64,000 nucleotides of DNA from the IMG/VR virus record IMGVR_UViG_3300030385_002649, positions 306,805 to 370,804 of that record. One strand, written 5' to 3'. The notes under the pieces were generated by a model, which had not been told where the DNA came from, ran no database searches, and saw nothing but the letters and a program-made list of their open reading frames with translations. How positions within the stretch are numbered: position 1 is the first letter of the stretch; every line of letters begins with the position of its first letter. Positions 1 through 64,000 of the stretch are shown piece by piece. Made by a program: the position numbers and the translations under genes.

Positions 1-1527
1 GCCATATACTTCTGATTTGTGGAGACCGTGGAGATGCTTGCCTATCATCCCTACTGGCAATTCTTTATCGCCGTGGTAGCCTGGTCTTCTGTCAACCTCG
101 CTTTGTTTCGTTGGCATAAAAGGGTCGATTAAGAAATTGAGACCTTTAATCCCAGTAGGGATCTTGATTACGCTATAGATGTGTCCTGCTGAGCTTTTGT
201 AGGTCAGGCCGGTTTCAGATGGGTCCTTGTCTAATAAGCCTCCTCTTACAGCTTGACTGACGACGTTTGTCACTTGTTTGAAGATTGCGCTGGCTGGCGG
301 GAAAAGCGGCTTGTCTTCAGAAGACCACGGATGCTTCTCTTGATCGTCTTTGCCGAACTTTACTGGCTTCTCTAACCCTATCTTGTCGCCCCGTTCGTCG
401 AACTCGCCTGGAATGTAATCCATAGCGGTGTCCATGTTGAGGACAGCTTCGACATAATAAACGTAAAATTTGCCAAAGTTCACTTTTCCTGGAAGCTCAA
501 GGTCTCTGTGTTGACGGTGAGGAGGAGCACCAGTGAACACCTTTGTATAAGCGTTTCTTGGGATTTTGAAAGTAAGGTTGTCATAGACTGATTCGGCGCT
601 CTTAGGTCCGAGGATCAGTTCTTTAATCGAATAGCCGCCGAGTGCGGTATTTGGAGTGTCGTCTAAGCCAAGTCTTTCAATGACCGCTTCAGCGATATCC
701 GCCTTATATTGGTTTAGGACGATATAGACCACTTCATTATACTGGTACTGCAGCCATTCTGGGGTGCCTTCAGCGCCCTGCCCTTGCCTACCGAAGCTCA
801 TTCTATTTCGTTTAGCAGACTTTCCGACAGGTCGGTCGATAAACGGGGGACGCACTGGGTCTCCGCACACCCAACCAATTTCACCCGAGTTTACTCTGCT
901 TCTTACGGTTTTCTTAGCTGCAAAGCCTCCTGGAGAGTTTGGATCTCCAGTTCCGCCGATTTTCTTATGGCGAGCTAAACACCAAGGGCACTCGTCGATC
1001 TCGTCTGAGTTAGGGCCATGGCGTTGCCAGACTTTTCCCTTATGAGGAGGCCAAAAGCCAGCTTCAGAGCTATATCCGGATTTCCGCCATTCGTTGCCTA
1101 AAATTTCGAATTCTTGCTTAGTGATGTCATCATAAATCCCGACGCCAGACGCGGTTGAGACTAGAGAATTGAGCCTAAGCTGATCTCTTAGTTCCCGCCC
1201 AGTGTCCTCTCCGCCTTCTTCTGCATTTGGGAAGATACCTGGTTTGCAGGTGATGTTGCCTTCTTCGTCTTCGATTTTTTCGCCATACATTAGACCTTCG
1301 AACGTATCGTATTGTACGGAACTTGAACTACTGATGACCCCTGCTTCGATTAGAGTTTCTTTAATAGAATCGAACTCGTTATTGGGAATAACAACTTCGC
1401 ACTCAATTCTGTAGCCTTTACGACTATCTAGACCTCTAGTACCAACCACTACAGCGTAACCGTTTTTGGCGGCTACTTGTTTTGGATCATCTTCAAAAAG
1501 CAATTGACGAATCTCAGAGTCGAGCAT
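1..1527 (-). CDS. Large hypothetical protein, partial (runs off left edge); probable virion/head-associated
   Basis: Manual translation from ATG 1527 (MLDSEIRQLLFEDDPKQVAAKNG...) stays open to base 1; absent from the ORF track; ATAAATA lies just upstream. Confidence 0.8.
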   Translation of the reverse strand, partial: MLDSEIRQLLFEDDPKQVAAKNGYAVVVGTRGLDSRKGYRIECEVVIPNNEFDSIKETLIEAGVISSSSSVQYDTFEGLMYGEKIEDEEGNITCKPGIFPNAEEGGEDTGRELRDQLRLNSLVSTASGVGIYDDITKQEFEILGNEWRKSGYSSEAGFWPPHKGKVWQRHGPNSDEIDECPWCLARHKKIGGTGDPNSPGGFAAKKTVRSRVNSGEIGWVCGDPVRPPFIDRPVGKSAKRNRMSFGRQGQGAEGTPEWLQYQYNEVVYIVLNQYKADIAEAVIERLGLDDTPNTALGGYSIKELILGPKSAESVYDNLTFKIPRNAYTKVFTGAPPHRQHRDLELPGKVNFGKFYVYYVEAVLNMDTAMDYIPGEFDERGDKIGLEKPVKFGKDDQEKHPWSSEDKPLFPPASAIFKQVTNVVSQAVRGGLLDKDPSETGLTYKSSAGHIYSVIKIPTGIKGLNFLIDPFMPTKQSEVDRRPGYHGDKELPVGMIGKHLHGLHKSEVYG

Positions 1528-1539
1528 ACCTTATATTTA

Positions 1540-4500
1540 TCATCGGTAGAGGTATTCGTTAGTATTGTCTCCAATAATATCGATGATACGTTGTTCGGTT
1601 TGCTCCCGAGACTTGATTTCCTCCAAGAACTCAAGATATTCTTCTTTATCAGAGCGCTTTTTGGTGTCCCAAATGGTTTCCAGTTCTCCAGGATAAACCT
1701 TGATGATTGCTTCCTTAACTAAGTTGTTTGGGTCAAGCTCAACGAGACACATTCCGTCGTCGCATTTTTCGATCATATAACCAAGCAAGCCGTTAAACGA
1801 TGCTTCCTCGTTGATGAACCCCTTGATAGCAACACGACAGAAATCGCCTTCGATACGCCTCATTGGCCTATTATAGCCATCGTTGAGCGTTTCAGGTCTC
1901 GCACCAGTCCACCGTGTTCTCCACTTTGGATCAGCCTTACGCATCGCCGCGCTAAGTTCACGGGCATCTCTGACGTCTTTTCTAGTGAGGGACGTCATGG
2001 TCACAATGCTATAATCTTGGTCTAGCCTTCCAGTTGGGTCTTGGTCCAATTTAGACATTCTAGTTCCGTGTGCCCACATAATCAAGTTGCTGATGGACCT
2101 CATCACCTTGGCGATTCCAATACTAAAGAAGTGTTTTCCTGTCTTAGGGTCAATCGCATCAGTCGAGATTAGAGGAGACTTGATCAGCGCCATCAAGTCC
2201 TCTGAAATGCCAGAATAAAACTGTCTAATTGGCTTAGAGAGTAATTTTTTGTACTTCGGACTAAGCGAAGTTTCGGTATTGATGTAATCGTATACTTTAG
2301 CGATTGGACCGTCGGCTTTCCAGTACTTTCTGAAGTACGGGACGATGAATTTGTGAATCAGAGCGTTCTTGATTCTGTTCTTCTCGGCAGCTGGTTTTCC
2401 AATAGATTCTTTCAAATGACGCTCTGAAAGATTATAGATTTCTTCCAAATCATCAAAGATTCCGGCTACGATACCCTCAGGTAGAGGTCTGAAGTGGAAG
2501 GCCCAGCAACGGTCACAAACAGGGTTCTGAGCGTTTACGACTCTTGGTCCGGTTTTGCTACCACCCGCCGTTTCGGCATCATTTACTAGTTGGTCACGTT
2601 CTTCTGGGTTGACTTCCCCGCTTCGATCCATAGCAGCAATTTTGTCTCGTGCGTCGCCCTCTTGAGGCGAGACCATTTTCCAATCAGTCTTGCCCTCATC
2701 TGTAGAGATTTCTGCAACTCTTCTCGGCAGCTTAGCGTTGTTAGCTGGCAACTTGCTCTGACAATTTTGAGTCATGCCGCCAATCTTAACAGAATACGAA
2801 CACTTGAGGTTCCTCTTAGAAGAGTCGGCCGCTTTAGCTCCAGACACCACTTCAACCATACTGTTAGGGTCGATTACCCATTGGACATCTGGCCCCTTTT
2901 TGGTGTGCATGACCGTGTCGTGATAATAACCATCCCACATTTGGCGGGCCATGTATAAGGCTTTTGTAAATGGAACGTTCTTTAGGCGGTCGATAGTCCA
3001 GCCTTGTTTAGCGATCGCTCTATAAATGCGCAAGGCTTTTTTGACGGCTTTTTTCTTCTGTTCTTCGCTAGCACCGTCCTTGTTGACCGCCATGAAAGCT
3101 TTAGCTATACCCTTTAATGTGAAACCACCTTTTTCTTTTTCGTCTTGCATATAAGGCATGAGGTACTCGGCGACTCTTGCACCACCTGGGCCTTTAAGAC
3201 CAATGTCGGCAGCGACTTCTTCAGGGTTTCTCTCCCAGTCGAAATCTTGGATAGCCCATGGGAATTCTTCTATAACGAGGTTCGGCCCGTCCCACTTTAG
3301 GTCTAGTAGAGCTAGCCCCATTTGGCGACGAGAAGATCCAAACACTTCTTGGAATGACTCGGAGGCAGGAGGAAGTTTAAGCTTTAATGCTTCGGCTGGC
3401 ATTCGAGACTTGCTCTTGTCGTCAAGTTCTTCTTTATAAACGATCCAAGGTTGGAAATCGTTATCCCCAAAGACGCGGGAGTCAGCTGAGATATCGTTTC
3501 TTAGGCTAGTAACGATTTCCAGAGCACTGGCAATACCTTGTTTGCTGTACTCTTCTGGGTTTCCTCTGAAGTTTTTGAACGCTTTCTTTTCAACGTTAGC
3601 ACCGTTGCTATCGATTGGCAAGTAATCACCATTAGCGATTTCTTCTGCTGAATAGATCTCAGCCGAGCCCTCATCAGTCTTCTTGAGAGGCAGTTTCAGG
3701 TTCTTGACTTGTAACTCTTTAGAGTTAAGACTTCGCTTCATCTGGCCTTTGGCTATGACATCAAGCAATTTTAGATGTCTAGTGGCCCTCTTGGCGTATT
3801 CTCTATAAGGCATTCCAACAACGTGACCCACTGCTGGATGGTTGTGACTGTCTAGCTTAGCTTCTTCTGAGGTTGAGTAAACACCATAGACGAGCGGTTC
3901 GTCATACTTGACTTTTTCGCCGGTTTCCTCGTCTACTTGTCCGACTGGGAAGACATCTACCAGGTCAATCTCTGGGTTAGACAACCAACCTTTTTGAGAC
4001 AATTCTGATCTTGTGATTGCGTCAACAGTTGTTGTTTCGTCACCCGCAAGGATGTTAACGTTTACAAGTTCATTAGGGTTGTAACCCATAGATACTAGAT
4101 AAGAATCATGATCGAAGTCCGGGCTAGCAAAGTCATAATTGTTGATATCGAATTCTTTGTCTCGCGTTTCAACTTTAGTATCTCTAGGAGATGGGCGGTT
4201 TAGAGTTCCAAACTTTTTGCTTACCATCTTCTGAGCCGTGAAAAACCTCTTTTTACCCTTCGCTGTTGTGATGGTAGCGCTTAACGTCTTGAGGTCAGCG
4301 GGGCCTCCCGTGAACTTCTTCTCAAGCGGGAGGACTACTCCGATTGGGTCGCCCTTATCGTCGAACGTCGGACGCCCATCATCTAGGACATAAACCATAG
4401 TTGGCATTTGAGAAGCCGAAACGACGAGGTCCTTTGGATCCTCGGATTCCCTAACCTTTTTGTATTCCTCGAACGTTAATTGTTCTTTTCGAAGTTCAGC

Positions 4501-6267
4501 TGACGAAGCTCCGTCTGAACTACCTGGCAGCCCCCAGCCTTCTACTTCGTCAGTGATTACTGGCTCATAATTAGCATAACCATTATCCATCTGAGGCATG
4601 AAATAGTAGACAGTATAGAGTTGGTCGTGAGACTTGGCGACGTCATCTGATCGACCCTGAAGCTTGGCTCCTACATTTTCGTATTCGTCGTATGATTCTG
4701 GCCAAAACTTGCTAAAAATGGCATAAAGAGGGCCGTTAACTCCGAAATTTCTATTCTGATGGTCGTTAGCTGTTCCGATCCACTTAGAAATAAGATTATT
4801 TTCAATCGCTTTAGTAATGTTGCCGTAGACGCCTATAATTCTTTGTGAGATATCTACGAGTATTCTTTCCATGCTGTCAACCTGAGCAGAGGTCTGAGCG
4901 ATTTGTTGTGGAGTAGCTAGTGGTTGCGCGCTTTGATAATCTGCGCCGCCAAGTTGACTTTCTTTCTTTTTTTGGGTAGTTCTTGCTGATACTTCCATCT
5001 CGTTAAGATCATTGAGAAGTGACACGTACTTTTCAATTTGTTTGTCAAACTGAGGAGAATAAGGGATTCTGAAAGGCTGAGCCGGACTATAATTGATGCT
5101 GACGCCGACGCTGCGAGAGTAATTCTCTAAGTCCTTTATCTGCTTCCATACTCCGGTTTCTTCTAGAATTTGTTTTATTTTTCTAACTTCGTCCGCTTCA
5201 ACACCAAACCCTGTCAGACTTTCGTCGTCGATAAGTTCATCGACTTGGAAGACTGGGACCATTTTCTCTGGGACGTTTTTCCTAGCTTGCTTAGCCTGGA
5301 ATTTTACTTTGGTCTTGGCTCTTTGGATTTGTGAAAGAAAACCGCCAATATGTCCCATTCCTACTGCTTTTAGAGCTTTTGGAAGAGCAAATTCGTTACT
5401 CTTCACTCCATCATAATAGCTGCGGAGGCCGTCTTGGATTAGTCCCCAGTTTTGTTGTCTTTTCTGGCTGTATTCTGGTCGGCTGAATCCTGAGATTCCT
5501 TTTTGCGAAACGTTTAGAGCATCGTCTCTAGAGTAAGGCTCCTCGCCACCAACGGTAGAGCCAGGTCCGGTTGCGTCTTGGACTTTTTGGTGAGCATCAT
5601 AATCGTCAGAAGACATGGTGTCTTCTTTTGATCGCCTATTAAATGGGATGATATCTCTGAATGGGTCATCCTCGAAGTCTCCTTGGCTTTCTGGGGCTTT
5701 GACGGGCTCGACTTCTTGGCTTCCGTGTTGGAGACTCGGTGTGGCGAACGCTGAAGTTTGTTCTTTTTCTTCTTCGTCTCCACGAACTCTAGGGCCGTCT
5801 GATTGTGAAACGTCGGAGTCTCCAGCATAGTAATCGTCGATGCTGGTTGATTCTTCGATTTCGTCGAACCATTCTCTAACGGCGTCGAAGGGTTCAGAAG
5901 CTAATTTGAATTTGTCACCTTGTGTTTTGTTTAGAGTGTCTAACAGCCATGGCAGAGCGGTATCGGAGACGTACTCTGTGAGCCGTTCGATTTCGGCGAG
6001 GTCTATGTCCCCTTCTTCGGCGACGTTACTCAGGATCGAAGCGATCTCTTCTGATGGATACTTGCTTAGGAAGCTGTTGAATGACGTTCCCCATCTTTTG
6101 ACATCTTTTTCCAGCAGACTAAAGTCACCACCTTGAGAATCGTCATACTTTGGAAGATCAAAGTGTGGGAATCGGTTGTTTAGTCTTTGAAATTCTAATG
6201 CGAAATCTTCGATTCCTGATCCAGAATCGTCAATCGCTTCGGCTATCACATTGATAATGTTTTTCAT
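1540..6267 (-). CDS. Giant hypothetical protein (~1575 aa), probable virion protein
   Basis: Track ORF 1540..6381; likely start MKNIINVIAEAIDD at 6267, after the stop of the upstream small ORF; acidic and charged; one CDRC motif; no recognised domain. Confidence 0.8.
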   Translation of the reverse strand: MKNIINVIAEAIDDSGSGIEDFALEFQRLNNRFPHFDLPKYDDSQGGDFSLLEKDVKRWGTSFNSFLSKYPSEEIASILSNVAEEGDIDLAEIERLTEYVSDTALPWLLDTLNKTQGDKFKLASEPFDAVREWFDEIEESTSIDDYYAGDSDVSQSDGPRVRGDEEEKEQTSAFATPSLQHGSQEVEPVKAPESQGDFEDDPFRDIIPFNRRSKEDTMSSDDYDAHQKVQDATGPGSTVGGEEPYSRDDALNVSQKGISGFSRPEYSQKRQQNWGLIQDGLRSYYDGVKSNEFALPKALKAVGMGHIGGFLSQIQRAKTKVKFQAKQARKNVPEKMVPVFQVDELIDDESLTGFGVEADEVRKIKQILEETGVWKQIKDLENYSRSVGVSINYSPAQPFRIPYSPQFDKQIEKYVSLLNDLNEMEVSARTTQKKKESQLGGADYQSAQPLATPQQIAQTSAQVDSMERILVDISQRIIGVYGNITKAIENNLISKWIGTANDHQNRNFGVNGPLYAIFSKFWPESYDEYENVGAKLQGRSDDVAKSHDQLYTVYYFMPQMDNGYANYEPVITDEVEGWGLPGSSDGASSAELRKEQLTFEEYKKVRESEDPKDLVVSASQMPTMVYVLDDGRPTFDDKGDPIGVVLPLEKKFTGGPADLKTLSATITTAKGKKRFFTAQKMVSKKFGTLNRPSPRDTKVETRDKEFDINNYDFASPDFDHDSYLVSMGYNPNELVNVNILAGDETTTVDAITRSELSQKGWLSNPEIDLVDVFPVGQVDEETGEKVKYDEPLVYGVYSTSEEAKLDSHNHPAVGHVVGMPYREYAKRATRHLKLLDVIAKGQMKRSLNSKELQVKNLKLPLKKTDEGSAEIYSAEEIANGDYLPIDSNGANVEKKAFKNFRGNPEEYSKQGIASALEIVTSLRNDISADSRVFGDNDFQPWIVYKEELDDKSKSRMPAEALKLKLPPASESFQEVFGSSRRQMGLALLDLKWDGPNLVIEEFPWAIQDFDWERNPEEVAADIGLKGPGGARVAEYLMPYMQDEKEKGGFTLKGIAKAFMAVNKDGASEEQKKKAVKKALRIYRAIAKQGWTIDRLKNVPFTKALYMARQMWDGYYHDTVMHTKKGPDVQWVIDPNSMVEVVSGAKAADSSKRNLKCSYSVKIGGMTQNCQSKLPANNAKLPRRVAEISTDEGKTDWKMVSPQEGDARDKIAAMDRSGEVNPEERDQLVNDAETAGGSKTGPRVVNAQNPVCDRCWAFHFRPLPEGIVAGIFDDLEEIYNLSERHLKESIGKPAAEKNRIKNALIHKFIVPYFRKYWKADGPIAKVYDYINTETSLSPKYKKLLSKPIRQFYSGISEDLMALIKSPLISTDAIDPKTGKHFFSIGIAKVMRSISNLIMWAHGTRMSKLDQDPTGRLDQDYSIVTMTSLTRKDVRDARELSAAMRKADPKWRTRWTGARPETLNDGYNRPMRRIEGDFCRVAIKGFINEEASFNGLLGYMIEKCDDGMCLVELDPNNLVKEAIIKVYPGELETIWDTKKRSDKEEYLEFLEEIKSREQTEQRIIDIIGDNTNEYLYR

Positions 6268-6292
6268 AACACTCTCGTACTGGTTATCTTTG

Positions 6293-6511
6293 CTAGCCCG
6301 TCTGTTGGCCAGACATCCCATTGATATCTTGGACGATCTTAGAAAGTTGTTGCTCTTCGGCTCTAATATCCCTAGAACCATTTGGTCTTAGTTGGCCAGG
6401 ACCAAAGCCAACGTCGATCTGATCAGGGCCTATAATTTGTTTTAGCTCTTTAGCTACTGGGCGGCCCAACTTGTATCTAGTTACCTGGATCCGGGAGGTC
6501 TGGGATTTCAT
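6293..6511 (-). CDS. Small hypothetical protein (72 aa)
   Basis: MKSQTSRIQV...; ATG overlaps the stop of the vWA gene (ATGA) and the ORF fills the gap. Confidence 0.55.
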   Translation of the reverse strand: MKSQTSRIQVTRYKLGRPVAKELKQIIGPDQIDVGFGPGQLRPNGSRDIRAEEQQLSKIVQDINGMSGQQTG

Positions 6512-7266
6512 CTTCGGTCTTCTGCTTCCTTTATTTTCTCCCTGACGTAAAACCCTCCGCCACCAATTGCTAGAGCGGTCATAAATTGATCTTCCTGAGA
6601 CCCTTTTTGAATATTTCCAATCCCAAGGCAATTGACTTGGATAGGATCAAGTTTAGCTTTAGCCCTTCTGTCCTGCAAATTGAGCAAGTAAGTTTTGTGA
6701 TATCTGAGACGCCATTCGAAAAAGTCCTCGCTTCGCTCTTTACGGACCTTGGCGTTACCTGGAAAAGAAGGCGGGACGTTATCGCTAAACCCGCCGTCGC
6801 TAATAACAACGATGCTGATGCGTTCTCGTTTCTCTTCAAATGCTTGTTTAAGTGCTGGCAGAACACTAGTTCCGCCGCCAAGGTCCAGGCCGTCCAACCA
6901 TTTGTGCGCTTTTTTAAAAGCTACTTGAGATGGCATTCCTGCCCACCCTTTTGGGATTCCTTCTTCGGCGACTCCAGGCCATCTAAGAACTTGGTCATCG
7001 AAAGCAATGAGAGCTATTTCCATTTCATCGATTGGTTGTTTTGCGATCATAGCAAAAGCTGTGAAGGCCCGGTCCAACTTATTTCGGCTCATACTGCCGC
7101 TACAATCATATATGAAGAGCACGTGTTTTTGAAATCTAGTCTTTTGCTGAACGACTTCAATTTCTGTATATTCTTCCTTCTCTTCGTCCGCTAGAGAAAA
7201 AGGGATGAGAAGAGAGAACAGAGTTAGACTAGCAAAAAAGACCTTTAATTTCCGGGACATTATCAC
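6508..7266 (-). CDS. Exported von Willebrand factor A (vWA) domain protein
   Basis: MIDAS-type motifs LFIYDCSGSMS, GGGTS, VVISDGG; N-terminal hydrophobic signal peptide. Confidence 0.85.
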   Translation of the reverse strand: MIMSRKLKVFFASLTLFSLLIPFSLADEEKEEYTEIEVVQQKTRFQKHVLFIYDCSGSMSRNKLDRAFTAFAMIAKQPIDEMEIALIAFDDQVLRWPGVAEEGIPKGWAGMPSQVAFKKAHKWLDGLDLGGGTSVLPALKQAFEEKRERISIVVISDGGFSDNVPPSFPGNAKVRKERSEDFFEWRLRYHKTYLLNLQDRRAKAKLDPIQVNCLGIGNIQKGSQEDQFMTALAIGGGGFYVREKIKEAEDRR

Positions 7267-8490
7267 TCCTTGTTAAGATCACATGTTTATTTTTATATCT
7301 TAAGGAGGTATCAATAAACCATTGTAGCTGCTTAAAATTTAAAAAATCTTTAGTAGTCCCATCTTCGAATTCAATTCGATATTGAAACTTACTGCGATTT
7401 TCTAGTTTTCTGACCGCCAAGATAGGCGATAATTTATACGGGGGAGTGGAGTACGGCTTTATAACTCTGGAAGTGACTCTTCTAGCGAATGTTACTTCGA
7501 GTTTTCGTCTTTCTTCGGACATGCCTGGATGCTCATTCCCTTTTCGACCAAGTTTTTAAGCTCGCCTTTTCTGACTGAGTCATAGCGCGCAAATTTTGGA
7601 TTAATTTCTGTATTAGGAGATTTGTGGCCAACCCTAGTTGTAGCGCCAGAAACATTCCAGGTCCAGTCTTGTTCAATGTGGCGATTCTCTATCAAAAGTT
7701 GCACGGCACGGCTAGGGTTGACAGCCCCGGGCCAGAAAACAACTCTTTTGTGCTTAGGAGAAAATCTTCCGCAAGCCAAATAAGTTTCACGTTTAGAATG
7801 GTAAGGCAGCGTTGATTCTAGCTTACATAGCGCTAATTTTTCATTTCTGAGAACGTAAAAAGCCATAGAATCATGGTCGTCTAGCATAGCGTCTGGGGTA
7901 GCGATTGAATCACTCATATTTCACCAAGTCGAGGAGTCTTTCCACAGCTTTGCGGTCCTCTAACTCTTTATCTACAATTGGGAATAATGAGTTTGTTATC
8001 ACTTTAGCCATCCAGTTGTGCTGAGAATAAAACACTCTCTTGCTTTCTGTGTGGTATAAGCGGATTGTTTCGTTTACTTTTTTAAATTCCTTATTCACGA
8101 TCCGGTTCTTTCGGGGATCACCCTATGAACGTTAGCAGTGATGATAGCATACTTAGTATTCAATCCATTCCTTATTAGGGTGATCTCTTGATTTTTAGAT
8201 ACTCCATCGTTCAGCTGTAATTGCTTCCCGTTTCTAAAAGGCGTGTGCGTTTCAAAGTTGGTTCCAGTAATTCCATATGCTTGTTTTATCGTCTTGACGG
8301 ATTCGGAAGGATATGCTTGTTTCTGAATATTAGATCTTTCGTGCACGTTTCCTATCGTGTCTTGGCTCATTGTTTTAATGGACGCCAGTCTGACTGTGGC
8401 AGTCTGATCTCTAAAATCAGTGGGCCGTTTCTCGTCGTCAGACAAAGCATTGACCACTATTATAATAACAAAATCGTTTAAACCTAGCAT
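7229..8490 (-). CDS. Four overlapping small hypothetical genes (7229-7522, 7492-7917, 7910-8098, 8095-8490)
   Basis: Chain of ORFs with overlapping start and stop codons. Confidence 0.6.
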
Positions 8491-8533
8491 CTCTTATCTT
8501 TGAAGCGACAAAAATAAATATGTAGGCAACAAT

Positions 8534-11500
8534 ATGAATCCAAACGACTTCGACGACATCCTAGATTCAGTCCTTAATGAAAAAGGCGGTTACCTTGGAA
8601 AATCAGATTCCAAGAAAAAAGAGTCTGGAAAGAATCCAAGCCATGAACGCTACCAAAAAAGTCCAAAGCGCAAGAAACTAGTAAAAAGCATGACTAGCGA
8701 TTACGACAAGCGTAATCCAAACTCCCGCGATTTGAGAACCAAGAAGAGCACGGCAAAAAGATGGCCAAACGGAGAAACCGCAAAAGAACTGAAATCCAGC
8801 GGCGTCGACGTAGCCGGTAAAAACTGTGCCCGCCCAGGATGTAGCAAACCAGCCGCAGAGCTAGACCACGTTGACCAATCGAAAGCCACTTATACTAGTT
8901 CGGCCATCCCCAAGACACAAAACCTATGCAGGGACCACCACACACAGAAAACCAGAGAAAACGTCAAGAAACACGGGAAAGACGTAAACCAACACGGAAA
9001 AGCCAAGTCAGAAGGATTCGATAGACTGATCGACATGGCCCTAAACGAGGGAGAATTCCCTATGGACCAACACTCCGACGACCCCCTCAATGACAGAAAG
9101 AAAATCCGAAAAACATTCAAGACTAAAGTCGGCAGAAGAAAAGAATACAAGGATAATAGCAAGATTGAGCTAGAACTTTATCGCCACCCAGAAACTCCAA
9201 AAATTCTGATGTCTCCAAAGAAATCAACTGACAGAGAAGCATTCCACGCTGCAGCCAGTGAAGCCGGTAAACACCCAGATTATTATTCTGTCACAGTTTC
9301 AAAAGGCGACAGAGAAGTCGTTTATAAAGGGCCAGTTAGCAACAATACTATTCAAGAAGTCGAAAGTTCAAAAGGATCATCCTACGAGCCAGTAAAAGGA
9401 GGAGACAACGGAACAGGTGCTATCACCATCCTCGATATCCCATCAGGCAAGCCACAATTGTTTAACATAAGCGAAATCAAGGTTGGAGAATATACATTAG
9501 ACCTTTCTGACATCATTAAGATTGATGGTAGAGTGATTGATCCAAAAAGTCTAGAAATCATCGTCGCTACAACAACTAAGCCAAATTGGTTAATAAAGGC
9601 CGAGAGAGAATGGGCTAAAGACTCTGTTTCTAGAATGAGCGCCCATGATCTTGCAGTTCAGAAAACTCAAGAAAAGAAACTGCAACAAATCGCAGCCAGA
9701 AAAAAGGAATCCGTCGACCCGTCGTTGTTTGTGCATGATAAAATGATACAAAGAAAAAGAGCTTTCGAAGCCCTTAAGAGCAAGTATATCACACCTATTA
9801 GGGAACTTGAAAAAGAATTTGGCTTCGCTCCAAACACTCTTGACAACTTTAGCCTAGAGAAATTTAGTGACAAGAGACACGATCCTAGTAAAAACAAGAG
9901 ATACTTTATCGACCTGATTGATCATGATAGCGAAGAATACGAAGAACTTCGAAAGAAAGAAATCGCCAAAACATTGCAATCTTCTGGGAATAGTTCTAAG
10001 TTTAAAGAACTGCTTCTTCCAAGATCTGGTGAGTCTCTCGTAGACTATGAAAATAGAGTCACAAAGATTGAAGGAGTCGCTTCGTCTCGTGGCGGTCGTG
10101 GTGGTAGGAATGACCTAGTCAAGAAAAGAATCGCGATCAACAGTTTGCTTAGAAAGTATAACCCAGTCAAGAGAACAGAAGATGGAGGTCTGCAATGGAT
10201 GAGCTTCGGCCCAGCCCAAGAGCTAACAGGGATCGTTGAAAACATCTATTTGCTGATTCCAAAAAATATGGGCACCGTCACATCCTCTCTGACTGGAGAA
10301 ATGGAAGAATCTAAATTCCCAGAGTGGCTACAGAAAAATGGAGCTTCAAGAATTAAGGGCGGCATAGCTGATCCTAACCAGAGTCTTTATGGTGGCGGCG
10401 CCAAGAAAATCGTTGATCCTAACACGGAAAGGGGCGTTAAGCTAAAGCCTATTGACTTCGTTACTGATGAAGAATTGCAAAGCGCTATTGACAGTTATGG
10501 CAACCCCCACCTCACTGACGGTGATAATGAAGCGGTGCTGAGTAAGACTAAGGTTCTCGATACGTTCGCAATGAAGCCTCAAGAAGAGCGTCTCCCAGTT
10601 AGGAAGAAAGTTCTAAACCGCATCTATCGCGACATCGCCACGGACCAACTTGGGGCCGAACAATTTGCGTCCCTTCCGACAAATGAGAAGAAAGAAGCCC
10701 TGAAAAAGGCTAGAGAGCACGCTAGAGAATTCTGGAACACACCTCGTCCTAACAATAAGAAACCGTTCACAGAGGTTTTCGACGATTTCCTTTACGAAAT
10801 GGAAGTAGAAGGACAATACGCTCAAATTGCTACTAACTCCAAAATGTCTAAGAGAACATGTCCAGAATGTCGAGGGCGAGGCACAATCGCTAACGACGCT
10901 GAAGGAGTCGAGGGAGACACTAAAAAGTGCCCAACTTGTGGCGGCGAAAGGTTTATTGACAGCGGAAAGGCGAAGACTATTGACCCAGAGTTGATGGCAA
11001 CGTTGGTAGGCGACGCTAAGAAGATCCTTAGCCAACTTACGGCTAACAAGAGGCCAACGAAAAATGACGAAGATGCGGTCGTCAATGACTGGGTCGCAGC
11101 TTTGATGAAAGCTCTCCCGAAGGGTTTCCTTGGCTCACAAGACACAGATGGCAATGACGTCATCAAGCACCGAGCTCGCGCAATGCTTCTTAAAGTTCTA
11201 GAATCAGAGCAACGCCTAATGCGTTCATTCAAGACCGAAAGAACACAAGGTAACGAAGACGACACAGAAGGTAGCGTTTGGTTGACAACAACTCACGAGA
11301 CTCCAAAGATTAGCCGGAGGGTTCTGAGCCACCTATCTACAATTCCAAAAGCGAAAGAGATGGTTAGAAAACACATCGCCGAACCGAAGGCTGGGGTAAA
11401 ATGGGGCTTCCAAGCTGGTGGGGCATCTGAAGAAGGCCAAGTAACAATGCCTCATCAGAAATCTAAAACCCCAAGAGTAATGTCTATTAGAGAACTAAGC

Positions 11501-12463
11501 GAAAAATGGGAACGCTACCCAACTTTCATCGAAGTGAGAGCCTTTGCGAACAAGGAAGAACACCTACAATCGATGTTTAGAGACATAGCCAAATACTCCA
11601 GTAAAATGTCCGGATTCGTAGAAAGCCGTATTCACAGCCCGAACATTCTCAATATCCTGCTGGAAGCGTTCGCACAAGGCGGATCAGACGAGATCGATAA
11701 CGCTTTGGAAGAATTCAAACCAAGAGCTGATGAGGTAAGAGGAATCGGGCTTGTAATTGGTGTGGAACGAGAAGAGACTGACGAATTCTACTCCGACCCA
11801 AACCTGCACATGATCAAGAAATTGGCAAAAATTCACAAAGTTGACGCTAAGGACTCGAAAGTTCGCAGTAAGCTGAAGAACTTACTGATTGCTCTACAGT
11901 TAGCAGCTAAAGAAGCTCCAAACGAAGTTGATCCAACGAACGATGATGAAGATCTTCCTAGAATGGACCCAACCAGCGAGCGCGACATCGGTAGAATGTT
12001 GAAACACTGGAAGTCTCTAACACCAAGTTCCCAAAAACGTTTCAAGGGCCTCGCTAAGAACAGCGTAATTCAAGCTAAGAACTCGTCTTCTACGGATACC
12101 ACCAAAGTGAACTACGGTAGACTAGAAGCGACCGTTGCTAAAGAATCTTATACCGTGAAGTACATGGATATAGCGACGGGAAAAGATGGCGTATTGCACT
12201 TTAGCGACGGCCACCAAATGGTGTTCATTGTAGAACCTCTAGGTGAAATCTCCAGAAAAGCTAAAGGCCAATACAGGTCAGAGCTTCGCCAAAAAGGTCA
12301 AGAAGAACTAGATGGGATGGAAACATTCGACATCCCGCGACCTGCATCGGAAACATCCGAGTCGTTTGACCGAGTTGGACAAACCATCCTAGAGATGTTA
12401 TCGCCTAGAATGGATAAAAGAAGATCGGTCGACCCGGAAGACATTGCGTCTTTTATAGACTAA
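8534..12463 (+). CDS. 1309-aa protein with an N-terminal HNH nuclease-like module and a DnaJ-type CxxCxGxG zinc finger; possible head-packaged polyprotein
   Basis: CARPGC..ELDHVD..QNLCRDHHTQKT (HNH-like); CPECRGRG..KCPTCGGE; recurrent xLNE/xLE sites. Confidence 0.75.
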   Translation: MNPNDFDDILDSVLNEKGGYLGKSDSKKKESGKNPSHERYQKSPKRKKLVKSMTSDYDKRNPNSRDLRTKKSTAKRWPNGETAKELKSSGVDVAGKNCARPGCSKPAAELDHVDQSKATYTSSAIPKTQNLCRDHHTQKTRENVKKHGKDVNQHGKAKSEGFDRLIDMALNEGEFPMDQHSDDPLNDRKKIRKTFKTKVGRRKEYKDNSKIELELYRHPETPKILMSPKKSTDREAFHAAASEAGKHPDYYSVTVSKGDREVVYKGPVSNNTIQEVESSKGSSYEPVKGGDNGTGAITILDIPSGKPQLFNISEIKVGEYTLDLSDIIKIDGRVIDPKSLEIIVATTTKPNWLIKAEREWAKDSVSRMSAHDLAVQKTQEKKLQQIAARKKESVDPSLFVHDKMIQRKRAFEALKSKYITPIRELEKEFGFAPNTLDNFSLEKFSDKRHDPSKNKRYFIDLIDHDSEEYEELRKKEIAKTLQSSGNSSKFKELLLPRSGESLVDYENRVTKIEGVASSRGGRGGRNDLVKKRIAINSLLRKYNPVKRTEDGGLQWMSFGPAQELTGIVENIYLLIPKNMGTVTSSLTGEMEESKFPEWLQKNGASRIKGGIADPNQSLYGGGAKKIVDPNTERGVKLKPIDFVTDEELQSAIDSYGNPHLTDGDNEAVLSKTKVLDTFAMKPQEERLPVRKKVLNRIYRDIATDQLGAEQFASLPTNEKKEALKKAREHAREFWNTPRPNNKKPFTEVFDDFLYEMEVEGQYAQIATNSKMSKRTCPECRGRGTIANDAEGVEGDTKKCPTCGGERFIDSGKAKTIDPELMATLVGDAKKILSQLTANKRPTKNDEDAVVNDWVAALMKALPKGFLGSQDTDGNDVIKHRARAMLLKVLESEQRLMRSFKTERTQGNEDDTEGSVWLTTTHETPKISRRVLSHLSTIPKAKEMVRKHIAEPKAGVKWGFQAGGASEEGQVTMPHQKSKTPRVMSIRELSEKWERYPTFIEVRAFANKEEHLQSMFRDIAKYSSKMSGFVESRIHSPNILNILLEAFAQGGSDEIDNALEEFKPRADEVRGIGLVIGVEREETDEFYSDPNLHMIKKLAKIHKVDAKDSKVRSKLKNLLIALQLAAKEAPNEVDPTNDDEDLPRMDPTSERDIGRMLKHWKSLTPSSQKRFKGLAKNSVIQAKNSSSTDTTKVNYGRLEATVAKESYTVKYMDIATGKDGVLHFSDGHQMVFIVEPLGEISRKAKGQYRSELRQKGQEELDGMETFDIPRPASETSESFDRVGQTILEMLSPRMDKRRSVDPEDIASFID

Positions 12464-12804
12464 AGGCCGATAAATTTACCGGCCACGCCCACGATAATAG
12501 AAACAGAGATTTCGGCAGCCTTCTCCCAGAAGGCTTGTACCGATCTAGCTCCGATTGATGCATTTACGAATGACAAATTAGCCATTTGAGCTTCAACGTG
12601 CAAAACAAGATTCGAGACGTCTTCGCCAGCTAATTCTCTAACCCGCAATTTACCCATTAGGGATGCTAAGTTTTCTAGTTGTTCTTTATTGACGTCTTCT
12701 ACTTGTTCCCAGGCGTCTCCTGCGGAGCCTTTGGCAGCTACGAAAATCTGGCTGCCAAATTCTTTTGCCATGTCGCCTAAGGTTTGGTCCCAATTAATAG
12801 CCAT
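12460..12804 (-). CDS. Hypothetical protein with hydrophobic C-terminus
   Basis: Track ORF, 114 aa. Confidence 0.6.
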   Translation of the reverse strand: MAINWDQTLGDMAKEFGSQIFVAAKGSAGDAWEQVEDVNKEQLENLASLMGKLRVRELAGEDVSNLVLHVEAQMANLSFVNASIGARSVQAFWEKAAEISVSIIVGVAGKFIGL

Positions 12805-12806
12805 TG

Positions 12807-13085
12807 TTACTCCGGGATTTCTGTTTTAACGAATTTTGCGCGGAGGTCAGCCAGGTCTTCATGCTTGAGGGCCTCTTCGATTCTAATCGTCCACGTTTTG
12901 ATCGTATTAAATTTTAATTCTCGTTCGAACTCATCCACAACACTGCTGTATAGTGTTAGTAAATTAGGGGTGGCAGCCTTGTAAGTTTTAATGTCGGCTT
13001 CGACATAGCTGTGGTTCAGGTTTGAGCACCCGATCATGAGCAATAGAAATACCGAAATAATTAATGTTCGCATTGTAGTCTTCAT
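12807..13085 (-). CDS. Putative lipoprotein
   Basis: MKTTMRTLIISVFLLLMIG-C signal peptide with lipobox-like Cys. Confidence 0.65.
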   Translation of the reverse strand: MKTTMRTLIISVFLLLMIGCSNLNHSYVEADIKTYKAATPNLLTLYSSVVDEFERELKFNTIKTWTIRIEEALKHEDLADLRAKFVKTEIPE

Positions 13086-13698
13086 GGTTGTTCCTTGTTG
13101 ATTGCATATTTGCATTTCGTAGCGACAGACATGTCGTCTATGTAGGATGTGATCCATTCAAAATCAATTTCAACCTCTTGACTCTTACAGACCTCCTGTA
13201 ATAGCGTAACGACTGTATGCTTTTTGATGGCTCCTTTGTTCTTCTTCATCTCCTTAGACATCGCGAGGACTTCCGCAACTTCCATTTCTTGCATCACTAC
13301 TGTGAAAACGTCTCTTGGTTTAGTCATATCATAGAGTCTTGATAGTTTTTTTGTTTTCACGCCAAACTTAATATCATTATAAAGAATCATGTTCTGTCCG
13401 TTAAATCTCCGAGTTTCCTTCTAAGAAATAAAGCACGAATTTGCTTGTTATCTATATAGTTCTGAAGCTGACCTAGATTAATTCTAGATTGTTCAATAAT
13501 AAATCTGCGACCGGGGGAAATAGTGACCACTCCGCTGCCCACGAATAACAATGAACCACCAAATCCTGTGACGTCCGTCCCAGTAGCTTCGGTATTTAAT
13601 TCAACTTCTAAGTCGGGCTCAGAAACTCCCAGTTGAACAATGCTTTTGCCTATGTTACAAATGTCTACGACGTCGATTACGGTTTCACTATTTGCCAT
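13082..13698 (-). CDS. Two hypothetical genes (13082-13390, 13387-13698)
   Basis: Overlapping track ORFs in one operon. Confidence 0.55.
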
Positions 13699-13710
13699 AT
13701 GTATAGTTTT

Positions 13711-13732
13711 GTAGCCGCCCGAAGGCGGCTAC
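13711..13732. terminator. Perfect hairpin GTAGCCGCC-cgaa-GGCGGCTAC flanked by TTT/AAA; likely intrinsic terminator
   Basis: 9-bp perfect stem directly downstream of the 13779-14408 gene. Confidence 0.7.
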
Positions 13733-13778
13733 AAATATTATTGGGCTTAGATGTCGTGTAGAATATAGAGTCTAGGGT

Positions 13779-14408
13779 TTATGCCGAGGCGGCAGAAACC
13801 GTATAGGTGACACGCAAGATGTCACCACTAGTTACAGCTTGGTCGCCGCCACTAAAGAGGGCGTGTGCCCACAAAACAGGAGTGCCATTGACACTTCCCT
13901 TAGTGTCAGCGTCAGTGCCGCCTCCACCAATCGTGCCACCGGCGATGAAAACGCCAGAAACCGTTGCAGAACCCGTAATGTTGTAATCCAAAAGAGAAGG
14001 ATTAACAAGTTGTTGTGTCGTGGTAGCGTTTGGCGACCATTGGTTACGCTCGGTCTCCGAGTATGTGGTAAACTCGGTCCAGCCAGCATGCACAGCATGA
14101 GTATCAGCGGCTGCAAGAGTCGGACCAGGACCAGTGATTAAGCCCAAGGCCCACCCGGCTAGAGTTGTACCATTTCTGAAGTACAAGTTAAGAGTGCTAT
14201 CTAGACCATCGTCGGTCACAGCGTTCTTAGCGGAGTCGGACCACTTTAGTTGACCCTTGGCGTCGTAACATTCTACTTTGAATGTTCCTCCGATGCCAAG
14301 TGCCGATTTGTCTCCCTTATCTGGAGATTGGCTAAAATTATTCATTGGACCCCTTACTACGAAAGCCTCAGCTCGTTGCGAAATTTTCCATGCACCTGAT
14401 GACGTCAT
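13779..14408 (-). CDS. Phage tail or structural beta-rich protein
   Basis: G/T/A-rich composition; C-terminal pattern ITGSATVSGVFI...LWAHALFSGGDQAVTSGDILRVTYTV, typical of phage tail-associated proteins. Confidence 0.6.
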   Translation of the reverse strand: MTSSGAWKISQRAEAFVVRGPMNNFSQSPDKGDKSALGIGGTFKVECYDAKGQLKWSDSAKNAVTDDGLDSTLNLYFRNGTTLAGWALGLITGPGPTLAAADTHAVHAGWTEFTTYSETERNQWSPNATTTQQLVNPSLLDYNITGSATVSGVFIAGGTIGGGGTDADTKGSVNGTPVLWAHALFSGGDQAVTSGDILRVTYTVSAASA

Positions 14409-14423
14409 TCTACTTATATTTTA

Positions 14424-14957
14424 TTAAAGTAATAACCAATTTAAGATGTATCCAACATGAACCGCCAAACTAAAAACCGAGAAACAAATCAAAGTGGACA
14501 TTACAATATCAGAATGATTATCATCAGCCTTAGGGATGAACTTAGTAGACAAGTCCTCCTCAGGAACCTCACAGTACTTGCCCTTTTCGTCACGGCAAAT
14601 CCAACCCATAACACATTGGGTAGAACTCCCTATATCAATCTTACTAGCAACTCTCTTGATCGTTATAAAAGGACCGGCCCCAGTCGTCTTAGTCCAAACT
14701 TTCCTACCATAAAAAACAGCGTCCTCTAACTCCTTCTCCTTATCTCGCTTCTTCAGATGGACTCTAACGTCATTGTGTATGACTTCAATAGCGTTTAAAA
14801 GCTCTTGCTGGTCTATGAGATGTTGGGTTTTCAAATCCTTAATTTCATTCTCTACACGCTCTTGAAATAAATAGTCCGAATTTAGCCAACTTGTAATGTT
14901 GGATCCTAGATTGGTTGTTGCGCCCCAGTGAGATTGCGCAGGATTCATCAATGGCAT
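14424..14957 (-). CDS. Hypothetical protein with C-terminal TM helix
   Basis: Track ORF, 177 aa; hydrophobic C-terminus. Confidence 0.55.
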   Translation of the reverse strand: MPLMNPAQSHWGATTNLGSNITSWLNSDYLFQERVENEIKDLKTQHLIDQQELLNAIEVIHNDVRVHLKKRDKEKELEDAVFYGRKVWTKTTGAGPFITIKRVASKIDIGSSTQCVMGWICRDEKGKYCEVPEEDLSTKFIPKADDNHSDIVMSTLICFSVFSLAVHVGYILNWLLL

Positions 14958-14998
14958 GATATGCGTCCCGTATTTAACATGATATAATCGAGGTTTGA

Positions 14999-15829
14999 AT
15001 GGACCAATATCTTAATCTTCTCCGTGGCGTTTTAAATGATGGTTCTAAAAAAGATGACCGCACGGGGACTGGGACGATTTCGGTATTCGGCACCCAAACC
15101 AAGTACGACCTCACAAAAGGCTTTCCACTCGTCACGACCAAAAAGATGCACCTAAAGTCAATCATCCACGAACTTCTATGGATTATATCCGGAGACACCA
15201 ATATCAAGTATCTCCAAGATAATAAGGTCAGAATCTGGAACGAATGGGCAAACGAAAACGGTGATTTGGGCCCTGTCTACGGTAAGCAATTGAGAGCCTT
15301 TGGTAAAATGGATGATCTCGGCCTCACACTTAAAGGCGACACTATTAGCATGCCAGGAGTTGACCAAATTTCTGAAGTTATTAAAAACATTAAAGAAAAC
15401 CCATTAAGTAGGAGGCATATCGTTTCAGCGTGGAACCCAATCGATCTGCCTCGCATGGCTCTTCCCCCGTGTCACATGATATTTCAATTTTACGTAAATG
15501 GCGGCGAGTTAAGTTGCCAAATGTACCAAAGAAGCGCGGACTTATTCTTAGGAGTCCCCTTCAACATTGCTAGTTATGCCCTTCTGACTATGATGGTAGC
15601 TCAAGTCTGTGGCCTAAAGGTTAAAGAATTTGTCCACACAATTGGCGATGCTCATATTTATATGAATCATGTCGACCAGGTAAAATTGCAGCTTAACAGA
15701 GAACCAAAACCACTCCCCAAAATGTTGATCAACCCTGACGTGAAAAATATTGACAGTTTCAAGTATGAAGATTTCACCTTAGAAGAATACGAGTATCATC
15801 CAAGGATTAGTGCTAAAGTAGCGGTATGA
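14999..15829 (+). CDS. thyA: Thymidylate synthase
   Basis: [44 protein letters not shown] motifs; TATAAT at 14982-14987 upstream. Confidence 0.98.
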
Positions 15830-16020
15830 GCCGGTTCAAGGAACTCACAAGGGTCGAGCGTGCCGTCAACAACGGAAACGAAGAGGAACTAAACTGGGCC
15901 AAGCAATATTGCGAAATGCGGCTCAGACACGTTCGAATGAAGAAACACCAAAAGCAGTGGGACAACCTGCTCAGCCGGATTCTTCAGAAACGAGCGGAAG
16001 CGGAAGCTGAGGATGACTAG
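15826..16020 (+). CDS. Small hypothetical protein
   Basis: ATGA-coupled to thyA. Confidence 0.6.
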
Positions 16021-16024
16021 TTCG

Positions 16025-17275
16025 TTATTTAAAATAGTCCATTACGAGGGCTAGACTTCTAGTCAAGAGGGATCTTGCTATCATGTCTTGGCTGACTCCG
16101 CTTTCAGATGATAAAAATTCAAGGAACTCCTTATAGTACGGATGGATCTTGCAGGTTAAGCGTTTAAACTCATCGGGCACTTCCAACATGTTAAGATCAG
16201 CCATCGGGTTATTTGGAATAAACTCAAACCTAAAAGTCGGGCCGGATTCGGTAACGTAAGGGTTAGCTACTGCACAATATCCTGGCACGTTGCCATCTTC
16301 GAAAAATTTAATGACTTCTGCTTTGAATTTGATGTCTGAGATATGATCTCGATAGATGTTGCCGTCTTCTATTAGATGATCATAAAGCTTTCGGATGTCG
16401 TCGACGGTGAACTTTTCTCTTAGTTCTGTATAGGTTTCGATTGAAACTCTAAGTTCTATAGGGATTGGCATTTTCAGCCTTGATCTTGTTCTTCTTCATC
16501 AACTTCCTTCTTTTGACGCTCTCTGTAAGCCCGATTTGCGTCCCGGTTCCTTTGTCTATACTCCTCTAGGTTATTCTCACGGATTTTCTTCTTTTGAATA
16601 GCGTCACAGGCTTTACAAGATGCTCTCTTGCCGTCCTTACGCCTTTTATCCGCGTTGAACTCTTCCATCGGAAGTTCTTCTTCACACTTTGTACAGGTCT
16701 TTACTTCGATCATTTTCCAGGTGGTCTATGTTTGTATCCAAGGTGGTAGATTGTCCATTGATGGATGATGAACCCTTGGCCGCACGATACTTCTTTCATA
16801 TTAGTTTCGATTGACAATATGATAGAAAACCTAAGCTCTTTATTGAGATCATCCACCTGCTTCTGGCGTTCAGAAGATCTCATAGGGTCAGTCGGATCCG
16901 AACTGCCGACCATCATGGTCTCTACCCATTTTATTTCGGTTGGGTCCCAGTCTGGCATATAATCAATTCTCCTACAGACCGCCTGAACTTTAGAGGTAAT
17001 AGTTTGTTTTTTAAACCAGGCAGCACTAACGGTCATAACATGAAGTCATTTAGTTTTGATAGACTGTCGGGATCATAAAGATCAAATTGTTTCAACACCA
17101 ACTCCTCCCCGTCTTTCTTATATGATCCCAAAATGCTTAAACCAGAAATAAGAAAACAAAACCGAGCCCCCAAACGTCCCTTCTTAAACCGCAAAAACTT
17201 GTTATCATCCTTCCCACGCAACAATAGGCCATTTTCAGCCGCTAAAATCTTGATTACTTTACAGGCAGATTGCAT
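16025..17275 (-). CDS. Four hypothetical genes; 16474-16713 is a stand-alone CxxC...CxxC zinc module of the kind found N-terminal to HNH/EndoVII nucleases
   Basis: CTKCEEELPMEEFNADKRRKDGKRASCKAC. Confidence 0.6.
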
Positions 17276-17730
17276 TTTGCCAAATCGGTTAAGAGTATTC
17301 CCGATAAATGATCATACTCATGTTGGACACAACGAGCCAACATGCCGTCAACTTCCATCTCGAACATCGAGTCATCCAAGTCTTTAGCCTTCACTACGAT
17401 GCGAACGGGTCTCTCAACATCGATCTGAATTCCAGGAAGAGAAAGACAACCCTCGGCTTCAACGCTGGTCTCTTCACTTCTAAAAGTGATCTCAGGATTA
17501 ATAAAAACAAACTCATGCAACTTCAAATGCTCGTCTTTCAGCCCAACAACGAATATTTGGAAATCCCAACCTATCTGAGGCGCTGCTAAACCGCATCCGC
17601 CAGACGCATGCATTAAATCCAACATGTGGATGATACGTTTCTTCTTCCCGCTAGTCAGGATCTTTACTTGTCTCGCTTTCTTTTTTAGGAGACTGTTTGG
17701 GGCAATTATGATTTTGTCGGGTTTTTTCAT
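17254..17730 (-). CDS. def: Peptide deformylase
   Basis: GCGLAAPQIG, EGCLSLPG, QHEYDHLSG signature motifs. Confidence 0.97.
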   Translation of the reverse strand: MKKPDKIIIAPNSLLKKKARQVKILTSGKKKRIIHMLDLMHASGGCGLAAPQIGWDFQIFVVGLKDEHLKLHEFVFINPEITFRSEETSVEAEGCLSLPGIQIDVERPVRIVVKAKDLDDSMFEMEVDGMLARCVQHEYDHLSGILLTDLAKCNLPVK

Positions 17731-17774
17731 TGTTGTATTTTATATACATATCTTTGTAAACGTAAACTAGGTGC

Positions 17775-18725
17775 ATGATGGAAAAAACCAGCCGAATACT
17801 CATAGCGGGTGCGAGCGGACTAGTAGGAAGCGCAATCTGCAGATTACTAACCTCAAAAGGTTATCACAATGTTTTAGTGCCACGAAGCGCAGAACTAGAC
17901 TTACGGAACTCAGCTAAAGTTTCCACTTACTTTCACGCATACAAACCAGAATTTGTTTTTCTATGTGCGGCTAAGGTGGGAGGAATCTTAGCGAATAAAC
18001 GTGAACCAGCCTCTTTCATTCTAGACAACTTAAAAATTCAAAATAGCGTTATCGAATGGTCACACAGGGCAAGAGTGGAAAAATTGATCTTCTTAGGAAG
18101 TTCCTGTATCTATCCAAAAGACGCTAAACAGCCCATAAAAGAAGAATACTTGCTAACTGGACAACTTGAAGACACCAATAGAGCTTACGCTATCGCTAAA
18201 ATAGCGGGTATCGAAACATGTCAAGCTTATAACCGCCAATATGGGTGCAATTTCGTCAGTGTTATGCCCACTAACTTGTATGGCCCAAATGACAACTTCA
18301 ACTTAGAGTCTAGTCATCTTCTTCCAGCGCTGATCAGAAAGTTCGAGGAAGCTAAGGCTAACGGACACGCTCCAGTTACCTTATGGGGAACAGGCCAGCC
18401 GTTCAGAGAATTACTGCACGTCGACGACTTAGCCGAGGCCCTTCTCACAATCATGAATCATTATGACGGGCCAGAACCAATAAACGTTGGTTCTGGCACC
18501 GATTTGAGAGTATCACAGATCGCTGAATTAGTTCGGTATGTCGTCGGACACGAAGGCGACATCATCTGGGACAAAGAAAAGCCCGACGGGACGCCTCGGA
18601 AGCTCTTGGAAACATCGAAAATTCGCAGTCTGGGGTGGAAGCCAAGAATAGACCTAGAGGACGGCGTGCGTCATACTTGGGAATGGTGGAACAAAGCCAA
18701 ACAAGAAAACACAGTCAGAATATGA
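17775..18725 (+). CDS. fcl: GDP-L-fucose synthase
   Basis: GASGLVGS, AAKVGGILAN, LGSSCIYPK, YAIAKIAG, MPTNLYGPNDNF, PDGTPRKLL. Confidence 0.96.
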   Translation: MMEKTSRILIAGASGLVGSAICRLLTSKGYHNVLVPRSAELDLRNSAKVSTYFHAYKPEFVFLCAAKVGGILANKREPASFILDNLKIQNSVIEWSHRARVEKLIFLGSSCIYPKDAKQPIKEEYLLTGQLEDTNRAYAIAKIAGIETCQAYNRQYGCNFVSVMPTNLYGPNDNFNLESSHLLPALIRKFEEAKANGHAPVTLWGTGQPFRELLHVDDLAEALLTIMNHYDGPEPINVGSGTDLRVSQIAELVRYVVGHEGDIIWDKEKPDGTPRKLLETSKIRSLGWKPRIDLEDGVRHTWEWWNKAKQENTVRI

Positions 18726-19120
18726 CCGAAAGGAAAATCCTTGGCATTCCAGAGTCAGAAATAATCAAGACTTATTTGGGCCCGCTGGCTAAAGATTACG
18801 TTATTCACACTCTCAAGGCTTATAGCCCAAGACAAGGTAAGGTTCTACAAACAAGGATGTATAAACAACTTCCTGATGGCGACGGAGCGCAATTTATAAT
18901 AGCTGTAGCTTGCTCTAGCTCAGGAAAAGTCTATGCAGCGTACCGCACCAATTTAGATGAAGAAAACAACAATGTTGACAATGGGCATTGGGTAGACGTA
19001 AAACGCGAAGTCATTACAATGTATGACCAAGACGGTGAAGAAAAACTCCAAGCATGGGTAACTAATATGGAGTTTAAACACCGAGAGAAATATGGAAAGC
19101 CAGAAGAATCAAGCACTTAA
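18722..19120 (+). CDS. Hypothetical protein
   Basis: MTERKILG...; ATGA-coupled to fcl. Confidence 0.6.
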   Translation: MTERKILGIPESEIIKTYLGPLAKDYVIHTLKAYSPRQGKVLQTRMYKQLPDGDGAQFIIAVACSSSGKVYAAYRTNLDEENNNVDNGHWVDVKREVITMYDQDGEEKLQAWVTNMEFKHREKYGKPEESST

Positions 19121-19430
19121 ATTAATAACTCTAGCACTTCTTAGCCTCTTCGATCTCTTTTCAACATTATTTCTCATAAAAACAGGGTTAGCTTATGAGG
19201 CTAACCCATTGATGGCGCAGATTTTAGATAATGGCGACGGATTAGTAGGATTCGTCGCCATTAAGCTTTTGGCGTTCACTTTTCTGGCTTTTCTTTATCC
19301 TCTTGTGAAGACTCCACGGGCTCAGAAGCTTTTGAACGCTGGGTTGAACTTTTCTTTGTTCGTTTATTCTTGCGTTTTTTGTTGGCATTGTTATCTGATA
19401 GACTACGCCATCCGGGCGAGCGGGGCTTAA
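19092..19430 (+). CDS. DUF5658-like membrane protein
   Basis: DLFST...G..YEANPLMA followed by TM helices. Confidence 0.65.
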   Translation: MESQKNQALKLITLALLSLFDLFSTLFLIKTGLAYEANPLMAQILDNGDGLVGFVAIKLLAFTFLAFLYPLVKTPRAQKLLNAGLNFSLFVYSCVFCWHCYLIDYAIRASGA

Positions 19431-19697
19431 AAGCATCAAGACTAGGCTCGGGTTTAGCGGGGCGCTTGGGGCGCTTGGGGTGTTTCTCTCCTGGCTTTAA
19501 TTTTCCAGAGCCACAACCCTTGCACTTGAAGTTGTTATGAGTCCTGTCGTAAGCCATATACAAATCATCGATTTTAGACCAGTTAATAGCCTCACATTTT
19601 GGACATGACACAATAAAAGCGGACGGACGCTTTCTTTCTACGTCCGTCCACTCGATGACTTTGGACTCTACTTGGGTAAACCCAATCCATAAGAGCA

Positions 19698-20123
19698 TTA
19701 TATATGACCTATCAGGTACGGATTAGGGTGTGATCCGCCAATAAACGAGTCAAGGACCTCTGGGTCGGACACTTGGAATTTCTTGTTGCCAAAAGCGTGC
19801 CCACCCTTCTGTATCCTGATGTCTCCCAGAATATCGAGCAATTCTGGATCAAGATCCTCGACGCTCACCTCAGGCGTTTCCTCTTCAATACCAAGATCGA
19901 TAGAATCCCCGGCCTTCACCATCGAGGGGTCCATCAACTTCATCGACCCATCATACTTGGAGTCGAGAGTGTCAATACTCAAAACAATCTTTCTGATGAG
20001 TTTCAAAGAGGCAGAAGCTGCGTAGCCTTTAGGGGAATCACCCTTGATCTCGCTCAACACATTCTTTGGGGTGTTGTTGACGATTTGGACAATCTCTCGA
20101 AAAATCTCGTGCGGACGGGTCAT
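19698..20123 (-). CDS. Hypothetical protein
   Basis: Likely start MTRPHEIF, after the stop of the protease gene. Confidence 0.55.
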   Translation of the reverse strand: MTRPHEIFREIVQIVNNTPKNVLSEIKGDSPKGYAASASLKLIRKIVLSIDTLDSKYDGSMKLMDPSMVKAGDSIDLGIEEETPEVSVEDLDPELLDILGDIRIQKGGHAFGNKKFQVSDPEVLDSFIGGSHPNPYLIGHI

Positions 20124-20154
20124 TTCGGTTTCCTCTCGAAAACCGTAAGATACA

Positions 20155-20826
20155 CTATCGAGAATTTCTTGGGATAAGTTTTGAAATATCCCTAACGCAA
20201 AGTTCACAAAGTTCCGTTGTGTTAACAATCCAGAACATAGTGCATTTCTTATTATTGCAATGTTGAGGTCTTTTTTCGTTAATAGGGCTGCCATCACGGT
20301 GATCCCTGTCGACAAGACCAAGTGCATGACCTATCTCGTGTAACAAGACCTCCGTATTGCCTAGAGCGGTGCGATTCCTAAAGACTACAATTTCACCTCG
20401 CCCACGATGGAAAGCAGCGACCGAGTCTCTATCGTCATTGACAGAATTGTAATTCCCCGGCAAGAACAACATGAAAAGCCTTAAGTTTCTATCGTCCTTA
20501 AGATCGAAGATCCTCCTGTGTCGGACAACTAAGTTTTTTATCTTGTCCGACGGCCATGAATCTCTTGCCGTCATAATTCTTGTTCTTCGGACAATTTTCA
20601 CGTTATCACGATCAACAATACTATAACGATCTAGACAATCAATTAAGGCTTTGATTGAGTCAGAATGAACATCGCATTTTTCAGTTGGTTGGATCTCGAT
20701 GATGACCGAGTCATAAACGGTGTCCTGATCCTTAATACAGACATAATCGGGTCGGACGTTAGCACAACTAGGAACACAAACCAAAAAGAACAAGAACAAC
20801 AAATACTTTAAAAGTGGCATGTCCAT
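20155..20826 (-). CDS. Secreted or lipoprotein zinc metalloprotease (HExxHxxGxxxxH, archaemetzincin-like)
   Basis: LLHEIGHALGLVDRDH...HC...CTM...C..C; signal peptide ending in Cys. Confidence 0.75.
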   Translation of the reverse strand: MDMPLLKYLLFLFFLVCVPSCANVRPDYVCIKDQDTVYDSVIIEIQPTEKCDVHSDSIKALIDCLDRYSIVDRDNVKIVRRTRIMTARDSWPSDKIKNLVVRHRRIFDLKDDRNLRLFMLFLPGNYNSVNDDRDSVAAFHRGRGEIVVFRNRTALGNTEVLLHEIGHALGLVDRDHRDGSPINEKRPQHCNNKKCTMFWIVNTTELCELCVRDISKLIPRNSR

Positions 20827-20846
20827 ATTTCTATATTTGTCAATAA

Positions 20847-21533
20847 CTATTCGTTATATGGCAAAGCCAACAGGTCTAGCCCACACAGGTTTTTCCAAAC
20901 CAACAGATAACCAAGACGCCCGAGGATTTGGTCCTCTAGAGAAGCATAAGAGTAGGCTTTTTCAATCAAGCCCATCGCAATTTTATGGTTGATTGTTGTA
21001 CTAAGCTCTAATTGCTCACAAGCTGGCCTTTTAAGATTGGCGGGGATGATGTCCATCTTCTTACTCCCCTTGCCGAAACTTGCAACCAGAACCCTAAGCA
21101 TTATCAAACGTTTCACTTGAGGCGTGACAGCTTTCTGGAAAAAAGCTAAGTATCCTTCGCGCCCTAACTCTCTAATTTTCTCGTTCATAAAATTTTGAAT
21201 TAAATCGTCGCATTTTTTCTCAACACCACCGATATAAGAACCGTTTCTCACAGCATGATAGAGACAAGACAATTTGAAAGGATACAAAATATTAGCGTAA
21301 TTCCCAAAAGGAACTTTAGCAAGGGCATTGTTAGGAACGCCCAGGGCCAGAGCTATCTTGGAAATTGACGTTTCCTCGTTTTTGACACTAACTTCAGAAT
21401 TTACCTTGGTTAGTTCGGTGCTATTCTCTGGCTGTTTGTATTTGGACAACTGATGGAGAATAGACTTATTGTTAGGCATGAAATAATTACTTCTAGATTT
21501 GAAGCCACTTATTCGTCTTGGCCTCGCAATCAA
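20847..21533 (-). CDS. Hypothetical protein
   Basis: Track ORF, 228 aa. Confidence 0.55.
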   Translation of the reverse strand: MIARPRRISGFKSRSNYFMPNNKSILHQLSKYKQPENSTELTKVNSEVSVKNEETSISKIALALGVPNNALAKVPFGNYANILYPFKLSCLYHAVRNGSYIGGVEKKCDDLIQNFMNEKIRELGREGYLAFFQKAVTPQVKRLIMLRVLVASFGKGSKKMDIIPANLKRPACEQLELSTTINHKIAMGLIEKAYSYASLEDQILGRLGYLLVWKNLCGLDLLALPYNE

Positions 21534-21924
21534 TCAACGTCCTTTCAATGATCGTGCTAATACGCGGAATCGGCTCGGCTTTTGCCTTTCTGATTTCGCC
21601 GCCGACGGAATAGTTGTTGCCCCCAGTACTGTTCCAGGTAGTAAATAGCCCGACAGAACCAGTCATTGGTTGGACTGAGGCTATTGAATCAGCCCAAAAA
21701 GAACCACCAGTGCCGCCTTGCAGCCGCACTCCGTTATTACTGAAGGGTGTAAATGTGCCAACTGGAATAACTGGAGTTGTAACGTTATTCACTGGGACTG
21801 GAGAATCATCTCTAATAGATATAGTGACAGTAGAGTCGACTAAAGTGTTTATAACTTCTCGATCTACTTCGCGACTAATTTCATCCGTCGCATTGTTAAT
21901 CGAGGCGAGTATTGGGTTAGTCAT
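21493..21924 (-). CDS. Short protein carrying T4 gp23 (major capsid)-like segments
   Basis: EISREVDREVINTL and IPRISTIIERTLIDCEAKTNKW resemble gp23 conserved segments (comparison from memory). Confidence 0.5.
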   Translation of the reverse strand: MTNPILASINNATDEISREVDREVINTLVDSTVTISIRDDSPVPVNNVTTPVIPVGTFTPFSNNGVRLQGGTGGSFWADSIASVQPMTGSVGLFTTWNSTGGNNYSVGGEIRKAKAEPIPRISTIIERTLIDCEAKTNKWLQI

Positions 21925-22460
21925 TGTTTGTTTATCCTATCTAAAATGAATTCGATTCTATCCTCCACACTCATCAGAGGAACAAAAACAGGCTCGTAGC
22001 CAAAATCCATGTAAGCTAAATTAAGTCTTTCTTGTAGTTCCTTACAATCCTCAATAGTTTCGATCCTACTAGTATCGCTACGAGGATCAAAAGGAGTCAC
22101 TAGGTCTAACAGGAAAACCATGTCGTAAGTTGATTTAGAGCACATGTCAGCAACCAATTTAGGGATTGCTGCGCCATGATGGGCAGCAAACCCATAGCCG
22201 TCATAAGCCCCTCGGTCATAGAAGGTCAAAGCTTTGCTTGTTTGTAGCTCTAGCTCTTGTTGTCGTTGAGAAATGAGCCATTGAAAAGACTCAAAATAAT
22301 GACGTCGCCATTCTAGGTCGCCATTTGGGACTAACGCTTGAATCGCTTCAATGACTTGGATCGCTGCTTCTGGGACAACATTATAGCCTTTTTTGGCCAA
22401 CCCGTCGATTACTGTTGATTTTCCAGAATGAGGAGCGCCGGTAAGAACTATCTTCTTCAT
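21921..22460 (-). CDS. NadR/Ttd14-like AAA (AAA_28) P-loop kinase
   Basis: IVLTGAPHSGKST, YNVVPEAA, TFYDRG, YDMVFLLD. Confidence 0.8.
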   Translation of the reverse strand: MKKIVLTGAPHSGKSTVIDGLAKKGYNVVPEAAIQVIEAIQALVPNGDLEWRRHYFESFQWLISQRQQELELQTSKALTFYDRGAYDGYGFAAHHGAAIPKLVADMCSKSTYDMVFLLDLVTPFDPRSDTSRIETIEDCKELQERLNLAYMDFGYEPVFVPLMSVEDRIEFILDRINKQ

Positions 22461-22830
22461 AAACGTTCAAATACAAGGCGCTCTAGCATTAATTTCATTT
22501 TGGTGTAATATTAGCGCATTCATTAGGACGCAGTGTTTTTTAAACTTTACCAGCCTAATGAAACTAGACAACCATAAACGCTTATGAGTTACCACATCAC
22601 GCCTTGGTCTTTAGTGTCTTGTTCTGTGGTAACTCTAAAGTCATGCTCGTACATGTTTTTGAGCTTTTCTAAATGCTCTGCTACGGTCAGCTTGTTTAAT
22701 TGCCACGAGTACCAAAACCGCCGCCTAGGCAAAATTGCTCCCAGCGACCCAACACTCGTTATCCCAGCTATTATTGATTCTGATCACAGTACTTTTCCAC
22801 ATTCGGACAGTTTTGCTAGAGTCTTCCTCA

Positions 22831-23061
22831 TCAGTCTTGAAAGAGGTTTCGGAGGTCGTCTGCTGCGGCTTTTCTTTGTTGGTCATGCTTAATAAGCCTA
22901 CTCTTCCATGGCTTACCCGTAGATTTGGGGACCTTAGACTGTACGTCTCCCAAGCTCCAAATAGACTTCAACTTCCTAGGTTTCACAACAACTGGCTGGA
23001 TCGTGATATTAAGTTTATACTCTGGTATGGTTGTGTTACGATCCCAATAACTCATACCCAA
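22831..23061 (-). CDS. Short protein resembling a gp23 capsid segment
   Basis: IPEYKLNITIQPVVVKPRKLKSIWSLGDVQ. Confidence 0.5.
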   Translation of the reverse strand: MGMSYWDRNTTIPEYKLNITIQPVVVKPRKLKSIWSLGDVQSKVPKSTGKPWKSRLIKHDQQRKAAADDLRNLFQD

Positions 23062-23450
23062 TGATTGATAGCCTCCACAGCTTTGTCTATTGTGGGATAT
23101 TGATCAGTGAAATACTTAATCCAAGGCCCATCGTTTTCCATCGAGAAAGCGAACACTGGAAGCTTCAACACATAAGAAGCGAAGAAAATCTCCATCGGAG
23201 TTCCAGCCATCGGAACATTTGGCAAATACGCCAAAACCCCGTCAGATTTCCTAACTTCCTCAAGATCAGCTTCTACAATCTCCACTTCATTAATGCCTGT
23301 ATAGGGCCTAAGAGTCGGGTCTAGAACACCAAATCCTAAAGCCGCTAACTTTGTGGTTGCTAATTGACGCCAGTGCAAAACTTGGTCGTCCCATTCTTCT
23401 TCTTTGCCAGAATAACAATGCATTGGGCCAGCTAAGTAGATCATCTTCAT
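23052..23450 (-). CDS. Nucleoside 2-deoxyribosyltransferase / RCL-like protein
   Basis: IYLAGP, ADLEEVRKSDGVLA, GTPMEIFFA. Confidence 0.75.
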   Translation of the reverse strand: MKMIYLAGPMHCYSGKEEEWDDQVLHWRQLATTKLAALGFGVLDPTLRPYTGINEVEIVEADLEEVRKSDGVLAYLPNVPMAGTPMEIFFASYVLKLPVFAFSMENDGPWIKYFTDQYPTIDKAVEAINHWV

Positions 23451-24553
23451 GCATTTAAAATACTAGGATTAACAAATGATAGTTTCTCAAGACCGTCCTT
23501 GTAAACATCTAACACATTGTACTCAGTTTCAAGGACACCCTTACAGATTTCTTGGATTTTTTCGATGCTGTTATCATCAAAGAGAGATACTCTACACAAC
23601 AATGACTCTATATAAGAAGATACAGTGTACTTTGGATCTCTCTTTGGATTGTTAGAATTAAAACTGTGGCCAGGACGCAGAGTAGCAAAAATGAGCATTT
23701 CTTGGTTTTCGCTGAAATAACTAAAGGCGATCTTTTTGCCGCCTTTTTCAACGTTTCCATTGATTACGTGTAGATCCGGCCCATAATTTGGGCTAAAATA
23801 AGTGCTAGGAAACCCAGCTGAACTAAAAATTCCGGCTATTAGTTGTAATTCTGTCATCATCAGGAGCCGACCCCACAATCAATCTATTCTTGATGTTTTT
23901 TAAAAACTCGACGGTTTTCTCGATAGAACCGTCATTATACAAAGAATCCTCAAAAAGCTTCAAAGAATCTAAATACCTAGGGCCGCATTCAGAAACGTTA
24001 GACCAAAATTGATGAAGAACATAAATCTTTAGCGTGCTAGTATGAACCCACAAGTTTAGGTAATGGTCCCATGCGTCATTATACTTGGAAACATAGAACA
24101 TGCTATGGTAGAAATCTCCGGTCTTTTCGCCAACTTGGTCGGCTGACCAGTCGTCCCCTGTTACTGCGTGAAAAGAATCATCTTCGCTAATTGAATAACC
24201 GGAATCGGTGATCATATCCCGAATTAAGTCTAGAACAAATTCACCTTCTCTACTCATTCATTCAATAGTGGGCTTTCCAGCCCTTCCACCTTCATTATCA
24301 TTTTTTCCAGCAACTTCAATTGGACGCGTGCAAGATCGAAACAATCATCGTTGTGGAGGTCAATTATGAGTTCTTCTCCAACCGGCACGGATATTTTCGT
24401 GCCCACCAAATTCATGATCAAGCCATAAGGGCCAGCATAAAATGTATAGATCCCATGATAAAGATGAGAACAAGCAACTTTAAACGTCACTTGCTCAGAG
24501 AGCCAATGTGATATTAACCTGGCCGAATTTGGCAATTTTGGGAGACAAGTCAT
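23447..24553 (-). CDS. Three hypothetical genes (23447-23878, 23823-24257, 24254-24553)
   Basis: Overlapping track ORFs. Confidence 0.55.
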
Positions 24554-24642
24554 GCCTTATTTAGCTTCCGGACCACTTATCTAGTACGAAAGAGTATAAG
24601 AACGCAACGGCGAAAATGCAAAGAATGACGATTATGATATTC

Positions 24643-25260
24643 CTATCGGGCGTCATGTTGTAAATCCCTAGTCAACTCAGTATAGAGCCGTTGGTGGCGG
24701 TGAGAAGCCTCGGACCAACTTTTCGGAGGTTCTAAACCTTCGATCGCCTCTTTGATAGCTGTCACCATTTGAATAGCACAAACGTCGAAAGGAACTCTAC
24801 CAACACCAGTTCCCATACCAGGAATCGCAATGCTACTAAAACCCTCTCGCATCGCGATTTGTGTTGCAGCTTTAGTAGCAAGATAGGTGTTGACGCTTCT
24901 ATTTCCCAAGATGGTTGGAATTCTCATAGTCGGAGCAGAAATCACAAAAGGGACCTGAGAATCTCCTGTAGAGAGAACCATGGCTTGACCAACTAGAAGC
25001 TCTCCCATCGTTTTTTCGTCAGCGATTCTTTCCTGAAGTCTTTCCTGAAGTCTCCTACCAAATTTCATGGTGATCAGCGCGTCAAGACCTCCATCCATGA
25101 ACCCGAAGCTGTTAGCTGGGCTGACTAGAGCGTCAACTTCTAAATCGAAAATTGATCCATGGTAAGTTTCTACATCGTGATCCGGGGGAAGCATTCCGTC
25201 GATTACTTTCTCCCATGCTGAAATCAGCCCTTGTTGAACGTCAGTTAATACAACTCTCAT
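24643..25260 (-). CDS. Macro domain (ADP-ribose binding/hydrolase) protein
   Basis: GSIFD..VDALVSPANSFGFMDGGLD, ISAPTM, IAIPGMGTGVG. Confidence 0.92.
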   Translation of the reverse strand: MRVVLTDVQQGLISAWEKVIDGMLPPDHDVETYHGSIFDLEVDALVSPANSFGFMDGGLDALITMKFGRRLQERLQERIADEKTMGELLVGQAMVLSTGDSQVPFVISAPTMRIPTILGNRSVNTYLATKAATQIAMREGFSSIAIPGMGTGVGRVPFDVCAIQMVTAIKEAIEGLEPPKSWSEASHRHQRLYTELTRDLQHDAR

Positions 25261-25466
25261 ATGGATTTTCCTATATCTGGCAGTTTCTTGTAGTCAGTGC
25301 AATAAAAACCATCGCCCTTGAAGATTACGCAGGATCCTTTCCCGATTAGTCTTCTTAATCTTGGTTTTTCGCATTCTGGACAGTCTGTTAGATGGTCTTC
25401 GTTCATTGCTTGGCGAATTTCGAACTCGTGTTTACACTCTTCGCATCTATAATCGTAAGTTGGCAT
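25257..25466 (-). CDS. FmdB family zinc-ribbon protein
   Basis: MPTYDYRCEEC.HEFE..Q.M.E..LT.CPEC...FKG.GFY.TDY. Confidence 0.9.
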   Translation of the reverse strand: MPTYDYRCEECKHEFEIRQAMNEDHLTDCPECEKPRLRRLIGKGSCVIFKGDGFYCTDYKKLPDIGKSI

Positions 25467-26008
25467 TATTTGTTTTCCTCTATGTCGTTTTCGACAGTCT
25501 TTCTGAGGTTCGGTGCTTGGAGTATCAGCTGCATCAGTTTTTCAAAGAAATCTGAAGAAAACGGATCTAAAGGAATGCGTCTCACATAATCCCCGTTTTC
25601 TTCATAAGCAGCCATAGTCATTGTTTTAAAAAAGACAGTGCAATCCGAGCCTCTAATCAACAAAGTCGGAGACACATGAAGGCGTCCGCTATCTGTAAAA
25701 TAATACTCGATCAATTTTTCCAGACTGTAAGGGTCTTCAAAATGACTGATCCTGATTGTGAACCCTTTTTCTTTAAAGGCGAAGTTGATCAAATTAGATA
25801 GTGTTTTCATGACAGTTTCCGTGAGAATGTTTTTAGGTCTACTAGCTGCGTCCGAGTAAATTTTACGGGCTCTAGTGCGCCTAGAAATCCTTCTAGAAAA
25901 CCAAGGTGCGAAATCACTACAGTCGCATCGACATACACGGTCTTTGAGAGGTATATGATACTGACCTTTCTCATGATGCAAATGTCCGCACCGACAAATT
26001 GGGCTCAT
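25466..26008 (-). CDS. CRCGH-WxS module fused to a ~130-aa C-terminal domain
   Basis: MSPICRCGHLHH...CRCDCSDFAPWFSRRI... Confidence 0.7.
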   Translation of the reverse strand: MSPICRCGHLHHEKGQYHIPLKDRVCRCDCSDFAPWFSRRISRRTRARKIYSDAASRPKNILTETVMKTLSNLINFAFKEKGFTIRISHFEDPYSLEKLIEYYFTDSGRLHVSPTLLIRGSDCTVFFKTMTMAAYEENGDYVRRIPLDPFSSDFFEKLMQLILQAPNLRKTVENDIEENK

Positions 26009-26076
26009 TAACACGCGACTGTCGTGGCTCATGTCGGTTTTAGATACCAAGAGTAGCTACATTAAAGAGGCATACA

Positions 26077-26643
26077 ATGGAGTTATTCATCATCGGAATT
26101 ACAGCTGGGGTCTTAACTTTTTCGGCAGCGATTTTTCTCATGCTACGCAAGTTTCGAAAAGAAGAAGATCTAGACCCCATTTCTAGAATAGCAAATAAGC
26201 TAGAAGACGTGCATGTTTTTAGGTGTGACAAAAAATGCGGTGGTTTCTGCGGCCTAGAAGAGAAAAAACTTCCACGGTTCGGCCTAGGAGTCAATCCAAC
26301 CCAAGCATACGAATACGCAGATCCTGTAGAACCGATTATTCTAGAAACGCCTGGCGGTAGGAAAATCCCACGGATTAAGCTAGCTAATGGGAAAATTTGT
26401 CACCGAGCTTTGCGCCACGTTGGACAAGACCGTGATGGCACAATCATAACTGAAACCTTAGTTCCTCTAGACAACACTTCAAAAGCTATCAAGCACGTCT
26501 TGACAGAAAAAGTCGTTGAAGAGGATAGGGAAAAGCGCAACGAGGAGAGGAAGCAAAGAGCAAAGGAAAGGGCTGGTTGGGTTACCAAATTGAGTCACCC
26601 CAAGAAGCCAGAAAAAGCCGACGAGAAACCCCCATCAGCTTAG
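26077..26643 (+). CDS. Membrane-anchored hypothetical protein
   Basis: SD AGAGG; N-terminal TM helix. Confidence 0.7.
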   Translation: MELFIIGITAGVLTFSAAIFLMLRKFRKEEDLDPISRIANKLEDVHVFRCDKKCGGFCGLEEKKLPRFGLGVNPTQAYEYADPVEPIILETPGGRKIPRIKLANGKICHRALRHVGQDRDGTIITETLVPLDNTSKAIKHVLTEKVVEEDREKRNEERKQRAKERAGWVTKLSHPKKPEKADEKPPSA

Positions 26644-27187
26644 CAACTTTTCCGCTAGTTTTATAAATGATCGTGCTGTACCATTCTTCAGCATCTCTGC
26701 AGCAACATCCATCAACAAGGCACGGATCGCAATGATCGATAGGAGCATCCTCGTGCAGGTTTAAATGATGGCCACATCTACAGACCCAATCTACATTAAT
26801 CGGCATGTTTCGTCCAGTAACTTGGTGAGTATTTGGCCGCAATCCATATATTATCGCTAAACCATCTTCTAAAACCAGTGCAAGAGCATTCATCACTAAT
26901 ACAAGATGAAATCGATCCTGACCATGATCGTTTGCTCTTAGATCGGCTAACGATAAGATGATCACCCCGAAAATGTCCACATCTACACTTCAACATCAAC
27001 CCTACCCAAAACGCCGTTTGTCCCACTCCCACCCGTTTTCCCAGATGAGGGTTTCAGAATACCACACTGAGAACTGCTCGCACGGACATCCTTCAATTCT
27101 GCAATAAGCATCGTCGTTGGTATCGATATGGTTCGGAATCTCATGTGAACATCGACAAAGTACTTCCATATCGAGTAAGATACGCAA
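26582..27187 (-). CDS. Three CRC-WxS micro-proteins (26582-26806, 26796-26996, 27002-27187)
   Basis: CRCGHHLNLH..CCCRDAEEWYS; CRCGHFRGDH..CSCTGFRRWFS; CRCSHEIPNH..CPCEQFSVWYS. Confidence 0.75.
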
Positions 27188-27196
27188 ATTTAAAGA

Positions 27197-27719
27197 ATGA
27201 AACTCTCAGAGCTATTCAAAGAAGAAAACTGGGGTTGGGCCGTTAAAGGAGACAAGAAACCTCCTGCTAAACCAAAACCCAAGAAAAAAAAGATGACTCA
27301 AGCCGAAATCGACCAAAGAATAGGAGAAAGACAAGAAGCCTTCTCCAATTCAACATTCCGTGATCGAGACATCGCTGACGAGTTGCTAGAAAAACAAAGA
27401 AAAGCGAACTTAGCCAAAAAGACTAATGCTCGTCGCCGATCTTCGACCTAGTAGCCTCCCACATTTTTTCAGCTTTAGCCAACCTAACCTGAGCGGAAGC
27501 TAAACGACGATTGTTCTTGGAAATCGCGGTTTTCCAACCCCTAACACCACCACCCCTATCCTTATCGGATTCGAGATCTCTAGTGTCAGCGCCCTGTTCC
27601 GCGCTAGTTAGCCCAGCCCGAAGCTTATCCAATTTATTCAACAACGCTGCTACTTCTGCGCGAGCGTTCATAAATTGAGTGCCAAAATCAGATTCGTGTA
27701 AGTGACTAAGCTTCATCAA
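27197..27719. CDS. Two convergent small proteins starting MKLS(E/H)L (27197-27451 plus, 27423-27716 minus)
   Basis: MKLSELFKEE.. and MKLSHLHESD.. Confidence 0.65.
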
Positions 27720-27868
27720 TTTATTTTTTTCTTAACCTCATCCTGATAGTATTGAAGATGGACGTCAAAAGAAATCCAACACTTAAAATGGGTGCAAAAA
27801 CATTTATAACAAGGAAACTTGCTGTCTTGCTCATGGTCTAGAATGTTGTGTCCGCATCTACATTGCAT
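27716..27868 (-). CDS. CRC-WxS micro-protein (50 aa), not in track
   Basis: MQCRCGHNILDHEQDSKFPCYKCFCTHFKCWISFDVH... Confidence 0.75.
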   Translation of the reverse strand: MQCRCGHNILDHEQDSKFPCYKCFCTHFKCWISFDVHLQYYQDEVKKKIN

Positions 27869-28054
27869 ATTTATTATCAACGATTTAAGCACACAATGAA
27901 AAGAGCAATTACTGATACAATTTGTAACACTATAAAAATAACCCTTATGAAGTCGAAACTAAAAACATATTTAGCGTTTCTAGCTAGAAAACTCGTAGGG
28001 TGTAGTTTTTCAGCGTGGAACCATTCTTTGGTAGGAGGCGGCAATGGGAAAATT

Positions 28055-29065
28055 CTAGGCCCTCCAAGCCGATATCAACCAACTACCATCTCCAAGCATT
28101 ATTATTCTCTTGTCGAGGGCTGATATTACCCCACCATGATTTTTAGCTGAGACCTTAAAAGAATGCCAAAGTGAGAAAGAAGAGCACTTACACATCCTCT
28201 CCCGGGCTTCTCCTTCTGTTTTGGCCTCGTCCCAACCCGGGAGCACATGATAACATCTTTCGCTATTTTCTAAGACCCCGGCATGCGACCGCATGGTATG
28301 TCCACACCGGCACCTTGGGATTCCACGCATATCAGAGACTGCCATCGTTAATCCTTTTTACAGCTACCCAATTCTGGCGTGATGGATCAGGTGGAGACTG
28401 AGATCGACGCGAGGGAGTTGGAGTTCGTTTCCAGTCATTGATTATCACGCGATGAAACCTTACCCTATAGCTAAACCAGCACTTAGACCAGGCATGCTGC
28501 AAGCGATCTAAACGACACCTACACATCTAGATTGTGAGGAATATAAGGAGCACAAACGATACCAGTGCTCAACTTAGAATTGCCTTTGTATCCCATCATC
28601 GCATTAGGGTGCTTAATCTGATAGCTAAACCAGCACTTAGAGTTTTCAAAACACCTACAGGACGTCTCATTCGTATGATGATGACGCCTACTATAAATGG
28701 GGTCGGAATAAACGGTCCATCTTCTGCTCAGCATGGCACCTACAACTAGAGAAAATCATTAAAAAACCCGTGGATAGTTATGTCTAAGATAGATTGTCTT
28801 ACTATGCCACATCGCAAATCTTACACAATCACAATCCGCACATTCATGGTTTGGGAAATCAAGTTCATGTGAGAGCCAATCAGTGTGACCGCAACGACAA
28901 ATTTGGTTTCCGCCTATCGGACCTGACATTATTCAACCTTCTGAATATTCTAATTATATTGCTAAACCATCTATTGTAAGCAACACAACCACAACCCACG
29001 CACGCTACCCATTTAGTGTTGCCAGGATTGGTGTGAGATCTTACATCGTGTCCACATCTACACAT
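28055..29065 (-). CDS. Five CRC-WxS units (28055-28330, 28332-28526, split unit 28519-28759, 28759-28929, 28880-29065)
   Basis: For example 28759-28929 MSGPIGGNQICRCGHTDWLSHELDFPNHECADCDCVRFAMWHSKTI (manual). Confidence 0.7.
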
Positions 29066-29477
29066 AAGACCCGAAAGCATAGCTGCGAGCATCAGGAAAA
29101 AAAGACGGATCTTCATGCCACTCTTTGCCATCATAATAGCTCTTTAATTGCTCAGTAGCCCACCCCAAAGCGGCAGGAGTAAAGTTTACTCCAGCAAAAG
29201 ACGCTAGTTCTAAACCGCACCGCCAAGCCTCGGCCTCGAAGAAACAACCATAGGGTTGCTCCGGATAAGAACGCCTAGGATCTAAACAATGACCAAGTTC
29301 ATGATAAAAAGAAATCAATCCTAACTCATCATCCTCATAGACTCCAAGACCAACCCAATCGTCTCCAGCAGAACAAGCAGAGTTTTTGTTAAATTGAGTG
29401 TCCTCAAGCATGTCTACCGACACCCCATGAAGATAAGCTATATAAGCGATATCGTCATACATAAAATTAATCGCCAT
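29058..29477 (-). CDS. HExxH metallopeptidase-like protein (ImmA/IrrE-like)
   Basis: ISFYHELGHC..FFEAEAW. Confidence 0.6.
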   Translation of the reverse strand: MAINFMYDDIAYIAYLHGVSVDMLEDTQFNKNSACSAGDDWVGLGVYEDDELGLISFYHELGHCLDPRRSYPEQPYGCFFEAEAWRCGLELASFAGVNFTPAALGWATEQLKSYYDGKEWHEDPSFFPDARSYAFGSYV

Positions 29478-29771
29478 TCACTTCCTTGTTAAAGAGAATT
29501 TCATAACTATACCACGGAAAAAACCTCTCGCAATCGCACCTCTTACACACTGGGTCTCGCCAACTATAATGATTCCGAGAAGAATGGCCACACCGACAAG
29601 GTAAACTAAGTAATTGCATATCTTCGACAGATCCTAATTGCAGTATGACCGTTCAAGTGATAGACAGATCCTACTAGAAAACCAAGTGTTAAATTGACAC
29701 GAGACTTTGTTGTCACCACGGAACCAAGCTGAAGAGTGAGACATCCACGTCCTGCCGCACCGACAAGTCAT
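29467..29771 (-). CDS. Two CRC-WxS micro-proteins (29467-29619, 29634-29771), not in track
   Basis: MQLLSLPCRCGHSSRNH..CKRCDCERFFPWYSYEI; MTCRCGRTWMSH..CQFNTWFSSRI. Confidence 0.7.
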
Positions 29772-30679
29772 AAAACCTTTAAGCACTCTGCCAAAGTATT
29801 ATGATGGATGTCCAGCACTTTCTGAAGAGGCTCTTGATATCCACCAGCTAGATTCCAAGCAATAGGAATGTCCATTCCCCTCAAGGTTTCAAACACAACC
29901 CGATCACGCTCAATTAATTGCTCAGTCGTCAAGGCACCGAATACCCCCAACATTTCATGACAAGGATCATCACAATGAGGATCAGCGCCAGCTTGAAAGA
30001 GAACAATATCACATCCAGCAAAATCAGAGAGAATCTCAGGAAGAGATAATACCCAGCGTGCACCAGAACCCTTCTTCCAAGAAAAGCTCTGACGTCCACC
30101 CCACATGCCGTCGTGGTAATTAAATCTAATATCACCACCGACAGTATAATGATGAATACGGTTGTCATCAAGCTCTTCCTTTTTTACTAACCACTCAATT
30201 ATCGTATCAGTACCATTACCATAATGATGATCAAGATCAAGGATCCCAACCTTATCGACGGTCTTCAACAACTCAACAGCGGTCACCATCAAGCCATTGA
30301 AAGTACAAAACCCCATCGACCTATCATGGGTCGCATGATGAAAACCACTAGTCGGGCTCATCGCAATAGTCTTATTCTCAAGAGCATATTTAGCAGCAGC
30401 TAAGAAACTCCCACTAGTCCAAGGAAGAGTCTCAGCAATACTCCTCAACTTGTTTCCAAAGCCGTTATTCTTTAGACAATCTAAAATGCCCTCAACGTGT
30501 CGCTTCTCATGAACCGCACAAAACTGCTCTACAGTTACGGGGTCGAAATCGCTAACAACTTCAATGGATTGTTTCTGCTCTAACCATTGCTCAACTAGAA
30601 CTTTTGGCTTTTTAGCACTAGGAGAGAAACTCGTCTCTGCTGTGGTGGCTTGGTTTTCGTTATAGAAGACTTTTAACAT
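29768..30679 (-). CDS. Histone deacetylase family (Zn-dependent amidohydrolase) protein
   Basis: SGFHHA, GFCTFNG, ILDLDHHYGNGT, QAGADPH..D, LAGGY. Confidence 0.93.
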   Translation of the reverse strand: MLKVFYNENQATTAETSFSPSAKKPKVLVEQWLEQKQSIEVVSDFDPVTVEQFCAVHEKRHVEGILDCLKNNGFGNKLRSIAETLPWTSGSFLAAAKYALENKTIAMSPTSGFHHATHDRSMGFCTFNGLMVTAVELLKTVDKVGILDLDHHYGNGTDTIIEWLVKKEELDDNRIHHYTVGGDIRFNYHDGMWGGRQSFSWKKGSGARWVLSLPEILSDFAGCDIVLFQAGADPHCDDPCHEMLGVFGALTTEQLIERDRVVFETLRGMDIPIAWNLAGGYQEPLQKVLDIHHNTLAECLKVL

Positions 30680-31142
30680 GTGAGTTGCCTTGCATTCTGT
30701 GGGCTAGTTGTGTATAATTTTCTGGATAGTCATAAGTTTTGACGTATTTGGCTACTAAATTGAGCCGAACACTATACCACAGGTTGAACCAATTGCCATC
30801 GGTCCCTCTCAGTTTGTCGCTGCCATCCATCATTGCGATTACCTGTTTTCTTTTGCCATTCTAGATCCTCTACGCCCGGCCGCCCTTAGCGCCGCACGCC
30901 TTTTAGAAAACAGCTGCAAACTGACCCAACAATAATTGGGCCAAGCAAGAGGATGAGGATGATAAGATGTCCTATCGGGATAGACGTGGCAGATGGCTGC
31001 AATTCTTCTATCCAATGTCGTTCATACGTTATTGAGCATCTGCATTTACATAGCTTCAATGAGTTTGCCCATCACATAAGCAAAAGCAGCGACTGCGGCA
31101 ATGGTTATAATAGCTTCTGGCCAACCCATAACAACTCTCCTG

Positions 31143-31652
31143 TTAAGCGTCAGATACGCCCGAGCGAACCCTTATTCTTTTTAAACTAAGGTCCATGTAC
31201 AACCGACAACTATACCACCTCTTAAAAACCTCACAATGAAACATTTCACACGGAAGAGGAGCATCAATACTAATAATATGACGATGACGGCTTAGGCTGT
31301 GATCGCACCTACAATCATTAAGATGATTTCTAAATATTAGCACTTAGAAATCCGAAAGTTCAGCCTAATAGCGTCGCTGAGCCAAGGTTTAAATTCGAAA
31401 CAAGAGCACATTCCTACTTTGCAATTCTCATTTCTAGAGAAATAAGAGTGTTCCTTATGAGAAGACCAAAACCCATGGCCACACCTACATATTTCAGATA
31501 AGAACATTTTCCGGTAGCCTCTTTAACGTTTTCAACACCCTCGACCTATTATACCAAATTATACCAGAACGCCACGGCCTAGATATGTGGGACATAAGCC
31601 CATGCCCATGTTCTTCCCATTTCAAGCCACATTTACAACGTGGGAAGTTCAT
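31143..31652 (-). CDS. Three CRC-WxS micro-proteins (31143-31343, 31337-31507, 31494-31652)
   Basis: CRCDH..WYS; MFLSEICRCGHGFWSSH..CKVGMCSCFEFKPWLS; MNFPRCKCG..WYN. Confidence 0.7.
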
Positions 31653-32029
31653 TCTGGTAGAGGGTCGAATTTAGGAATAATGCTGAGAATGTGCCCGTCG
31701 AAGTCAACAATATCGTCATCGAAACTACTAAGGATCTGAGCATGACGCTCCTCGGTTGACTTCTGAGAGTTTTTCACGATGAGGATCTCTAAACTATACC
31801 AAAATTCGTCGTCAGATCTGAAGAACTTCCTCTTCATAGCATCAAACGGCTCAATCATTTAATTGGAGCCTTGACATAAATCAAAAAACTATACCAACAA
31901 ATGTTGTTAGACTTGACGACAGTATCAGAAACGCGCATTTTAATCCTTCATAATCATTATCAACATTGCAGAATAACTAACGACAAACACGAAACAAATG
32001 AGCCCAAAAATTGTCACTTCACTCCTGGC

Positions 32030-34440
32030 GAAGTATGTTTCGAACGGTGCGCATTCAAGACCTTATGCTTGCTATGAGCATGACCAACCAGATAGCTAAA
32101 CCAACAACCAACTCTGGCTGGCCGACGCTTACCACACTTACAAGGAATTGGTTGCCTGATGAAAGCCTTACAGATGTTTTTGCCATACACTATCCTCTAG
32201 ACTCCCAACGGATGCAATAACTAAACCAACAAGCAGGCAAGGCGCTCAATGGCGTCATTATTGCACGAGCACCATTGATTGCGCATTTGCAATGGTTGTA
32301 AGCTTCAGAATCAAAATCGTTATAAAGCAGCAATGCGCAACAGTGTCTAATCATTAGGCGTTCTCTTCAGACCCAAAGACAAATCTTTTAAATTTTTTGA
32401 CCCTAGTGCTATACCAACAATCTCCGAACACAATATGGCCGCGACCAGTAGTAAGAATGCAGCACCGACAAAGAACGTCTGGACTCCTCATACGCCGCAC
32501 GCTTCTCTTTTAGCCTTTTTAGCTAGTTCTTTAGCACGACCATCATACCTTTTTACCCGCTGATCGTCGCCAACATGATAAGAAAACCACCTATTCCACC
32601 ATTCATAATTGCCGTTGTTCCTAGGGAGTATCATGTCGCCAGTTAGTCGCCAATTATCCATGATGCCAAAACCAAATCCTGAAAGAAATCCAACTTCTAA
32701 AATCCACACAGTTGCATTTAGGTGAAATACATTGATAATTGTCGGTGTTCTCATATTGAACCTTATGATAGTCGGAAGCATGGCTACACCGACAGTGAAA
32801 GGAAGAATCAAACCGACGTAGAATTCTTCCTTTCACGTCCACAAATTCATAGCACCGAATTTTTTCATCCGGTGAAGATTGCTATTCCGGACGACTAAAG
32901 ATTTTCTAGCAATAGCGTGAGAGTGCCAAGGCTTAAAGCTTTCGCACTCACAGCCCTCACCCAAACAAGTCCTCATGCCTTCGGTGGTGGTCACCCAATC
33001 ATGTTCAGCTTTTGTAGTATCAAGATAATACCATCTTTTAATGTCAGAGTGACCACACCTACATATCGTAATCATACTGTGGCTCCGAGTTTCCATGTGC
33101 GCCAAAAATGTCTGCGACAAATTCTATAGCTAAACCAACATTTAATAGTATAGTGCTGAGTCTCATAAAGATTTGGACATCTGCAGCCCATCATCGTGCT
33201 CATGGCCACAGCCTCTTCCATATCCCCGTTTGGCGGATCCGATAACTATGCCAACAAAATTTTGTATGGTGTGGCATAAAAACGTAAGAGCACCTACAAA
33301 TTCGGATCATATTGGTCCCAAACCCAAATCCTATAGCTATACCAACAACCAGCAAAAGAATGAGCACCTAGTAGTTTGTTTCTAGAGCCAAGTGGCATAT
33401 GTTGAGTCTCATAAAGATTGGGGCATCTACATTCCATTATTGTGCACAAACTTCTTCTATGCGGTTCGCAAGAGCCCTCAAATATCCAACTGCCTTTGTG
33501 CTGTCCGCGTCACTGATGATGGTGCAACCTTTATCCTTCAGTCTCTTGATTGACCCCCAGCTCTTCATTGAGCCGCCCATAGCGAACGTGAAAGAGAAAT
33601 CAGTCTTAACAAGATCTCCAGAATTTATGGTGAGATTCTTACCACACAACTTGTTAACATCACCAATTAAGCTCGGATCGTCAACTTCAATGAGAAGCTT
33701 AAGCTTGACAGACCTTTCAACGCTCTCCCACACTTGCTCACTATACCAGGCTCTCATGCGCACCAAACCTTGCTGTTAGGCCAATGACTACATCGACAAT
33801 TAACGCTCGGCTTGGGCGGAGAGTTAGTACTGCAAAAAAATCTTTAGTTCTACTCATTAAAAATCCTGTATGAGTACCAACAAGTGCCAGCCCAATGATA
33901 ATAAATTTCGGCTAGCCAAATCGGTCCCATATATGCCGTTTGACATCGACACCGAGGCAGCGCAACGTTGCTAACGGTCTCTTTCATAAAGTTTAGACCA
34001 TCTCCTCATCCGCGCAGCCTTTAACTTATTCTCGTTGATAAAATACGAATACCAACACCCATTAGTACGAGCAAAATGGTCCTCGTCCACCTTCCCACAT
34101 CTACAACGAAAGCTCACTGCCACCTCATCACAAAATGATGAAAATGGATTTTATTGCTAAACCACCAATTTCTTCTTCGAACAACGGTGTTAATACAAGC
34201 CATCTAACAACCTCTCCAAAACAGCGTCGGACCAAACTTGATAACTATACCAATAATTTAAAAAATCATGGCCACGGTCGGAGTGCTCCTTGCCACACCT
34301 ACAAGCTAAGACACCTTCCATATCCAACTCACTTTCAATTTATGGATTCTATAACTAAACCAGCAATCGCTTTCGGAACACCAATGATCATAAACAGTTA
34401 GCCATTTTCCTGATCTTCCGCATCTACAGGGAAAACTCAT
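32030..34440 (-). CDS. Cluster of mostly short-form CRC-x-H-x-CW(Y/F/H)SYRI micro-proteins (32190-32354, 32354-32491, 32654-32842, 32833-33075, 33072-33203, 33200-33310, 33294-33437, 33850-33987, 33971-34117, 34190-34321, 34306-34440)
   Basis: Manual translation; TAATG, ATGA and GTGA start-stop overlaps. Confidence 0.72.
33437..33766 (-). CDS. ~100-aa protein beginning with the WYS half-module (CRCSH lies upstream in another frame)
   Basis: MRAWYSEQVWES... Confidence 0.6.
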   Translation of the reverse strand: MVRMRAWYSEQVWESVERSVKLKLLIEVDDPSLIGDVNKLCGKNLTINSGDLVKTDFSFTFAMGGSMKSWGSIKRLKDKGCTIISDADSTKAVGYLRALANRIEEVCAQ

Positions 34441-34554
34441 CCGATTTTATTCTTGTAAGCGTTTCTTGCGGCTAAATTATGCTTAATTCTAGAACTAAAC
34501 CAGGGTTTATAAACAGGACAATCACACTTCCTACAACAAGCGAAATTGTAATCG

Positions 34555-34818
34555 TTATTGTCCATAATTCCACTTCAAAACAAGAGCGCTATACCACCAC
34601 CTATATTGCTTACGCCCGCAACCACAACGGCACATGCCTAGTCTCCCACTAAAACTTCTTCGCCTTAACCCTTGTGGTGGTTTCCAACTATGTCGGCTAT
34701 CAACATAAATATGACCACTAAACCAAAGCCTATATTGTTGACAATTACAATTGTAGCAATGATAAGTATTAATATGATACCGATGCAAGTTAACGTCATG
34801 CCCACATCTACAGTTCAT
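34555..34818 (-). CDS. Tandem two-module CRC-WxS protein
   Basis: MNCRCGHDVNLH..WFS....MCRCGCGRKQYRWWYS. Confidence 0.7.
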   Translation of the reverse strand: MNCRCGHDVNLHRYHINTYHCYNCNCQQYRLWFSGHIYVDSRHSWKPPQGLRRRSFSGRLGMCRCGCGRKQYRWWYSALVLKWNYGQ

Positions 34819-35161
34819 TAAAACCGATACTTTCGATCATGATGAATAAACCTACTAAACCACCAATTGTGATTCCCACATTCGCAACACGACACGGCCA
34901 GATGTGAGTCACGTTATCAACACCGGAGTGAAGGCCAATCGCGTGGCCGCACCTACATCCTCGTCCCACTCATCATAATCGCTTACCGCAAATGGACGCT
35001 GAATACCACACGCCCTATGCATCACAAGGACACCCGTCAGCTTTACACCGATACTGATAAGAATGAGGAATACTGCCAGCCGCCATATCAAAAGTCGACC
35101 ACACCATGTGAGGGCCAACAGCGTGACCGCAACGACAATCCCTCGCCCAATCAGCACTCAT
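34818..35161 (-). pseudogene. Two disrupted CRC-WxS copies: one frameshifted (~34818-34970) and one with an in-frame TAG at 35015-35017 (34973-35161)
   Basis: CRCGHAVGPH...CPCDA*GVWYS versus neighbour CPCDEWGVWHS. Confidence 0.6.
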
Positions 35162-37823
35162 TAGAGAACCTCGCCATAATAAATGCGATCAAGTTTCATT
35201 TTACTAAGCTTTTCCCTAATAATACACTCACTATGCCAAACCCCCCACTCATCACAAGGGCAATCAGAGGCTTGGCAAGCCATACTAATTTCTACACTAA
35301 CAATGCCATCACAACAAATATGATCGCCAACTCCATGATCGCAACGACATTTAGACATTTGGTAACGCCTTCGCCAGCCCCGCCAGCCTCTCCCTACAAA
35401 TCCTCAAACTGTACCACCACTTAAATCGAGCACACCGGCAAGACTTTTCCGAGCATAGAGAAGTGGGGGTGGGGCCGTTATAAGAAAGATCGTGGAAACC
35501 CCAATCATGCCCACAACGACACGCGTGTCTAACCACCGAATTATCGATCATAATCCGGCAACCCCCAAAAATTCAACGTCTTATAAATCTTCATACTGTA
35601 CCACCAACCATAACGCTTACAGTCACAAGACGCGCACGCATATGCGGACTGGCCACCAGCATGATGCTGAAACCACTCATGATCACACCTACATTTAGTT
35701 GAACCAGAAAGTCGCGCCATAGGTTTTAAATACCGTGTTGAACGCGAACTCATAAAATTTCCGCGATATACTCCTCGAAGCAGTACTGAACGCGTTAAAG
35801 ACCATTTCGAGTCTGATGCCTCCACTTACCCCGCCGCTTCGAGTACCACAAAGACCCACTAAACCCTAACTCTCAAGCTGTACCACCACCTTAAATAAAA
35901 GTCCGGATCACAAGACATTGTGCAAGCCACGGTCCCACCTTCTCATAGCGTCCGTTTCCATTGCTTTAACCGTTGCTTTAACCGCATCACATTCAATTTT
36001 CTCCCACATCCTAATCCTCTTAAACTTAAAACGAATCCGAAAACTAAACCAAAACACTCGCGTAACGTCACTTCTCATTCGAGATCTCCAAGCAACCTAC
36101 GGCGCTCACTGTTAGCATCTTGCAAAATAATGTTACTATACCAACCATTCCAATAATCACACTTAAGACAAATCACACACTTAACGCCCATGAGTCCACC
36201 TCGATGCAGGAGCTCTCCCTTGTGTGACGAGAAAGCACACCCACACCTACAAGTAAACCAGTTCCACGAAACAGATGGTTTAGCATTAGTCATACCAGTT
36301 TGCCATAATAACGCTTCAGATTGCGCTGGATATAAAAAACGCTCTTACTATACCAACTTCTAAAATTGTAACACTTACAAAGCGTACAGTTAGACTCACG
36401 AAGATCTTTAAACTTATGAGAATGCCAATAATGCCCACACCTACAAACCCTCACCGTTAATCGCCTCCCATTCCCTATGCTCCAAACGTCTTTTGTGCTC
36501 CACTAACCTTCTCGCGTACGTGGAAAATTAAATCATCTAATTCTACTACTATACCACGACACATATCTAGGACACCCACAGCGACACTCAACAGCGGAAC
36601 CAACATGCTGAAACCACCCATGTCCACACCTACAAGTCTTCATGGGTACCACTCCTCCATCTCCCTATGTGCCCCAACTATAACGCCTAGCCCAAACAGA
36701 ACGGCTAAACCAAGACTTAAAAGAATCACAAGTGCCCCAAGACCCATCCTGCTGATGGAACCGCCAAGCATAACCACACCTACAAACCGGAAATCTAAAA
36801 ACCCTATCGCCCATCACAGTCACCGCACCTAACCACCGCGCGTGCTGTTTTTCGTATACCTCGCCTTATTTCTTTGCGATATCTGAATCCCCCTACTATA
36901 CCACGCCTCATGAGACTCACAGTAACATATGTCACAAGCATACAAACCCGTCCCCGCCCCCCGAATCTTGCTATGTTCCCACCACTGATGACTACACCGA
37001 CAATTTCTAAAAGAATGATTACTCATTCCTGCAGCAAACAAGCCCTCAACCACAACCTAGCCGAGTACCACCTCTTAAAATCACACGGGACCAACTCACG
37101 ATGATGGGTAACAAACCCAAGACTACACCTACAACGACTCATAACCCCATAAACCTCATCCGCCAACTTAGCACAAGTATCACACTGGCACATCGCACAT
37201 CGCAAGAAGGCAATCCTGATAAAACCACCTCCCAGGACCACGATCCTTATCCCCAAATACTCGATCGATCTGAACCCGATGGCGCTCAAACTCGCGCCCC
37301 CTCTCGATCAAGTCCAAAACATCCGAATAGGGGGAGCTTTTAACCGACATATTGAACCAAAGCCCGAGTTGAACGCGACATTAGGAGTTCCTCCTGCTCG
37401 CCCACAACATAAACCCCACCATTCTAGAATACCAAGACCTAAACTCCCCACACTTACTAGCGCAACCGAGAACACCAGCACACACCCCACCCACGCTCCC
37501 CGGAAGAACATGACAAACCGACTTATGCCCACACCTACACACAACAGCCATTTCTCCTCCTCCTAATCTCCAAGGTCGCCTTCTTCACCCACCACACCTT
37601 ATGACTATACCAACAATGAAGAGTAGGATCCCCATGATAAAGAACATACTCAGACCAACCATGATTACGAGTATTAGTCCAAACATGACCACACCTACAC
37701 AAAATCGGGCGAGATCCTCTCATATATCCTCCTCAAACGAGCTAACCTACTAAACCAACAATTCCTAAGAAAAAGGTTAGTATCCCTCACTGAGTCATGA
37801 TCATAACCACACCTACAAATCAC
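35161..37823 (-). CDS. Eleven further CRC-WxS micro-proteins (35161-35358, 35351-35551, 35541-35720, 36075-36293, 36290-36454, 36533-36643, 36665-36814, 36829-37026, 37023-37142, 37381-37551, 37535-37723) plus 37695-37823
   Basis: For example 37381-37551 has SD GGAGGAG-aa-ATG, MAVVCRCGHKSVCH..SKCGEFRSWYSR; 36290-36454 VRVCRCGHYWHSH..CTLCKCYNFRSWYS. Confidence 0.75.
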
Positions 37824-38687
37824 AAGCCCACCTTGCCAACATGATAACGCTTACACCACCTAATGCGATTACTATACCACACATAGTCCAGCCACAACCT
37901 ACCCATTAGACAAACCGCGAATTATCAACCCAACCACAACGCCACCAAATATGCCTACTATACCACGCCCTCAACTTCATTAAAAATCCCTCATTATACG
38001 AATAATCCTACTATACCACAAGCTATGCGCCCCACAATGACAACAAGCATACGAGTAAAACTCACCAGCAGTGCTAACCCTAAGCTGAGACGACACAGGA
38101 GCAACAGAAAGCCTATAACACTCACAATTACCCAACATAAAAAGGAAGACTATTCTTCAAATTAACAAGAGAAGGCCAACGCGTCGTATAAACCAACATG
38201 TTCCGCCTCTGATCGTACCGAACGCGAGTCACCTCCTTAAAACAAAACCTCCCCAAAACCAGTTGCGTCTCAAGAGGATCCAAAGAAAACCACAACACAT
38301 AAGGACCATCCCCACCCTCAACACCCTGGCAAGACGCAATAGTATAAACCTCAGAAAAAGAGTTAAACCACTCAAGAACCCCACAAACCTCCGAATCCAC
38401 ACTCACACTCTTAGGCCGAAACAACACCTGCGAATGAGTAGCATCACCAACCTTAACCCTCATACAAACCTCCAACCCTAAAATACCAACAACTGCACGT
38501 GAGGAACGCACCTCCCGCCACTTCCAAAACTCCTCGCGCCGAAAAACAATATACATGTCACATACTGAACCCCCAAAAAACACACCCCCTCTCAAAAACC
38601 CCCACATGTACGGATAAGGTACACCCACCCCCTATGATTGCGTGATGAACGCGCTAATGTTCTATAATGAACCTCGCGCCGACTAGC

Positions 38688-38880
38688 GACCTGCCACCCC
38701 CCATAGGCACCCCGCGTGCCCACATGGCCGTACTCCACATGGCCGGAACCCCTCCCCCCGGGCCCAACCCCCAGAGTAGAACGGGGGTGTCGCCGGGCCC
38801 GCCGCGCGCGGGCGACACACCGGTGGCAGGGGGCATTCTAGCCCGAGCCAAGTGGCATGGACCAAGGGGAACCCATGCCA
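38688..38880. other. GC-rich nested inverted-repeat element at the transcription and skew switch point
   Basis: CTGCCACC..GGTGGCAG, GTGTCGCC..GGCGACAC, CCCCC..GGGGG, TGGCATGG..CCATGCCA; direct repeat CCACATGGCCG x2. Confidence 0.6.
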
Positions 38881-38916
38881 CTTTTTAAACCGTATCCCCA
38901 CAATTGGAGTATTACC

Positions 38917-39291
38917 ATGGCCGTTCAAATGCAAATCAAGATTGGCAAGCCCACCCTCACCCACTTCGCCACGCTGGAGAAGCTCGGGTACGCCCCCACC
39001 CAGGGGGAGGAGACCATCCGTTTCGAGGCCACGAAGGTCCACGCGGAGTTCGACCTCACGGGTGGGGACGTGCTGTCCCGCCTCAAGGCGTGCATCGCTG
39101 CGAAGGAGTGCTTCTCCTACAAGACGCGCTTCACGGTGGAGCGGGAGGGTGAGGCTCAGGTCCTCTTCTGCTTCCCCGCGTGTGCGGCCTTGGACCGGGT
39201 GGCGAAGGGCCTGAGTGCTCTCGTCGCCAAGCCTGTCAAGAAGGGGAAGAAGGTGGCTAAGGCTGCGTTCTCCCTGGACGACCTCGTCTAG
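38917..39291 (+). CDS. Paralog family A, copy 1 (C-terminal FSLDDL)
   Basis: LEKLGY.. and AAFSLDDLV; strongly C/G-ending codons. Confidence 0.8.
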   Translation: MAVQMQIKIGKPTLTHFATLEKLGYAPTQGEETIRFEATKVHAEFDLTGGDVLSRLKACIAAKECFSYKTRFTVEREGEAQVLFCFPACAALDRVAKGLSALVAKPVKKGKKVAKAAFSLDDLV

Positions 39292-39295
39292 TATT

Positions 39296-39322
39296 TGGCC
39301 AGGCCCCCTTAGGGCCTGGCCA
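39296..39322 (+). terminator. Hairpin TGGCCAGGCCC-cctta-GGGCCTGGCCA
   Basis: 11-bp perfect stem immediately after the stop codon. Confidence 0.7.
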
Positions 39323-39429
39323 TTTACCTATGTGTAGTAACAACTTTAGGCTATGGGGTTCCTCGTAGCACACCCGGTGAGTGATGATCCGTTTGGTGAT
39401 CCATTCTCGTAGCACACCCGTAGGAGGGA

Positions 39430-40338
39430 TTGATGGATAAGATGGTTGGAGAGTGTTGTGACATGGAGTTGGTGGCTTTGGGGGTGAAGGTCCTGGAGGC
39501 GGTCCCTGGGGAGTGCCCGTGTTGTGGTGACACGGGGACTGTTGAGGTCATCCAGGGTGAGAAGCGTTTCTTGCTTTGTGATGGGTGTCACCAGGAGCAG
39601 GTGGAGGCTGAGATCGACTCCAGGGAGTTGGAGTTGGAGTTGGAGTTGGAGTTCGCTGACGCCTTGGTGGACGACTAGTTGGTAAACTTAGAATTACCCT
39701 GGGTTCGGAACCCCGCTTCGATTGGCGTATAATCAATTGGTCAACTCACTGGCTGGACCATGTTCTCGTTCTTACAGGGCATTATTATGAGCGCGCTAGT
39801 GGATCCCCTGGGTTTTTCACTGGTGGGTTGGCCATTATCACTGGGAGGTTGACTGTGAGTCAGGTTCTTATTTTCGTGGCTCTTTGGGTCATAATGATTG
39901 TCTGCACGAATCGTGCGGCTTTGGCTAAGGCCAGGAGGGGGAGTGATGAAGCTCTTTAAGGTGGTGTGGGATTCTAAGGTTCCTAAGTGTCCGAACGCTA
40001 GCGCTGGATCGCTTAAGTGTGATTGTGTCAGCGGGTCGTGCATCAAGGAGGGGTTGGAGGGTCCGATCACGTCCTTGATCACTTGTGATGATTTTCTCTC
40101 GGCGGCGAGGATTATCATGGGTGCGTACAGTGACCACTTGCTCAAGGTCACTAATGTCCAGGAGGTTGCTTGCCCGATTGAGGCGGCGATGCTCGTGCGT
40201 GAGTTGAGGGGGTTGAGTTTCGACTTTCTCAACCCTGATCGTCGGGTGGGCTTGGAGCCAAGTGGTCTCGTGGAGGAGGATAAAGTTTATTTCCCTCCCG
40301 GTTGCGCCTGGGGGAGTGACTCGCCTTCTGTTTCTTAA
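39430..40338 (+). CDS. Two hypothetical genes (39430-39678 with CPCC..CDGC and a GGAGTT x5 repeat; ~39946-40338)
   Basis: Track ORFs with upstream GGAG. Confidence 0.55.
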
Positions 40339-40339
40339 A

Positions 40340-41525
40340 ACGGGGAAATAAACAGATCCCCTGCCTCCTAATATTCTGAGTTAGGTTCGAATATTAGTGA
40401 AGTAATTCTAACATTGGGCTTACCCCCTTAATGTTAGTGAGCCTGACGAGCGCCCCCTAATGTTAGTTGATTTTCTAGTCCTAATGTTAGGGGGGTAACG
40501 CGAATATTGGTGCGTGTACATGTGAAGTTCGCGCACGGTATTGTAATAACTCCTTGGTTCCAGAGTGAACAAAGAAAAAACCCAGGAGAACACCGAAACA
40601 CCAGGAACGTGCCCCAGGGTTCAAGCTTAAACTTCTACATACGCGAGAGGCTCCCAGAGCGCGGGAGAGGGAACGGGTTTCACCCCTATTATTTTCGTAT
40701 CGTTTTACATGTCGTTAATTTTCTTTTTTTGGGCCTCCAGTGTTCTGTGGGGTTTTTCTCCCCTTTAGTGTCTTGTTGGTTTCTTTTTTTCTCTCTTTTT
40801 TGTTGGGGGGTGTGTTGTGCGTCGTTTGCTTGTTCGTTTGTTTCTTGTGTTGAGGAGGTTGGGGCGGTGAGGTGAGGTGAGGTGAGGGTGGGATGGGGTG
40901 TGTTTCATCCTTTGATGTGTCTTGGGGTGGGGTTGTTTCCTTTTTCTTCGTAGGTGGGTGTTTTGTCCTTTTTTTGGGTGGGGCATTTGGGGTGTGAGTC
41001 CTTCGTGTTGTCCCTGCGTTTTGGGTTTTGTTTGTTAGGGGGGTTGTGGGGCCTTGTGTGGGGGTTTTGTGCTTTCTCGTGGTTTTTACGTGGTCGTGTA
41101 CATGTGAGGTTGTTTTTGGGTGAGTTGGTGATGTTGTTTTCTTTGGGTGTTGGGGTGGTTGGGTCGTTCCTGATCGTTTTCTTGGGGTTCGTGTTCGACT
41201 TGTAGGGGGAGGGAGGTGTTTGGGGGTTAGCCAAGTGGGTTCGCGTGATCGGGTGTTTTTTTTCTTTCTTGGGGTGTGGGGCGTTGTTGTTGGGGTGACG
41301 TTGTGTAGTGATTCTCCTTTTTTTCTTGTGAAGGGTGGGGTTCCGGGGTTTGAGGAGCTTGTGGTGGGGTTTCTTTATCGTCCGGGTTGGAGGGGTGGTA
41401 TTGTTCTTTGGACGTTTTCTGTTAACCTGGGGTTTGTTTTCTTTGGGTGGTTGGCGTTTTTTTTCTTGTCTGAGTGGTTGAGGGTGGTTGAGGGTGGTTG
41501 AGGGTGGTTGAGGGTGGTTGAGTAG
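40340..41525. other. Apparently non-coding, extremely G+T-rich region with short repeats; candidate origin or control region
   Basis: Bases 40801-40860 are 53/60 G+T; AATGTTAG x4; CGTGTACATGTGA x2; GGTGGTTGAG x4. Confidence 0.5.
41483..41522 (+). repeat. 10-bp tandem repeat GGTGGTTGAG x4
   Basis: Direct reading. Confidence 0.9.
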
Positions 41526-41807
41526 GGTTTTGTGCTCTGCTCGGCCCTTGACGTGTACAAGGAGGTGATAATGACTGGCGATGATCCCACGCTCTATGAT
41601 ATTGTTCGGTATCTGGGGCGTAGGCTGCAGTTGGCGACTTCTTTTAAGCTGGCTGGTCACTCGACTGGGTTGGCTGAGGAGGTTGGGCCTCTGCAGTTGG
41701 CGTTCGATGCTCTGGTTCCTCTGATTGAGTCGGAGGAGGCGAGTATGCAGGGTGGTTCGGAGGAGTGACTGCTTAGTTTGTGGGTGTTCTAGAATAACCC
41801 TCGCCTT

Positions 41808-41880
41808 GGTCCCGTAGCTCAATGGATAGAGCAATCGCCTTCTAAGCGATCGGTTGTGGGTTCGAATCCCGCCGGGACTA
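41808..41880 (+). tRNA. tRNA-Arg(UCU)
   Basis: Cloverleaf; anticodon loop cttctaa; GTTCGAATC T-loop; no encoded CCA. Confidence 0.93.
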
Positions 41881-42718
41881 TCTGATTGGAGGTGACTTAT
41901 GGTGTCGCTACAACATGTGAGGACGCAATCGTTGCGTCATTTTCGGGAGAAGCCTATTGGCAAGAATGGTTACTATTTGACCGTCTTGCTGAAGGGAGTC
42001 CCGGTGGTTCGGGCTGTGATCTCGAAGGGTTTGGCTTTGGCCGTGGTGGCTGAGGTGATGGGTGGTAGGATGAACATGTGTCGTCCCTCGGTCTCGTTCG
42101 GCATGGTGGACAAGTCGTGGTGCAAGATTGGCCCGACCTGTTTGGTGGAGCGTCGTGACTCCGGTGGGGTGGAGAGTTTCTTCGTCGTGACGGTTCTTCC
42201 GGCGTGAGTGGGCTGAAGATGGTCCTTCTTGGGGATCTTGAGGTCGGTCGGACTTTCACGACTTGTGGGTCTTTGTTTGAGAAGGTGGGCCTTGGTCCTT
42301 CTGATCAGACGGTGGCGGCGAAGCGGATGGACTCGGGTCGGGAGGTTGTGACGATTTTTCCGGCTGGGGTTGAGGTGGAGGTTTCGCCTCGGTTGGATCA
42401 CTGTATTGGGGAGGCTAATGTCGCTAGTTCGACTGATCCAGTGCGGGTTTTCTGTGTGGATGACGTGGTTCGAAATGCTCTCGACACGGTGACGTTCTTG
42501 AAGGCGCAGAAGAAGAAGATGTCGATACTTCAGATCTATGGGGTGCTTGATGCTCTGTGGGAGAAGACGGCCTCGGCGAGTTTGGTTAAGCGGTAGCTGC
42601 TTTAGTGCTGGGGTGCGAATCCTCCCCTTGTCGTCTGGGGTCATAGACATTTTTTTAAGCCCCCTCATCGTTAGCCAAGTGGGGTGGGTAAACCGTAGGC
42701 TGAATTTGGAGAATTGGT

Positions 42719-43255
42719 ATGATGGATTTCTTGAAGAGCGGTATGGGTTCGTTGGTTGACCTGGCGAAGCGTCAGCAGAACGCTGCTCGTTTGGGCGACA
42801 TGGGTGTGACTCGGATTCGTGCGGCTCGGCTGGTTGCCTTGAACAGCCCGATCATGGTGCCCAAGAAGGGGCTCCTCGACGCGGACGGCAAGGAGATCAA
42901 GTCGGACGAGATGGTCCAGGCTGGCTGGAAGCCGAAGAAGGTCATCGTCGAGCGCTTGGACGCGGACCTCGCCTACCTCGGCGACATCTCGATCTGGGCT
43001 GGTGAGATCGGGATCTCGGTTCCGACGCCGAAGTCGGTCCTGTCGACGGGTGTGATCACCTGCGACGAGGGGCTGACCTGTCCGGAGCTGGTCCTCAACG
43101 AGGCTGAGGGTGACGACCTGATCATCCTCCCGACCCTCGGCGTCCTGGCGTTGGAGGCGTTCGACTCCGGGCTCCAGGTGATCCCGGTGAGTCCTTCCTT
43201 CACGGGTGACGCTGGGGGTTTGTCCCTCTGCCACGTGCGTCGCGTCGTTAAGTAG
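42719..43255 (+). CDS. Hypothetical protein with high-expression-type codon bias
   Basis: Track ORF, 178 aa; predominantly C/G-ending codons. Confidence 0.75.
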   Translation: MMDFLKSGMGSLVDLAKRQQNAARLGDMGVTRIRAARLVALNSPIMVPKKGLLDADGKEIKSDEMVQAGWKPKKVIVERLDADLAYLGDISIWAGEIGISVPTPKSVLSTGVITCDEGLTCPELVLNEAEGDDLIILPTLGVLALEAFDSGLQVIPVSPSFTGDAGGLSLCHVRRVVK

Positions 43256-43417
43256 GGCTTCCTTCGCTAGCTTTGGGATAGCTAGTCATTAAATAATCAT
43301 CTTGGCGAAGCGGCATGGGTTTTTGGACTTGTGTTGCTCCTTTCTCTTTTCTGGAGGATTATTATGAGCTTCTAATGGAAACATTGGGCCTGCTGCTTGT
43401 TGTGGTGGGTTGCTTCC

Positions 43418-43489
43418 GGATCCGTAGCTCAATGGTAGAGCAGTGGCCTTTTAAGCCATGGGTTCAGGGTTCGAGTCCCTGCGGGTCCA
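43418..43489 (+). tRNA. tRNA-Lys(UUU)
   Basis: Cloverleaf; anticodon loop cttttaa; GTTCGAGTC T-loop. Confidence 0.93.
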
Positions 43490-43770
43490 TTTGGTGGCAG
43501 TATTGCGCCGTAGAGTTGATCAGTTAGCGTTGCTTTGGTAATGACGCGGTCGTTATCTTGAGCCAAGTGTGTGGAGTCCTCTCATTTGGGGCGTTGAAGC
43601 ATGCTGGTTGTCGCACGGGGGCTCCAATCCCGCTGATGGGTGGTACCGGGATCCCGGTAGGGTTCTGAGAGAAGATACCGGTTATTGTCAACTCGCCATC
43701 ATTTTTTTTGTTGAACTCATTGTGGGTTCTGCGCTTGTTTTGGGTTTTACATGTACACAGGAAGTGAAGT

Positions 43771-45046
43771 ATGTTGTTGAAGAAGGCTGTCGAGGACCGT
43801 AAGGTTCGAGATGCCACGAAGCAGAGGCACACGGATCGCCAAAAGGAGTTGTTTCTTTTGGCGATCCCGTTGAAGGAGCGAATCCTCGTTTTCTTAGAGG
43901 AGAACTTCTTGGAGTTGGACAGAACACAGTTCAGCTTCCAAAACGGAGATGAGGAAAGGAAAAAGACCTGGGATCGCCTTAGGTCTTGCAGACTTCGAGT
44001 TGACGACGTCGAGGTTGACGTTCGGGATCTCGATTTCAGCGAAGACGGCAGTCCGAAAACTCCTAAGATCGAGAAGAAAACCTATTGGATTGATCTTGAT
44101 CGCCGTCATGGTGATTGGGTGACCCATGAGGTGACTGGGGTTAAGACTTGGGTCCCAGAGAATCGCCTCAGTATCCAGTGTGGGCGCGCCATGTTCTGTA
44201 GGTCATTGCATTTGGTGAACGTCATGAGGGCTATCCTCGGTGATCCGGCTCCAGTGAACTGGACGGGTCAGGTGAAGTCAGCCAGGGCGGCCTTCAACGC
44301 GCTTCCTGAGGATCAGAGGGTGATTCTCATGCGGGAGTTCTTGGCAGCATTGTGAGCCAAGTGGGTGCGATGCTGGACTTGATTCCAGTTGTTGCTATGG
44401 GGGTGGTTCTCATGGCTTTTGTGTTTTTTATGGCCAGTCGTTACCTTTAGGAGGGTTTATGGATTTGGGTCAATTGGCGAAGGTGGCGGGAACGCTTAAC
44501 CTTCTGTATGAGCAACACTTGCAGTTCGGTCAGGACTACGAGGACGCTCTCGTGGAACTCGACGAGTTCGACAAGAAGGGAATCTTGAATGAGATGACCT
44601 TCCCGATGGTTGCTCCTCGGGACTGGTTCGAACAGAAGCGTGATCGGGATGCTGAGTACGGACAACTTCGGGAGGCTTACGGCACCCTGAAGAAGGACTG
44701 GGACTCGGTTAACGCTCGTGCTGACGATTACGAGGAGGACCTTGGTACTCTTCGGGAGCACGCGGAGCGTGTGTCATTGGTCTCGCGGTCGCTCCAGGAC
44801 GCTTTGGCTAGGGCTCGGAACCAGACGGTTCGGGCTACGCTGAAGCTATGGTTGGCTGATGGGCCTCCCCCTGCGGTTGAGGCGGCGTTGCTGGCGGAAC
44901 GTTCGGTCGAGGCTATCAAGTGGGCTTTCCATGAGTACCTCCTCGACTTAGAGTCGGCTAAGAGGTTGATCCGGTCGTATAGTACGGCGCGGGTCGCGGA
45001 TCTTCGGAAGGCGCCTACGGTTCTTCTGACTGTGGCGCAAGTCTAG
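43771..45046 (+). CDS. Two hypothetical genes (43771-44355, 44459-45046)
   Basis: Track ORFs; SD AGGAGG before 44459. Confidence 0.7.
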
Positions 45047-45078
45047 CAGGCTTCCTCTCTGCTAAACGGTTTTTGGTT

Positions 45079-45146
45079 AAGCTTGTGGTCTAATAGTAAG
45101 GCAACCTGTTCGCAGGGTGATCTGGGTGCGATTCCTAGCTGGCTTG
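45079..45146 (+). ncRNA. tRNA-like element whose anticodon arm is closed by a UUCG tetraloop
   Basis: Acceptor aagcttg/ctggctt; D arm gtct/aggc; cctg-ttcg-cagg; T arm ctggg-tgcgatt-cctag. Confidence 0.45.
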
Positions 45147-45620
45147 TGTCTCTTTCTCAATAATTGGGCGGTTACTGAGAAGGTTAACTTTGTACGCCCT
45201 CGTACTCTCAGGAGTTTTTACCATGAAGAAGCAGAACAACAACCGTCGTGTCAGCCGGACCATTGATGAGATTGATCGGAACGCTCAGCCCGAGCGCGAG
45301 GAGAAGATCCTCGGCAAGGTGGAGCACAAGATGCTCGGCCAGGTCCTCCCGATTCTCGCGGTCATCGACAACGGCGGTGCCTTCCTCGTCGAGCACAAGA
45401 AGTTCGACCGGAGCTACGTCCGAGCGCGCAAGCGCAACGGCGAGTACGTCACCGACCCGAAGGGGAACACCCTCTTCGAGCGCGTCAACGTCTACCGCTA
45501 CGTGAACGAGGAGCGCCTCACGTCGGCTGGTTGGGTCCGGATCAAGTAGGTCCTCGACCATCGTTCGGTCAGCCCCTTCGGGGGCTGGCCCTTCATCAAC
45601 CACAAGAGAGAAAAAACACC

Positions 45621-46223
45621 ATGAACTCATTTAACAAGAAAACGAAAGTATCGGCATCGACGGATTATATCAATCGCGTCAATTGGCTCGAACAAAGCAA
45701 CGCAGCTAAGTACGAACGCATCAAGGCCCTTGAGGCGGACAACCTCGAACTTACTGAGATGGCTGCGCGCGGCTGCTCGCCTGATGAGCACAAGATCAAC
45801 GTGTTCATCGGCCAACTCAAGGCCGAGAAGGCAATGTTGCGCAAGGAGTGCGACGACCTCAAGGCTCAGCTTCAAGAGCCCGTAACCCTCGCAATCGAGG
45901 TCGTCAAGCTGAAGTCCTTGCGCATGGACGACGCGAAGCGAAGCGATCTCCTTCGTCAAGAATTCGTGCTTGAGCAACGCAAGGTCCACGCTATCCAGTT
46001 GGCACATCGGGTTGAGAGGCAAGCCCTACTCGCTCAGTTGGAGGTGGCTAAGTGCCAAGCCAAGTCGTCGCCACAGGAGCCCGAGTACGATTCCTCGGTT
46101 CTTAGTGGGGACAACAAGGCTGACATCGCCCTCGCCTCGATCATGGCTGCGACCGGCCAGACCGCCATCCGGTGGATCTCCGTGGCGACCGCTGTGGCTA
46201 GCGGTTTCTACTGCATGGTGTAA
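45621..46223 (+). CDS. Coiled-coil protein with C-terminal membrane anchor (family B)
   Basis: C-terminal ADIALASIMAATGQTAIRWISVA resembles that of 61333-62292. Confidence 0.7.
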   Translation: MNSFNKKTKVSASTDYINRVNWLEQSNAAKYERIKALEADNLELTEMAARGCSPDEHKINVFIGQLKAEKAMLRKECDDLKAQLQEPVTLAIEVVKLKSLRMDDAKRSDLLRQEFVLEQRKVHAIQLAHRVERQALLAQLEVAKCQAKSSPQEPEYDSSVLSGDNKADIALASIMAATGQTAIRWISVATAVASGFYCMV

Positions 46224-46225
46224 GA

Positions 46226-49200
46226 TGCACACCAAGCAACTTCTAGCTAAAAAAGAGATCCTCACCGCCTTGACGCAAGCTGTCCTGGCGGGAGTTAACG
46301 TCTCTTGTAACAATTGTGCCAGCCTCACTCCGACTGACATTTGTGTGATGGCTGAGTCTCAAGACAACACTCCAGTTGAAGACTCATTGGCGTTTGCCAC
46401 GGACCGTGAGAACTGGGAGGCGAGTTTTTTCATAGCCAAGCCTCATGAGTTCTTCTGTCCTCAGTTCCGACTTAAGCTTGGTCCTGACGGCGTGATTCCG
46501 CTAGGTTTCCCGGCTCGGTTGCTCCCATTGGCGGAGGGTTAGCCAAGTGGTGCCGCCCGATAAGTTGTTTCCTCCGCCTCCTCGGTATAAAATCCGGGTG
46601 GTTCAACGGAGGACTGGCAGAACGAAAGAAACCGAACTATACGACGGCCCAAAGGCTGCTCGGCTGTACGGAGAACTAGGTGACAAGTTCACCGTTGAGA
46701 AAGGCTACGACGTGAAGGTGATTGATGTTGAACCGTGAACGATGGTCTGTGGGCATTAACGATGTCTATATGACTGCAACAATCATGAAAGAGGAGGGCC
46801 GGTTCTACTGGTTCTTCTTGGAGTGGGTGTCCGCGTGGGCTGCTCACTTAGTCATGAAAATCCCGGTGATTAAGACCAAGAAGGTCGACGAGGATGGCGA
46901 GCCCTACGAGTTCCTCCAAGACTGGTTTTGGTGTGAGAAGTACACGCTCTTCTTCCAGTGGATTCACGGGAAATATAAGGTTAGCCAATTCAGCGCTGAT
47001 CTTCAAGACGTTCCGAAGACTTGGCATGACTCGGAGCTAGTCGATGATGATCCACCGTTCGAAAAGCCGGGCTTGGTAATCGCTTATGGTCGGTTTTCTG
47101 AGGCGCGACGTCTTGAGCGGTCGGCTAGGCTGAATCGGATGGCCGCTGCTAACGAGGTAATCGGGATGGTCCGCAGTGGACGTCCGTTGCCTGAGATGCC
47201 GTGGTAACGAGGCTGTAGTTTCGGAGGATTTTCAATCCTGTCCTGGCGAACATGGGGTCTTATGATCTCGTGTCCATTTCTTTTTAAGGTCCCCGATTCA
47301 CTGGGTCGGTCGGGATAGCCATTTTTTGTAGACCCTAACTTGGAGATTTGTTATGAGTGATGTTGTTATCGGACTGATCATGGTCCAGAAGGCTACCATC
47401 GACGGCGACACTGTGAAGTGGAAAACGTTCAAGCCGACCTCTGGCCACGGTGCTTTCCTGAAGCGCCTCGGCTACACGGTTCGGGACGAGCTGCTCGTCC
47501 AGGACAAGGGTAAGTACCTTCAAGTGGAGTGCGCCGGTTTCGAGGTCGTTCAGGTCGACACTTCGCTCACGGGCGATGCTGGCCTCGAAGAGGTGGCCAA
47601 GCTCAAGAAGGTCATCGCTGAGAAGAAGCTGATCAGCTACCCGAGCCAGAACGGGTCGCAGTTCTCCTTCATGGGGAGCGACGGCACCGTGAACAGCGGC
47701 AAGGCGTCCAAGATGCCTGGCGCTGTTCGGTACCTCGACCGAGTGGTCCCCGGATGCTCGGCCCTGGTCGCCAAGCGGGCTGACAAGCAGAAGACCCGTA
47801 AGGTTGTCGAGTCGACGTTCAGCTTCGACGACCTCTTCAGCGACGACGACGACAAGGACGCCAAGAAGGCCGCTCCCGTCAAGAAGAAGAAGTAAGGGTA
47901 TCAGAGGACGGGTGGTTTAGGCCGCCCGTCCTCTCCCTCTTATGAAGAGACACATGGTGGTTGCTGACGAGGAAGGTGGCGGCATAAGGGGCTATCGAAG
48001 CCAAGTGGTGTTCATGCTCCCCCGTTACATTTCAGACAACCTAAACTCGAAAAGCGTGCGCGCTTACCTAGATATGATGTTGGCGGACAGTCCGCTGTTC
48101 GTGCCTTCGCTTAATGTCGAAGTGATCGAATTCGAGGGGAATATAATCCTTCCTCTTGACGCGTCAGACTGGATCAGCGGATGAAGTCACTTCGTTATCT
48201 CCCACGAGAGGAACTCGACAACCTTTGTCAGGCTGTAAGAGAGGAGATCATTCGCAGGGACAAAATAGCCCTCGCGGATTACCCTATCCCGCAGGATATT
48301 CTGGTCATGTATCATCAGGGTGGTAACAAGGTCCAAGCTCTGAGGGCCTTTCGGGACTCCTTGCCAACCCCAAAGCCTAGCTTAAGCGCTCTTAAAGCGA
48401 CGCTAGACACTAGGAGGCCAAGTTAAGCGTGGCCGGACTTGATCTAATGCACGAAGGGCTGTGCCCGAACTGCGGAAATGTGTTGGTGCGAATACAGGCT
48501 AATCACCCGCGTTGTACTAGCTGTGGGGGCACTGCAACCAAGATCGTCCCCGTGACAGGATTTGCGGCTTCTATGGGATTTGGGTGCAATGGGTGTGAGT
48601 ACTGTCAGCTTCCGAAGGAAGATTAGTCACCGATCCTGGACATGATTAGAAACTGTCCTTAATAACTGATCAGGTGTTTTAGGCTGCGCCTGGTTGGATA
48701 AATCTTAGCCTTTAACTCGTACCTCATGGAGAATTTGAAATGAGAAACCGATTCGAGAAGCAACTTCGTATTCAGCACATCAAGGGCAACCAGAGCGGAA
48801 AGGTCGCACGTGTCGGGCGCCGAGAGGCTGACCGTCTGGTTGGAGAGGGTTCGGCCCGCTTCATCAGCCAGTCCTTGTTCAAGGCTGCTAACGTTGGCAT
48901 CGACATCACTCGCCTCGCCAACTCGCGCGACGACAAGACGATCAAGAAGCAGATCAAGCAGATCACGGCGCAGGCAAAGAAGCAGACCAAGAAGGCTGAG
49001 GCCACCGCATAATGCGACCGAAAGTTCAGTCTGGTGCCAATATTATTCTGTCCATCTTCGGAGGGTGTGCGCTTGGGATGTTGTTGATGACCCTCATCCA
49101 CGATCACAAAGATGAGGCTGAGGCGGAAAAGACCAAGGAACAGAAGCTGTTCAAGGCCGACAGGTGGCGCATGGTAAAGATCAACGAGCGGCCCGTTCAG

Positions 49201-52200
49201 TACGTCTACATCCTCAAAGCAGGTAACAGTTGGCTGGTGAAGGACTACGACGGTGGTATTTGCTTCGTTCCTAGCTCGGCCCAATGGAAAGGGCTATGAA
49301 CTACCAAACGCTATTAACCCGAGCGGGGTCCAGCCAAGTGGTTGGGCCCCGCCTTTTAAAGGAGAAACCTAATGGCTAAGTATCTCTGTTTTTTGTGTAG
49401 GAAGAAGGCTAAACCAGCTAATTTCTGCTATGGCTGCCTGGTGTTCATCTGTGAGTCATGTGACTTTCCAGGAATCAACATCCCGGACATCGGACATCAC
49501 CCTACTGAGCACACGAAGTGTCCGATGTGTGCTCACACCGACAAGACCACTAACATGCCCTCTTGGACTAAGAAAGAAGATTAGTGACTCCTAACGAGAA
49601 AAGAACCCGAGGGAAGCTCGGGCGACGTCGGCTCAAGAAGTTGGACGTTGAGGAGAAGCACGAAGTTGTTGCTCTGAGAACGTTCGGTGACGACTCTGAC
49701 GGCGTCGAATACGTGGTGACTGAGCAACTCTCGACTGTCCCGTTCTTCATGCCATTGCCTCGACATTCTCTTCGTGATGAGATGGCTAGGGAGTTGGAGA
49801 GCGTGGAAGCTTTCCTTCAGTCGAAACTCCCATCGTTGAGCCCGACTCTCATTTATGAGGTGATCGAGTCTGACGACTACTTTGTTGGTTATCATGATCG
49901 TTCGTTCGGTTATTATGCTGACAAGAACATAGCGCTGGCGGTCGGCGCTAGAGTGAAGGCCAATCGATATGACGCGTCCGATGACGCTGAAGATCTTTAC
50001 CGTCACAACTCTGACGTTCCAATCATTGTCCGACCAGTAATTGTGAACGAGTATCCTCAAATCGTTTTGAAATGGGACCACTGGTTTGGCAAGTGGTACG
50101 GAAAGGAAACAGCATGAGCCTTATCTGGAATGAATACTTAGTTTGGAACTTTAGGCACGCTAACGGGGACCAATTGGATAAATTCAATTCGCTCTTCAAA
50201 CAGTATGATTTAACGCCCTCGTACACGTGTGGTGTGGCGGCCCTCGCGGTCAACCAGTTCGGGGCCAACGTTGGCCATGTGTTTTGGCCCGTCAAGTTTG
50301 GTAAGATCTCGGCGGCTGAGGCGGTTGTCGTTCTTATCAACGGGGCTAGGTTTACAACCGAGACTAGTCTCTTGTTTGATGCGCCTGATGATGTTTGGAA
50401 CTCTAGGTGCGCGGCTGAGATGAAAAGCATCATCCTTGACACGGAGCTTTATTTCGGCGTCGTAGATCTCCGCACTGAGGTCTTGCGCCCGCTGATAACC
50501 AGCCAAGTGGGTGGTCTCGTGGCTCCTCCGGTGAAGGCGGTGTGTATGTGTCCGATTCAGAGTCTCTGGGGACTTGGCCATGACGCGAACTGTCCGGAGA
50601 AAACGCAATGAGGAGAGCCCAGCCAAACGAGGAGGATAACGAGTTAAAAGGGCTGTTCTACTACTCGCTCGTTTTCTCCTTTTCTGGGGATTCCTTCAAA
50701 GCGGTCTCGCGTGCGGACAGGGAAGTGACAAGGTTGGCTGAGCTAAAACTTCATATCTTGCAAGTTGAGCATGAGTACAGCTGGCCTGATGGGAGTTTGT
50801 GCTTTCTTGTTCGGTCTAAGACGCCTCTGACAATCAAGATGCTGAATGAGGAGGTGTTTATCGAGGATTGGTTGGGTTCTACGGTCAAGGTCTACGGAAT
50901 CACGTCAGTCAATCCTCGTTATGTCCGGATCACTCCTTTGACTTATGAGGAGAGGTTCGAACTTGAGAAGCCAGCATCAATTCGTCTCATCACGAAACGG
51001 TTCGATGAAAGAAACGGTCTAATGTTGAAGTACCGTGAAACTCGGACGAAATGCACGACCTGTAAAAAGGGCAAAAACGCGTGTGAAACTTGTTCAGTCA
51101 TTCTGGCTGAGTGTGAGAAGAAGTTAGCCGAGTGGGAGAGCAGGCCCAGGATCATGGAAGGGTAAAATGGCGACTCCGAATGATAAGCAGATGGTCGATA
51201 CCATCTGCGAAATGCTCAACGATGTTGATGACGATGAGTGGAACGACGCCTATGAGGTCCTCTGGGAGATGTTGAGATTGGTTCGCCCACTTAGTACTGA
51301 TCCCACCAGGTGTTCTAAATTCGAAATCGAAAAGGAAAAGGCGGAGAATTGAAATGAACATTAACCAGGCACTTGAAAAATTGGAAGCATACAAAAAAGT
51401 AATAGGAGGGGAGGCTGAACTTCTTGTTCGTGGTCACCAAGACGGTGACGATTGGGAACTTGTGCATGACGTCGAAATTGTTGTGGCAAAAGAGATAGAA
51501 AAAGTTCCTGGACAGCGCAGGTGGTCTGGTTCGCATACAATTTTTGGTGCTGAAGACCACGGCACCAAATTTGTAACCATTCAATAAGGGAGAAGACGGA
51601 TGCTTAGAAACCCGAGTGCTATTGACGATGAGGTTATCGTCAAGCTCAAGAAATTGTTGAGTTCTTACGAAGAGGCGTGTGAAAACATTCTCTATAAGAA
51701 CTTCAACATCACTGAAACAGTGAAAGACATCGAGATTTGTCGCCGAGCGTTGGATTATGCCGAGAACGGTCCCACGTTTAGTGAAACTCTCGACCAATTC
51801 GCAGAATGCGAAAAGAGAACCTGATGAGTGGCGAATTTGACAAGTACGAGGTCTCCGACACCATGAGTGTCACCACGTGCTGCACATGCGGGGTCGTCTT
51901 CGGACTCCCCAATCACCTGAACCATGCGTTAAGACGCAACGGGAGAGCCTTTTATTGTCCAAATGGGCACGAACTCCATTACACCGATGGCATGAACCTG
52001 GAAGAGTGGGTTGAGCACGGTAGACGTCTAGCGACAGAATTGCGGCAACACAAGCTTGGTGTCAATCAGGCTCGGTTCCAGCGCGATCAGTTGGAAGCTA
52101 AAGTGGTTGAGCTTGAAGCTCTCCATTCTGAGTTGAGAGCAGTCGCACGAGCTGCTCGGAGTCAGTCAGTCGGCTCGACTGCTGTTACTCCCACATGTTG

Positions 52201-55200
52201 CGGATTGATCATGGTCACCAACCTGGGCGGTTCTCTCCATTGTCAAAGGAACTGTATGAAGAGCCAGCCAAGTAGTGGGCCCCAGTAATGGAGTACCTCC
52301 TATTAGTCGCGTCAGCGATTGAGCAAGGTATAGTGTGAGGTCGCGCTGGTCAGCTTCATTCTTTTGTTGGGTTTTGAATCTAGTATTTAAAATTCTCGAA
52401 AGTAATAGGCGCGCTTGCTTCAGTAGGTGTTTTGTGAAGCATCAATTTGAGGTGTGGATGAAGACACGGTTATCTATTATAGCGGCGGCAGGTCAGTCAG
52501 GTCCACCTGCTAAGAACCCTCAGGCTGATCACCGGCCAATCCTTATGAGGATAACATGAGCAAGAGTGGACGTTCGGCATTTTGTCGAGTTTGCAAGCGG
52601 GAGGTTGAAGCTAAGCGTAAAGGCTTGGAATTTTTTCCTCCCCCAACTTGTGGTCGGTGTCAACGGGTGCAGAATCAACAAGACGCTAGGAAAAAGAGGT
52701 GAACTATGCTTGAAGAAGAGGCGAGAGAAATCGTCATGAATCGGATTGCTCACGGTCCGGACACTGTCGAGTACAGCAAGGAAGCGATTGAAGCAGCGGT
52801 CGCTAGAATGATGGGCAAGGAAGTAAAGCCGATCCCTCACGTTGCACCACCCCCGCCCAAGGTGTCGCCTTTCTTGGCACACACCTACGGCCTTCATGAG
52901 AAATACATGCAGGACGGTTGAAAAGGAGAACAGTAAATGTTTAGGTTGAGAAACTTTGTCGGGAAGGAAATTTTCTTCGGTTCACACCGTGGAATTTTGA
53001 CAGGATATGACAGACATGTTCTGTACGTCGAATATTACCAAAGGGTAAACGCCGTTGGTAAGCCTAGGACGATCCAACGAGACGTCCTCCATTATTTGTA
53101 TGATGAGAATGGTCAAAAAGTGCTCGACTGGTCAAGGACGACTTTTGGGGCGCAGATGAGCCAAGTGGTTGTCGCGCGTCCTGTTGTTATCTCCCTCGCA
53201 GAGGAACAGCCCTGGCACACTGAGGAGAACAAGATAGAATGCCCGATAGCTCTCGATAAGTGGCTCAAGCGTCACAATCGGAAGAATAAGAAGACTGCTC
53301 GGGAGAAACGGGAAGTCGTCGCCTTAAAGAAGAAAATCGACGGTTTGGTGCCGTACGTCTTCGTCGCGAGCATGGCTGTTTTGCTTCCTCCGATTGTGTG
53401 GTGTTTGCGGCTAGTTGTTGCTGCGCTCATCTGATGATGGTTTTGCCACAAAAGGGAGTGGCCATTTGTAGAATCGTGACGATCTATGCGAAGAACCCAA
53501 CTTTGGGTGATTTGTATTACGTCGAGGATCCTAAGCATGTGCCGCCTCTTCTCAGAAAGATGTGGGAAATGGGTTTCATTCCTCACTGGAAATGGGTATG
53601 CAGGGTTGCGTACAAGGACAAGATCCGGGGTTATATCCCGGTAGGAGACGTGTGATGATTTTTATTTTGGGATGTCCGATCTGCGTTGCGTTGGGCGTCA
53701 AAGCTGCAGGTGTGTTATTCACTGCTTGCTTGACGATTCTGGTTTGGCTTGGGCTTCATAAGCCGAAGCACGAAGAAGGATGTGAGTGCGATGAGCACAC
53801 AGGGTCTTAACACAAAACGGAAGCCTTCTGAAGGGCGGATCACTTGGGAGGTTCCGGTAGACCCCTCCCGCTTTTTGGCCGGTTATAAGGAAATGGTGAA
53901 CTGATGATAGATCGCATTTATCAGGGAACGCTGACTGAAGAACTAACCAATATCTTCCGAGGGAGAGAAGGGTTTGACGCTTCGTCTGATCCTGACGAAA
54001 ACGGAAGGTTTATTGTGCGCTGTTCTACTGTGGCGCATTGGGAAATCATGCAGAAAGAACTGCGAGAACACGTGGAGGAAAGCAATGTTGTCAAAACAAC
54101 AGGTGATTTGTAAGGTCAGGTATGCCGAATACGAACATGAATCTGTCATCAGTAAGAGAAGCAAACCCAACCATTGTCAGCTCGCAACTTGTGTTGAAGG
54201 CGTAAATGGTGGCCCTAGAGCGACGAGGGAGGGGAAGCCCTTCTGTACTGAACACCTTGACCACATGCCTTACTATTGTGAGGTAAGAGGTCGAATCGAG
54301 AGACATGAGAATTACATCGCTAGTGTCAACCTCGGTGGGGTTGACGCAGTTCGGTTGGATGCTGAACTAACTAGGTGGATGATTAGTGAATTGTGGATCA
54401 ACGAGGGCGAACTAAACATCGCTCGGTTCATGCGGGTCTTGATGATTGTGAAAAAAGTTGCTCTGGCTCAGGGTCTTTTTCTTGACAACAAGAAAATCGT
54501 CACTTTCATCCCTGCTAAGAGGATGAAAGGATTAGGAAATTTGAAACTCGTTGACTCTCTTGTGGAGTGTAAGGACATGGAAGAGGTTTTCATGAGGGCC
54601 GAGGAATTGGCAAGTGACCGACATTGATAAGGGGACGCGTGGTCGCTCGCGCCTAGAAAGCCAAGTGGCTGGTGCCCTTCGGTCTTGTATTGACGCACAT
54701 GGGCCGATTACCAAAGCTTATCTTGGTTCGGCTGCAAAACGAGCGGTGGCTGCGGTCGCCGCTTTTATTAAGGAGAGTGAAAATGGCTAAAGAGAAAATG
54801 CAAATTGAGGTTCTGATGACCCAATCTCCCGAGATCGAGGTTGGATATCTTGATCTCAACGCTAAGTACGAGGGTCAGAGAAATTCTCAAGAAGTCGTTG
54901 GCAAGCCGCTAGTGCTTGACTTCTCTGACGAAGGACGTCTAATTGGGATTGAATTCCTGAACGCCGACGTTCTACCACAAATCACTGTAGGAGGTGTCTA
55001 ATGTTGCTTTACCTGTTGAAAATGGCCACATATGGTCTGATCGCTGGAGCCATCGGCTTCTACTTCTTCGGTCTTGGAGCGGTCGCTAACTGCGCGTTCG
55101 CTGCGATGACCTGTACGGCCGCATGGGACTTTGGTCGCATGACATTCAAGAAGAAGAAGACCTAGAGCAAGGAGGGGCCCTAGAAATAGGACCCCAACCC

Positions 55201-58200
55201 TATGACCAAAGAATCACTAGTTTCTTACATATGCGATGCTCTAATGGGTGGTCCATACGGAGATATGATCATAGAGGACTATGGGCTAGAAATAGAACAC
55301 GAGCACCCCTCTGATGAATTAAAGTTCGTCTCGTCAACAGAAGGAAAGTCGTCTTTCACGTTGAAAATCACAGAAGATTGAGAGAATTATGAGTCATGTT
55401 AATTATATTGATTATGACGGACTCCCTTTTAGGTCCGGCTTATATGTCTGGGCGAAGAACACGACTTCCACAGACATGAGGTGGAAAGGAATCATTGTAC
55501 GAGTTGACCACTCTGACACCTCGAACGCTGTTGATACTGTAATCACTGATTGGGAACCGTCCCACGAATCTATGATCATAGGTCGTGCTACGAAGAACGT
55601 ACGGATGTATCTCGCAGTACTGCGTCGCGTCGATAGCCTTGAAAAGTTCAAGAAAAGGCGTGCACTTTTAATGCCATCAGACTTGTTCAACGCTAACTTC
55701 AAGGAGGTGATCAATGAGAGATGATGACACGTCAGTCGCCGGAATTGTCTTCCGGTATGACTCGACAAACGGGTCAGCGTGGAATGGTGCGCTGGTCGAA
55801 GGACTCAGAGTTACGTCTGGAATTCTATATGGAATTCTACTGTCCAAGCCTGCGATATTGTTAACCCATCGTAAAGTTGGTGATCAGATCCGTCTTGAAC
55901 GTGGTTTTTGTGTAGAACATGGCCCACCTGCCAAGGAGATAAAGAGGAACAACCTGTTCGACGCCAACTTCAAGGAGGAAAATGATGAGTAAGCTGGATA
56001 TCGACGGGCTTCCGTTCTTTCCTGACGTGGTGTATGTGTATATCGCTGTAAATTCGCGCAATTGGGATGGTGTTACTTTCAAGGCTCTCCGGATGGATCA
56101 GTACGGGACAATAAACGGTCAACTCTTGACTGTACCAACTCGTAATCCGTTCAATGTCGGTGATGTAGCCTCCATGGACATCCAAAATTGTAGGAGGATT
56201 AAAGACGATAACAAAGTCGTCAAAGTTGAGAACATTTTCGAGAACATTTTCGAGAACATTTTCGAAGTCAACTTCAAGGAGTAGGTTGTGATTAAAGTCA
56301 CGTTGGTTAAGAACAGAGCTAAGACAAAGGCTGTCGTTCATCTGAAGCGAGGCCAATTGTTTAAGGTGCCTAACGAAGAAAGGGTCTTCCAAAAGATCGG
56401 GTTTTCGAGTGGGGAAAAGAGACCTGATCTTCCTGAGTACTACTCGATGGTGCTGAGCTTGGAAAACGGCGAGGTCTTCATCTGGTCGGACTCCACTCGT
56501 GTCGTCCTTCTCGGTGGCGATTTGAAGTCTTGGGAGATCGAGTGAAGGTTGGAAAACAAATCATTAGGATCAACGTTCAGATGATCTTGATGGTTAGAGC
56601 GTTCAAGAAGAAAGATTGGGTCGAGTACGGTACTCGGCTTAACAAGGTGATCTTAGAGCTTGAAGCTCTAAGGATGATGGGTTGCCCAAGTCGCAGCCAA
56701 GTGGAGGTCGAACAGTGAGTGTCAGAGTCGCGAAAACCAGGATTGTAAGCTTAGCGCCAGTTGGTTATTATGCTGATAACAGTCCTATTTATAAGTTCAA
56801 TACCTCGTTCCCTACGTCGGGTGTTAAGTCTCTCAAGAAGGGGCTTGATAATCTTAGCGATGCCGAGGTTGCAGCTGAAGAGGTGTTGAAGAAGCACACA
56901 AACGACAACTTCCCGTGCGGTATGGGCGAGGTGATCGGCGCTGTGCAAAAGAGTAACGGCAAGTATTATGGTGTCGTCAACCTTTATAGGAGCAAGTCAT
57001 GAAGTTTAGTGAGTGGGATAAGCTCGAAGACGGCGAGTTGACCGGAAAGCATCTCGAACAGAAGGAAGAGCACGCAGCTATGGTGCACGAGCAATGCGAG
57101 CGTCACAAGCGTAAGCACATCGACACTAGGTTCAACTACTTAGAAGAGGAAGAGGAGTTCGACCTAGACGTGTTCCTCAACGGCGACTGCGTCGAGGTTG
57201 ACGACGAGGACGAGGAATGATACTTGACGACGATCAACTAAGGGCTTTTTTCATCATTGCTGGAGCCAACTTGGTTGGTATCGCCATGCTCTCGTTGGGC
57301 CTAGTGATCAGCTTTTTGATCGGACTCTTTAGAAAGAAGGACAAGAATGACTAACGGGCAACTTCTAGAAAGAGTCCGGAAGCACTTGGGTCTACCAACT
57401 CAAGACGGTGAGATTCAAGGCGTTTTCGGCCAAGACCTTCAGCGTCCTCATTTCTTCCTCGCCAAGCTAGGTGAGAAGGTCTTCGAGATTCAGTGTCTTG
57501 AAGTAGACTCAGGAGGTTGGCTAGAGGACCTGAACGTTGAAGTTCCTTGTGAGCTTCACGTGTGTGATGGTTGTCAGAGCCTAACTGTGGTGGAGGAATA
57601 AATGGCTAAGATCATGAAAGGGGATTTAGATTCCCTGCCCTGGCATTTCATGCTTAGAGCAATGAGTGACGAGATGTTCAAGTCTAACGGAGCCCAGCTC
57701 TCCGACGGGCGCGACCATGTTGATGTAGAATTCAAAATCAACGGGGTTGAGCTTGATTTTGAGTCCCTCATCGAGTCCTGGTGGGTAAACAAGAATCGAT
57801 ACATCCTAGAAAAGGCAGAGAAACTTGTCGGCAACAGAATCGAAGAAGCTCTTCTAGACCTGAGAGATGAGATCGGCCTGTTAACTGAGCGAGCGGCTGA
57901 TGCATTAAACGAAGCTTTCTCGGAAGAGATCCGGAAGAGCGGCGACGATGATGTTGGCTCAGCTTCTTCTTGAGGCTGAGCCAAGTGGGTGTGGTCACAA
58001 ATTGTGTGGCTGTGGGAGCAGGACTTGCGCTTGTCGCTGCGATTGCTCCCTGCCCATCAACCCCCATGGGGCTTAACCTGGACACCAAAACCTTTTAACA
58101 TTCGAAAATACGAGGCTCAAATGCACGGATCTTCCGTTGATTTTGTCGTTCATTACTGTGGGGCTAACGACCCATCTTTCATCCCAATCATCCGAACCGC

Positions 58201-61200
58201 CCAAGGACAGGAGCTTTACCGTGGCGACAGGTTTCAAGGGTCTGACGCTTTGGAACAAGCTATGGCCGCTGCTCGAAACGCTTGGGTGACTAACGCCACC
58301 GGGAACATCATCAAGTTTAAGGAAACCGAGTGAAACGAGTTCCTCAACCTGACTACTACGTCTACGGGTGCAGATTTCTTGAAGGCAAGAAATATCTTTA
58401 CTACTGGACAGGAAAGAGATTCTCAACCTCCATAGACGAAGCCAAAATCTTCCCGAGATTCGCTTTGGCCAGTGAGGAAATTTGGAATGGCCCGCTTTGG
58501 GACAACACTGAGTACTTTAAGAACTTAGGCTTCCAAAAGTTCATGCCCAGAGACGTCAACGAGAAGAAGCCAGAATGGTTCGATGGACCAGAAATCAAAA
58601 CGCCATGATTAGCATTGTAAGGAAGAACCTGCTCACTAGGGTTGGTTATACTCCCTATTGTGTCAACATTGCTTGTGTTGACACAAGCCGGTCTAAGTTC
58701 GATGGGGAACAATTTAAGTGTGAAAGCTGTGACTGGCGTTCCGAGTTCGAGTCTGAGTTCATCAAGAAGTATCTTAAGTTCAAACAAGGCGGCCTGACCC
58801 TAGATGCGTTTGTTGAATGTAGGGATGCGCTGGCCTTAGCGATGGAGTGGCTAGACCCGAAGGACGATATGGAGCTTTCCCGAGATGAGCTAAAATGGTT
58901 AGATGATCGTCTGATGAGAGCTACTATTTTGGCGGATCAATTATCTGAACAAACGCCTAAGACCAACATTCGCATTAGTCCAGTCGAAGGTTTTAACGAC
59001 CTAGACGATTATATGGATTATTCAGGAGGAGTCATATGATTCTTGTTTTCGCAGCCTTTAGCATGTTGGTGATCGCGGTGGTTGCCGTGGTCGGCCATGG
59101 CCTTATCAACTCTTACAAAGACGGGGGTCCAAATGGACGCTAAGACGACGATCAACATCTGCAGTGCTGATCACTTCTTCACCGAGGGTGGGGCTTACAA
59201 TTTCATCGGGCTTCTCTTGCCTGAGGCACACGCCAAGTGCAAGAAGACGTTCAAGTGCTTCTTGGAGCGCGGAGTTGTCAAGCACCCCGATTTGGAGTGT
59301 TTCGGTATTCCGGAGTACGTGAAGCCGGACATGGCGGTAGCCATCATGGGACCATCTGGAATCGGAAAGTCCACTTTCATCAAGACAGTGATCCCCCAGC
59401 TTTATCCTGGCAAGCGAGTCATTGTCTTGGATAACACGAACGTTTTGATCTCCTCTTTGGCGTGGTACAATGACACGGCTGAGCTGAACGGTGTTCCGTT
59501 CTACATCATCAAGATGATCCCTGAGGGTTGGAAGAATTTCGACATTGACGTGGACGCTGATGGGCGGATTGTTACTGATCATGTTCTGCGGGAATTCATC
59601 AACCTGTGCGTCGAACGGAACGCTCATAACGTGCCTCGCAAGGCCATCGAGCAGATGTTCCTTCAGATGCGACAGAACGAGCCATTCTTCCCGACTAGGT
59701 ACAACTTCAAGCATGTTGTGGTTCGTGACAGCGAGTGGGCCATCGGCATCGACACGTTTGCCCTTGAACCCTTGGCGGCCTAGTGAGTAGCCTAAATGTA
59801 ACGGGGGCTCCATGGAAAAAACCGCCGTTACGCTACTGGCCATTCTTTTGGCTCGGTAAGCTATGGTTTAACATCAATTGGTGGTGGTGTAAAGGCATGA
59901 GATATGCTAAGCACATCATTATCCGAGAGGAAGCCGAATATGTCCAAAACTTCGAGAGAAGGAACAACCGAAGGCTTTAACTGCCCGGAGTATCTGAAGT
60001 CCTTTGGGGTGAAATGAAGAAATTTCTCGTTTTTGCCGGGGTTGATTATTCTCCGGCTGGAGGGATCCGTGATCTCATCGGAACGACGGACGACATAGAG
60101 TCAGCTGTTCGGCTGAGTGACGAGGAAGACTTGATCAACGGTGAGGATCTCAAGTACGATTGGGCTCATATCTTTAACGTCGAGACGGGCGAGACTGAGT
60201 GTTATCGGTTTAATGATGGGAAATGGGGCAAAAACGATGTCTGGTTTCCTAATCTTGCAACCTTGGAGAAGGAAAATGCAAAGCTTTTGGGAGAGATTTA
60301 AGTTTAAGCTACAATTTCAATTGTGGTGGTTAGGCGGTGCATTCAAGCACTTATTGTGCAAGGTACTCAATCATAAGTGGGCGAACTCGCGGCACGGCGA
60401 TCTGCGAAAGTGTACTAGGTGTAAGCTTGCCGAGTTTGTTTAATGGATGGTGATAAGAAGGAAGTGATGGCTCGGATCTTGTGGGTCCTAGGTATGATTC
60501 TTCTTATGGCGCTAACTTCGAAGTTATGAGCCAAGTAGTGGTGTGATGGTGTAGGAGAATAATCATGAAAATTTTTAGGATGGTATCGAATAAAGGATTC
60601 CATTGTGTGATTGGAGATCCAAGCGTTCTAAAGGAAGAAACGAGATTCTGCGAGGAGGAAGAACGGTGCAAACTGGACCCGGGTGGGTTGCTCCACCTTA
60701 AGATTCCCTGGCATGAGTTCGAGGTCCAAGGGGTGAAGTTCGCGATTCAGCTTCATAACGCTGAGTTCTTTGGTCGCAACATGCGGGAGAAGCAATCCGG
60801 CAACCTTTATGGTGATGATCTTGTCGCTTTCTTTAGCGGCGGGAAGGAATTCATCATACCTAAGGGTGTTCATGATGAATTGCTCACAACGTTGAAACAG
60901 TTGAGTAAATCAACCGAGGCGGCTCATATGGAGATGGATGCTGATGACAACGTGCGTCACTTGGAAGAGAACATTGATTTCATCTCGACCAAGAATAAGA
61001 GCGTCGCAGAAATCAATGCGGCTTTGAACAAACCCGCTGGAGAATAGATGAAAATCGATAAGACTCAGTATATCGGCTACTTCGTGATGTGGAATGTCTT
61101 ATTCGCGGCGTTAGATCACCTCCATGGCGACCCGATCGAGTGGGGGTCGAACTTCATGCTCGCAGCCTTGCTGCTGAGTGCGTTGATCACCGGGATCTTG

Positions 61201-61266
61201 TTAGTAACTAAGACGATTGACCTAATCCAAATCAACTTCGAAAAGAAAACAGATCAACTTCCTTAG
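46226..61266 (+). CDS. Dense co-oriented run of dozens of small hypothetical genes
   Basis: Track ORFs tile the plus strand with GGAG SD sites and ATGA overlaps; no function recognised for most. Confidence 0.65.
47353..47895 (+). CDS. Paralog family A, copy 2
   Basis: HGAFLKRLGYTV..VECAGFEV..STFSFDDLF; followed by hairpin 47904-47933. Confidence 0.85.
   Translation: MSDVVIGLIMVQKATIDGDTVKWKTFKPTSGHGAFLKRLGYTVRDELLVQDKGKYLQVECAGFEVVQVDTSLTGDAGLEEVAKLKKVIAEKKLISYPSQNGSQFSFMGSDGTVNSGKASKMPGAVRYLDRVVPGCSALVAKRADKQKTRKVVESTFSFDDLFSDDDDKDAKKAAPVKKKK
54784..55001 (+). CDS. DUF2283-like protein
   Basis: VGYLDL..SQEV..LVLDFSDEGRLIGIEFLNA; SD AAGGAG. Confidence 0.7.
55389..56284 (+). CDS. Three tandem paralogs ending (L/I)F(N/D/E)xNFKE (family C)
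   Basis: 55389-55724, 55714-55992, 55982-56284; DGLPF in copies 1 and 3; GAGAACATTTTC x3 at 56228-56263. Confidence 0.7.
59136..59783 (+). CDS. AAA_33 / N4BP2-like polynucleotide kinase with rearranged motif order
   Basis: ICSADHFF..EAHAKC, GPSGIGKST, VLDNTN, RNAHNVPRKAIEQM. Confidence 0.75.
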   Translation, partial: DAKTTINICSADHFFTEGGAYNFIGLLLPEAHAKCKKTFKCFLERGVVKHPDLECFGIPEYVKPDMAVAIMGPSGIGKSTFIKTVIPQLYPGKRVIVLDNTNVLISSLAWYNDTAELNGVPFYIIKMIPEGWKNFDIDVDADGRIVTDHVLREFINLCVERNAHNVPRKAIEQMFLQMRQNEPFFPTRYNFKHVVVRDSEWAIGIDTFALEPLAA

Positions 61267-61332
61267 GGCGTTCCTTAGGATAAAATTTTTTCGTAATTTA
61301 GAAGGTGTTTCACCTTCGAAAGGAGACGTTGT

Positions 61333-62292
61333 ATGTCAACGCGACGATTTAGAGTGAAGGACTCGTGGGGGCCAGCTACGGCTGACCGAAAAGAGTTAGC
61401 TCAGGTGCCCGGCATGTACGCCGGGCACACCCTAACGGGCCACGCTTTGTCGGCTAGTGGCAAATCGGTGTGGACTAAGATTGTTGGCGAATCTTGCCGG
61501 ATTCCCGTCGAGTTTGTCGAGTGGGTTCAGGGTGGCACTCTGCTACCGTTAAGCTTTGTCAAGGCAAACGCCGCTATGGGACCTGGGCGCAGCTTGGATA
61601 GCATCGAAGTGGGGGACTATCTTAAATTCTCCATCGACGATGGCAATAGCTGGACCCGTCGGATCACGTCGATTGGCGTGAAGGCTGATGACACCAAGTT
61701 TCTTAGCTTGTACAATGATGACACTGGTTCCTCGTTCTGTGTCCCGGTCAATTTCTTCAGCCAGTGTCTTCACATGTGTGAGGTCTTTAGTGAACAGGAA
61801 TTCCGTTCCTTGAACGATCCTGTCGTTATTGCTCTTAACGCGAAGATCACTAAGCTTGAGCGTTCTGTGGTTCAACACCAACAGGCGTGTGGCACTTGGA
61901 AGGAAGAACTCCGCAAAGCCATCGTCACATCGAAGCATTTCCAAGACGGCAACAACATTCTTCACCGGGCTAATGTGAAGTTTAAGCAGCGTATTGCTGA
62001 GCTTTACATTCTTCACCGGGCTAATGTGAAGTTTAAGCAGCGTATTGCTGAGCTTGAGCTTCTTGACCAGGGCTTCGGTGAGTGCTCGGTGAGTGCTCCG
62101 GTTGCTGTGGCGCCTGCTGTTCCGGTGATGACGGTCGCTCTTGCCTCTGTGCAAGCTTCGGTTCCGATTCGTGCTGAGTCTGCGAAGGAGAACATTGCTG
62201 TTGCTTCTTTCAAGGCTACGGCTTTTCAGACTATTGTTCGCTGGGGTGCCGTTGTGGCCCTTGGCATTGGCGCTCTAGTAGCGTTCGCTTAA
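61333..62292 (+). CDS. Family B protein with an internal 51-bp duplication
   Basis: 50-bp perfect repeat 61955-62004 / 62006-62055; C-terminal TM. Confidence 0.75.
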   Translation: MSTRRFRVKDSWGPATADRKELAQVPGMYAGHTLTGHALSASGKSVWTKIVGESCRIPVEFVEWVQGGTLLPLSFVKANAAMGPGRSLDSIEVGDYLKFSIDDGNSWTRRITSIGVKADDTKFLSLYNDDTGSSFCVPVNFFSQCLHMCEVFSEQEFRSLNDPVVIALNAKITKLERSVVQHQQACGTWKEELRKAIVTSKHFQDGNNILHRANVKFKQRIAELYILHRANVKFKQRIAELELLDQGFGECSVSAPVAVAPAVPVMTVALASVQASVPIRAESAKENIAVASFKATAFQTIVRWGAVVALGIGALVAFA

Positions 62293-62352
62293 CTGGATAG
62301 AGGGCACAGCCAAGTGGTTGTGTCCTCGTCCTCAACTCCATCTGGAGGTTTC

Positions 62353-62772
62353 ATGACTGTTTTGGGATTCATCAAGATCAACAAGAAGACTCAAGGGCAC
62401 GCTGATGTTCTCACTAAGCTGGGCTACACTGTTAACAGTGACGTTCAGCCGGAGCACTTGGTCGTCGAGTGCACTGGATTCGTTGTCCAGGAAATCGACC
62501 TGACCGATCACGCCGCAGCGCTTGACAGCATCAAGGGCTGGATCAAGGAGAAGAAGCTCATCTCCTACAAGAGTAGCTTCAAGGCCAAGAAGAAGGACGG
62601 CAACATCACTGTCCTTCCCGGTGTGCACGGTGCTCGTTACCTGAACCAAGTGGTTCCTGGTATGAGCGCTCTGGTTGCTAAGGAGGATGAGCCCGCCGTT
62701 CTGGCTCAGGCTTCGTTCTCCATGGACGACCTCATTGATGCTGAAGTTGAGGACGATTCCGATTCGGAGTAG
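62353..62772 (+). CDS. Paralog family A, copy 3
   Basis: HADVLTKLGYTV..VECTGFVV..ASFSMDDLI. Confidence 0.85.
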   Translation: MTVLGFIKINKKTQGHADVLTKLGYTVNSDVQPEHLVVECTGFVVQEIDLTDHAAALDSIKGWIKEKKLISYKSSFKAKKKDGNITVLPGVHGARYLNQVVPGMSALVAKEDEPAVLAQASFSMDDLIDAEVEDDSDSE

Positions 62773-62778
62773 CCCTCA

Positions 62779-62804
62779 CGTCCTGGGCATGACCTTAAAC
62801 TGCC
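62779..62804 (+). ncRNA. 26-nt repeated element, copy 1 (pseudoknot-capable)
   Basis: 24/26 identical to 63650-63675. Confidence 0.55.
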
Positions 62805-62833
62805 TTCCCAACCAACAATTTTCGGAGGTGTGA

Positions 62834-63643
62834 ATGTACATCAATATTGAATCAGATGGAAAACCGGTCGCGTCAATTCTTGACCTTTATATCATGGACC
62901 GTTCGTTCTCACTTGGCGGGGTTTTAACAAGCCAAGCGAGAAAAGACCGAGAAGAACAAGGGGTTAGAGCAGGCTTCTGGTTTTCCAAGCTGGAAAATCA
63001 ACACCTTGAACTGCCGTACGAGGTCTGGATCACTCGTCATGAAAACCAGACTCAACTGCTAGTCGGTCTTTTCTCGACGCCTGTTTTGGCTCATATTTTC
63101 TCTGAGATCATTGAGCCTTCGACCAAGATTGGTCAGGACATTGGTGTCGCATCGATCAGGCTCGAAGAGGCAAAGTTTGGCATCTGGGGCTATCCTTCCT
63201 TACAATTGGCGGATGATCTCAGAGGGCTCCCCTTCCGGGATGATGGGCCCATTTCTTTCGACGAAAGTCCTAACCCTAAGGAGGTCACCGTGAGTGACGA
63301 CATGAGTAATTCTATGGATAGCGGCCAATTAGCTGCTGATCCTCAACTCGCCGCTATGGCTAGTCTGGTCTCCCAGACTAACCAGTTCGACGTTCAGATG
63401 CATGCAATTAACGCTCAGTACGAGGGCCAAATGCATGCAGTTGGTGCCCAGCAAGAGATGTATCGGAAGAATGCTCAGTTGCATCTTTCGCATGCGATGT
63501 TGAGCCGAGATTCAGCGGTTGCCCATATCTCTTCTGAAGAGAAGACTATCATTTCCGAGCTTCGGCACGGGACTGGTCGTCTCTTTTTGAAGTGTGCTTC
63601 CGCCTCAGGAGTTATCCTGGGCGCGATTTATCTTCTCGTCTAG
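62834..63643 (+). CDS. Hypothetical protein with C-terminal TM helix
   Basis: Track ORF, 269 aa; SD GGAGG. Confidence 0.7.
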   Translation: MYINIESDGKPVASILDLYIMDRSFSLGGVLTSQARKDREEQGVRAGFWFSKLENQHLELPYEVWITRHENQTQLLVGLFSTPVLAHIFSEIIEPSTKIGQDIGVASIRLEEAKFGIWGYPSLQLADDLRGLPFRDDGPISFDESPNPKEVTVSDDMSNSMDSGQLAADPQLAAMASLVSQTNQFDVQMHAINAQYEGQMHAVGAQQEMYRKNAQLHLSHAMLSRDSAVAHISSEEKTIISELRHGTGRLFLKCASASGVILGAIYLLV

Positions 63644-63649
63644 GCGTTC

Positions 63650-63675
63650 CGTCCCGGGCATGACTTTAAACTGCC
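63650..63675 (+). ncRNA. 26-nt repeated element, copy 2
   Basis: CGTCCYGGGCATGACYTTAAACTGCC. Confidence 0.55.
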
Positions 63676-63697
63676 CATCCCCTTAAAGGAGGGTGAT

Positions 63698-64000
63698 ATG
63701 GAAGACGACGACGACGACGACGACGACTATTATTATTCGTGCGGTGATTGCGGTCATGAAGACTGCATATGTGGTGACGAAGCCGACGAAGCCGACGAAG
63801 CCGACGAAGCCGACGAAGCCGACGAAGCCGACGAAGCCAACGAAGCCAACGAAGCCAACGAAGCCAACGAAGCCAACGAAGCCATTCAAGGAAATGGATG
63901 TAACTGTTCTAGTTGTATTCGACGGCGGGAAGTGTTGGCTGACGAAACAGCAGAAGCTGACGAAACAGCAGAAGCTGACGAAACAGCAGAAGCTGACGAA
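63698..64000 (+). CDS. Acidic repeat protein, partial (runs off right edge)
   Basis: SD AAGGAGG; MED8YYYSCGDCGHEDCICG-(DEA)7(NEA)5-IQGNGCNCSSC...(DETAEA)3+. Confidence 0.75.
   Translation, partial: MEDDDDDDDDYYYSCGDCGHEDCICGDEADEADEADEADEADEADEANEANEANEANEANEAIQGNGCNCSSCIRRREVLADETAEADETAEADETAEADE

What the first reader, a model, noticed from the sequence alone, without database searches (positions are those of the whole stretch)
21493..28620. Three free-standing fragments resembling T4-type major capsid protein gp23
21493-21924 has EISREVDREVI and IPRISTIIERT..EAKTNKW; 22831-23061 has IPEYKLNITIQPVVVKPRKLKSIWS; 28519-28602 has MGYKGNSKLSTGIVCAPYIP. From memory these match gp23 segments EIMLEINREVV, EMGFRIDKQVIEAKSRQLKAAYS and VGYKG..MDAGIYYAPYV. 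Capsid proteins are known triggers of defence systems (Lit/Gol peptide, CapRel). Inference: these mini-genes might be capsid-epitope decoys or assembly modulators rather than debris.
Basis: partly seen in the sequence, partly recalled or inferred. Interest (0 to 1): 0.7.

Follow-up and report, generated by a model that had tools for sequence, protein, structure and literature searches.

The report
Capsid-protein snippets inside small phage genes
Three small reading frames in a 371-kb marine phage genome really do carry short, old, diverged pieces of the phage's own type of major capsid protein; related phages keep such capsid snippets in small accessory proteins under selection, a habit I found no description of, but whether these three copies still do anything is not known.

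Summary
The window is the last 64 kb of a 370,804-bp phage record that has one complete gp23-type capsid gene 170 kb away. F1 (21493-21924), F2 (22831-23061) and F3 (28519-28734), all on the minus strand, each have Gp23 as best Pfam hit. With a capsid profile they beat every reversed-sequence decoy in the genome. F2 and F1 together cover capsid residues 273-342, split by about 1 kb. F1 also holds the genome's only other 'VQPM'. F3 carries residues 443-468 as the tail of one unit of a 40-copy array of tiny zinc-finger-like genes. Two more fragments lie outside the window. Synonymous sites are saturated, so the pieces are old.

Related huge phages hold stronger examples. One fusion gene has a syntenic ortholog under purifying selection (pN 0.35, pS 0.87). 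An exhaustive search found dozens of small metagenomic proteins carrying the capsid's Gol-homologous segment joined to unrelated sequence.

So the class is real and partly selected. The window's copies are its most eroded members: orphans, with no confident fold for F1 and F2 apparently broken. The decoy idea remains untested. Expression could not be checked.

The parts
21493..21924 (-). F1, a 143-aa ORF. Its ATG overlaps the stop of the upstream AAA_28 gene. It is an orphan protein.
   Evidence: ORF; only itself among 5.8 billion proteins; codon log-odds 0.139, a value reached by only 1% of shadow ORFs. ESM Atlas model pLDDT 0.40.
21838..21885 (-). F1 aa 14-29, 'DEISREVDREVINTLV'. Matches capsid residues 327-342 (second part of region B).
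21646..21693 (-). F1 aa 78-93, 'ADSIASVQPMTGSVGL'. Matches the core of capsid region A (residues 100-115), which aligns with part of T4's Gol region.
   Evidence: E 0.008 against best decoy 0.1. (VQPM only here and in the capsid gene). (44% over 34 aa to the cyanophage S-IOM18 capsid protein)..
21921..22460 (-). AAA_28 P-loop kinase-like gene lying between the two halves of region B.
   Evidence: PF13521, E 7.7e-27.
22589..22886 (-). Two short ORFs (22725-22886 and 22589-22732) in other frames downstream of F2. Codon usage is gene-like, and by eye they hold pieces of the mini-gene family motif ('ECW', 'FWYSWQ'). Probably a frameshifted family unit.
   Evidence: The family assignment is my inference.
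22831..23061 (-). F2, a 76-aa ORF with a TTG start that overlaps the end of the upstream deoxyribosyltransferase-like gene.
   Evidence: codon log-odds 0.124.
22939..23043 (-). F2 aa 7-41. Matches capsid residues 273-307 (first part of region B, '..RKLK..WSL').
28519..28734 (-). F3, a 71-aa chimeric ORF: one unit of the C-R-C...C-W-F-S-Y mini-gene family followed by a capsid-derived tail.
   Evidence: Its codon score is ambiguous (0.002).
28537..28608 (-). F3 aa 43-66, 'PNAMMGYKGNSKLSTGIVCAPYIP'. Matches capsid residues 443-468 (region C).
   Evidence: E 1.3e-4; E 0.0037; also matches T4 and S-IOM18.
28621..28659 (-). F3 aa 26-38, 'CRCFENSKCWFSY', the family-unit part. Its last 21 nt are repeated exactly at 28467-28487 in the next ORF.
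   Evidence: (repeat D5).
28332..28526 (-). The next family unit ('MCRC...SKCWFSY'). It starts 8 nt before F3's stop, in another frame, so the capsid piece lies between two units.
25466..38138 (-). Array of more than 40 small ORFs of the C-[RK]-C-G-(H)...W-[FY]-S family, in which F3 is embedded.

Best explanation
F1, F2 and F3 carry short relics of this phage's own kind of gp23 major capsid protein.
- F2 and F1 together are capsid region B (residues 273-307 and 327-342), separated by about 1 kb that holds a kinase-like gene.
- F1 also carries the 'VQPM' core of region A, the segment that aligns with T4's Gol peptide.
- F3 carries region C (residues 443-468) as the tail of one unit of a large array of tiny zinc-finger-like genes.

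Shown:
- The pieces are homologous to the capsid protein.
- They are old, because synonymous sites are saturated.
- They lie in fast-changing accessory DNA, not in the structural module.
- Capsid fragments in small ORFs recur in related huge phages.
- At least the region-A type is kept by purifying selection and is widespread in uncultured phages.

Inferred origin: 50-200-bp pieces of the capsid gene were copied by illegitimate recombination into arrays of small genes, giving chimeric small proteins.

Inferred working of the class: a short, probably flexible capsid peptide is displayed on a small folded carrier. It stands in for, or competes with, the real capsid protein at whatever binds that segment. 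For region A, by homology with T4 Gol, that would be EF-Tu and Gol-dependent sensors.

The window's three are the most eroded members. F1 is an intact, gene-like ORF. F2 and F3 look partly broken. Present activity is therefore doubtful.
For: Homology:
- Gp23 is the top Pfam hit for all three ORFs.
- The clade profile ranks all the genome's fragments above every decoy.
- A broad region-A profile gives F1 E 0.008, and E 4e-8 for a further fragment at genome 297053-297340.
- VQPM occurs only in the capsid gene and in F1.

Age: third-codon-position identity to the phage's own capsid gene is 0.30-0.38, while amino-acid identity is 40-62%.

Recurrence:
- Relative G001 has three strong fragments in 151-163-aa ORFs (E 7e-22, 1e-18, 3e-9).
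- G006, G012 and G022 have one each.
- One G001 fragment gene has a tandem paralog aligned over 96 aa.
- Capsid fragments are the commonest short hits within a genome, but a portal fragment and others exist.

Selection:
- The G001 region-A gene and its syntenic ortholog P0005 have codon-position identities of 0.62/0.67/0.32, with pN 0.35 against pS 0.87. The capsid-derived part is the more conserved (pN 0.26).
- An exhaustive search gave 221 hits, including dozens of complete-looking small proteins with the region-A module on non-capsid sequence.
- P0008, P0012 and P0005 are internal genes on their contigs.

Peptide on a carrier: in the AlphaFold model of the G001 gene, the C-terminal domain is confident (pLDDT 86-93) and the capsid-derived part is not (50-69).

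Gol mapping: for the alignment, PMC3014915 for Gol binding EF-Tu, and my memory for the T4 coordinates 93-122.

Coding look: F1 and F2 score like genes.
Against: - F1 has no relative anywhere: none in IMG/VR or GenBank phages and none in the 5.8-billion-protein collection. F2 and F3 were not searched separately. The DNA of window 19000-31000 has no match in five related records. So no selection test is possible on the window's ORFs themselves.
- F1 has no confident predicted fold.
- F2 appears to be followed by frameshifted pieces, and F3's codon score is ambiguous.
- The individual matches of F1 and F2 are weak (E 0.45 and 0.79 with the clade profile). The aa-identity versus third-position contrast is inflated for such short pieces, because they were found by amino-acid similarity.
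- Region-B and region-C modules were not shown to be widespread. The one search for region C found only partial capsid genes.
- Complete relative G003 has no clear fragment, and the Pfam scan found none in G004.
- No binding partner is shown. The EF-Tu co-folding job gave no answer.
- Expression is untested.
Confidence: 0.55

Rival explanations
1. Inert debris. The segments are leftovers of old partial duplications of the capsid gene. They happen to sit in open frames, have no function, and are on their way to being lost.
For: - F1 is an orphan, and the region's DNA is absent from five related records.
- F1 has no confident fold.
- F2 is followed by out-of-frame, coding-like pieces, and F3's codon score is ambiguous.
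- Fragments differ in length and identity between genomes, as in a decay series.
- Relative G003 has no clear fragment, and the Pfam scan found none in G004.
Against: - Amino-acid similarity survives although synonymous sites are saturated. The short length and the way the pieces were found weaken this argument.
- F1 and F2 have gene-like codon usage and tight gene packing.
- Better-preserved members of the same class are demonstrably under purifying selection and widespread.
- Phage genomes usually delete useless DNA quickly (general knowledge).
Confidence: 0.3
2. Remains of a second capsid gene, or of capsid-gene flanks carried along by mobile elements. On this view a duplicated or foreign gp23 copy was invaded and broken up by self-propagating mini-gene units or homing-endonuclease events, and the pieces were then scattered by rearrangement.
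For: - Each fragment sits next to a unit of a multi-copy family. In this genome that is the C-R-C...W-[FY]-S family. In G001 and G006 it is other families.
- Region B is interrupted at about the same place in this genome (F2 | F1) and, by eye, in G001's fragment gene.
- Homing endonuclease genes lie next to capsid genes: segD in T4, and a faint LAGLIDADG hit in L168.
- In G006, G012 and G022 the fragment lies 2-6 kb from the capsid gene.
Against: - No endonuclease domain was found in the mini-gene families.
- The fragments are not collinear along the genome: on the minus strand region C precedes region B, and F1 has its region-B piece before its region-A piece.
- No capsid lineage is closer to the one fragment tested, G001's region-A gene, than the clade's own: at most 63% in the exhaustive search, and all 81 clade proteins are equidistant from every fragment.
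- The scenario does not explain selection on the fusion genes.
Confidence: 0.1
3. Chance resemblance of short peptides to conserved capsid motifs.
For: Each Pfam hit is below the family cut-off. F1 and F2 have genome-wide E-values near 1.
Against: - Three ORFs within 7 kb share the same best family.
- All fragments outrank all decoys.
- F2 and F1 are collinear.
- F1 has two independent capsid motifs.
- F3 is significant on its own.
- Much stronger cases of the same kind exist in relatives.
Confidence: 0.03

Closest known systems
Gol peptide of T4 gp23 with the Lit protease (e14 prophage)
   Same: Capsid region A aligns with the T4 segment around residues 93-122. The review PMC3014915 calls the Gol region the most conserved part of gp23. 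It says a 29-residue peptide suffices to bind EF-Tu domains II-III and to license Lit cleavage. F1 keeps the 'VQPM' half of it. The fragment at genome 297053-297340 keeps the other half. Many small metagenomic proteins keep all of it.
   Different: In T4, Gol is part of the capsid protein itself and is the trigger of the defence. Here the segment is encoded apart from the capsid gene, on small carrier proteins, in phages of unknown hosts. No binding to EF-Tu or to any sensor is shown (one search gave no answer). The window's other two pieces (regions B and C) have no known peptide activity.
gp24 vertex protein, the classical gp23 paralog of T4-like phages
   Same: It arose by duplication of the major capsid gene within the phage genome (T4 genes 23 and 24).
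   Different: gp24 is a full-length HK97-fold structural protein encoded next to gene 23. The window's pieces cover 16-35 residues each, are scattered in accessory DNA, and cannot form a capsid fold. Only one full-length Gp23 match exists in this genome.
Capsid-sensing bacterial immunity (CapRel SJ46, Avs-type STAND sensors)
   Same: These systems show that conserved capsid and portal proteins are read by host sensors (PMC9712102, listed; bioRxiv 10.64898/2026.01.04.697583). The proteins whose fragments recur here, capsid and in G001 portal, are among those sensed.
   Different: No phage-encoded capsid-fragment antagonist of such sensors came up in my literature searches. Nothing here links the fragments to any defence system.
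Genes in pieces and homing-endonuclease-associated rearrangements in T4-like phages
   Same: In T4, the topoisomerase is split by the mobA-60.1 insertion (PMC3014915), and segD lies beside gene 23. Both show that conserved phage genes get interrupted or flanked by selfish elements. Region B here is interrupted by about 1 kb of foreign genes.
   Different: In those cases the pieces together still make the functional protein at its normal locus. Here a complete capsid gene exists elsewhere, the pieces are far diverged from it, and no endonuclease was found beside them.

Membership tests
Gp23 major capsid protein (Pfam PF07068), as a capsid protein | Score over the curated cut-off (24.4 bits) and a match over most of the 376-position profile. 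| tested here: not met
   F1 scores 13.6 bits (profile 180-198), F2 11.1 bits (126-156) and F3 14.1 bits (303-325). The real capsid gene scores 265.5 bits over positions 1-347.
Gp23-derived segment (homology of the piece, not membership as a capsid protein) | Profile similarity to a defined capsid segment beyond what decoys reach, supported by order or co-occurrence of motifs. | tested here: met
   (all fragments above all reversed decoys). (VQPM unique to the capsid gene and F1). F2 and F1 are collinear. F3 has E 1.3e-4 to 0.0037.
Gol-type peptide (T4 gp23 segment that binds EF-Tu) | Homology to the whole ~29-residue Gol segment. | tested here: inconclusive
   F1 aligns only with the C-terminal half ('..VQPM..G..GL'). 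F2 and F3 come from other capsid regions. The whole segment is present in G001's fragment gene and in many small metagenomic proteins.
Gol-type peptide (T4 gp23 segment that binds EF-Tu) | Binding to EF-Tu, and licensing or blocking of a Lit-type protease. | not testable with these tools
   The co-folding job of E. coli EF-Tu with G001's fragment protein gave 'no answer' (score 0.01). This is no evidence either way.
Phage anti-defence decoy or mimic protein | Expressed during infection, binds a host sensor or its target, and relieves a defence. | not tested
   No RNA run was listed. The host and its defences are unknown.
Pseudogene or gene remnant | Disrupted frame and no constraint on the protein sequence. 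| tested here: inconclusive
   F1 is an intact ORF with gene-like codon usage. F2 appears to be followed by out-of-frame coding-like pieces. F3 is ambiguous. Constraint cannot be measured without orthologs.
C-[RK]-C-G-(H)...W-[FY]-S mini-gene family of this phage (F3's N-terminal half) | The 'CRC' and 'CW[FY]S[YR]' motifs at family spacing, and a place in the tandem array. | tested here: met
   F3 aligns with 32 paralogs. It shares an exact 21-nt repeat with the next unit. It matches family members elsewhere in the genome.

The most novel reading that the evidence does not exclude
T4-like and huge phages encode a class of 'capsid-mimic' mini-proteins. These are short, conserved capsid (and portal) segments displayed on small carrier domains and made apart from the virion genes. 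They would occupy the host factors or immune sensors that read those segments, before or while the real capsid protein appears. One example would be a Gol-like module that sits on EF-Tu without licensing a Lit-type protease. On this reading, F1-F3 are active or recently retired members covering capsid regions A, B and C.
Probability: 0.2. Interest if true: 0.85.

Novelty: new variant of a known kind. Interest (0 to 1): 0.6.

Why it matters
The major capsid protein is one of the phage proteins that bacterial immune systems read. T4's Gol segment is the classic case of a capsid peptide that triggers abortive infection.

If phages keep copies of exactly such segments on small separate proteins, and keep them under selection, that points to an unrecognised layer of phage-host or phage-assembly biology built from capsid mimicry. 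It also gives a concrete, cheap test: do these mini-proteins bind EF-Tu, the scaffold, or a sensor?

Even if they prove to be debris, the result is useful in two ways. It shows how new small phage genes are born from pieces of essential genes inside fast-turning gene arrays. It also warns annotators that a Gp23 Pfam hit on a 100-200-aa protein need not be a truncated capsid gene.

Tried and rejected
- **Relatives of the window's region.** IMG/VR scans and GenBank-phage tblastn with F1 found nothing. The 5.8-billion-protein search found only F1 itself. An IMG/VR scan with the AAA_28 neighbour found nothing. The DNA of window 19000-31000 has no match in five related records. No dN/dS is therefore possible for F1-F3.
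- **Foreign donor.** I asked whether the fragments come from a different capsid lineage. All 81 clade capsid proteins are equidistant from every fragment. For G001's region-A gene, GenBank phages reach at most 44%, and the exhaustive search shows no lineage above 63% over ~43 aa. No closer donor was found.
- **Multi-copy domain derived from the capsid protein.** I tested whether the 'DPxFxP' domain fused to G001's fragments is itself capsid-derived. hhalign gave probability 0.5% and the BLAST hints were E 0.1-0.7. Rejected as unsupported.
- **Sheath-fragment neighbour.** A weak tail-sheath hit on the neighbour of G001's region-B gene turned out to come from a diverged tandem paralog of the capsid-fragment gene.
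- **Region-C module search** with G001's gene returned only partial or frameshifted capsid genes.
- **EF-Tu co-folding** gave no answer.
- **Structure searches.** There is no PDB match for the mini zinc-finger family. There is no PDB or BFVD match for G001's fragment protein.
- **Expression.** Only DNA runs of the source sample hold the sequence.
- **Assembly error as the cause of the frameshifts near F2.** Rejected: two assemblies of runs from the same sample show no differences.
- **Silent cassettes for gene conversion of the capsid gene.** Rejected because nucleotide identity is only 50-58%.
- I rebuilt the alignment without it.

Full report
**Where the window lies**

The window is the last 64 kb (306805-370804) of a 370,804-bp IMG/VR virus record with direct terminal repeats. 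That record has one complete gp23-type major capsid gene at 157269-158804. It encodes 511 aa and scores Pfam Gp23 E 8.5e-80, with a scaffold-like gene upstream. The nearest GenBank capsid protein is only 39.7% identical and belongs to a 595-kb uncultured phage. IMG/VR holds at least 159 relatives with capsid proteins 75-90% identical. The sequence comes from a marine metagenome.

**The observation**

The three ORFs exist as described, all on the minus strand:
- F1, 21493-21924, 143 aa
- F2, 22831-23061, 76 aa
- F3, 28519-28734, 71 aa

Each has Gp23 as its best Pfam family, with E 0.045, 0.26 and 0.032 at profile positions 180-198, 126-156 and 303-325. All are below the 24.4-bit cut-off.

Against the phage's own capsid protein:
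- F1 aa 14-29 matches residues 327-342 (9/16).
- F2 aa 7-41 matches 273-307 (14/35).
- F3 aa 46-66 matches 448-468 (13/21).

I built a profile from 81 clade capsid proteins and ran it on all 6,234 six-frame ORFs of the genome. After the capsid gene itself, the hits were:

| Hit | Position | E-value |
|---|---|---|
| New fragment, outside the window | genome 297053-297340 | 5e-4 |
| F3 | window 28519-28734 | 0.0037 |
| Second new fragment (capsid 35-73) | genome 223727-223969 | 0.24 |
| F1 | window 21493-21924 | 0.45 |
| F2 | window 22831-23061 | 0.79 |
| Best reversed-sequence decoy | - | 4.1 |

A broad profile of that capsid segment gives it E 0.008, against a best decoy of 0.1, and gives the 297-kb fragment E 4e-8. 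'VQPM' occurs nowhere else in the genome's six frames except the capsid gene.

F2 and F1 are on the same strand, 1 kb apart and in capsid order. Two assemblies of runs from the same sample reproduce 20800-23500 exactly. The resemblance is therefore real homology.

**Anatomy**

I call the conserved capsid segments A (about residues 79-127), B (272-345) and C (424-468).

*Region B.* It is split here: F2 carries its first part and F1 its second. Between them lie an AAA_28 kinase-like gene (21921-22460) and two short out-of-frame ORFs. Those two ORFs have gene-like codon usage, and by eye they carry pieces of a family motif.

*F3.* It is a chimera:
- Residues 26-38 ('CRC...SKCWFSY') are one unit of a family of tiny cysteine-rich genes.
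- The capsid piece follows as a tail.
- The next unit starts 8 nt before F3's stop, in another frame.
- A 21-nt exact repeat encoding 'SKCWFSY' brackets the capsid piece.

That family forms an array of more than 40 ORFs from about 25.4 to 38.1 kb. The fragment at 223.7 kb also follows a 'W-S-W-Y-S' motif.

The surrounding genes are accessory ones, not structural genes:
- zincin-like protein
- deoxyribosyltransferase-like protein
- macro domain protein
- deacetylase-like protein
- thymidylate synthase

**Age**

Between each fragment and the capsid gene, third-codon-position identity is 0.30-0.38, about random. Amino-acid identity is 40-62%. The copies are therefore old. For pieces this short, the contrast is inflated by the way they were found.

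**Relatives**

The closest complete relative, G001 (395 kb, capsid protein 86% identical), has three far stronger fragments, each at the N-terminus of a 151-163-aa ORF:

| Region | Capsid residues | Identity | E-value (clade profile) |
|---|---|---|---|
| A | 59-127 | 52% | 7e-22 |
| C | 424-463 | 77% | 1e-18 |
| B | 272-317 | 50% | 3e-9 |

- G006, G012 and G022 have one fragment each, 2-6 kb from their capsid genes.
- G003 has no clear fragment, and the Pfam scan found none in G004.
- In G001 and G006 the non-capsid part of the ORF belongs to a multi-copy family of that genome. It shows no detectable capsid homology.
- G001's region-B gene has a tandem paralog aligned over 96 aa, in which the capsid-like part has faded.
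- Among short intragenomic matches of large genes, capsid fragments dominate. G001 also has a 110-aa ORF made of two copies of a portal segment, and this genome has a 65-aa ORF with a piece of a 702-aa protein.

**Selection**

An exhaustive HMMER search of 1.84 billion representatives with G001's region-A gene gave 221 hits. One of them, P0005, matches over the whole length (50% identity, E 3e-33). It lies in the same gene neighbourhood, with a NUDIX gene downstream.

Between the two genes, codon-position identities are 0.62/0.67/0.32, with pN 0.35 against pS 0.87. The capsid-derived part is the more conserved (pN 0.26, against 0.42 for the rest). That is purifying selection on the fusion gene.

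Among the other hits, about 65 small proteins carry the region-A module at one end or in the middle of sequence that is not capsid-like, in several recurring architectures. Some of the shorter ones may be truncated capsid genes. P0008 and P0012 are not:
- P0008 lies between ribonucleotide reductase and uracil-DNA glycosylase genes on three contigs.
- P0012 is an internal gene on nine contigs.

No capsid lineage is more than 63% identical to G001's fragment, so a closer foreign donor is not in sight.

In an AlphaFold model of G001's gene, the carrier domain is confident (pLDDT 86-93) and the capsid-derived part is not (50-69). The model has no PDB or BFVD match.

**What region A is**

Aligned with T4 gp23, region A covers the T4 segment around residues 93-122. 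From memory, this is the Gol peptide. The review PMC3014915 states three things:
- Gol is a 29-residue segment.
- It binds EF-Tu domains II-III and so licenses the Lit protease.

A co-folding test of EF-Tu with G001's protein gave no answer.

**Status of the window's three ORFs**

- F1 is an orphan in 5.8 billion proteins. It has no confident fold. It does have gene-like codon usage (log-odds 0.139, reached by 1% of shadow ORFs) and overlaps its neighbours as phage genes do.
- F2 scores like a gene but appears to be followed by broken pieces.
- F3's codon score is ambiguous.
- No relatives of the region were found, and no RNA run is listed.

**Conclusion**

The three ORFs hold genuine, old relics of the capsid gene, captured in small accessory ORFs. 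They belong to a recurrent class of capsid-fragment genes. At least the region-A type of that class is selected and widespread, and I found no description of it in the paper library.

The most likely working of the class is a capsid peptide displayed on a small carrier that mimics the capsid protein at one of its partners. That is inference. The window's copies are the most eroded members. The odds are roughly even between residual function and decay.

Noticed in passing
window 25466-38138, minus strand (members also elsewhere in the genome, e.g. genome 49.8, 72.0 and 213.7 kb): A tandem array of more than 40 tiny ORFs (42-96 aa) sharing 'CRCGH..H..CxxCxC..F..W[FY]S', or a shorter 'CRC...CW[FY]SY' form. 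Starts and stops often overlap. The array coincides with strongly negative GC skew. Pfam gives only weak FAM221 hits. An AlphaFold model (pLDDT 69) has no PDB match. The function is unknown.
   Followed up: partly
window ~38000-48000: G+C jumps from about 0.43 to 0.55 and the GC skew changes sign at 38-40 kb. The ORFs at 43.7-54.6 kb have no Pfam hit. Two tRNA genes lie here: Arg-tct at 41807-41882 and Lys-ttt at 43418-43489.
   Followed up: partly
own genome outside the window: 297053-297340 (+) and 223727-223969 (-): Two further capsid-derived fragments. The first matches capsid residues 79-105 (E 4e-8 with the region-A profile) and lacks 'VQPM'. The second matches residues ~28-95 (E 0.24, above all decoys) and follows a 'WSWYS' motif.
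   Followed up: partly
G001 292834-293166 (inside L107): A 110-aa ORF made of two tandem copies of a segment of the T4-type portal protein (portal aa 245-308, 34-36% identity). So portal fragments also occur as small ORFs.
   Followed up: partly
own genome 237056-237253 (-), outside the window: A 65-aa ORF carries a 32-aa piece (50% identity) of the 702-aa ORF 173671-175779. By eye the motif looks like one from ribonucleotide reductase.
   Followed up: no
L168 5100-8493: In a 169.6-kb JGI contig of the same clade, the capsid gene is called as two ORFs (303 + 197 aa) because of a frameshift at capsid residues ~308-311, close to where region B is interrupted in the window. The next gene (574 aa) has a faint LAGLIDADG hit. 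This may be a sequencing error.
   Followed up: partly
window 20155-30679: A cluster of accessory genes surrounds the fragments: zincin-like protein (20155-20826), AAA_28 kinase-like (21921-22460), nucleoside deoxyribosyltransferase-like (23052-23450), macro domain (24643-25260) and histone-deacetylase-family protein (29768-30679). The set looks like host-takeover or counter-defence genes.
   Followed up: no
L170 3118-3657 (P0008) and relatives: Small proteins with an 'NP[DE]YDP' N-terminal domain followed by the capsid region-A module sit in nucleotide-metabolism operons, between ribonucleotide reductase small subunit and uracil-DNA glycosylase, in uncultured phages. This suggests early rather than late expression.
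   Followed up: partly
window 63776-64000: Short tandem repeats (9-nt unit x 12 copies, 18-nt unit x 3.5 copies) lie at the very end of the record, next to the terminal repeat.
   Followed up: no

What the first reader, a model, noticed from the sequence alone, without database searches (positions are those of the whole stretch)
38630..38920. Structured switch point where gene direction and G+T skew both invert
Left of about 38.75 kb the plus strand is A/C-rich and genes are on the minus strand; to the right it is G/T-rich and genes are on the plus strand. The flip lies in a ~190-nt GC-rich element with nested inverted repeats (CTGCCACC/GGTGGCAG about 130 nt apart, GTGTCGCC/GGCGACAC, TGGCATGG/CCATGCCA), followed by the first AGCCAAGTGG. 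It is a candidate bidirectional origin, a junction of physical genome ends, or a structured RNA.
Basis: partly seen in the sequence, partly recalled or inferred. Interest (0 to 1): 0.65.

Follow-up and report, generated by a model that had tools for sequence, protein, structure and literature searches.

The report
Early-gene control hub of jumbo phage
The flagged spot is the conserved, GC-rich control region at the head of the early genes of an uncultured 371-kb marine phage; genes run outward from it in both directions, it is flanked by an unusually steep strand bias, and it is a good but unproven candidate for a T4-style replication origin.

Summary
The window is the last 64 kb of a circularly assembled 370,804-bp marine jumbo myovirus with T4-like packaging genes. 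The 452-bp gap at 38,464-38,916 separates the first leftward gene from the first rightward gene. It holds the whole-genome minimum of cumulative GC and keto skew. It also holds the only stretch in 371 kb with at least 74% GC over 120 nt.

Genome-wide, the skew simply follows gene direction and comes from G-rich first codon positions. Within about 10 kb of the switch there is an extra bias at third codon positions (G>C, T>A on the coding strand). It decays with distance, and a relative with unrelated genes shows the same decay.

The gap aligns with two relatives. Shared blocks are two ATGAAC boxes, CCACAT(A/G)GCCG repeats found nowhere else in either genome, and the region of the first AGCCAAGTGG. 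In the relatives the repeats sit just upstream of sigma-70-like promoters.

Best reading: a divergent early-transcription control region. It resembles T4 oriE (iterons, an early promoter, transcriptional divergence), so an origin role is plausible at about 0.4 but untested. Physical ends are unlikely. A conserved structured RNA is not supported.

The parts
38464..38916 (.). Divergent intergenic gap of 452 bp between the first leftward gene and the first rightward gene. This is the switch itself.
   Evidence: ORF lists, translations and ribosome-binding sites read from the sequence. The cumulative skew minima lie at window 39,001 and 39,059.
38128..38463 (-). First leftward gene (111 aa, P0002), an orphan.
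   Evidence: no relatives in viral contigs and no match above the curated cut-off in Pfam or PHROGs.
38917..39291 (+). First rightward gene (124 aa, P0001), an orphan with a basic C-terminal tail.
   Evidence: it matches only itself among 5.8 billion proteins.
38685..38874 (.). GC-rich island, up to 77% GC per 120 nt. It is the only such island in the 371-kb genome.
   Evidence: Relatives G001 and G002 carry such islands at their own cumulative GC-skew minima.
38642..38676 (+). Conserved box pair: GTGATGAACGCG, then 12 nt, then AATGAACCTCG. In this phage only, it overlaps TTGCGT-N19-TATAAT (38,638-38,668).
   Evidence: Alignment with G002 and L088. A degenerate second copy of the module lies at 38,498-38,542.
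38720..38745 (+). Two CCACATGGCCG repeats with 15-nt spacing. A degenerate third copy lies at 38,602-38,614.
   Evidence: The same 11-mer (A or G at position 7) occurs 7 times in G002 and 3 more times in L089, only at the switch.
38781..38824 (+). GC-rich hairpin (GTGTCGCC / GGCGACAC arms), nested inside the 9-nt pair 38,690-38,698 / 38,822-38,830.
38846..38855 (+). First AGCCAAGTGG of the rightward block, a promoter-like 10-mer. It aligns with CCGAGTGGC(A/C) just before the ribosome-binding site in G002.
38850..38886 (+). Terminator-like hairpin with an 11-bp perfect stem and a 12-nt loop, followed by T5. Its 5' arm overlaps the 10-mer.
   Evidence: repeat I4. (dG -19.5 kcal/mol, z = -3.46, 0 of 200 shuffles fold as well).
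25859..38138 (-). Leftward arm: about 39 tightly packed tiny paralogous genes (CRCGH...C.C.C...W[YF]S). No internal promoter motif was seen, so it is probably one long early operon.
26500..47500 (.). Zone of excess third-codon-position keto skew on the coding strand. It is strongest next to the gap and fades over about 9-12 kb on each side.
   Evidence: Left arm GC3 skew is 0.56, 0.27, 0.11, 0.11, -0.03 per 3-kb bin. Right arm is 0.28, 0.28, 0.05. TA3 skew runs from 0.64 down to about 0.15.
40360..40500 (+). A+T-rich non-coding stretch with three TAATGTTAG repeats and inverted copies. These are possible protein-binding sites.
40700..41560 (+). Stretch of about 860 nt with 82% G+T, many G-runs and no convincing ORF. 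It contains one AGCCAAGTGG (41,229) and ends in a tandem repeat of a 10-nt unit, 4.9 copies.

Best explanation
The element is the control region at the head of the early genes of a T4-like marine jumbo phage. Two early transcription units leave it in opposite directions. Leftward runs a roughly 12-kb string of about 39 tiny paralogous genes. Rightward runs a GC-richer block punctuated by the phage-specific 10-mer AGCCAAGTGG.

The gap carries a repeated module of two ATGAAC boxes and CCACAT(A/G)GCCG repeats. I take these to be binding sites for a regulator of early promoters, which is an inference. After them come a GC-rich leader and a terminator-like hairpin that overlaps the first 10-mer.

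The skew inversion has two layers. The first is shown: the genome-wide GC skew follows gene direction because first codon positions are G-rich, so the cumulative minimum falls where direction flips. The second is also shown: an extra bias at mostly synonymous third positions (fewer C and A, more G and T on the coding strand), steepest at the gap and gone after about 10 kb. I infer that this second layer is a footprint of C-to-T deamination. The footprint would arise on the non-template strand, which is left single-stranded most often next to very active early promoters. By analogy with T4 oriE and oriF, those same transcripts may also prime replication (R-loops). I put that extra origin role at about 0.4.
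For: Genome identity: a 370,804-bp virus record assembled as a circle, carrying portal, sheath, RIIA, DNA polymerase and a T4-like TerL.

Direction and skew: gene direction and skew coincide at every switch point. GC3 skew is near zero elsewhere while GC1 skew is +0.3.

Local gradient: the third-position gradient is seen in G000 and again in G002, whose left arm holds a different gene family. It is absent at the other divergent point, 250.4 kb.

Conserved blocks: sequence blocks in the gap are shared with G002 and L088. In those relatives the repeats lie directly upstream of a G-run followed by TTGCGY or TTGACG, 17 nt, then TACAAT or TCTAAT. This arrangement recurs before three successive transcription units, which is how promoter-associated operator or activator sites are laid out.

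The 10-mer: AGCCAAGTGG lies mostly at gene boundaries, 13-70 nt before start codons. All copies in the rightward block, which begins at the gap, lie on the + strand. G001 has its own directional motif over the syntenic block, ending next to its switch.

Uniqueness: there is a single GC island in G000, and G001 and G002 have islands at their own skew minima.
Against: No promoter in the G000 gap meets even a relaxed sigma-70 consensus. The best candidate has a 19-nt spacer.

No RNA data exist, so no transcription start or gene timing has been observed. 'Early' is inferred from gene content and position.

No phage RNA polymerase or sigma factor was found that could read the 10-mer.

The third-position bias could instead reflect selection, for example C-poor transcripts that escape Rho, or replication.

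G001 has the GC island but neither the repeats nor the gradient.
Confidence: 0.6

Rival explanations
1. The region is a replication origin of the T4 type, either in addition to its promoter role or as its main role. A transcript from an early promoter beside an iteron cluster would form a persistent RNA-DNA hybrid on the strongly G-rich non-template strand and prime leading-strand synthesis outward. The displaced strand would stay single-stranded longest near the start, which would give the decaying keto skew on both sides.
For: T4 oriE, oriF and oriG lie where transcription diverges and composition shifts. oriE has direct repeats conserved in syntenic regions of relatives and depends on an early promoter (PMC3016281).

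At this site there are: the global skew minimum; repeats confined to the site and conserved in G002 and L089; a once-per-genome GC island in three relatives; and an 860-nt non-coding stretch that is 82% G+T with G-runs and an internal 10-mer, 2 kb downstream. Contig depth in run X2 is 450-458 over 38,621-41,503, against 285 on the left and 185 on the right.
Against: Third-position GC skew is about zero over the rest of the genome, so there is no replichore signal. There is no A+T-rich unwinding element in the island, which is 66-77% GC. There is no excess of DnaA boxes. In G002 and L089 the repeats recur before each of three promoters, which fits regulation better than a single origin. The depth figures are per-contig means that the tool itself warns against interpreting. 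G001 lacks the gradient.
Confidence: 0.4
2. The left edge of the conserved element (about 38.6 kb) is a physical genome end, and 38.6-41.5 kb is a direct terminal repeat that assemblies collapse. The first genes to enter the cell would then sit just inside that end.
For: Unitig depth in X2 roughly doubles over 38,621-41,503 and is about 160-185 immediately to the left. The 1-kb relative contig L088 ends 14 nt before the ATGAAC boxes. Early genes at the leading end are usual for phages with fixed ends (my own knowledge: T7, T5, SPO1).
Against: A 57.7-kb Logan contig, a 217-kb ENA contig and the JGI contig all cross the site without a break. The breaks in X2 are low-frequency single-letter variants and tandem repeats. 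TerL groups with T4-like terminases, which in T4 package by the headful without fixed ends (my own knowledge). The end overlaps of G000 and G001 are 46 and 127 nt, which are assembly overlaps. Contigs cannot show read starts.
Confidence: 0.1
3. The GC-rich element is a structured cis-acting RNA: a leader, attenuator or anti-terminator transcribed from the TATAAT at 38,663 and ending in the hairpin plus U-run.
For: The 211-nt fold has z = -2.6. There is a strong hairpin followed by U5, 31 nt before the start codon. Leaders in G002 and L088 are also GC-rich and fold strongly.
Against: There is no Rfam match at E up to 1. RNAalifold on four homologous leaders gives -4.4 kcal/mol with a covariation term of +0.19. 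The conserved blocks are direct repeats, not paired arms. The promoter that would make this RNA is weak and specific to G000.
Confidence: 0.1

Closest known systems
Phage T4 oriE (and the promoter-dependent origins oriF and oriG)
   Same: It sits where transcription switches strand and base composition shifts. It has a cluster of short direct repeats conserved in the syntenic region of related phages. It lies next to an early-type promoter. Small early genes of unknown function are encoded alongside. The genome has T4-like core genes (PMC3016281).
   Different: There is no sequence similarity. [quoted passage not shown] In the relative the repeats recur before three promoters. Origin activity is untested. 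No steep third-position skew gradient is mentioned for T4 in the review I read.
Host-takeover early modules behind strong early promoters, as in SPO1, T5 pre-early genes and T4 early regions (my own knowledge)
   Same: There are dense strings of very small orphan genes directly downstream of the first promoters. They are lineage-specific and fast-turning: G000 and G002 carry unrelated families in the same position.
   Different: Here one family is amplified about 39-fold in tandem. The module is paired divergently with a second block that has its own 10-mer signal. No terminal redundancy has been shown.
GC-skew 'origins' called in huge phage genomes from metagenomes
   Same: This is a circular jumbo genome whose cumulative GC skew has one deep minimum in an intergenic region. 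This is the criterion used in PMC7162821.
   Different: Here the skew can be decomposed. The genome-wide part is gene orientation acting through first codon positions, and only a local 20-kb part lies at synonymous sites. The usual inference from skew alone therefore does not hold.

Membership tests
T4-type promoter-dependent origin (oriE/oriF/oriG) | Lies at a point of transcriptional divergence with a shift in strand composition | tested here: met
   The criterion is taken from PMC3016281.
T4-type promoter-dependent origin (oriE/oriF/oriG) | An early or middle promoter whose transcript enters the origin | tested here: inconclusive
   Sigma-70-like promoters are present in G002 and L088. In G000 there is only TTGCGT-N19-TATAAT and the 10-mer, and the consensus scan found none. 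No RNA data are available.
T4-type promoter-dependent origin (oriE/oriF/oriG) | A+T-rich unwinding element downstream of the promoter (oriF/oriG) | tested here: not met
   The island is 66-77% GC. The nearest A+T-rich stretches are about 35 nt before the start codon and at 40,330-40,420.
T4-type promoter-dependent origin (oriE/oriF/oriG) | Cluster of short direct repeats conserved in syntenic regions of relatives (oriE) | tested here: met
   CCACAT(A/G)GCCG has 2 exact copies in G000 and 7 plus 3 in G002/L089, and is absent elsewhere in both genomes.
T4-type promoter-dependent origin (oriE/oriF/oriG) | Origin activity (local copy-number peak early in infection, or autonomous replication of a cloned segment) | not testable with these tools
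   Only per-contig depth is available: 450-458 against 185-285. The tool warns against interpreting it.
Bacterial-type bidirectional (theta) origin | Replichore-wide mutational skew that is independent of gene direction | tested here: not met
   GC3 skew on the coding strand is about 0 to -0.08 in all four orientation blocks. The sign on the + strand changes with gene direction.
Bacterial-type bidirectional (theta) origin | Cluster of DnaA boxes | tested here: not met
   15 matches in the window at up to one mismatch, against 13.8 expected, and none in the gap. The host is unknown.
Fixed genome ends (direct terminal repeat, cos or pac) | Reads do not cross the site, or start there in a pile-up, with a twofold coverage step | tested here: inconclusive
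   Contigs cross the site. Read starts cannot be seen in contigs. A depth jump exists but is unreliable.
Fixed genome ends (direct terminal repeat, cos or pac) | Terminase of a type that cuts at fixed sites | tested here: not met
   The best TerL matches are T4-like myoviruses at 25-29% identity. That T4 terminase packages by the headful is my own knowledge.
Known structured RNA family | Match to a curated covariance model, or covariation among homologues | tested here: not met
   Rfam returned only two tRNAs in 30-46 kb. RNAalifold showed no covariation support.
Intrinsic terminator or attenuator | Stable GC-rich hairpin immediately followed by a U-run | tested here: met
   38,850-38,883 followed by T5, dG -19.5. 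Function is untested.

The most novel reading that the evidence does not exclude
The switch is a once-per-genome initiation zone where divergent early transcripts form long R-loops and prime replication. The displaced strand would be left single-stranded long enough, generation after generation, to write a deamination footprint that fades over about 10 kb. If so, both the position and the mechanism of replication initiation in uncultured T4-like jumbo phages could be read directly from synonymous-site skew.
Probability: 0.25. Interest if true: 0.7.

Novelty: new variant of a known kind. Interest (0 to 1): 0.5.

Why it matters
Origins in huge phage genomes from metagenomes are routinely called from cumulative GC skew alone. 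Here the deep minimum is mostly a gene-direction effect, so that inference needs checking one codon position at a time.

Separately, the site carries a conserved, locus-specific repeat cluster and a steep bias at synonymous sites. The bias is also present in a relative whose flanking genes are unrelated. That points to a real strand-specific process (very heavy early transcription, R-loops or initiation of replication) that could be tested with existing Tara Oceans reads.

The site also marks where this phage family keeps its fast-evolving arsenal of tiny early genes.

Tried and rejected
- **Relatives through the flanking proteins.** None were found in viral contigs. P0001 and a member of the tiny-gene family match only themselves among 5.8 billion proteins. 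Pfam and PHROGs gave no match above the curated cut-off for ten flanking proteins.
- **DNA similarity to cultured phages.** Only the tRNA matched. The 1,613-aa neighbouring protein had no match.
- **Phage transcription machinery.** No single-subunit RNA polymerase, no multisubunit DFDGD motif and no sigma region 2 were found in the genome.
- **AGCCAAGTGG in five relatives.** Absent in all of them.
- **Iteron-pair pattern in viral contigs.** Five of six hits were chance matches inside coding regions of unrelated GC-rich phages.
- **ATGAAC-box pattern in metagenome contigs.** Three of six hits were unrelated.
- **The 293-kb record behind L089.** It is not held, so the right arm of that relative could not be read beyond 2.4 kb.
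- **Alignment of the G001 gap to G000.** No convincing homology; only the shared GC-rich character. The first genes of G000, G001 and G002 are not detectably related.
- **Copies of the gap elsewhere in the genome.** None, so the depth jump is not caused by an internal repeat.
- **The 10-mer as a loop of hairpins.** This holds for only 5 of 28 sites, against 1.6 at random positions. It is a minority arrangement, not the rule.
- **AlphaFold2 on the tiny-protein family.** Mean pLDDT was 68, too low for a fold search.

Full report
**What the window is.** The window is bases 306,805-370,804 of a single 370,804-base virus record. It comes from a marine (Tara Oceans) metagenome. The ends of the record overlap by 46 nt inside an 18-nt tandem repeat, so it is a circular assembly, not evidence of real ends. 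PHROG scans identify a jumbo myovirus: RIIA, NAD ligase, portal, large terminase, tail sheath, DNA polymerase, helicases and ribonucleotide reductase. The terminase is closest to those of T4-like phages at 25-29% identity and carries an intein-like insert. I found no phage RNA polymerase and no sigma factor.

**Checking the observation.**
- The three inverted repeats are there.
- The GC-rich element spans 38,685-38,874.
- AGCCAAGTGG at 38,846 is the first of a run of + strand copies. One stray copy lies at 33,386, a number expected by chance.
- In 2-kb windows, GC skew goes from -0.45 to +0.35 and AT skew from +0.23 to -0.38 across the site.
- Over the whole genome, the cumulative GC-skew minimum is at window 39,001 and the keto minimum at 39,059.
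- The six most keto-poor and six most keto-rich 1-kb windows of the genome all lie within 3 kb of the gap, on opposite sides.
- Gene direction flips in a 452-bp gap (38,464-38,916) between an orphan gene of 111 aa on the - strand and one of 124 aa on the + strand.
- The element is the only stretch in 371 kb with at least 74% GC over 120 nt.

Its predicted folding is only moderately better than that of shuffled sequence (z = -2.6 as RNA, -2.2 as DNA). The exception is the last hairpin: an 11-bp stem with dG -19.5 and z = -3.5, followed by five T.

**The skew has two layers.** Gene direction and skew change together at every switch point of the genome, at about 88, 250, 281 and 345.6 kb. Splitting by codon position shows why. 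Away from the switch, the coding strand has a GC skew of about +0.3 at first positions and about zero or slightly negative at third positions. The V-shape of the cumulative curve is therefore a consequence of gene orientation, not a replication footprint.

Near the switch a second signal appears at third positions. On the left arm the coding-strand GC3 skew is 0.56, 0.27, 0.11, 0.11 and -0.03 in successive 3-kb bins, and the TA3 skew is 0.64, 0.41, 0.38, 0.36 and 0.14. On the right arm GC3 is 0.28, 0.28 and 0.05, and TA3 is 0.64, 0.62, 0.35 and 0.23. Non-coding DNA shares the bias: 40,700-41,560 is 82% G+T. The other divergent point, at 250.4 kb, shows no such gradient.

**What lies on each side.** The left arm (25,859-38,138, - strand) is packed with about 39 tiny genes of one family with the pattern CRCGH...H...C.C.C...F..W[YF]S. 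The genes often abut or overlap, and no recurring upstream motif was seen. This suggests a single long operon started in the gap.

The right arm is GC-richer (54%) and carries AGCCAAGTGG mostly at gene boundaries, 13-70 nt before start codons. There are 28 copies on the + strand, running from the gap through the record's end to 60 kb, and one on the - strand. The motif is a single 10-nt block followed by five mostly non-A positions, with no second element. About 1.5-2.7 kb to the right of the gap lie an A+T-rich repeat cluster and the G+T-rich non-coding stretch.

**Relatives.** The flanking proteins have no relatives, so I reached kin through the portal protein. This gave G001 (395 kb, complete, 52% portal identity) and G002 (185 kb, 65% identity, part of a 293-kb contig seen as L089). 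A DNA pattern then found L088, a 1-kb contig.

- *G002 and L088.* They align with the G000 gap in discrete blocks: the two ATGAAC boxes, the CCACAT(A/G)GCCG repeats, and the region of the first 10-mer. The repeats occur 7 times in G002, 3 more times in L089 and twice in G000, and nowhere else in either genome. In G002, L089 and L088 they sit just upstream of a G-run and a sigma-70-like promoter (TTGCGY or TTGACG, 17 nt, then TACAAT or TCTAAT). In L089 the arrangement recurs before three successive transcription units. G000 lacks that promoter; the aligned hexamer is TAGAAC.
- *G002 left arm.* It is a tandem array of a different small family, yet it shows the same third-position gradient: GC3 of 0.62, 0.33 and 0.18, and TA3 of 0.66, 0.48 and 0.45.
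- *G001.* It is not alignable and has no gradient. It does have a GC island at its own skew minimum. It also has its own directional motif, 25 copies on the block strand, over the syntenic block that ends beside its switch.

**Interpretation.** The layout in the relatives (repeats, G-run, promoter, GC-rich leader, ribosome-binding site, reiterated before each unit) is that of a promoter with operator or activator sites. Together with the divergent genes, this makes a divergent early-transcription control region the best-supported reading (0.6).

The local bias has the direction expected from cytosine deamination of the strand left single-stranded, which is the non-template strand in transcription and the lagging-strand template in replication. 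This mechanism is summarised in the abstract of PMC2031905, listed. I read the gradient as a mutational footprint of very frequent opening of the DNA next to the early promoters. Selection for C-poor transcripts is an alternative I could not exclude.

**Is it also an origin?** The T4 review (PMC3016281) states three things. oriE, oriF and oriG lie at regions of transcriptional divergence that coincide with shifts in compositional bias. oriE contains direct repeats conserved in syntenic regions of relatives and depends on an early promoter. oriF and oriG work through R-loops made from a promoter transcript. The present site matches the first two descriptions, and its non-template strands are exceptionally G-rich, which favours R-loops (my own knowledge). 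Contig depth in one run is higher over 38,621-41,503 (450-458) than on either side (285 and 185; about 170 in the two 60-nt unitigs at 38,560-38,650).

Against an origin:
- There is no A+T-rich unwinding element in the island.
- There are no DnaA boxes.
- There is no replichore-scale signal.
- The repeats are reiterated at several promoters.
- The depth figures are contig means that the tool warns about.

I put the origin role at about 0.4. It is compatible with the promoter role.

**Ends and RNA.** Three independent assemblies cross the site. The breaks seen in the deeper run are rare single-letter variants and tandem repeats. The terminase type argues for headful packaging. Fixed ends are therefore unlikely (0.1), though only raw reads can settle it. 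For a structured RNA there is no Rfam hit and no conserved structure among four homologous leaders. The terminal hairpin plus U-run may stop upstream transcription, while transcripts starting at the overlapping 10-mer would escape it. That mechanism is my inference.

**Novelty.** The kind of element (an early promoter and iteron region at a transcriptional divergence in a T4-like phage) is known. The conserved GC island, the particular repeats and the steep synonymous-site gradient are not described in the papers I could find. I rate it a new variant of a known kind, with interest 0.5.

Noticed in passing
window 25,859-38,138 (- strand); also genome 49.9-72 kb and scattered sites: About 39 tandem copies, plus about 9 dispersed, of a tiny Cys/His/Trp-rich protein family (CRCGH...H...C.C.C...F..W[YF]S, 36-100 aa). 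There is no Pfam or PHROG match. The family is absent from five relatives, and a profile search of 5.8 billion proteins found only this phage. The AlphaFold2 model has mean pLDDT 68, with a short zinc-knuckle-like start and a C-terminal helix.
   Followed up: partly
window 38,846-62,317 and genome 670-60,413 (+ strand): AGCCAAGTGG occurs 28 times on one strand over about 86 kb, mostly just before genes. It is a single 10-nt block with no -35 or -10 partner, and no phage RNA polymerase or sigma factor was found. Relative G001 has a different directional motif (25 copies) over the syntenic block. In 5 of 28 sites (3 of 25 in G001) the motif sits in the loop of a hairpin of 6-11 bp.
   Followed up: partly
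window 40,700-41,560: A stretch of 860 nt with 82% G+T (A 7%, C 11% by my arithmetic), many G-runs and no credible ORF. It has an internal 10-mer at 41,229 and ends in a 10-nt unit repeated 4.9 times. It resembles an R-loop-prone zone or a G/U-rich non-coding RNA gene.
   Followed up: no
window 40,360-40,560: An A+T-rich non-coding cluster with three direct TAATGTTAG repeats, inverted copies and AATATT palindromes. There is also a 12-nt repeat (GTGTACATGTGA) that occurs here and again at about 41,096.
   Followed up: no
window 38,560-41,503 (run X2): Logan unitig depth is 285 (left 54.8-kb contig), about 160-185 (two 60-nt unitigs at 38,560-38,650, each with a rare single-letter variant), 450-458 (38,621-41,503) and 185 (right 20.5-kb contig). 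The cause is unexplained. It could be origin-proximal over-replication, a collapsed terminal repeat, sharing between strains or bias.
   Followed up: partly
L062 54-3,236 (- strand), 3,406-3,663 (+ strand) (G002, 180-183.7 kb): In the same position as the G000 tiny-gene array, relative G002 carries a tandem array of an unrelated family of about 90-125 aa ending in a DPxFFxxL motif. One inverted copy lies next to the conserved element.
   Followed up: no
L062 3,650-5,177 and L089 11,000-13,358: In G002/L089 the whole unit (repeats, promoter, GC-rich leader and a 132-141-aa gene starting MFEK) is tandemly duplicated. A third repeat cluster follows. L088 has a homologue of the same gene.
   Followed up: partly
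genome 165,747-169,439 (L009 5,747-9,439, - strand): The large terminase is 1,230 aa. Its ends match T4-like terminases, and its middle (residues about 330-760) matches intein-bearing DNA polymerase genes of Bacillus and Staphylococcus phages. It probably contains an intein.
   Followed up: no
window 63,704-64,000 and genome 1-75: The record opens and closes in coding tandem repeats: a 9-nt unit in 12 copies and an 18-nt unit in at least 3.5 copies. IMG/VR's label 'direct terminal repeats' rests on this 46-nt overlap.
   Followed up: yes
window 41,807-41,882 and 43,418-43,489: tRNA-Arg(TCT) and tRNA-Lys(TTT) genes lie among the first rightward genes.
   Followed up: no
window 14,999-30,679: Auxiliary genes lie left of the tiny-gene array. 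By eye they resemble thymidylate synthase, peptide deformylase, a GDP-sugar epimerase/reductase, a macro-domain protein and a histone-deacetylase-like protein. No family scan was run on them.
   Followed up: no
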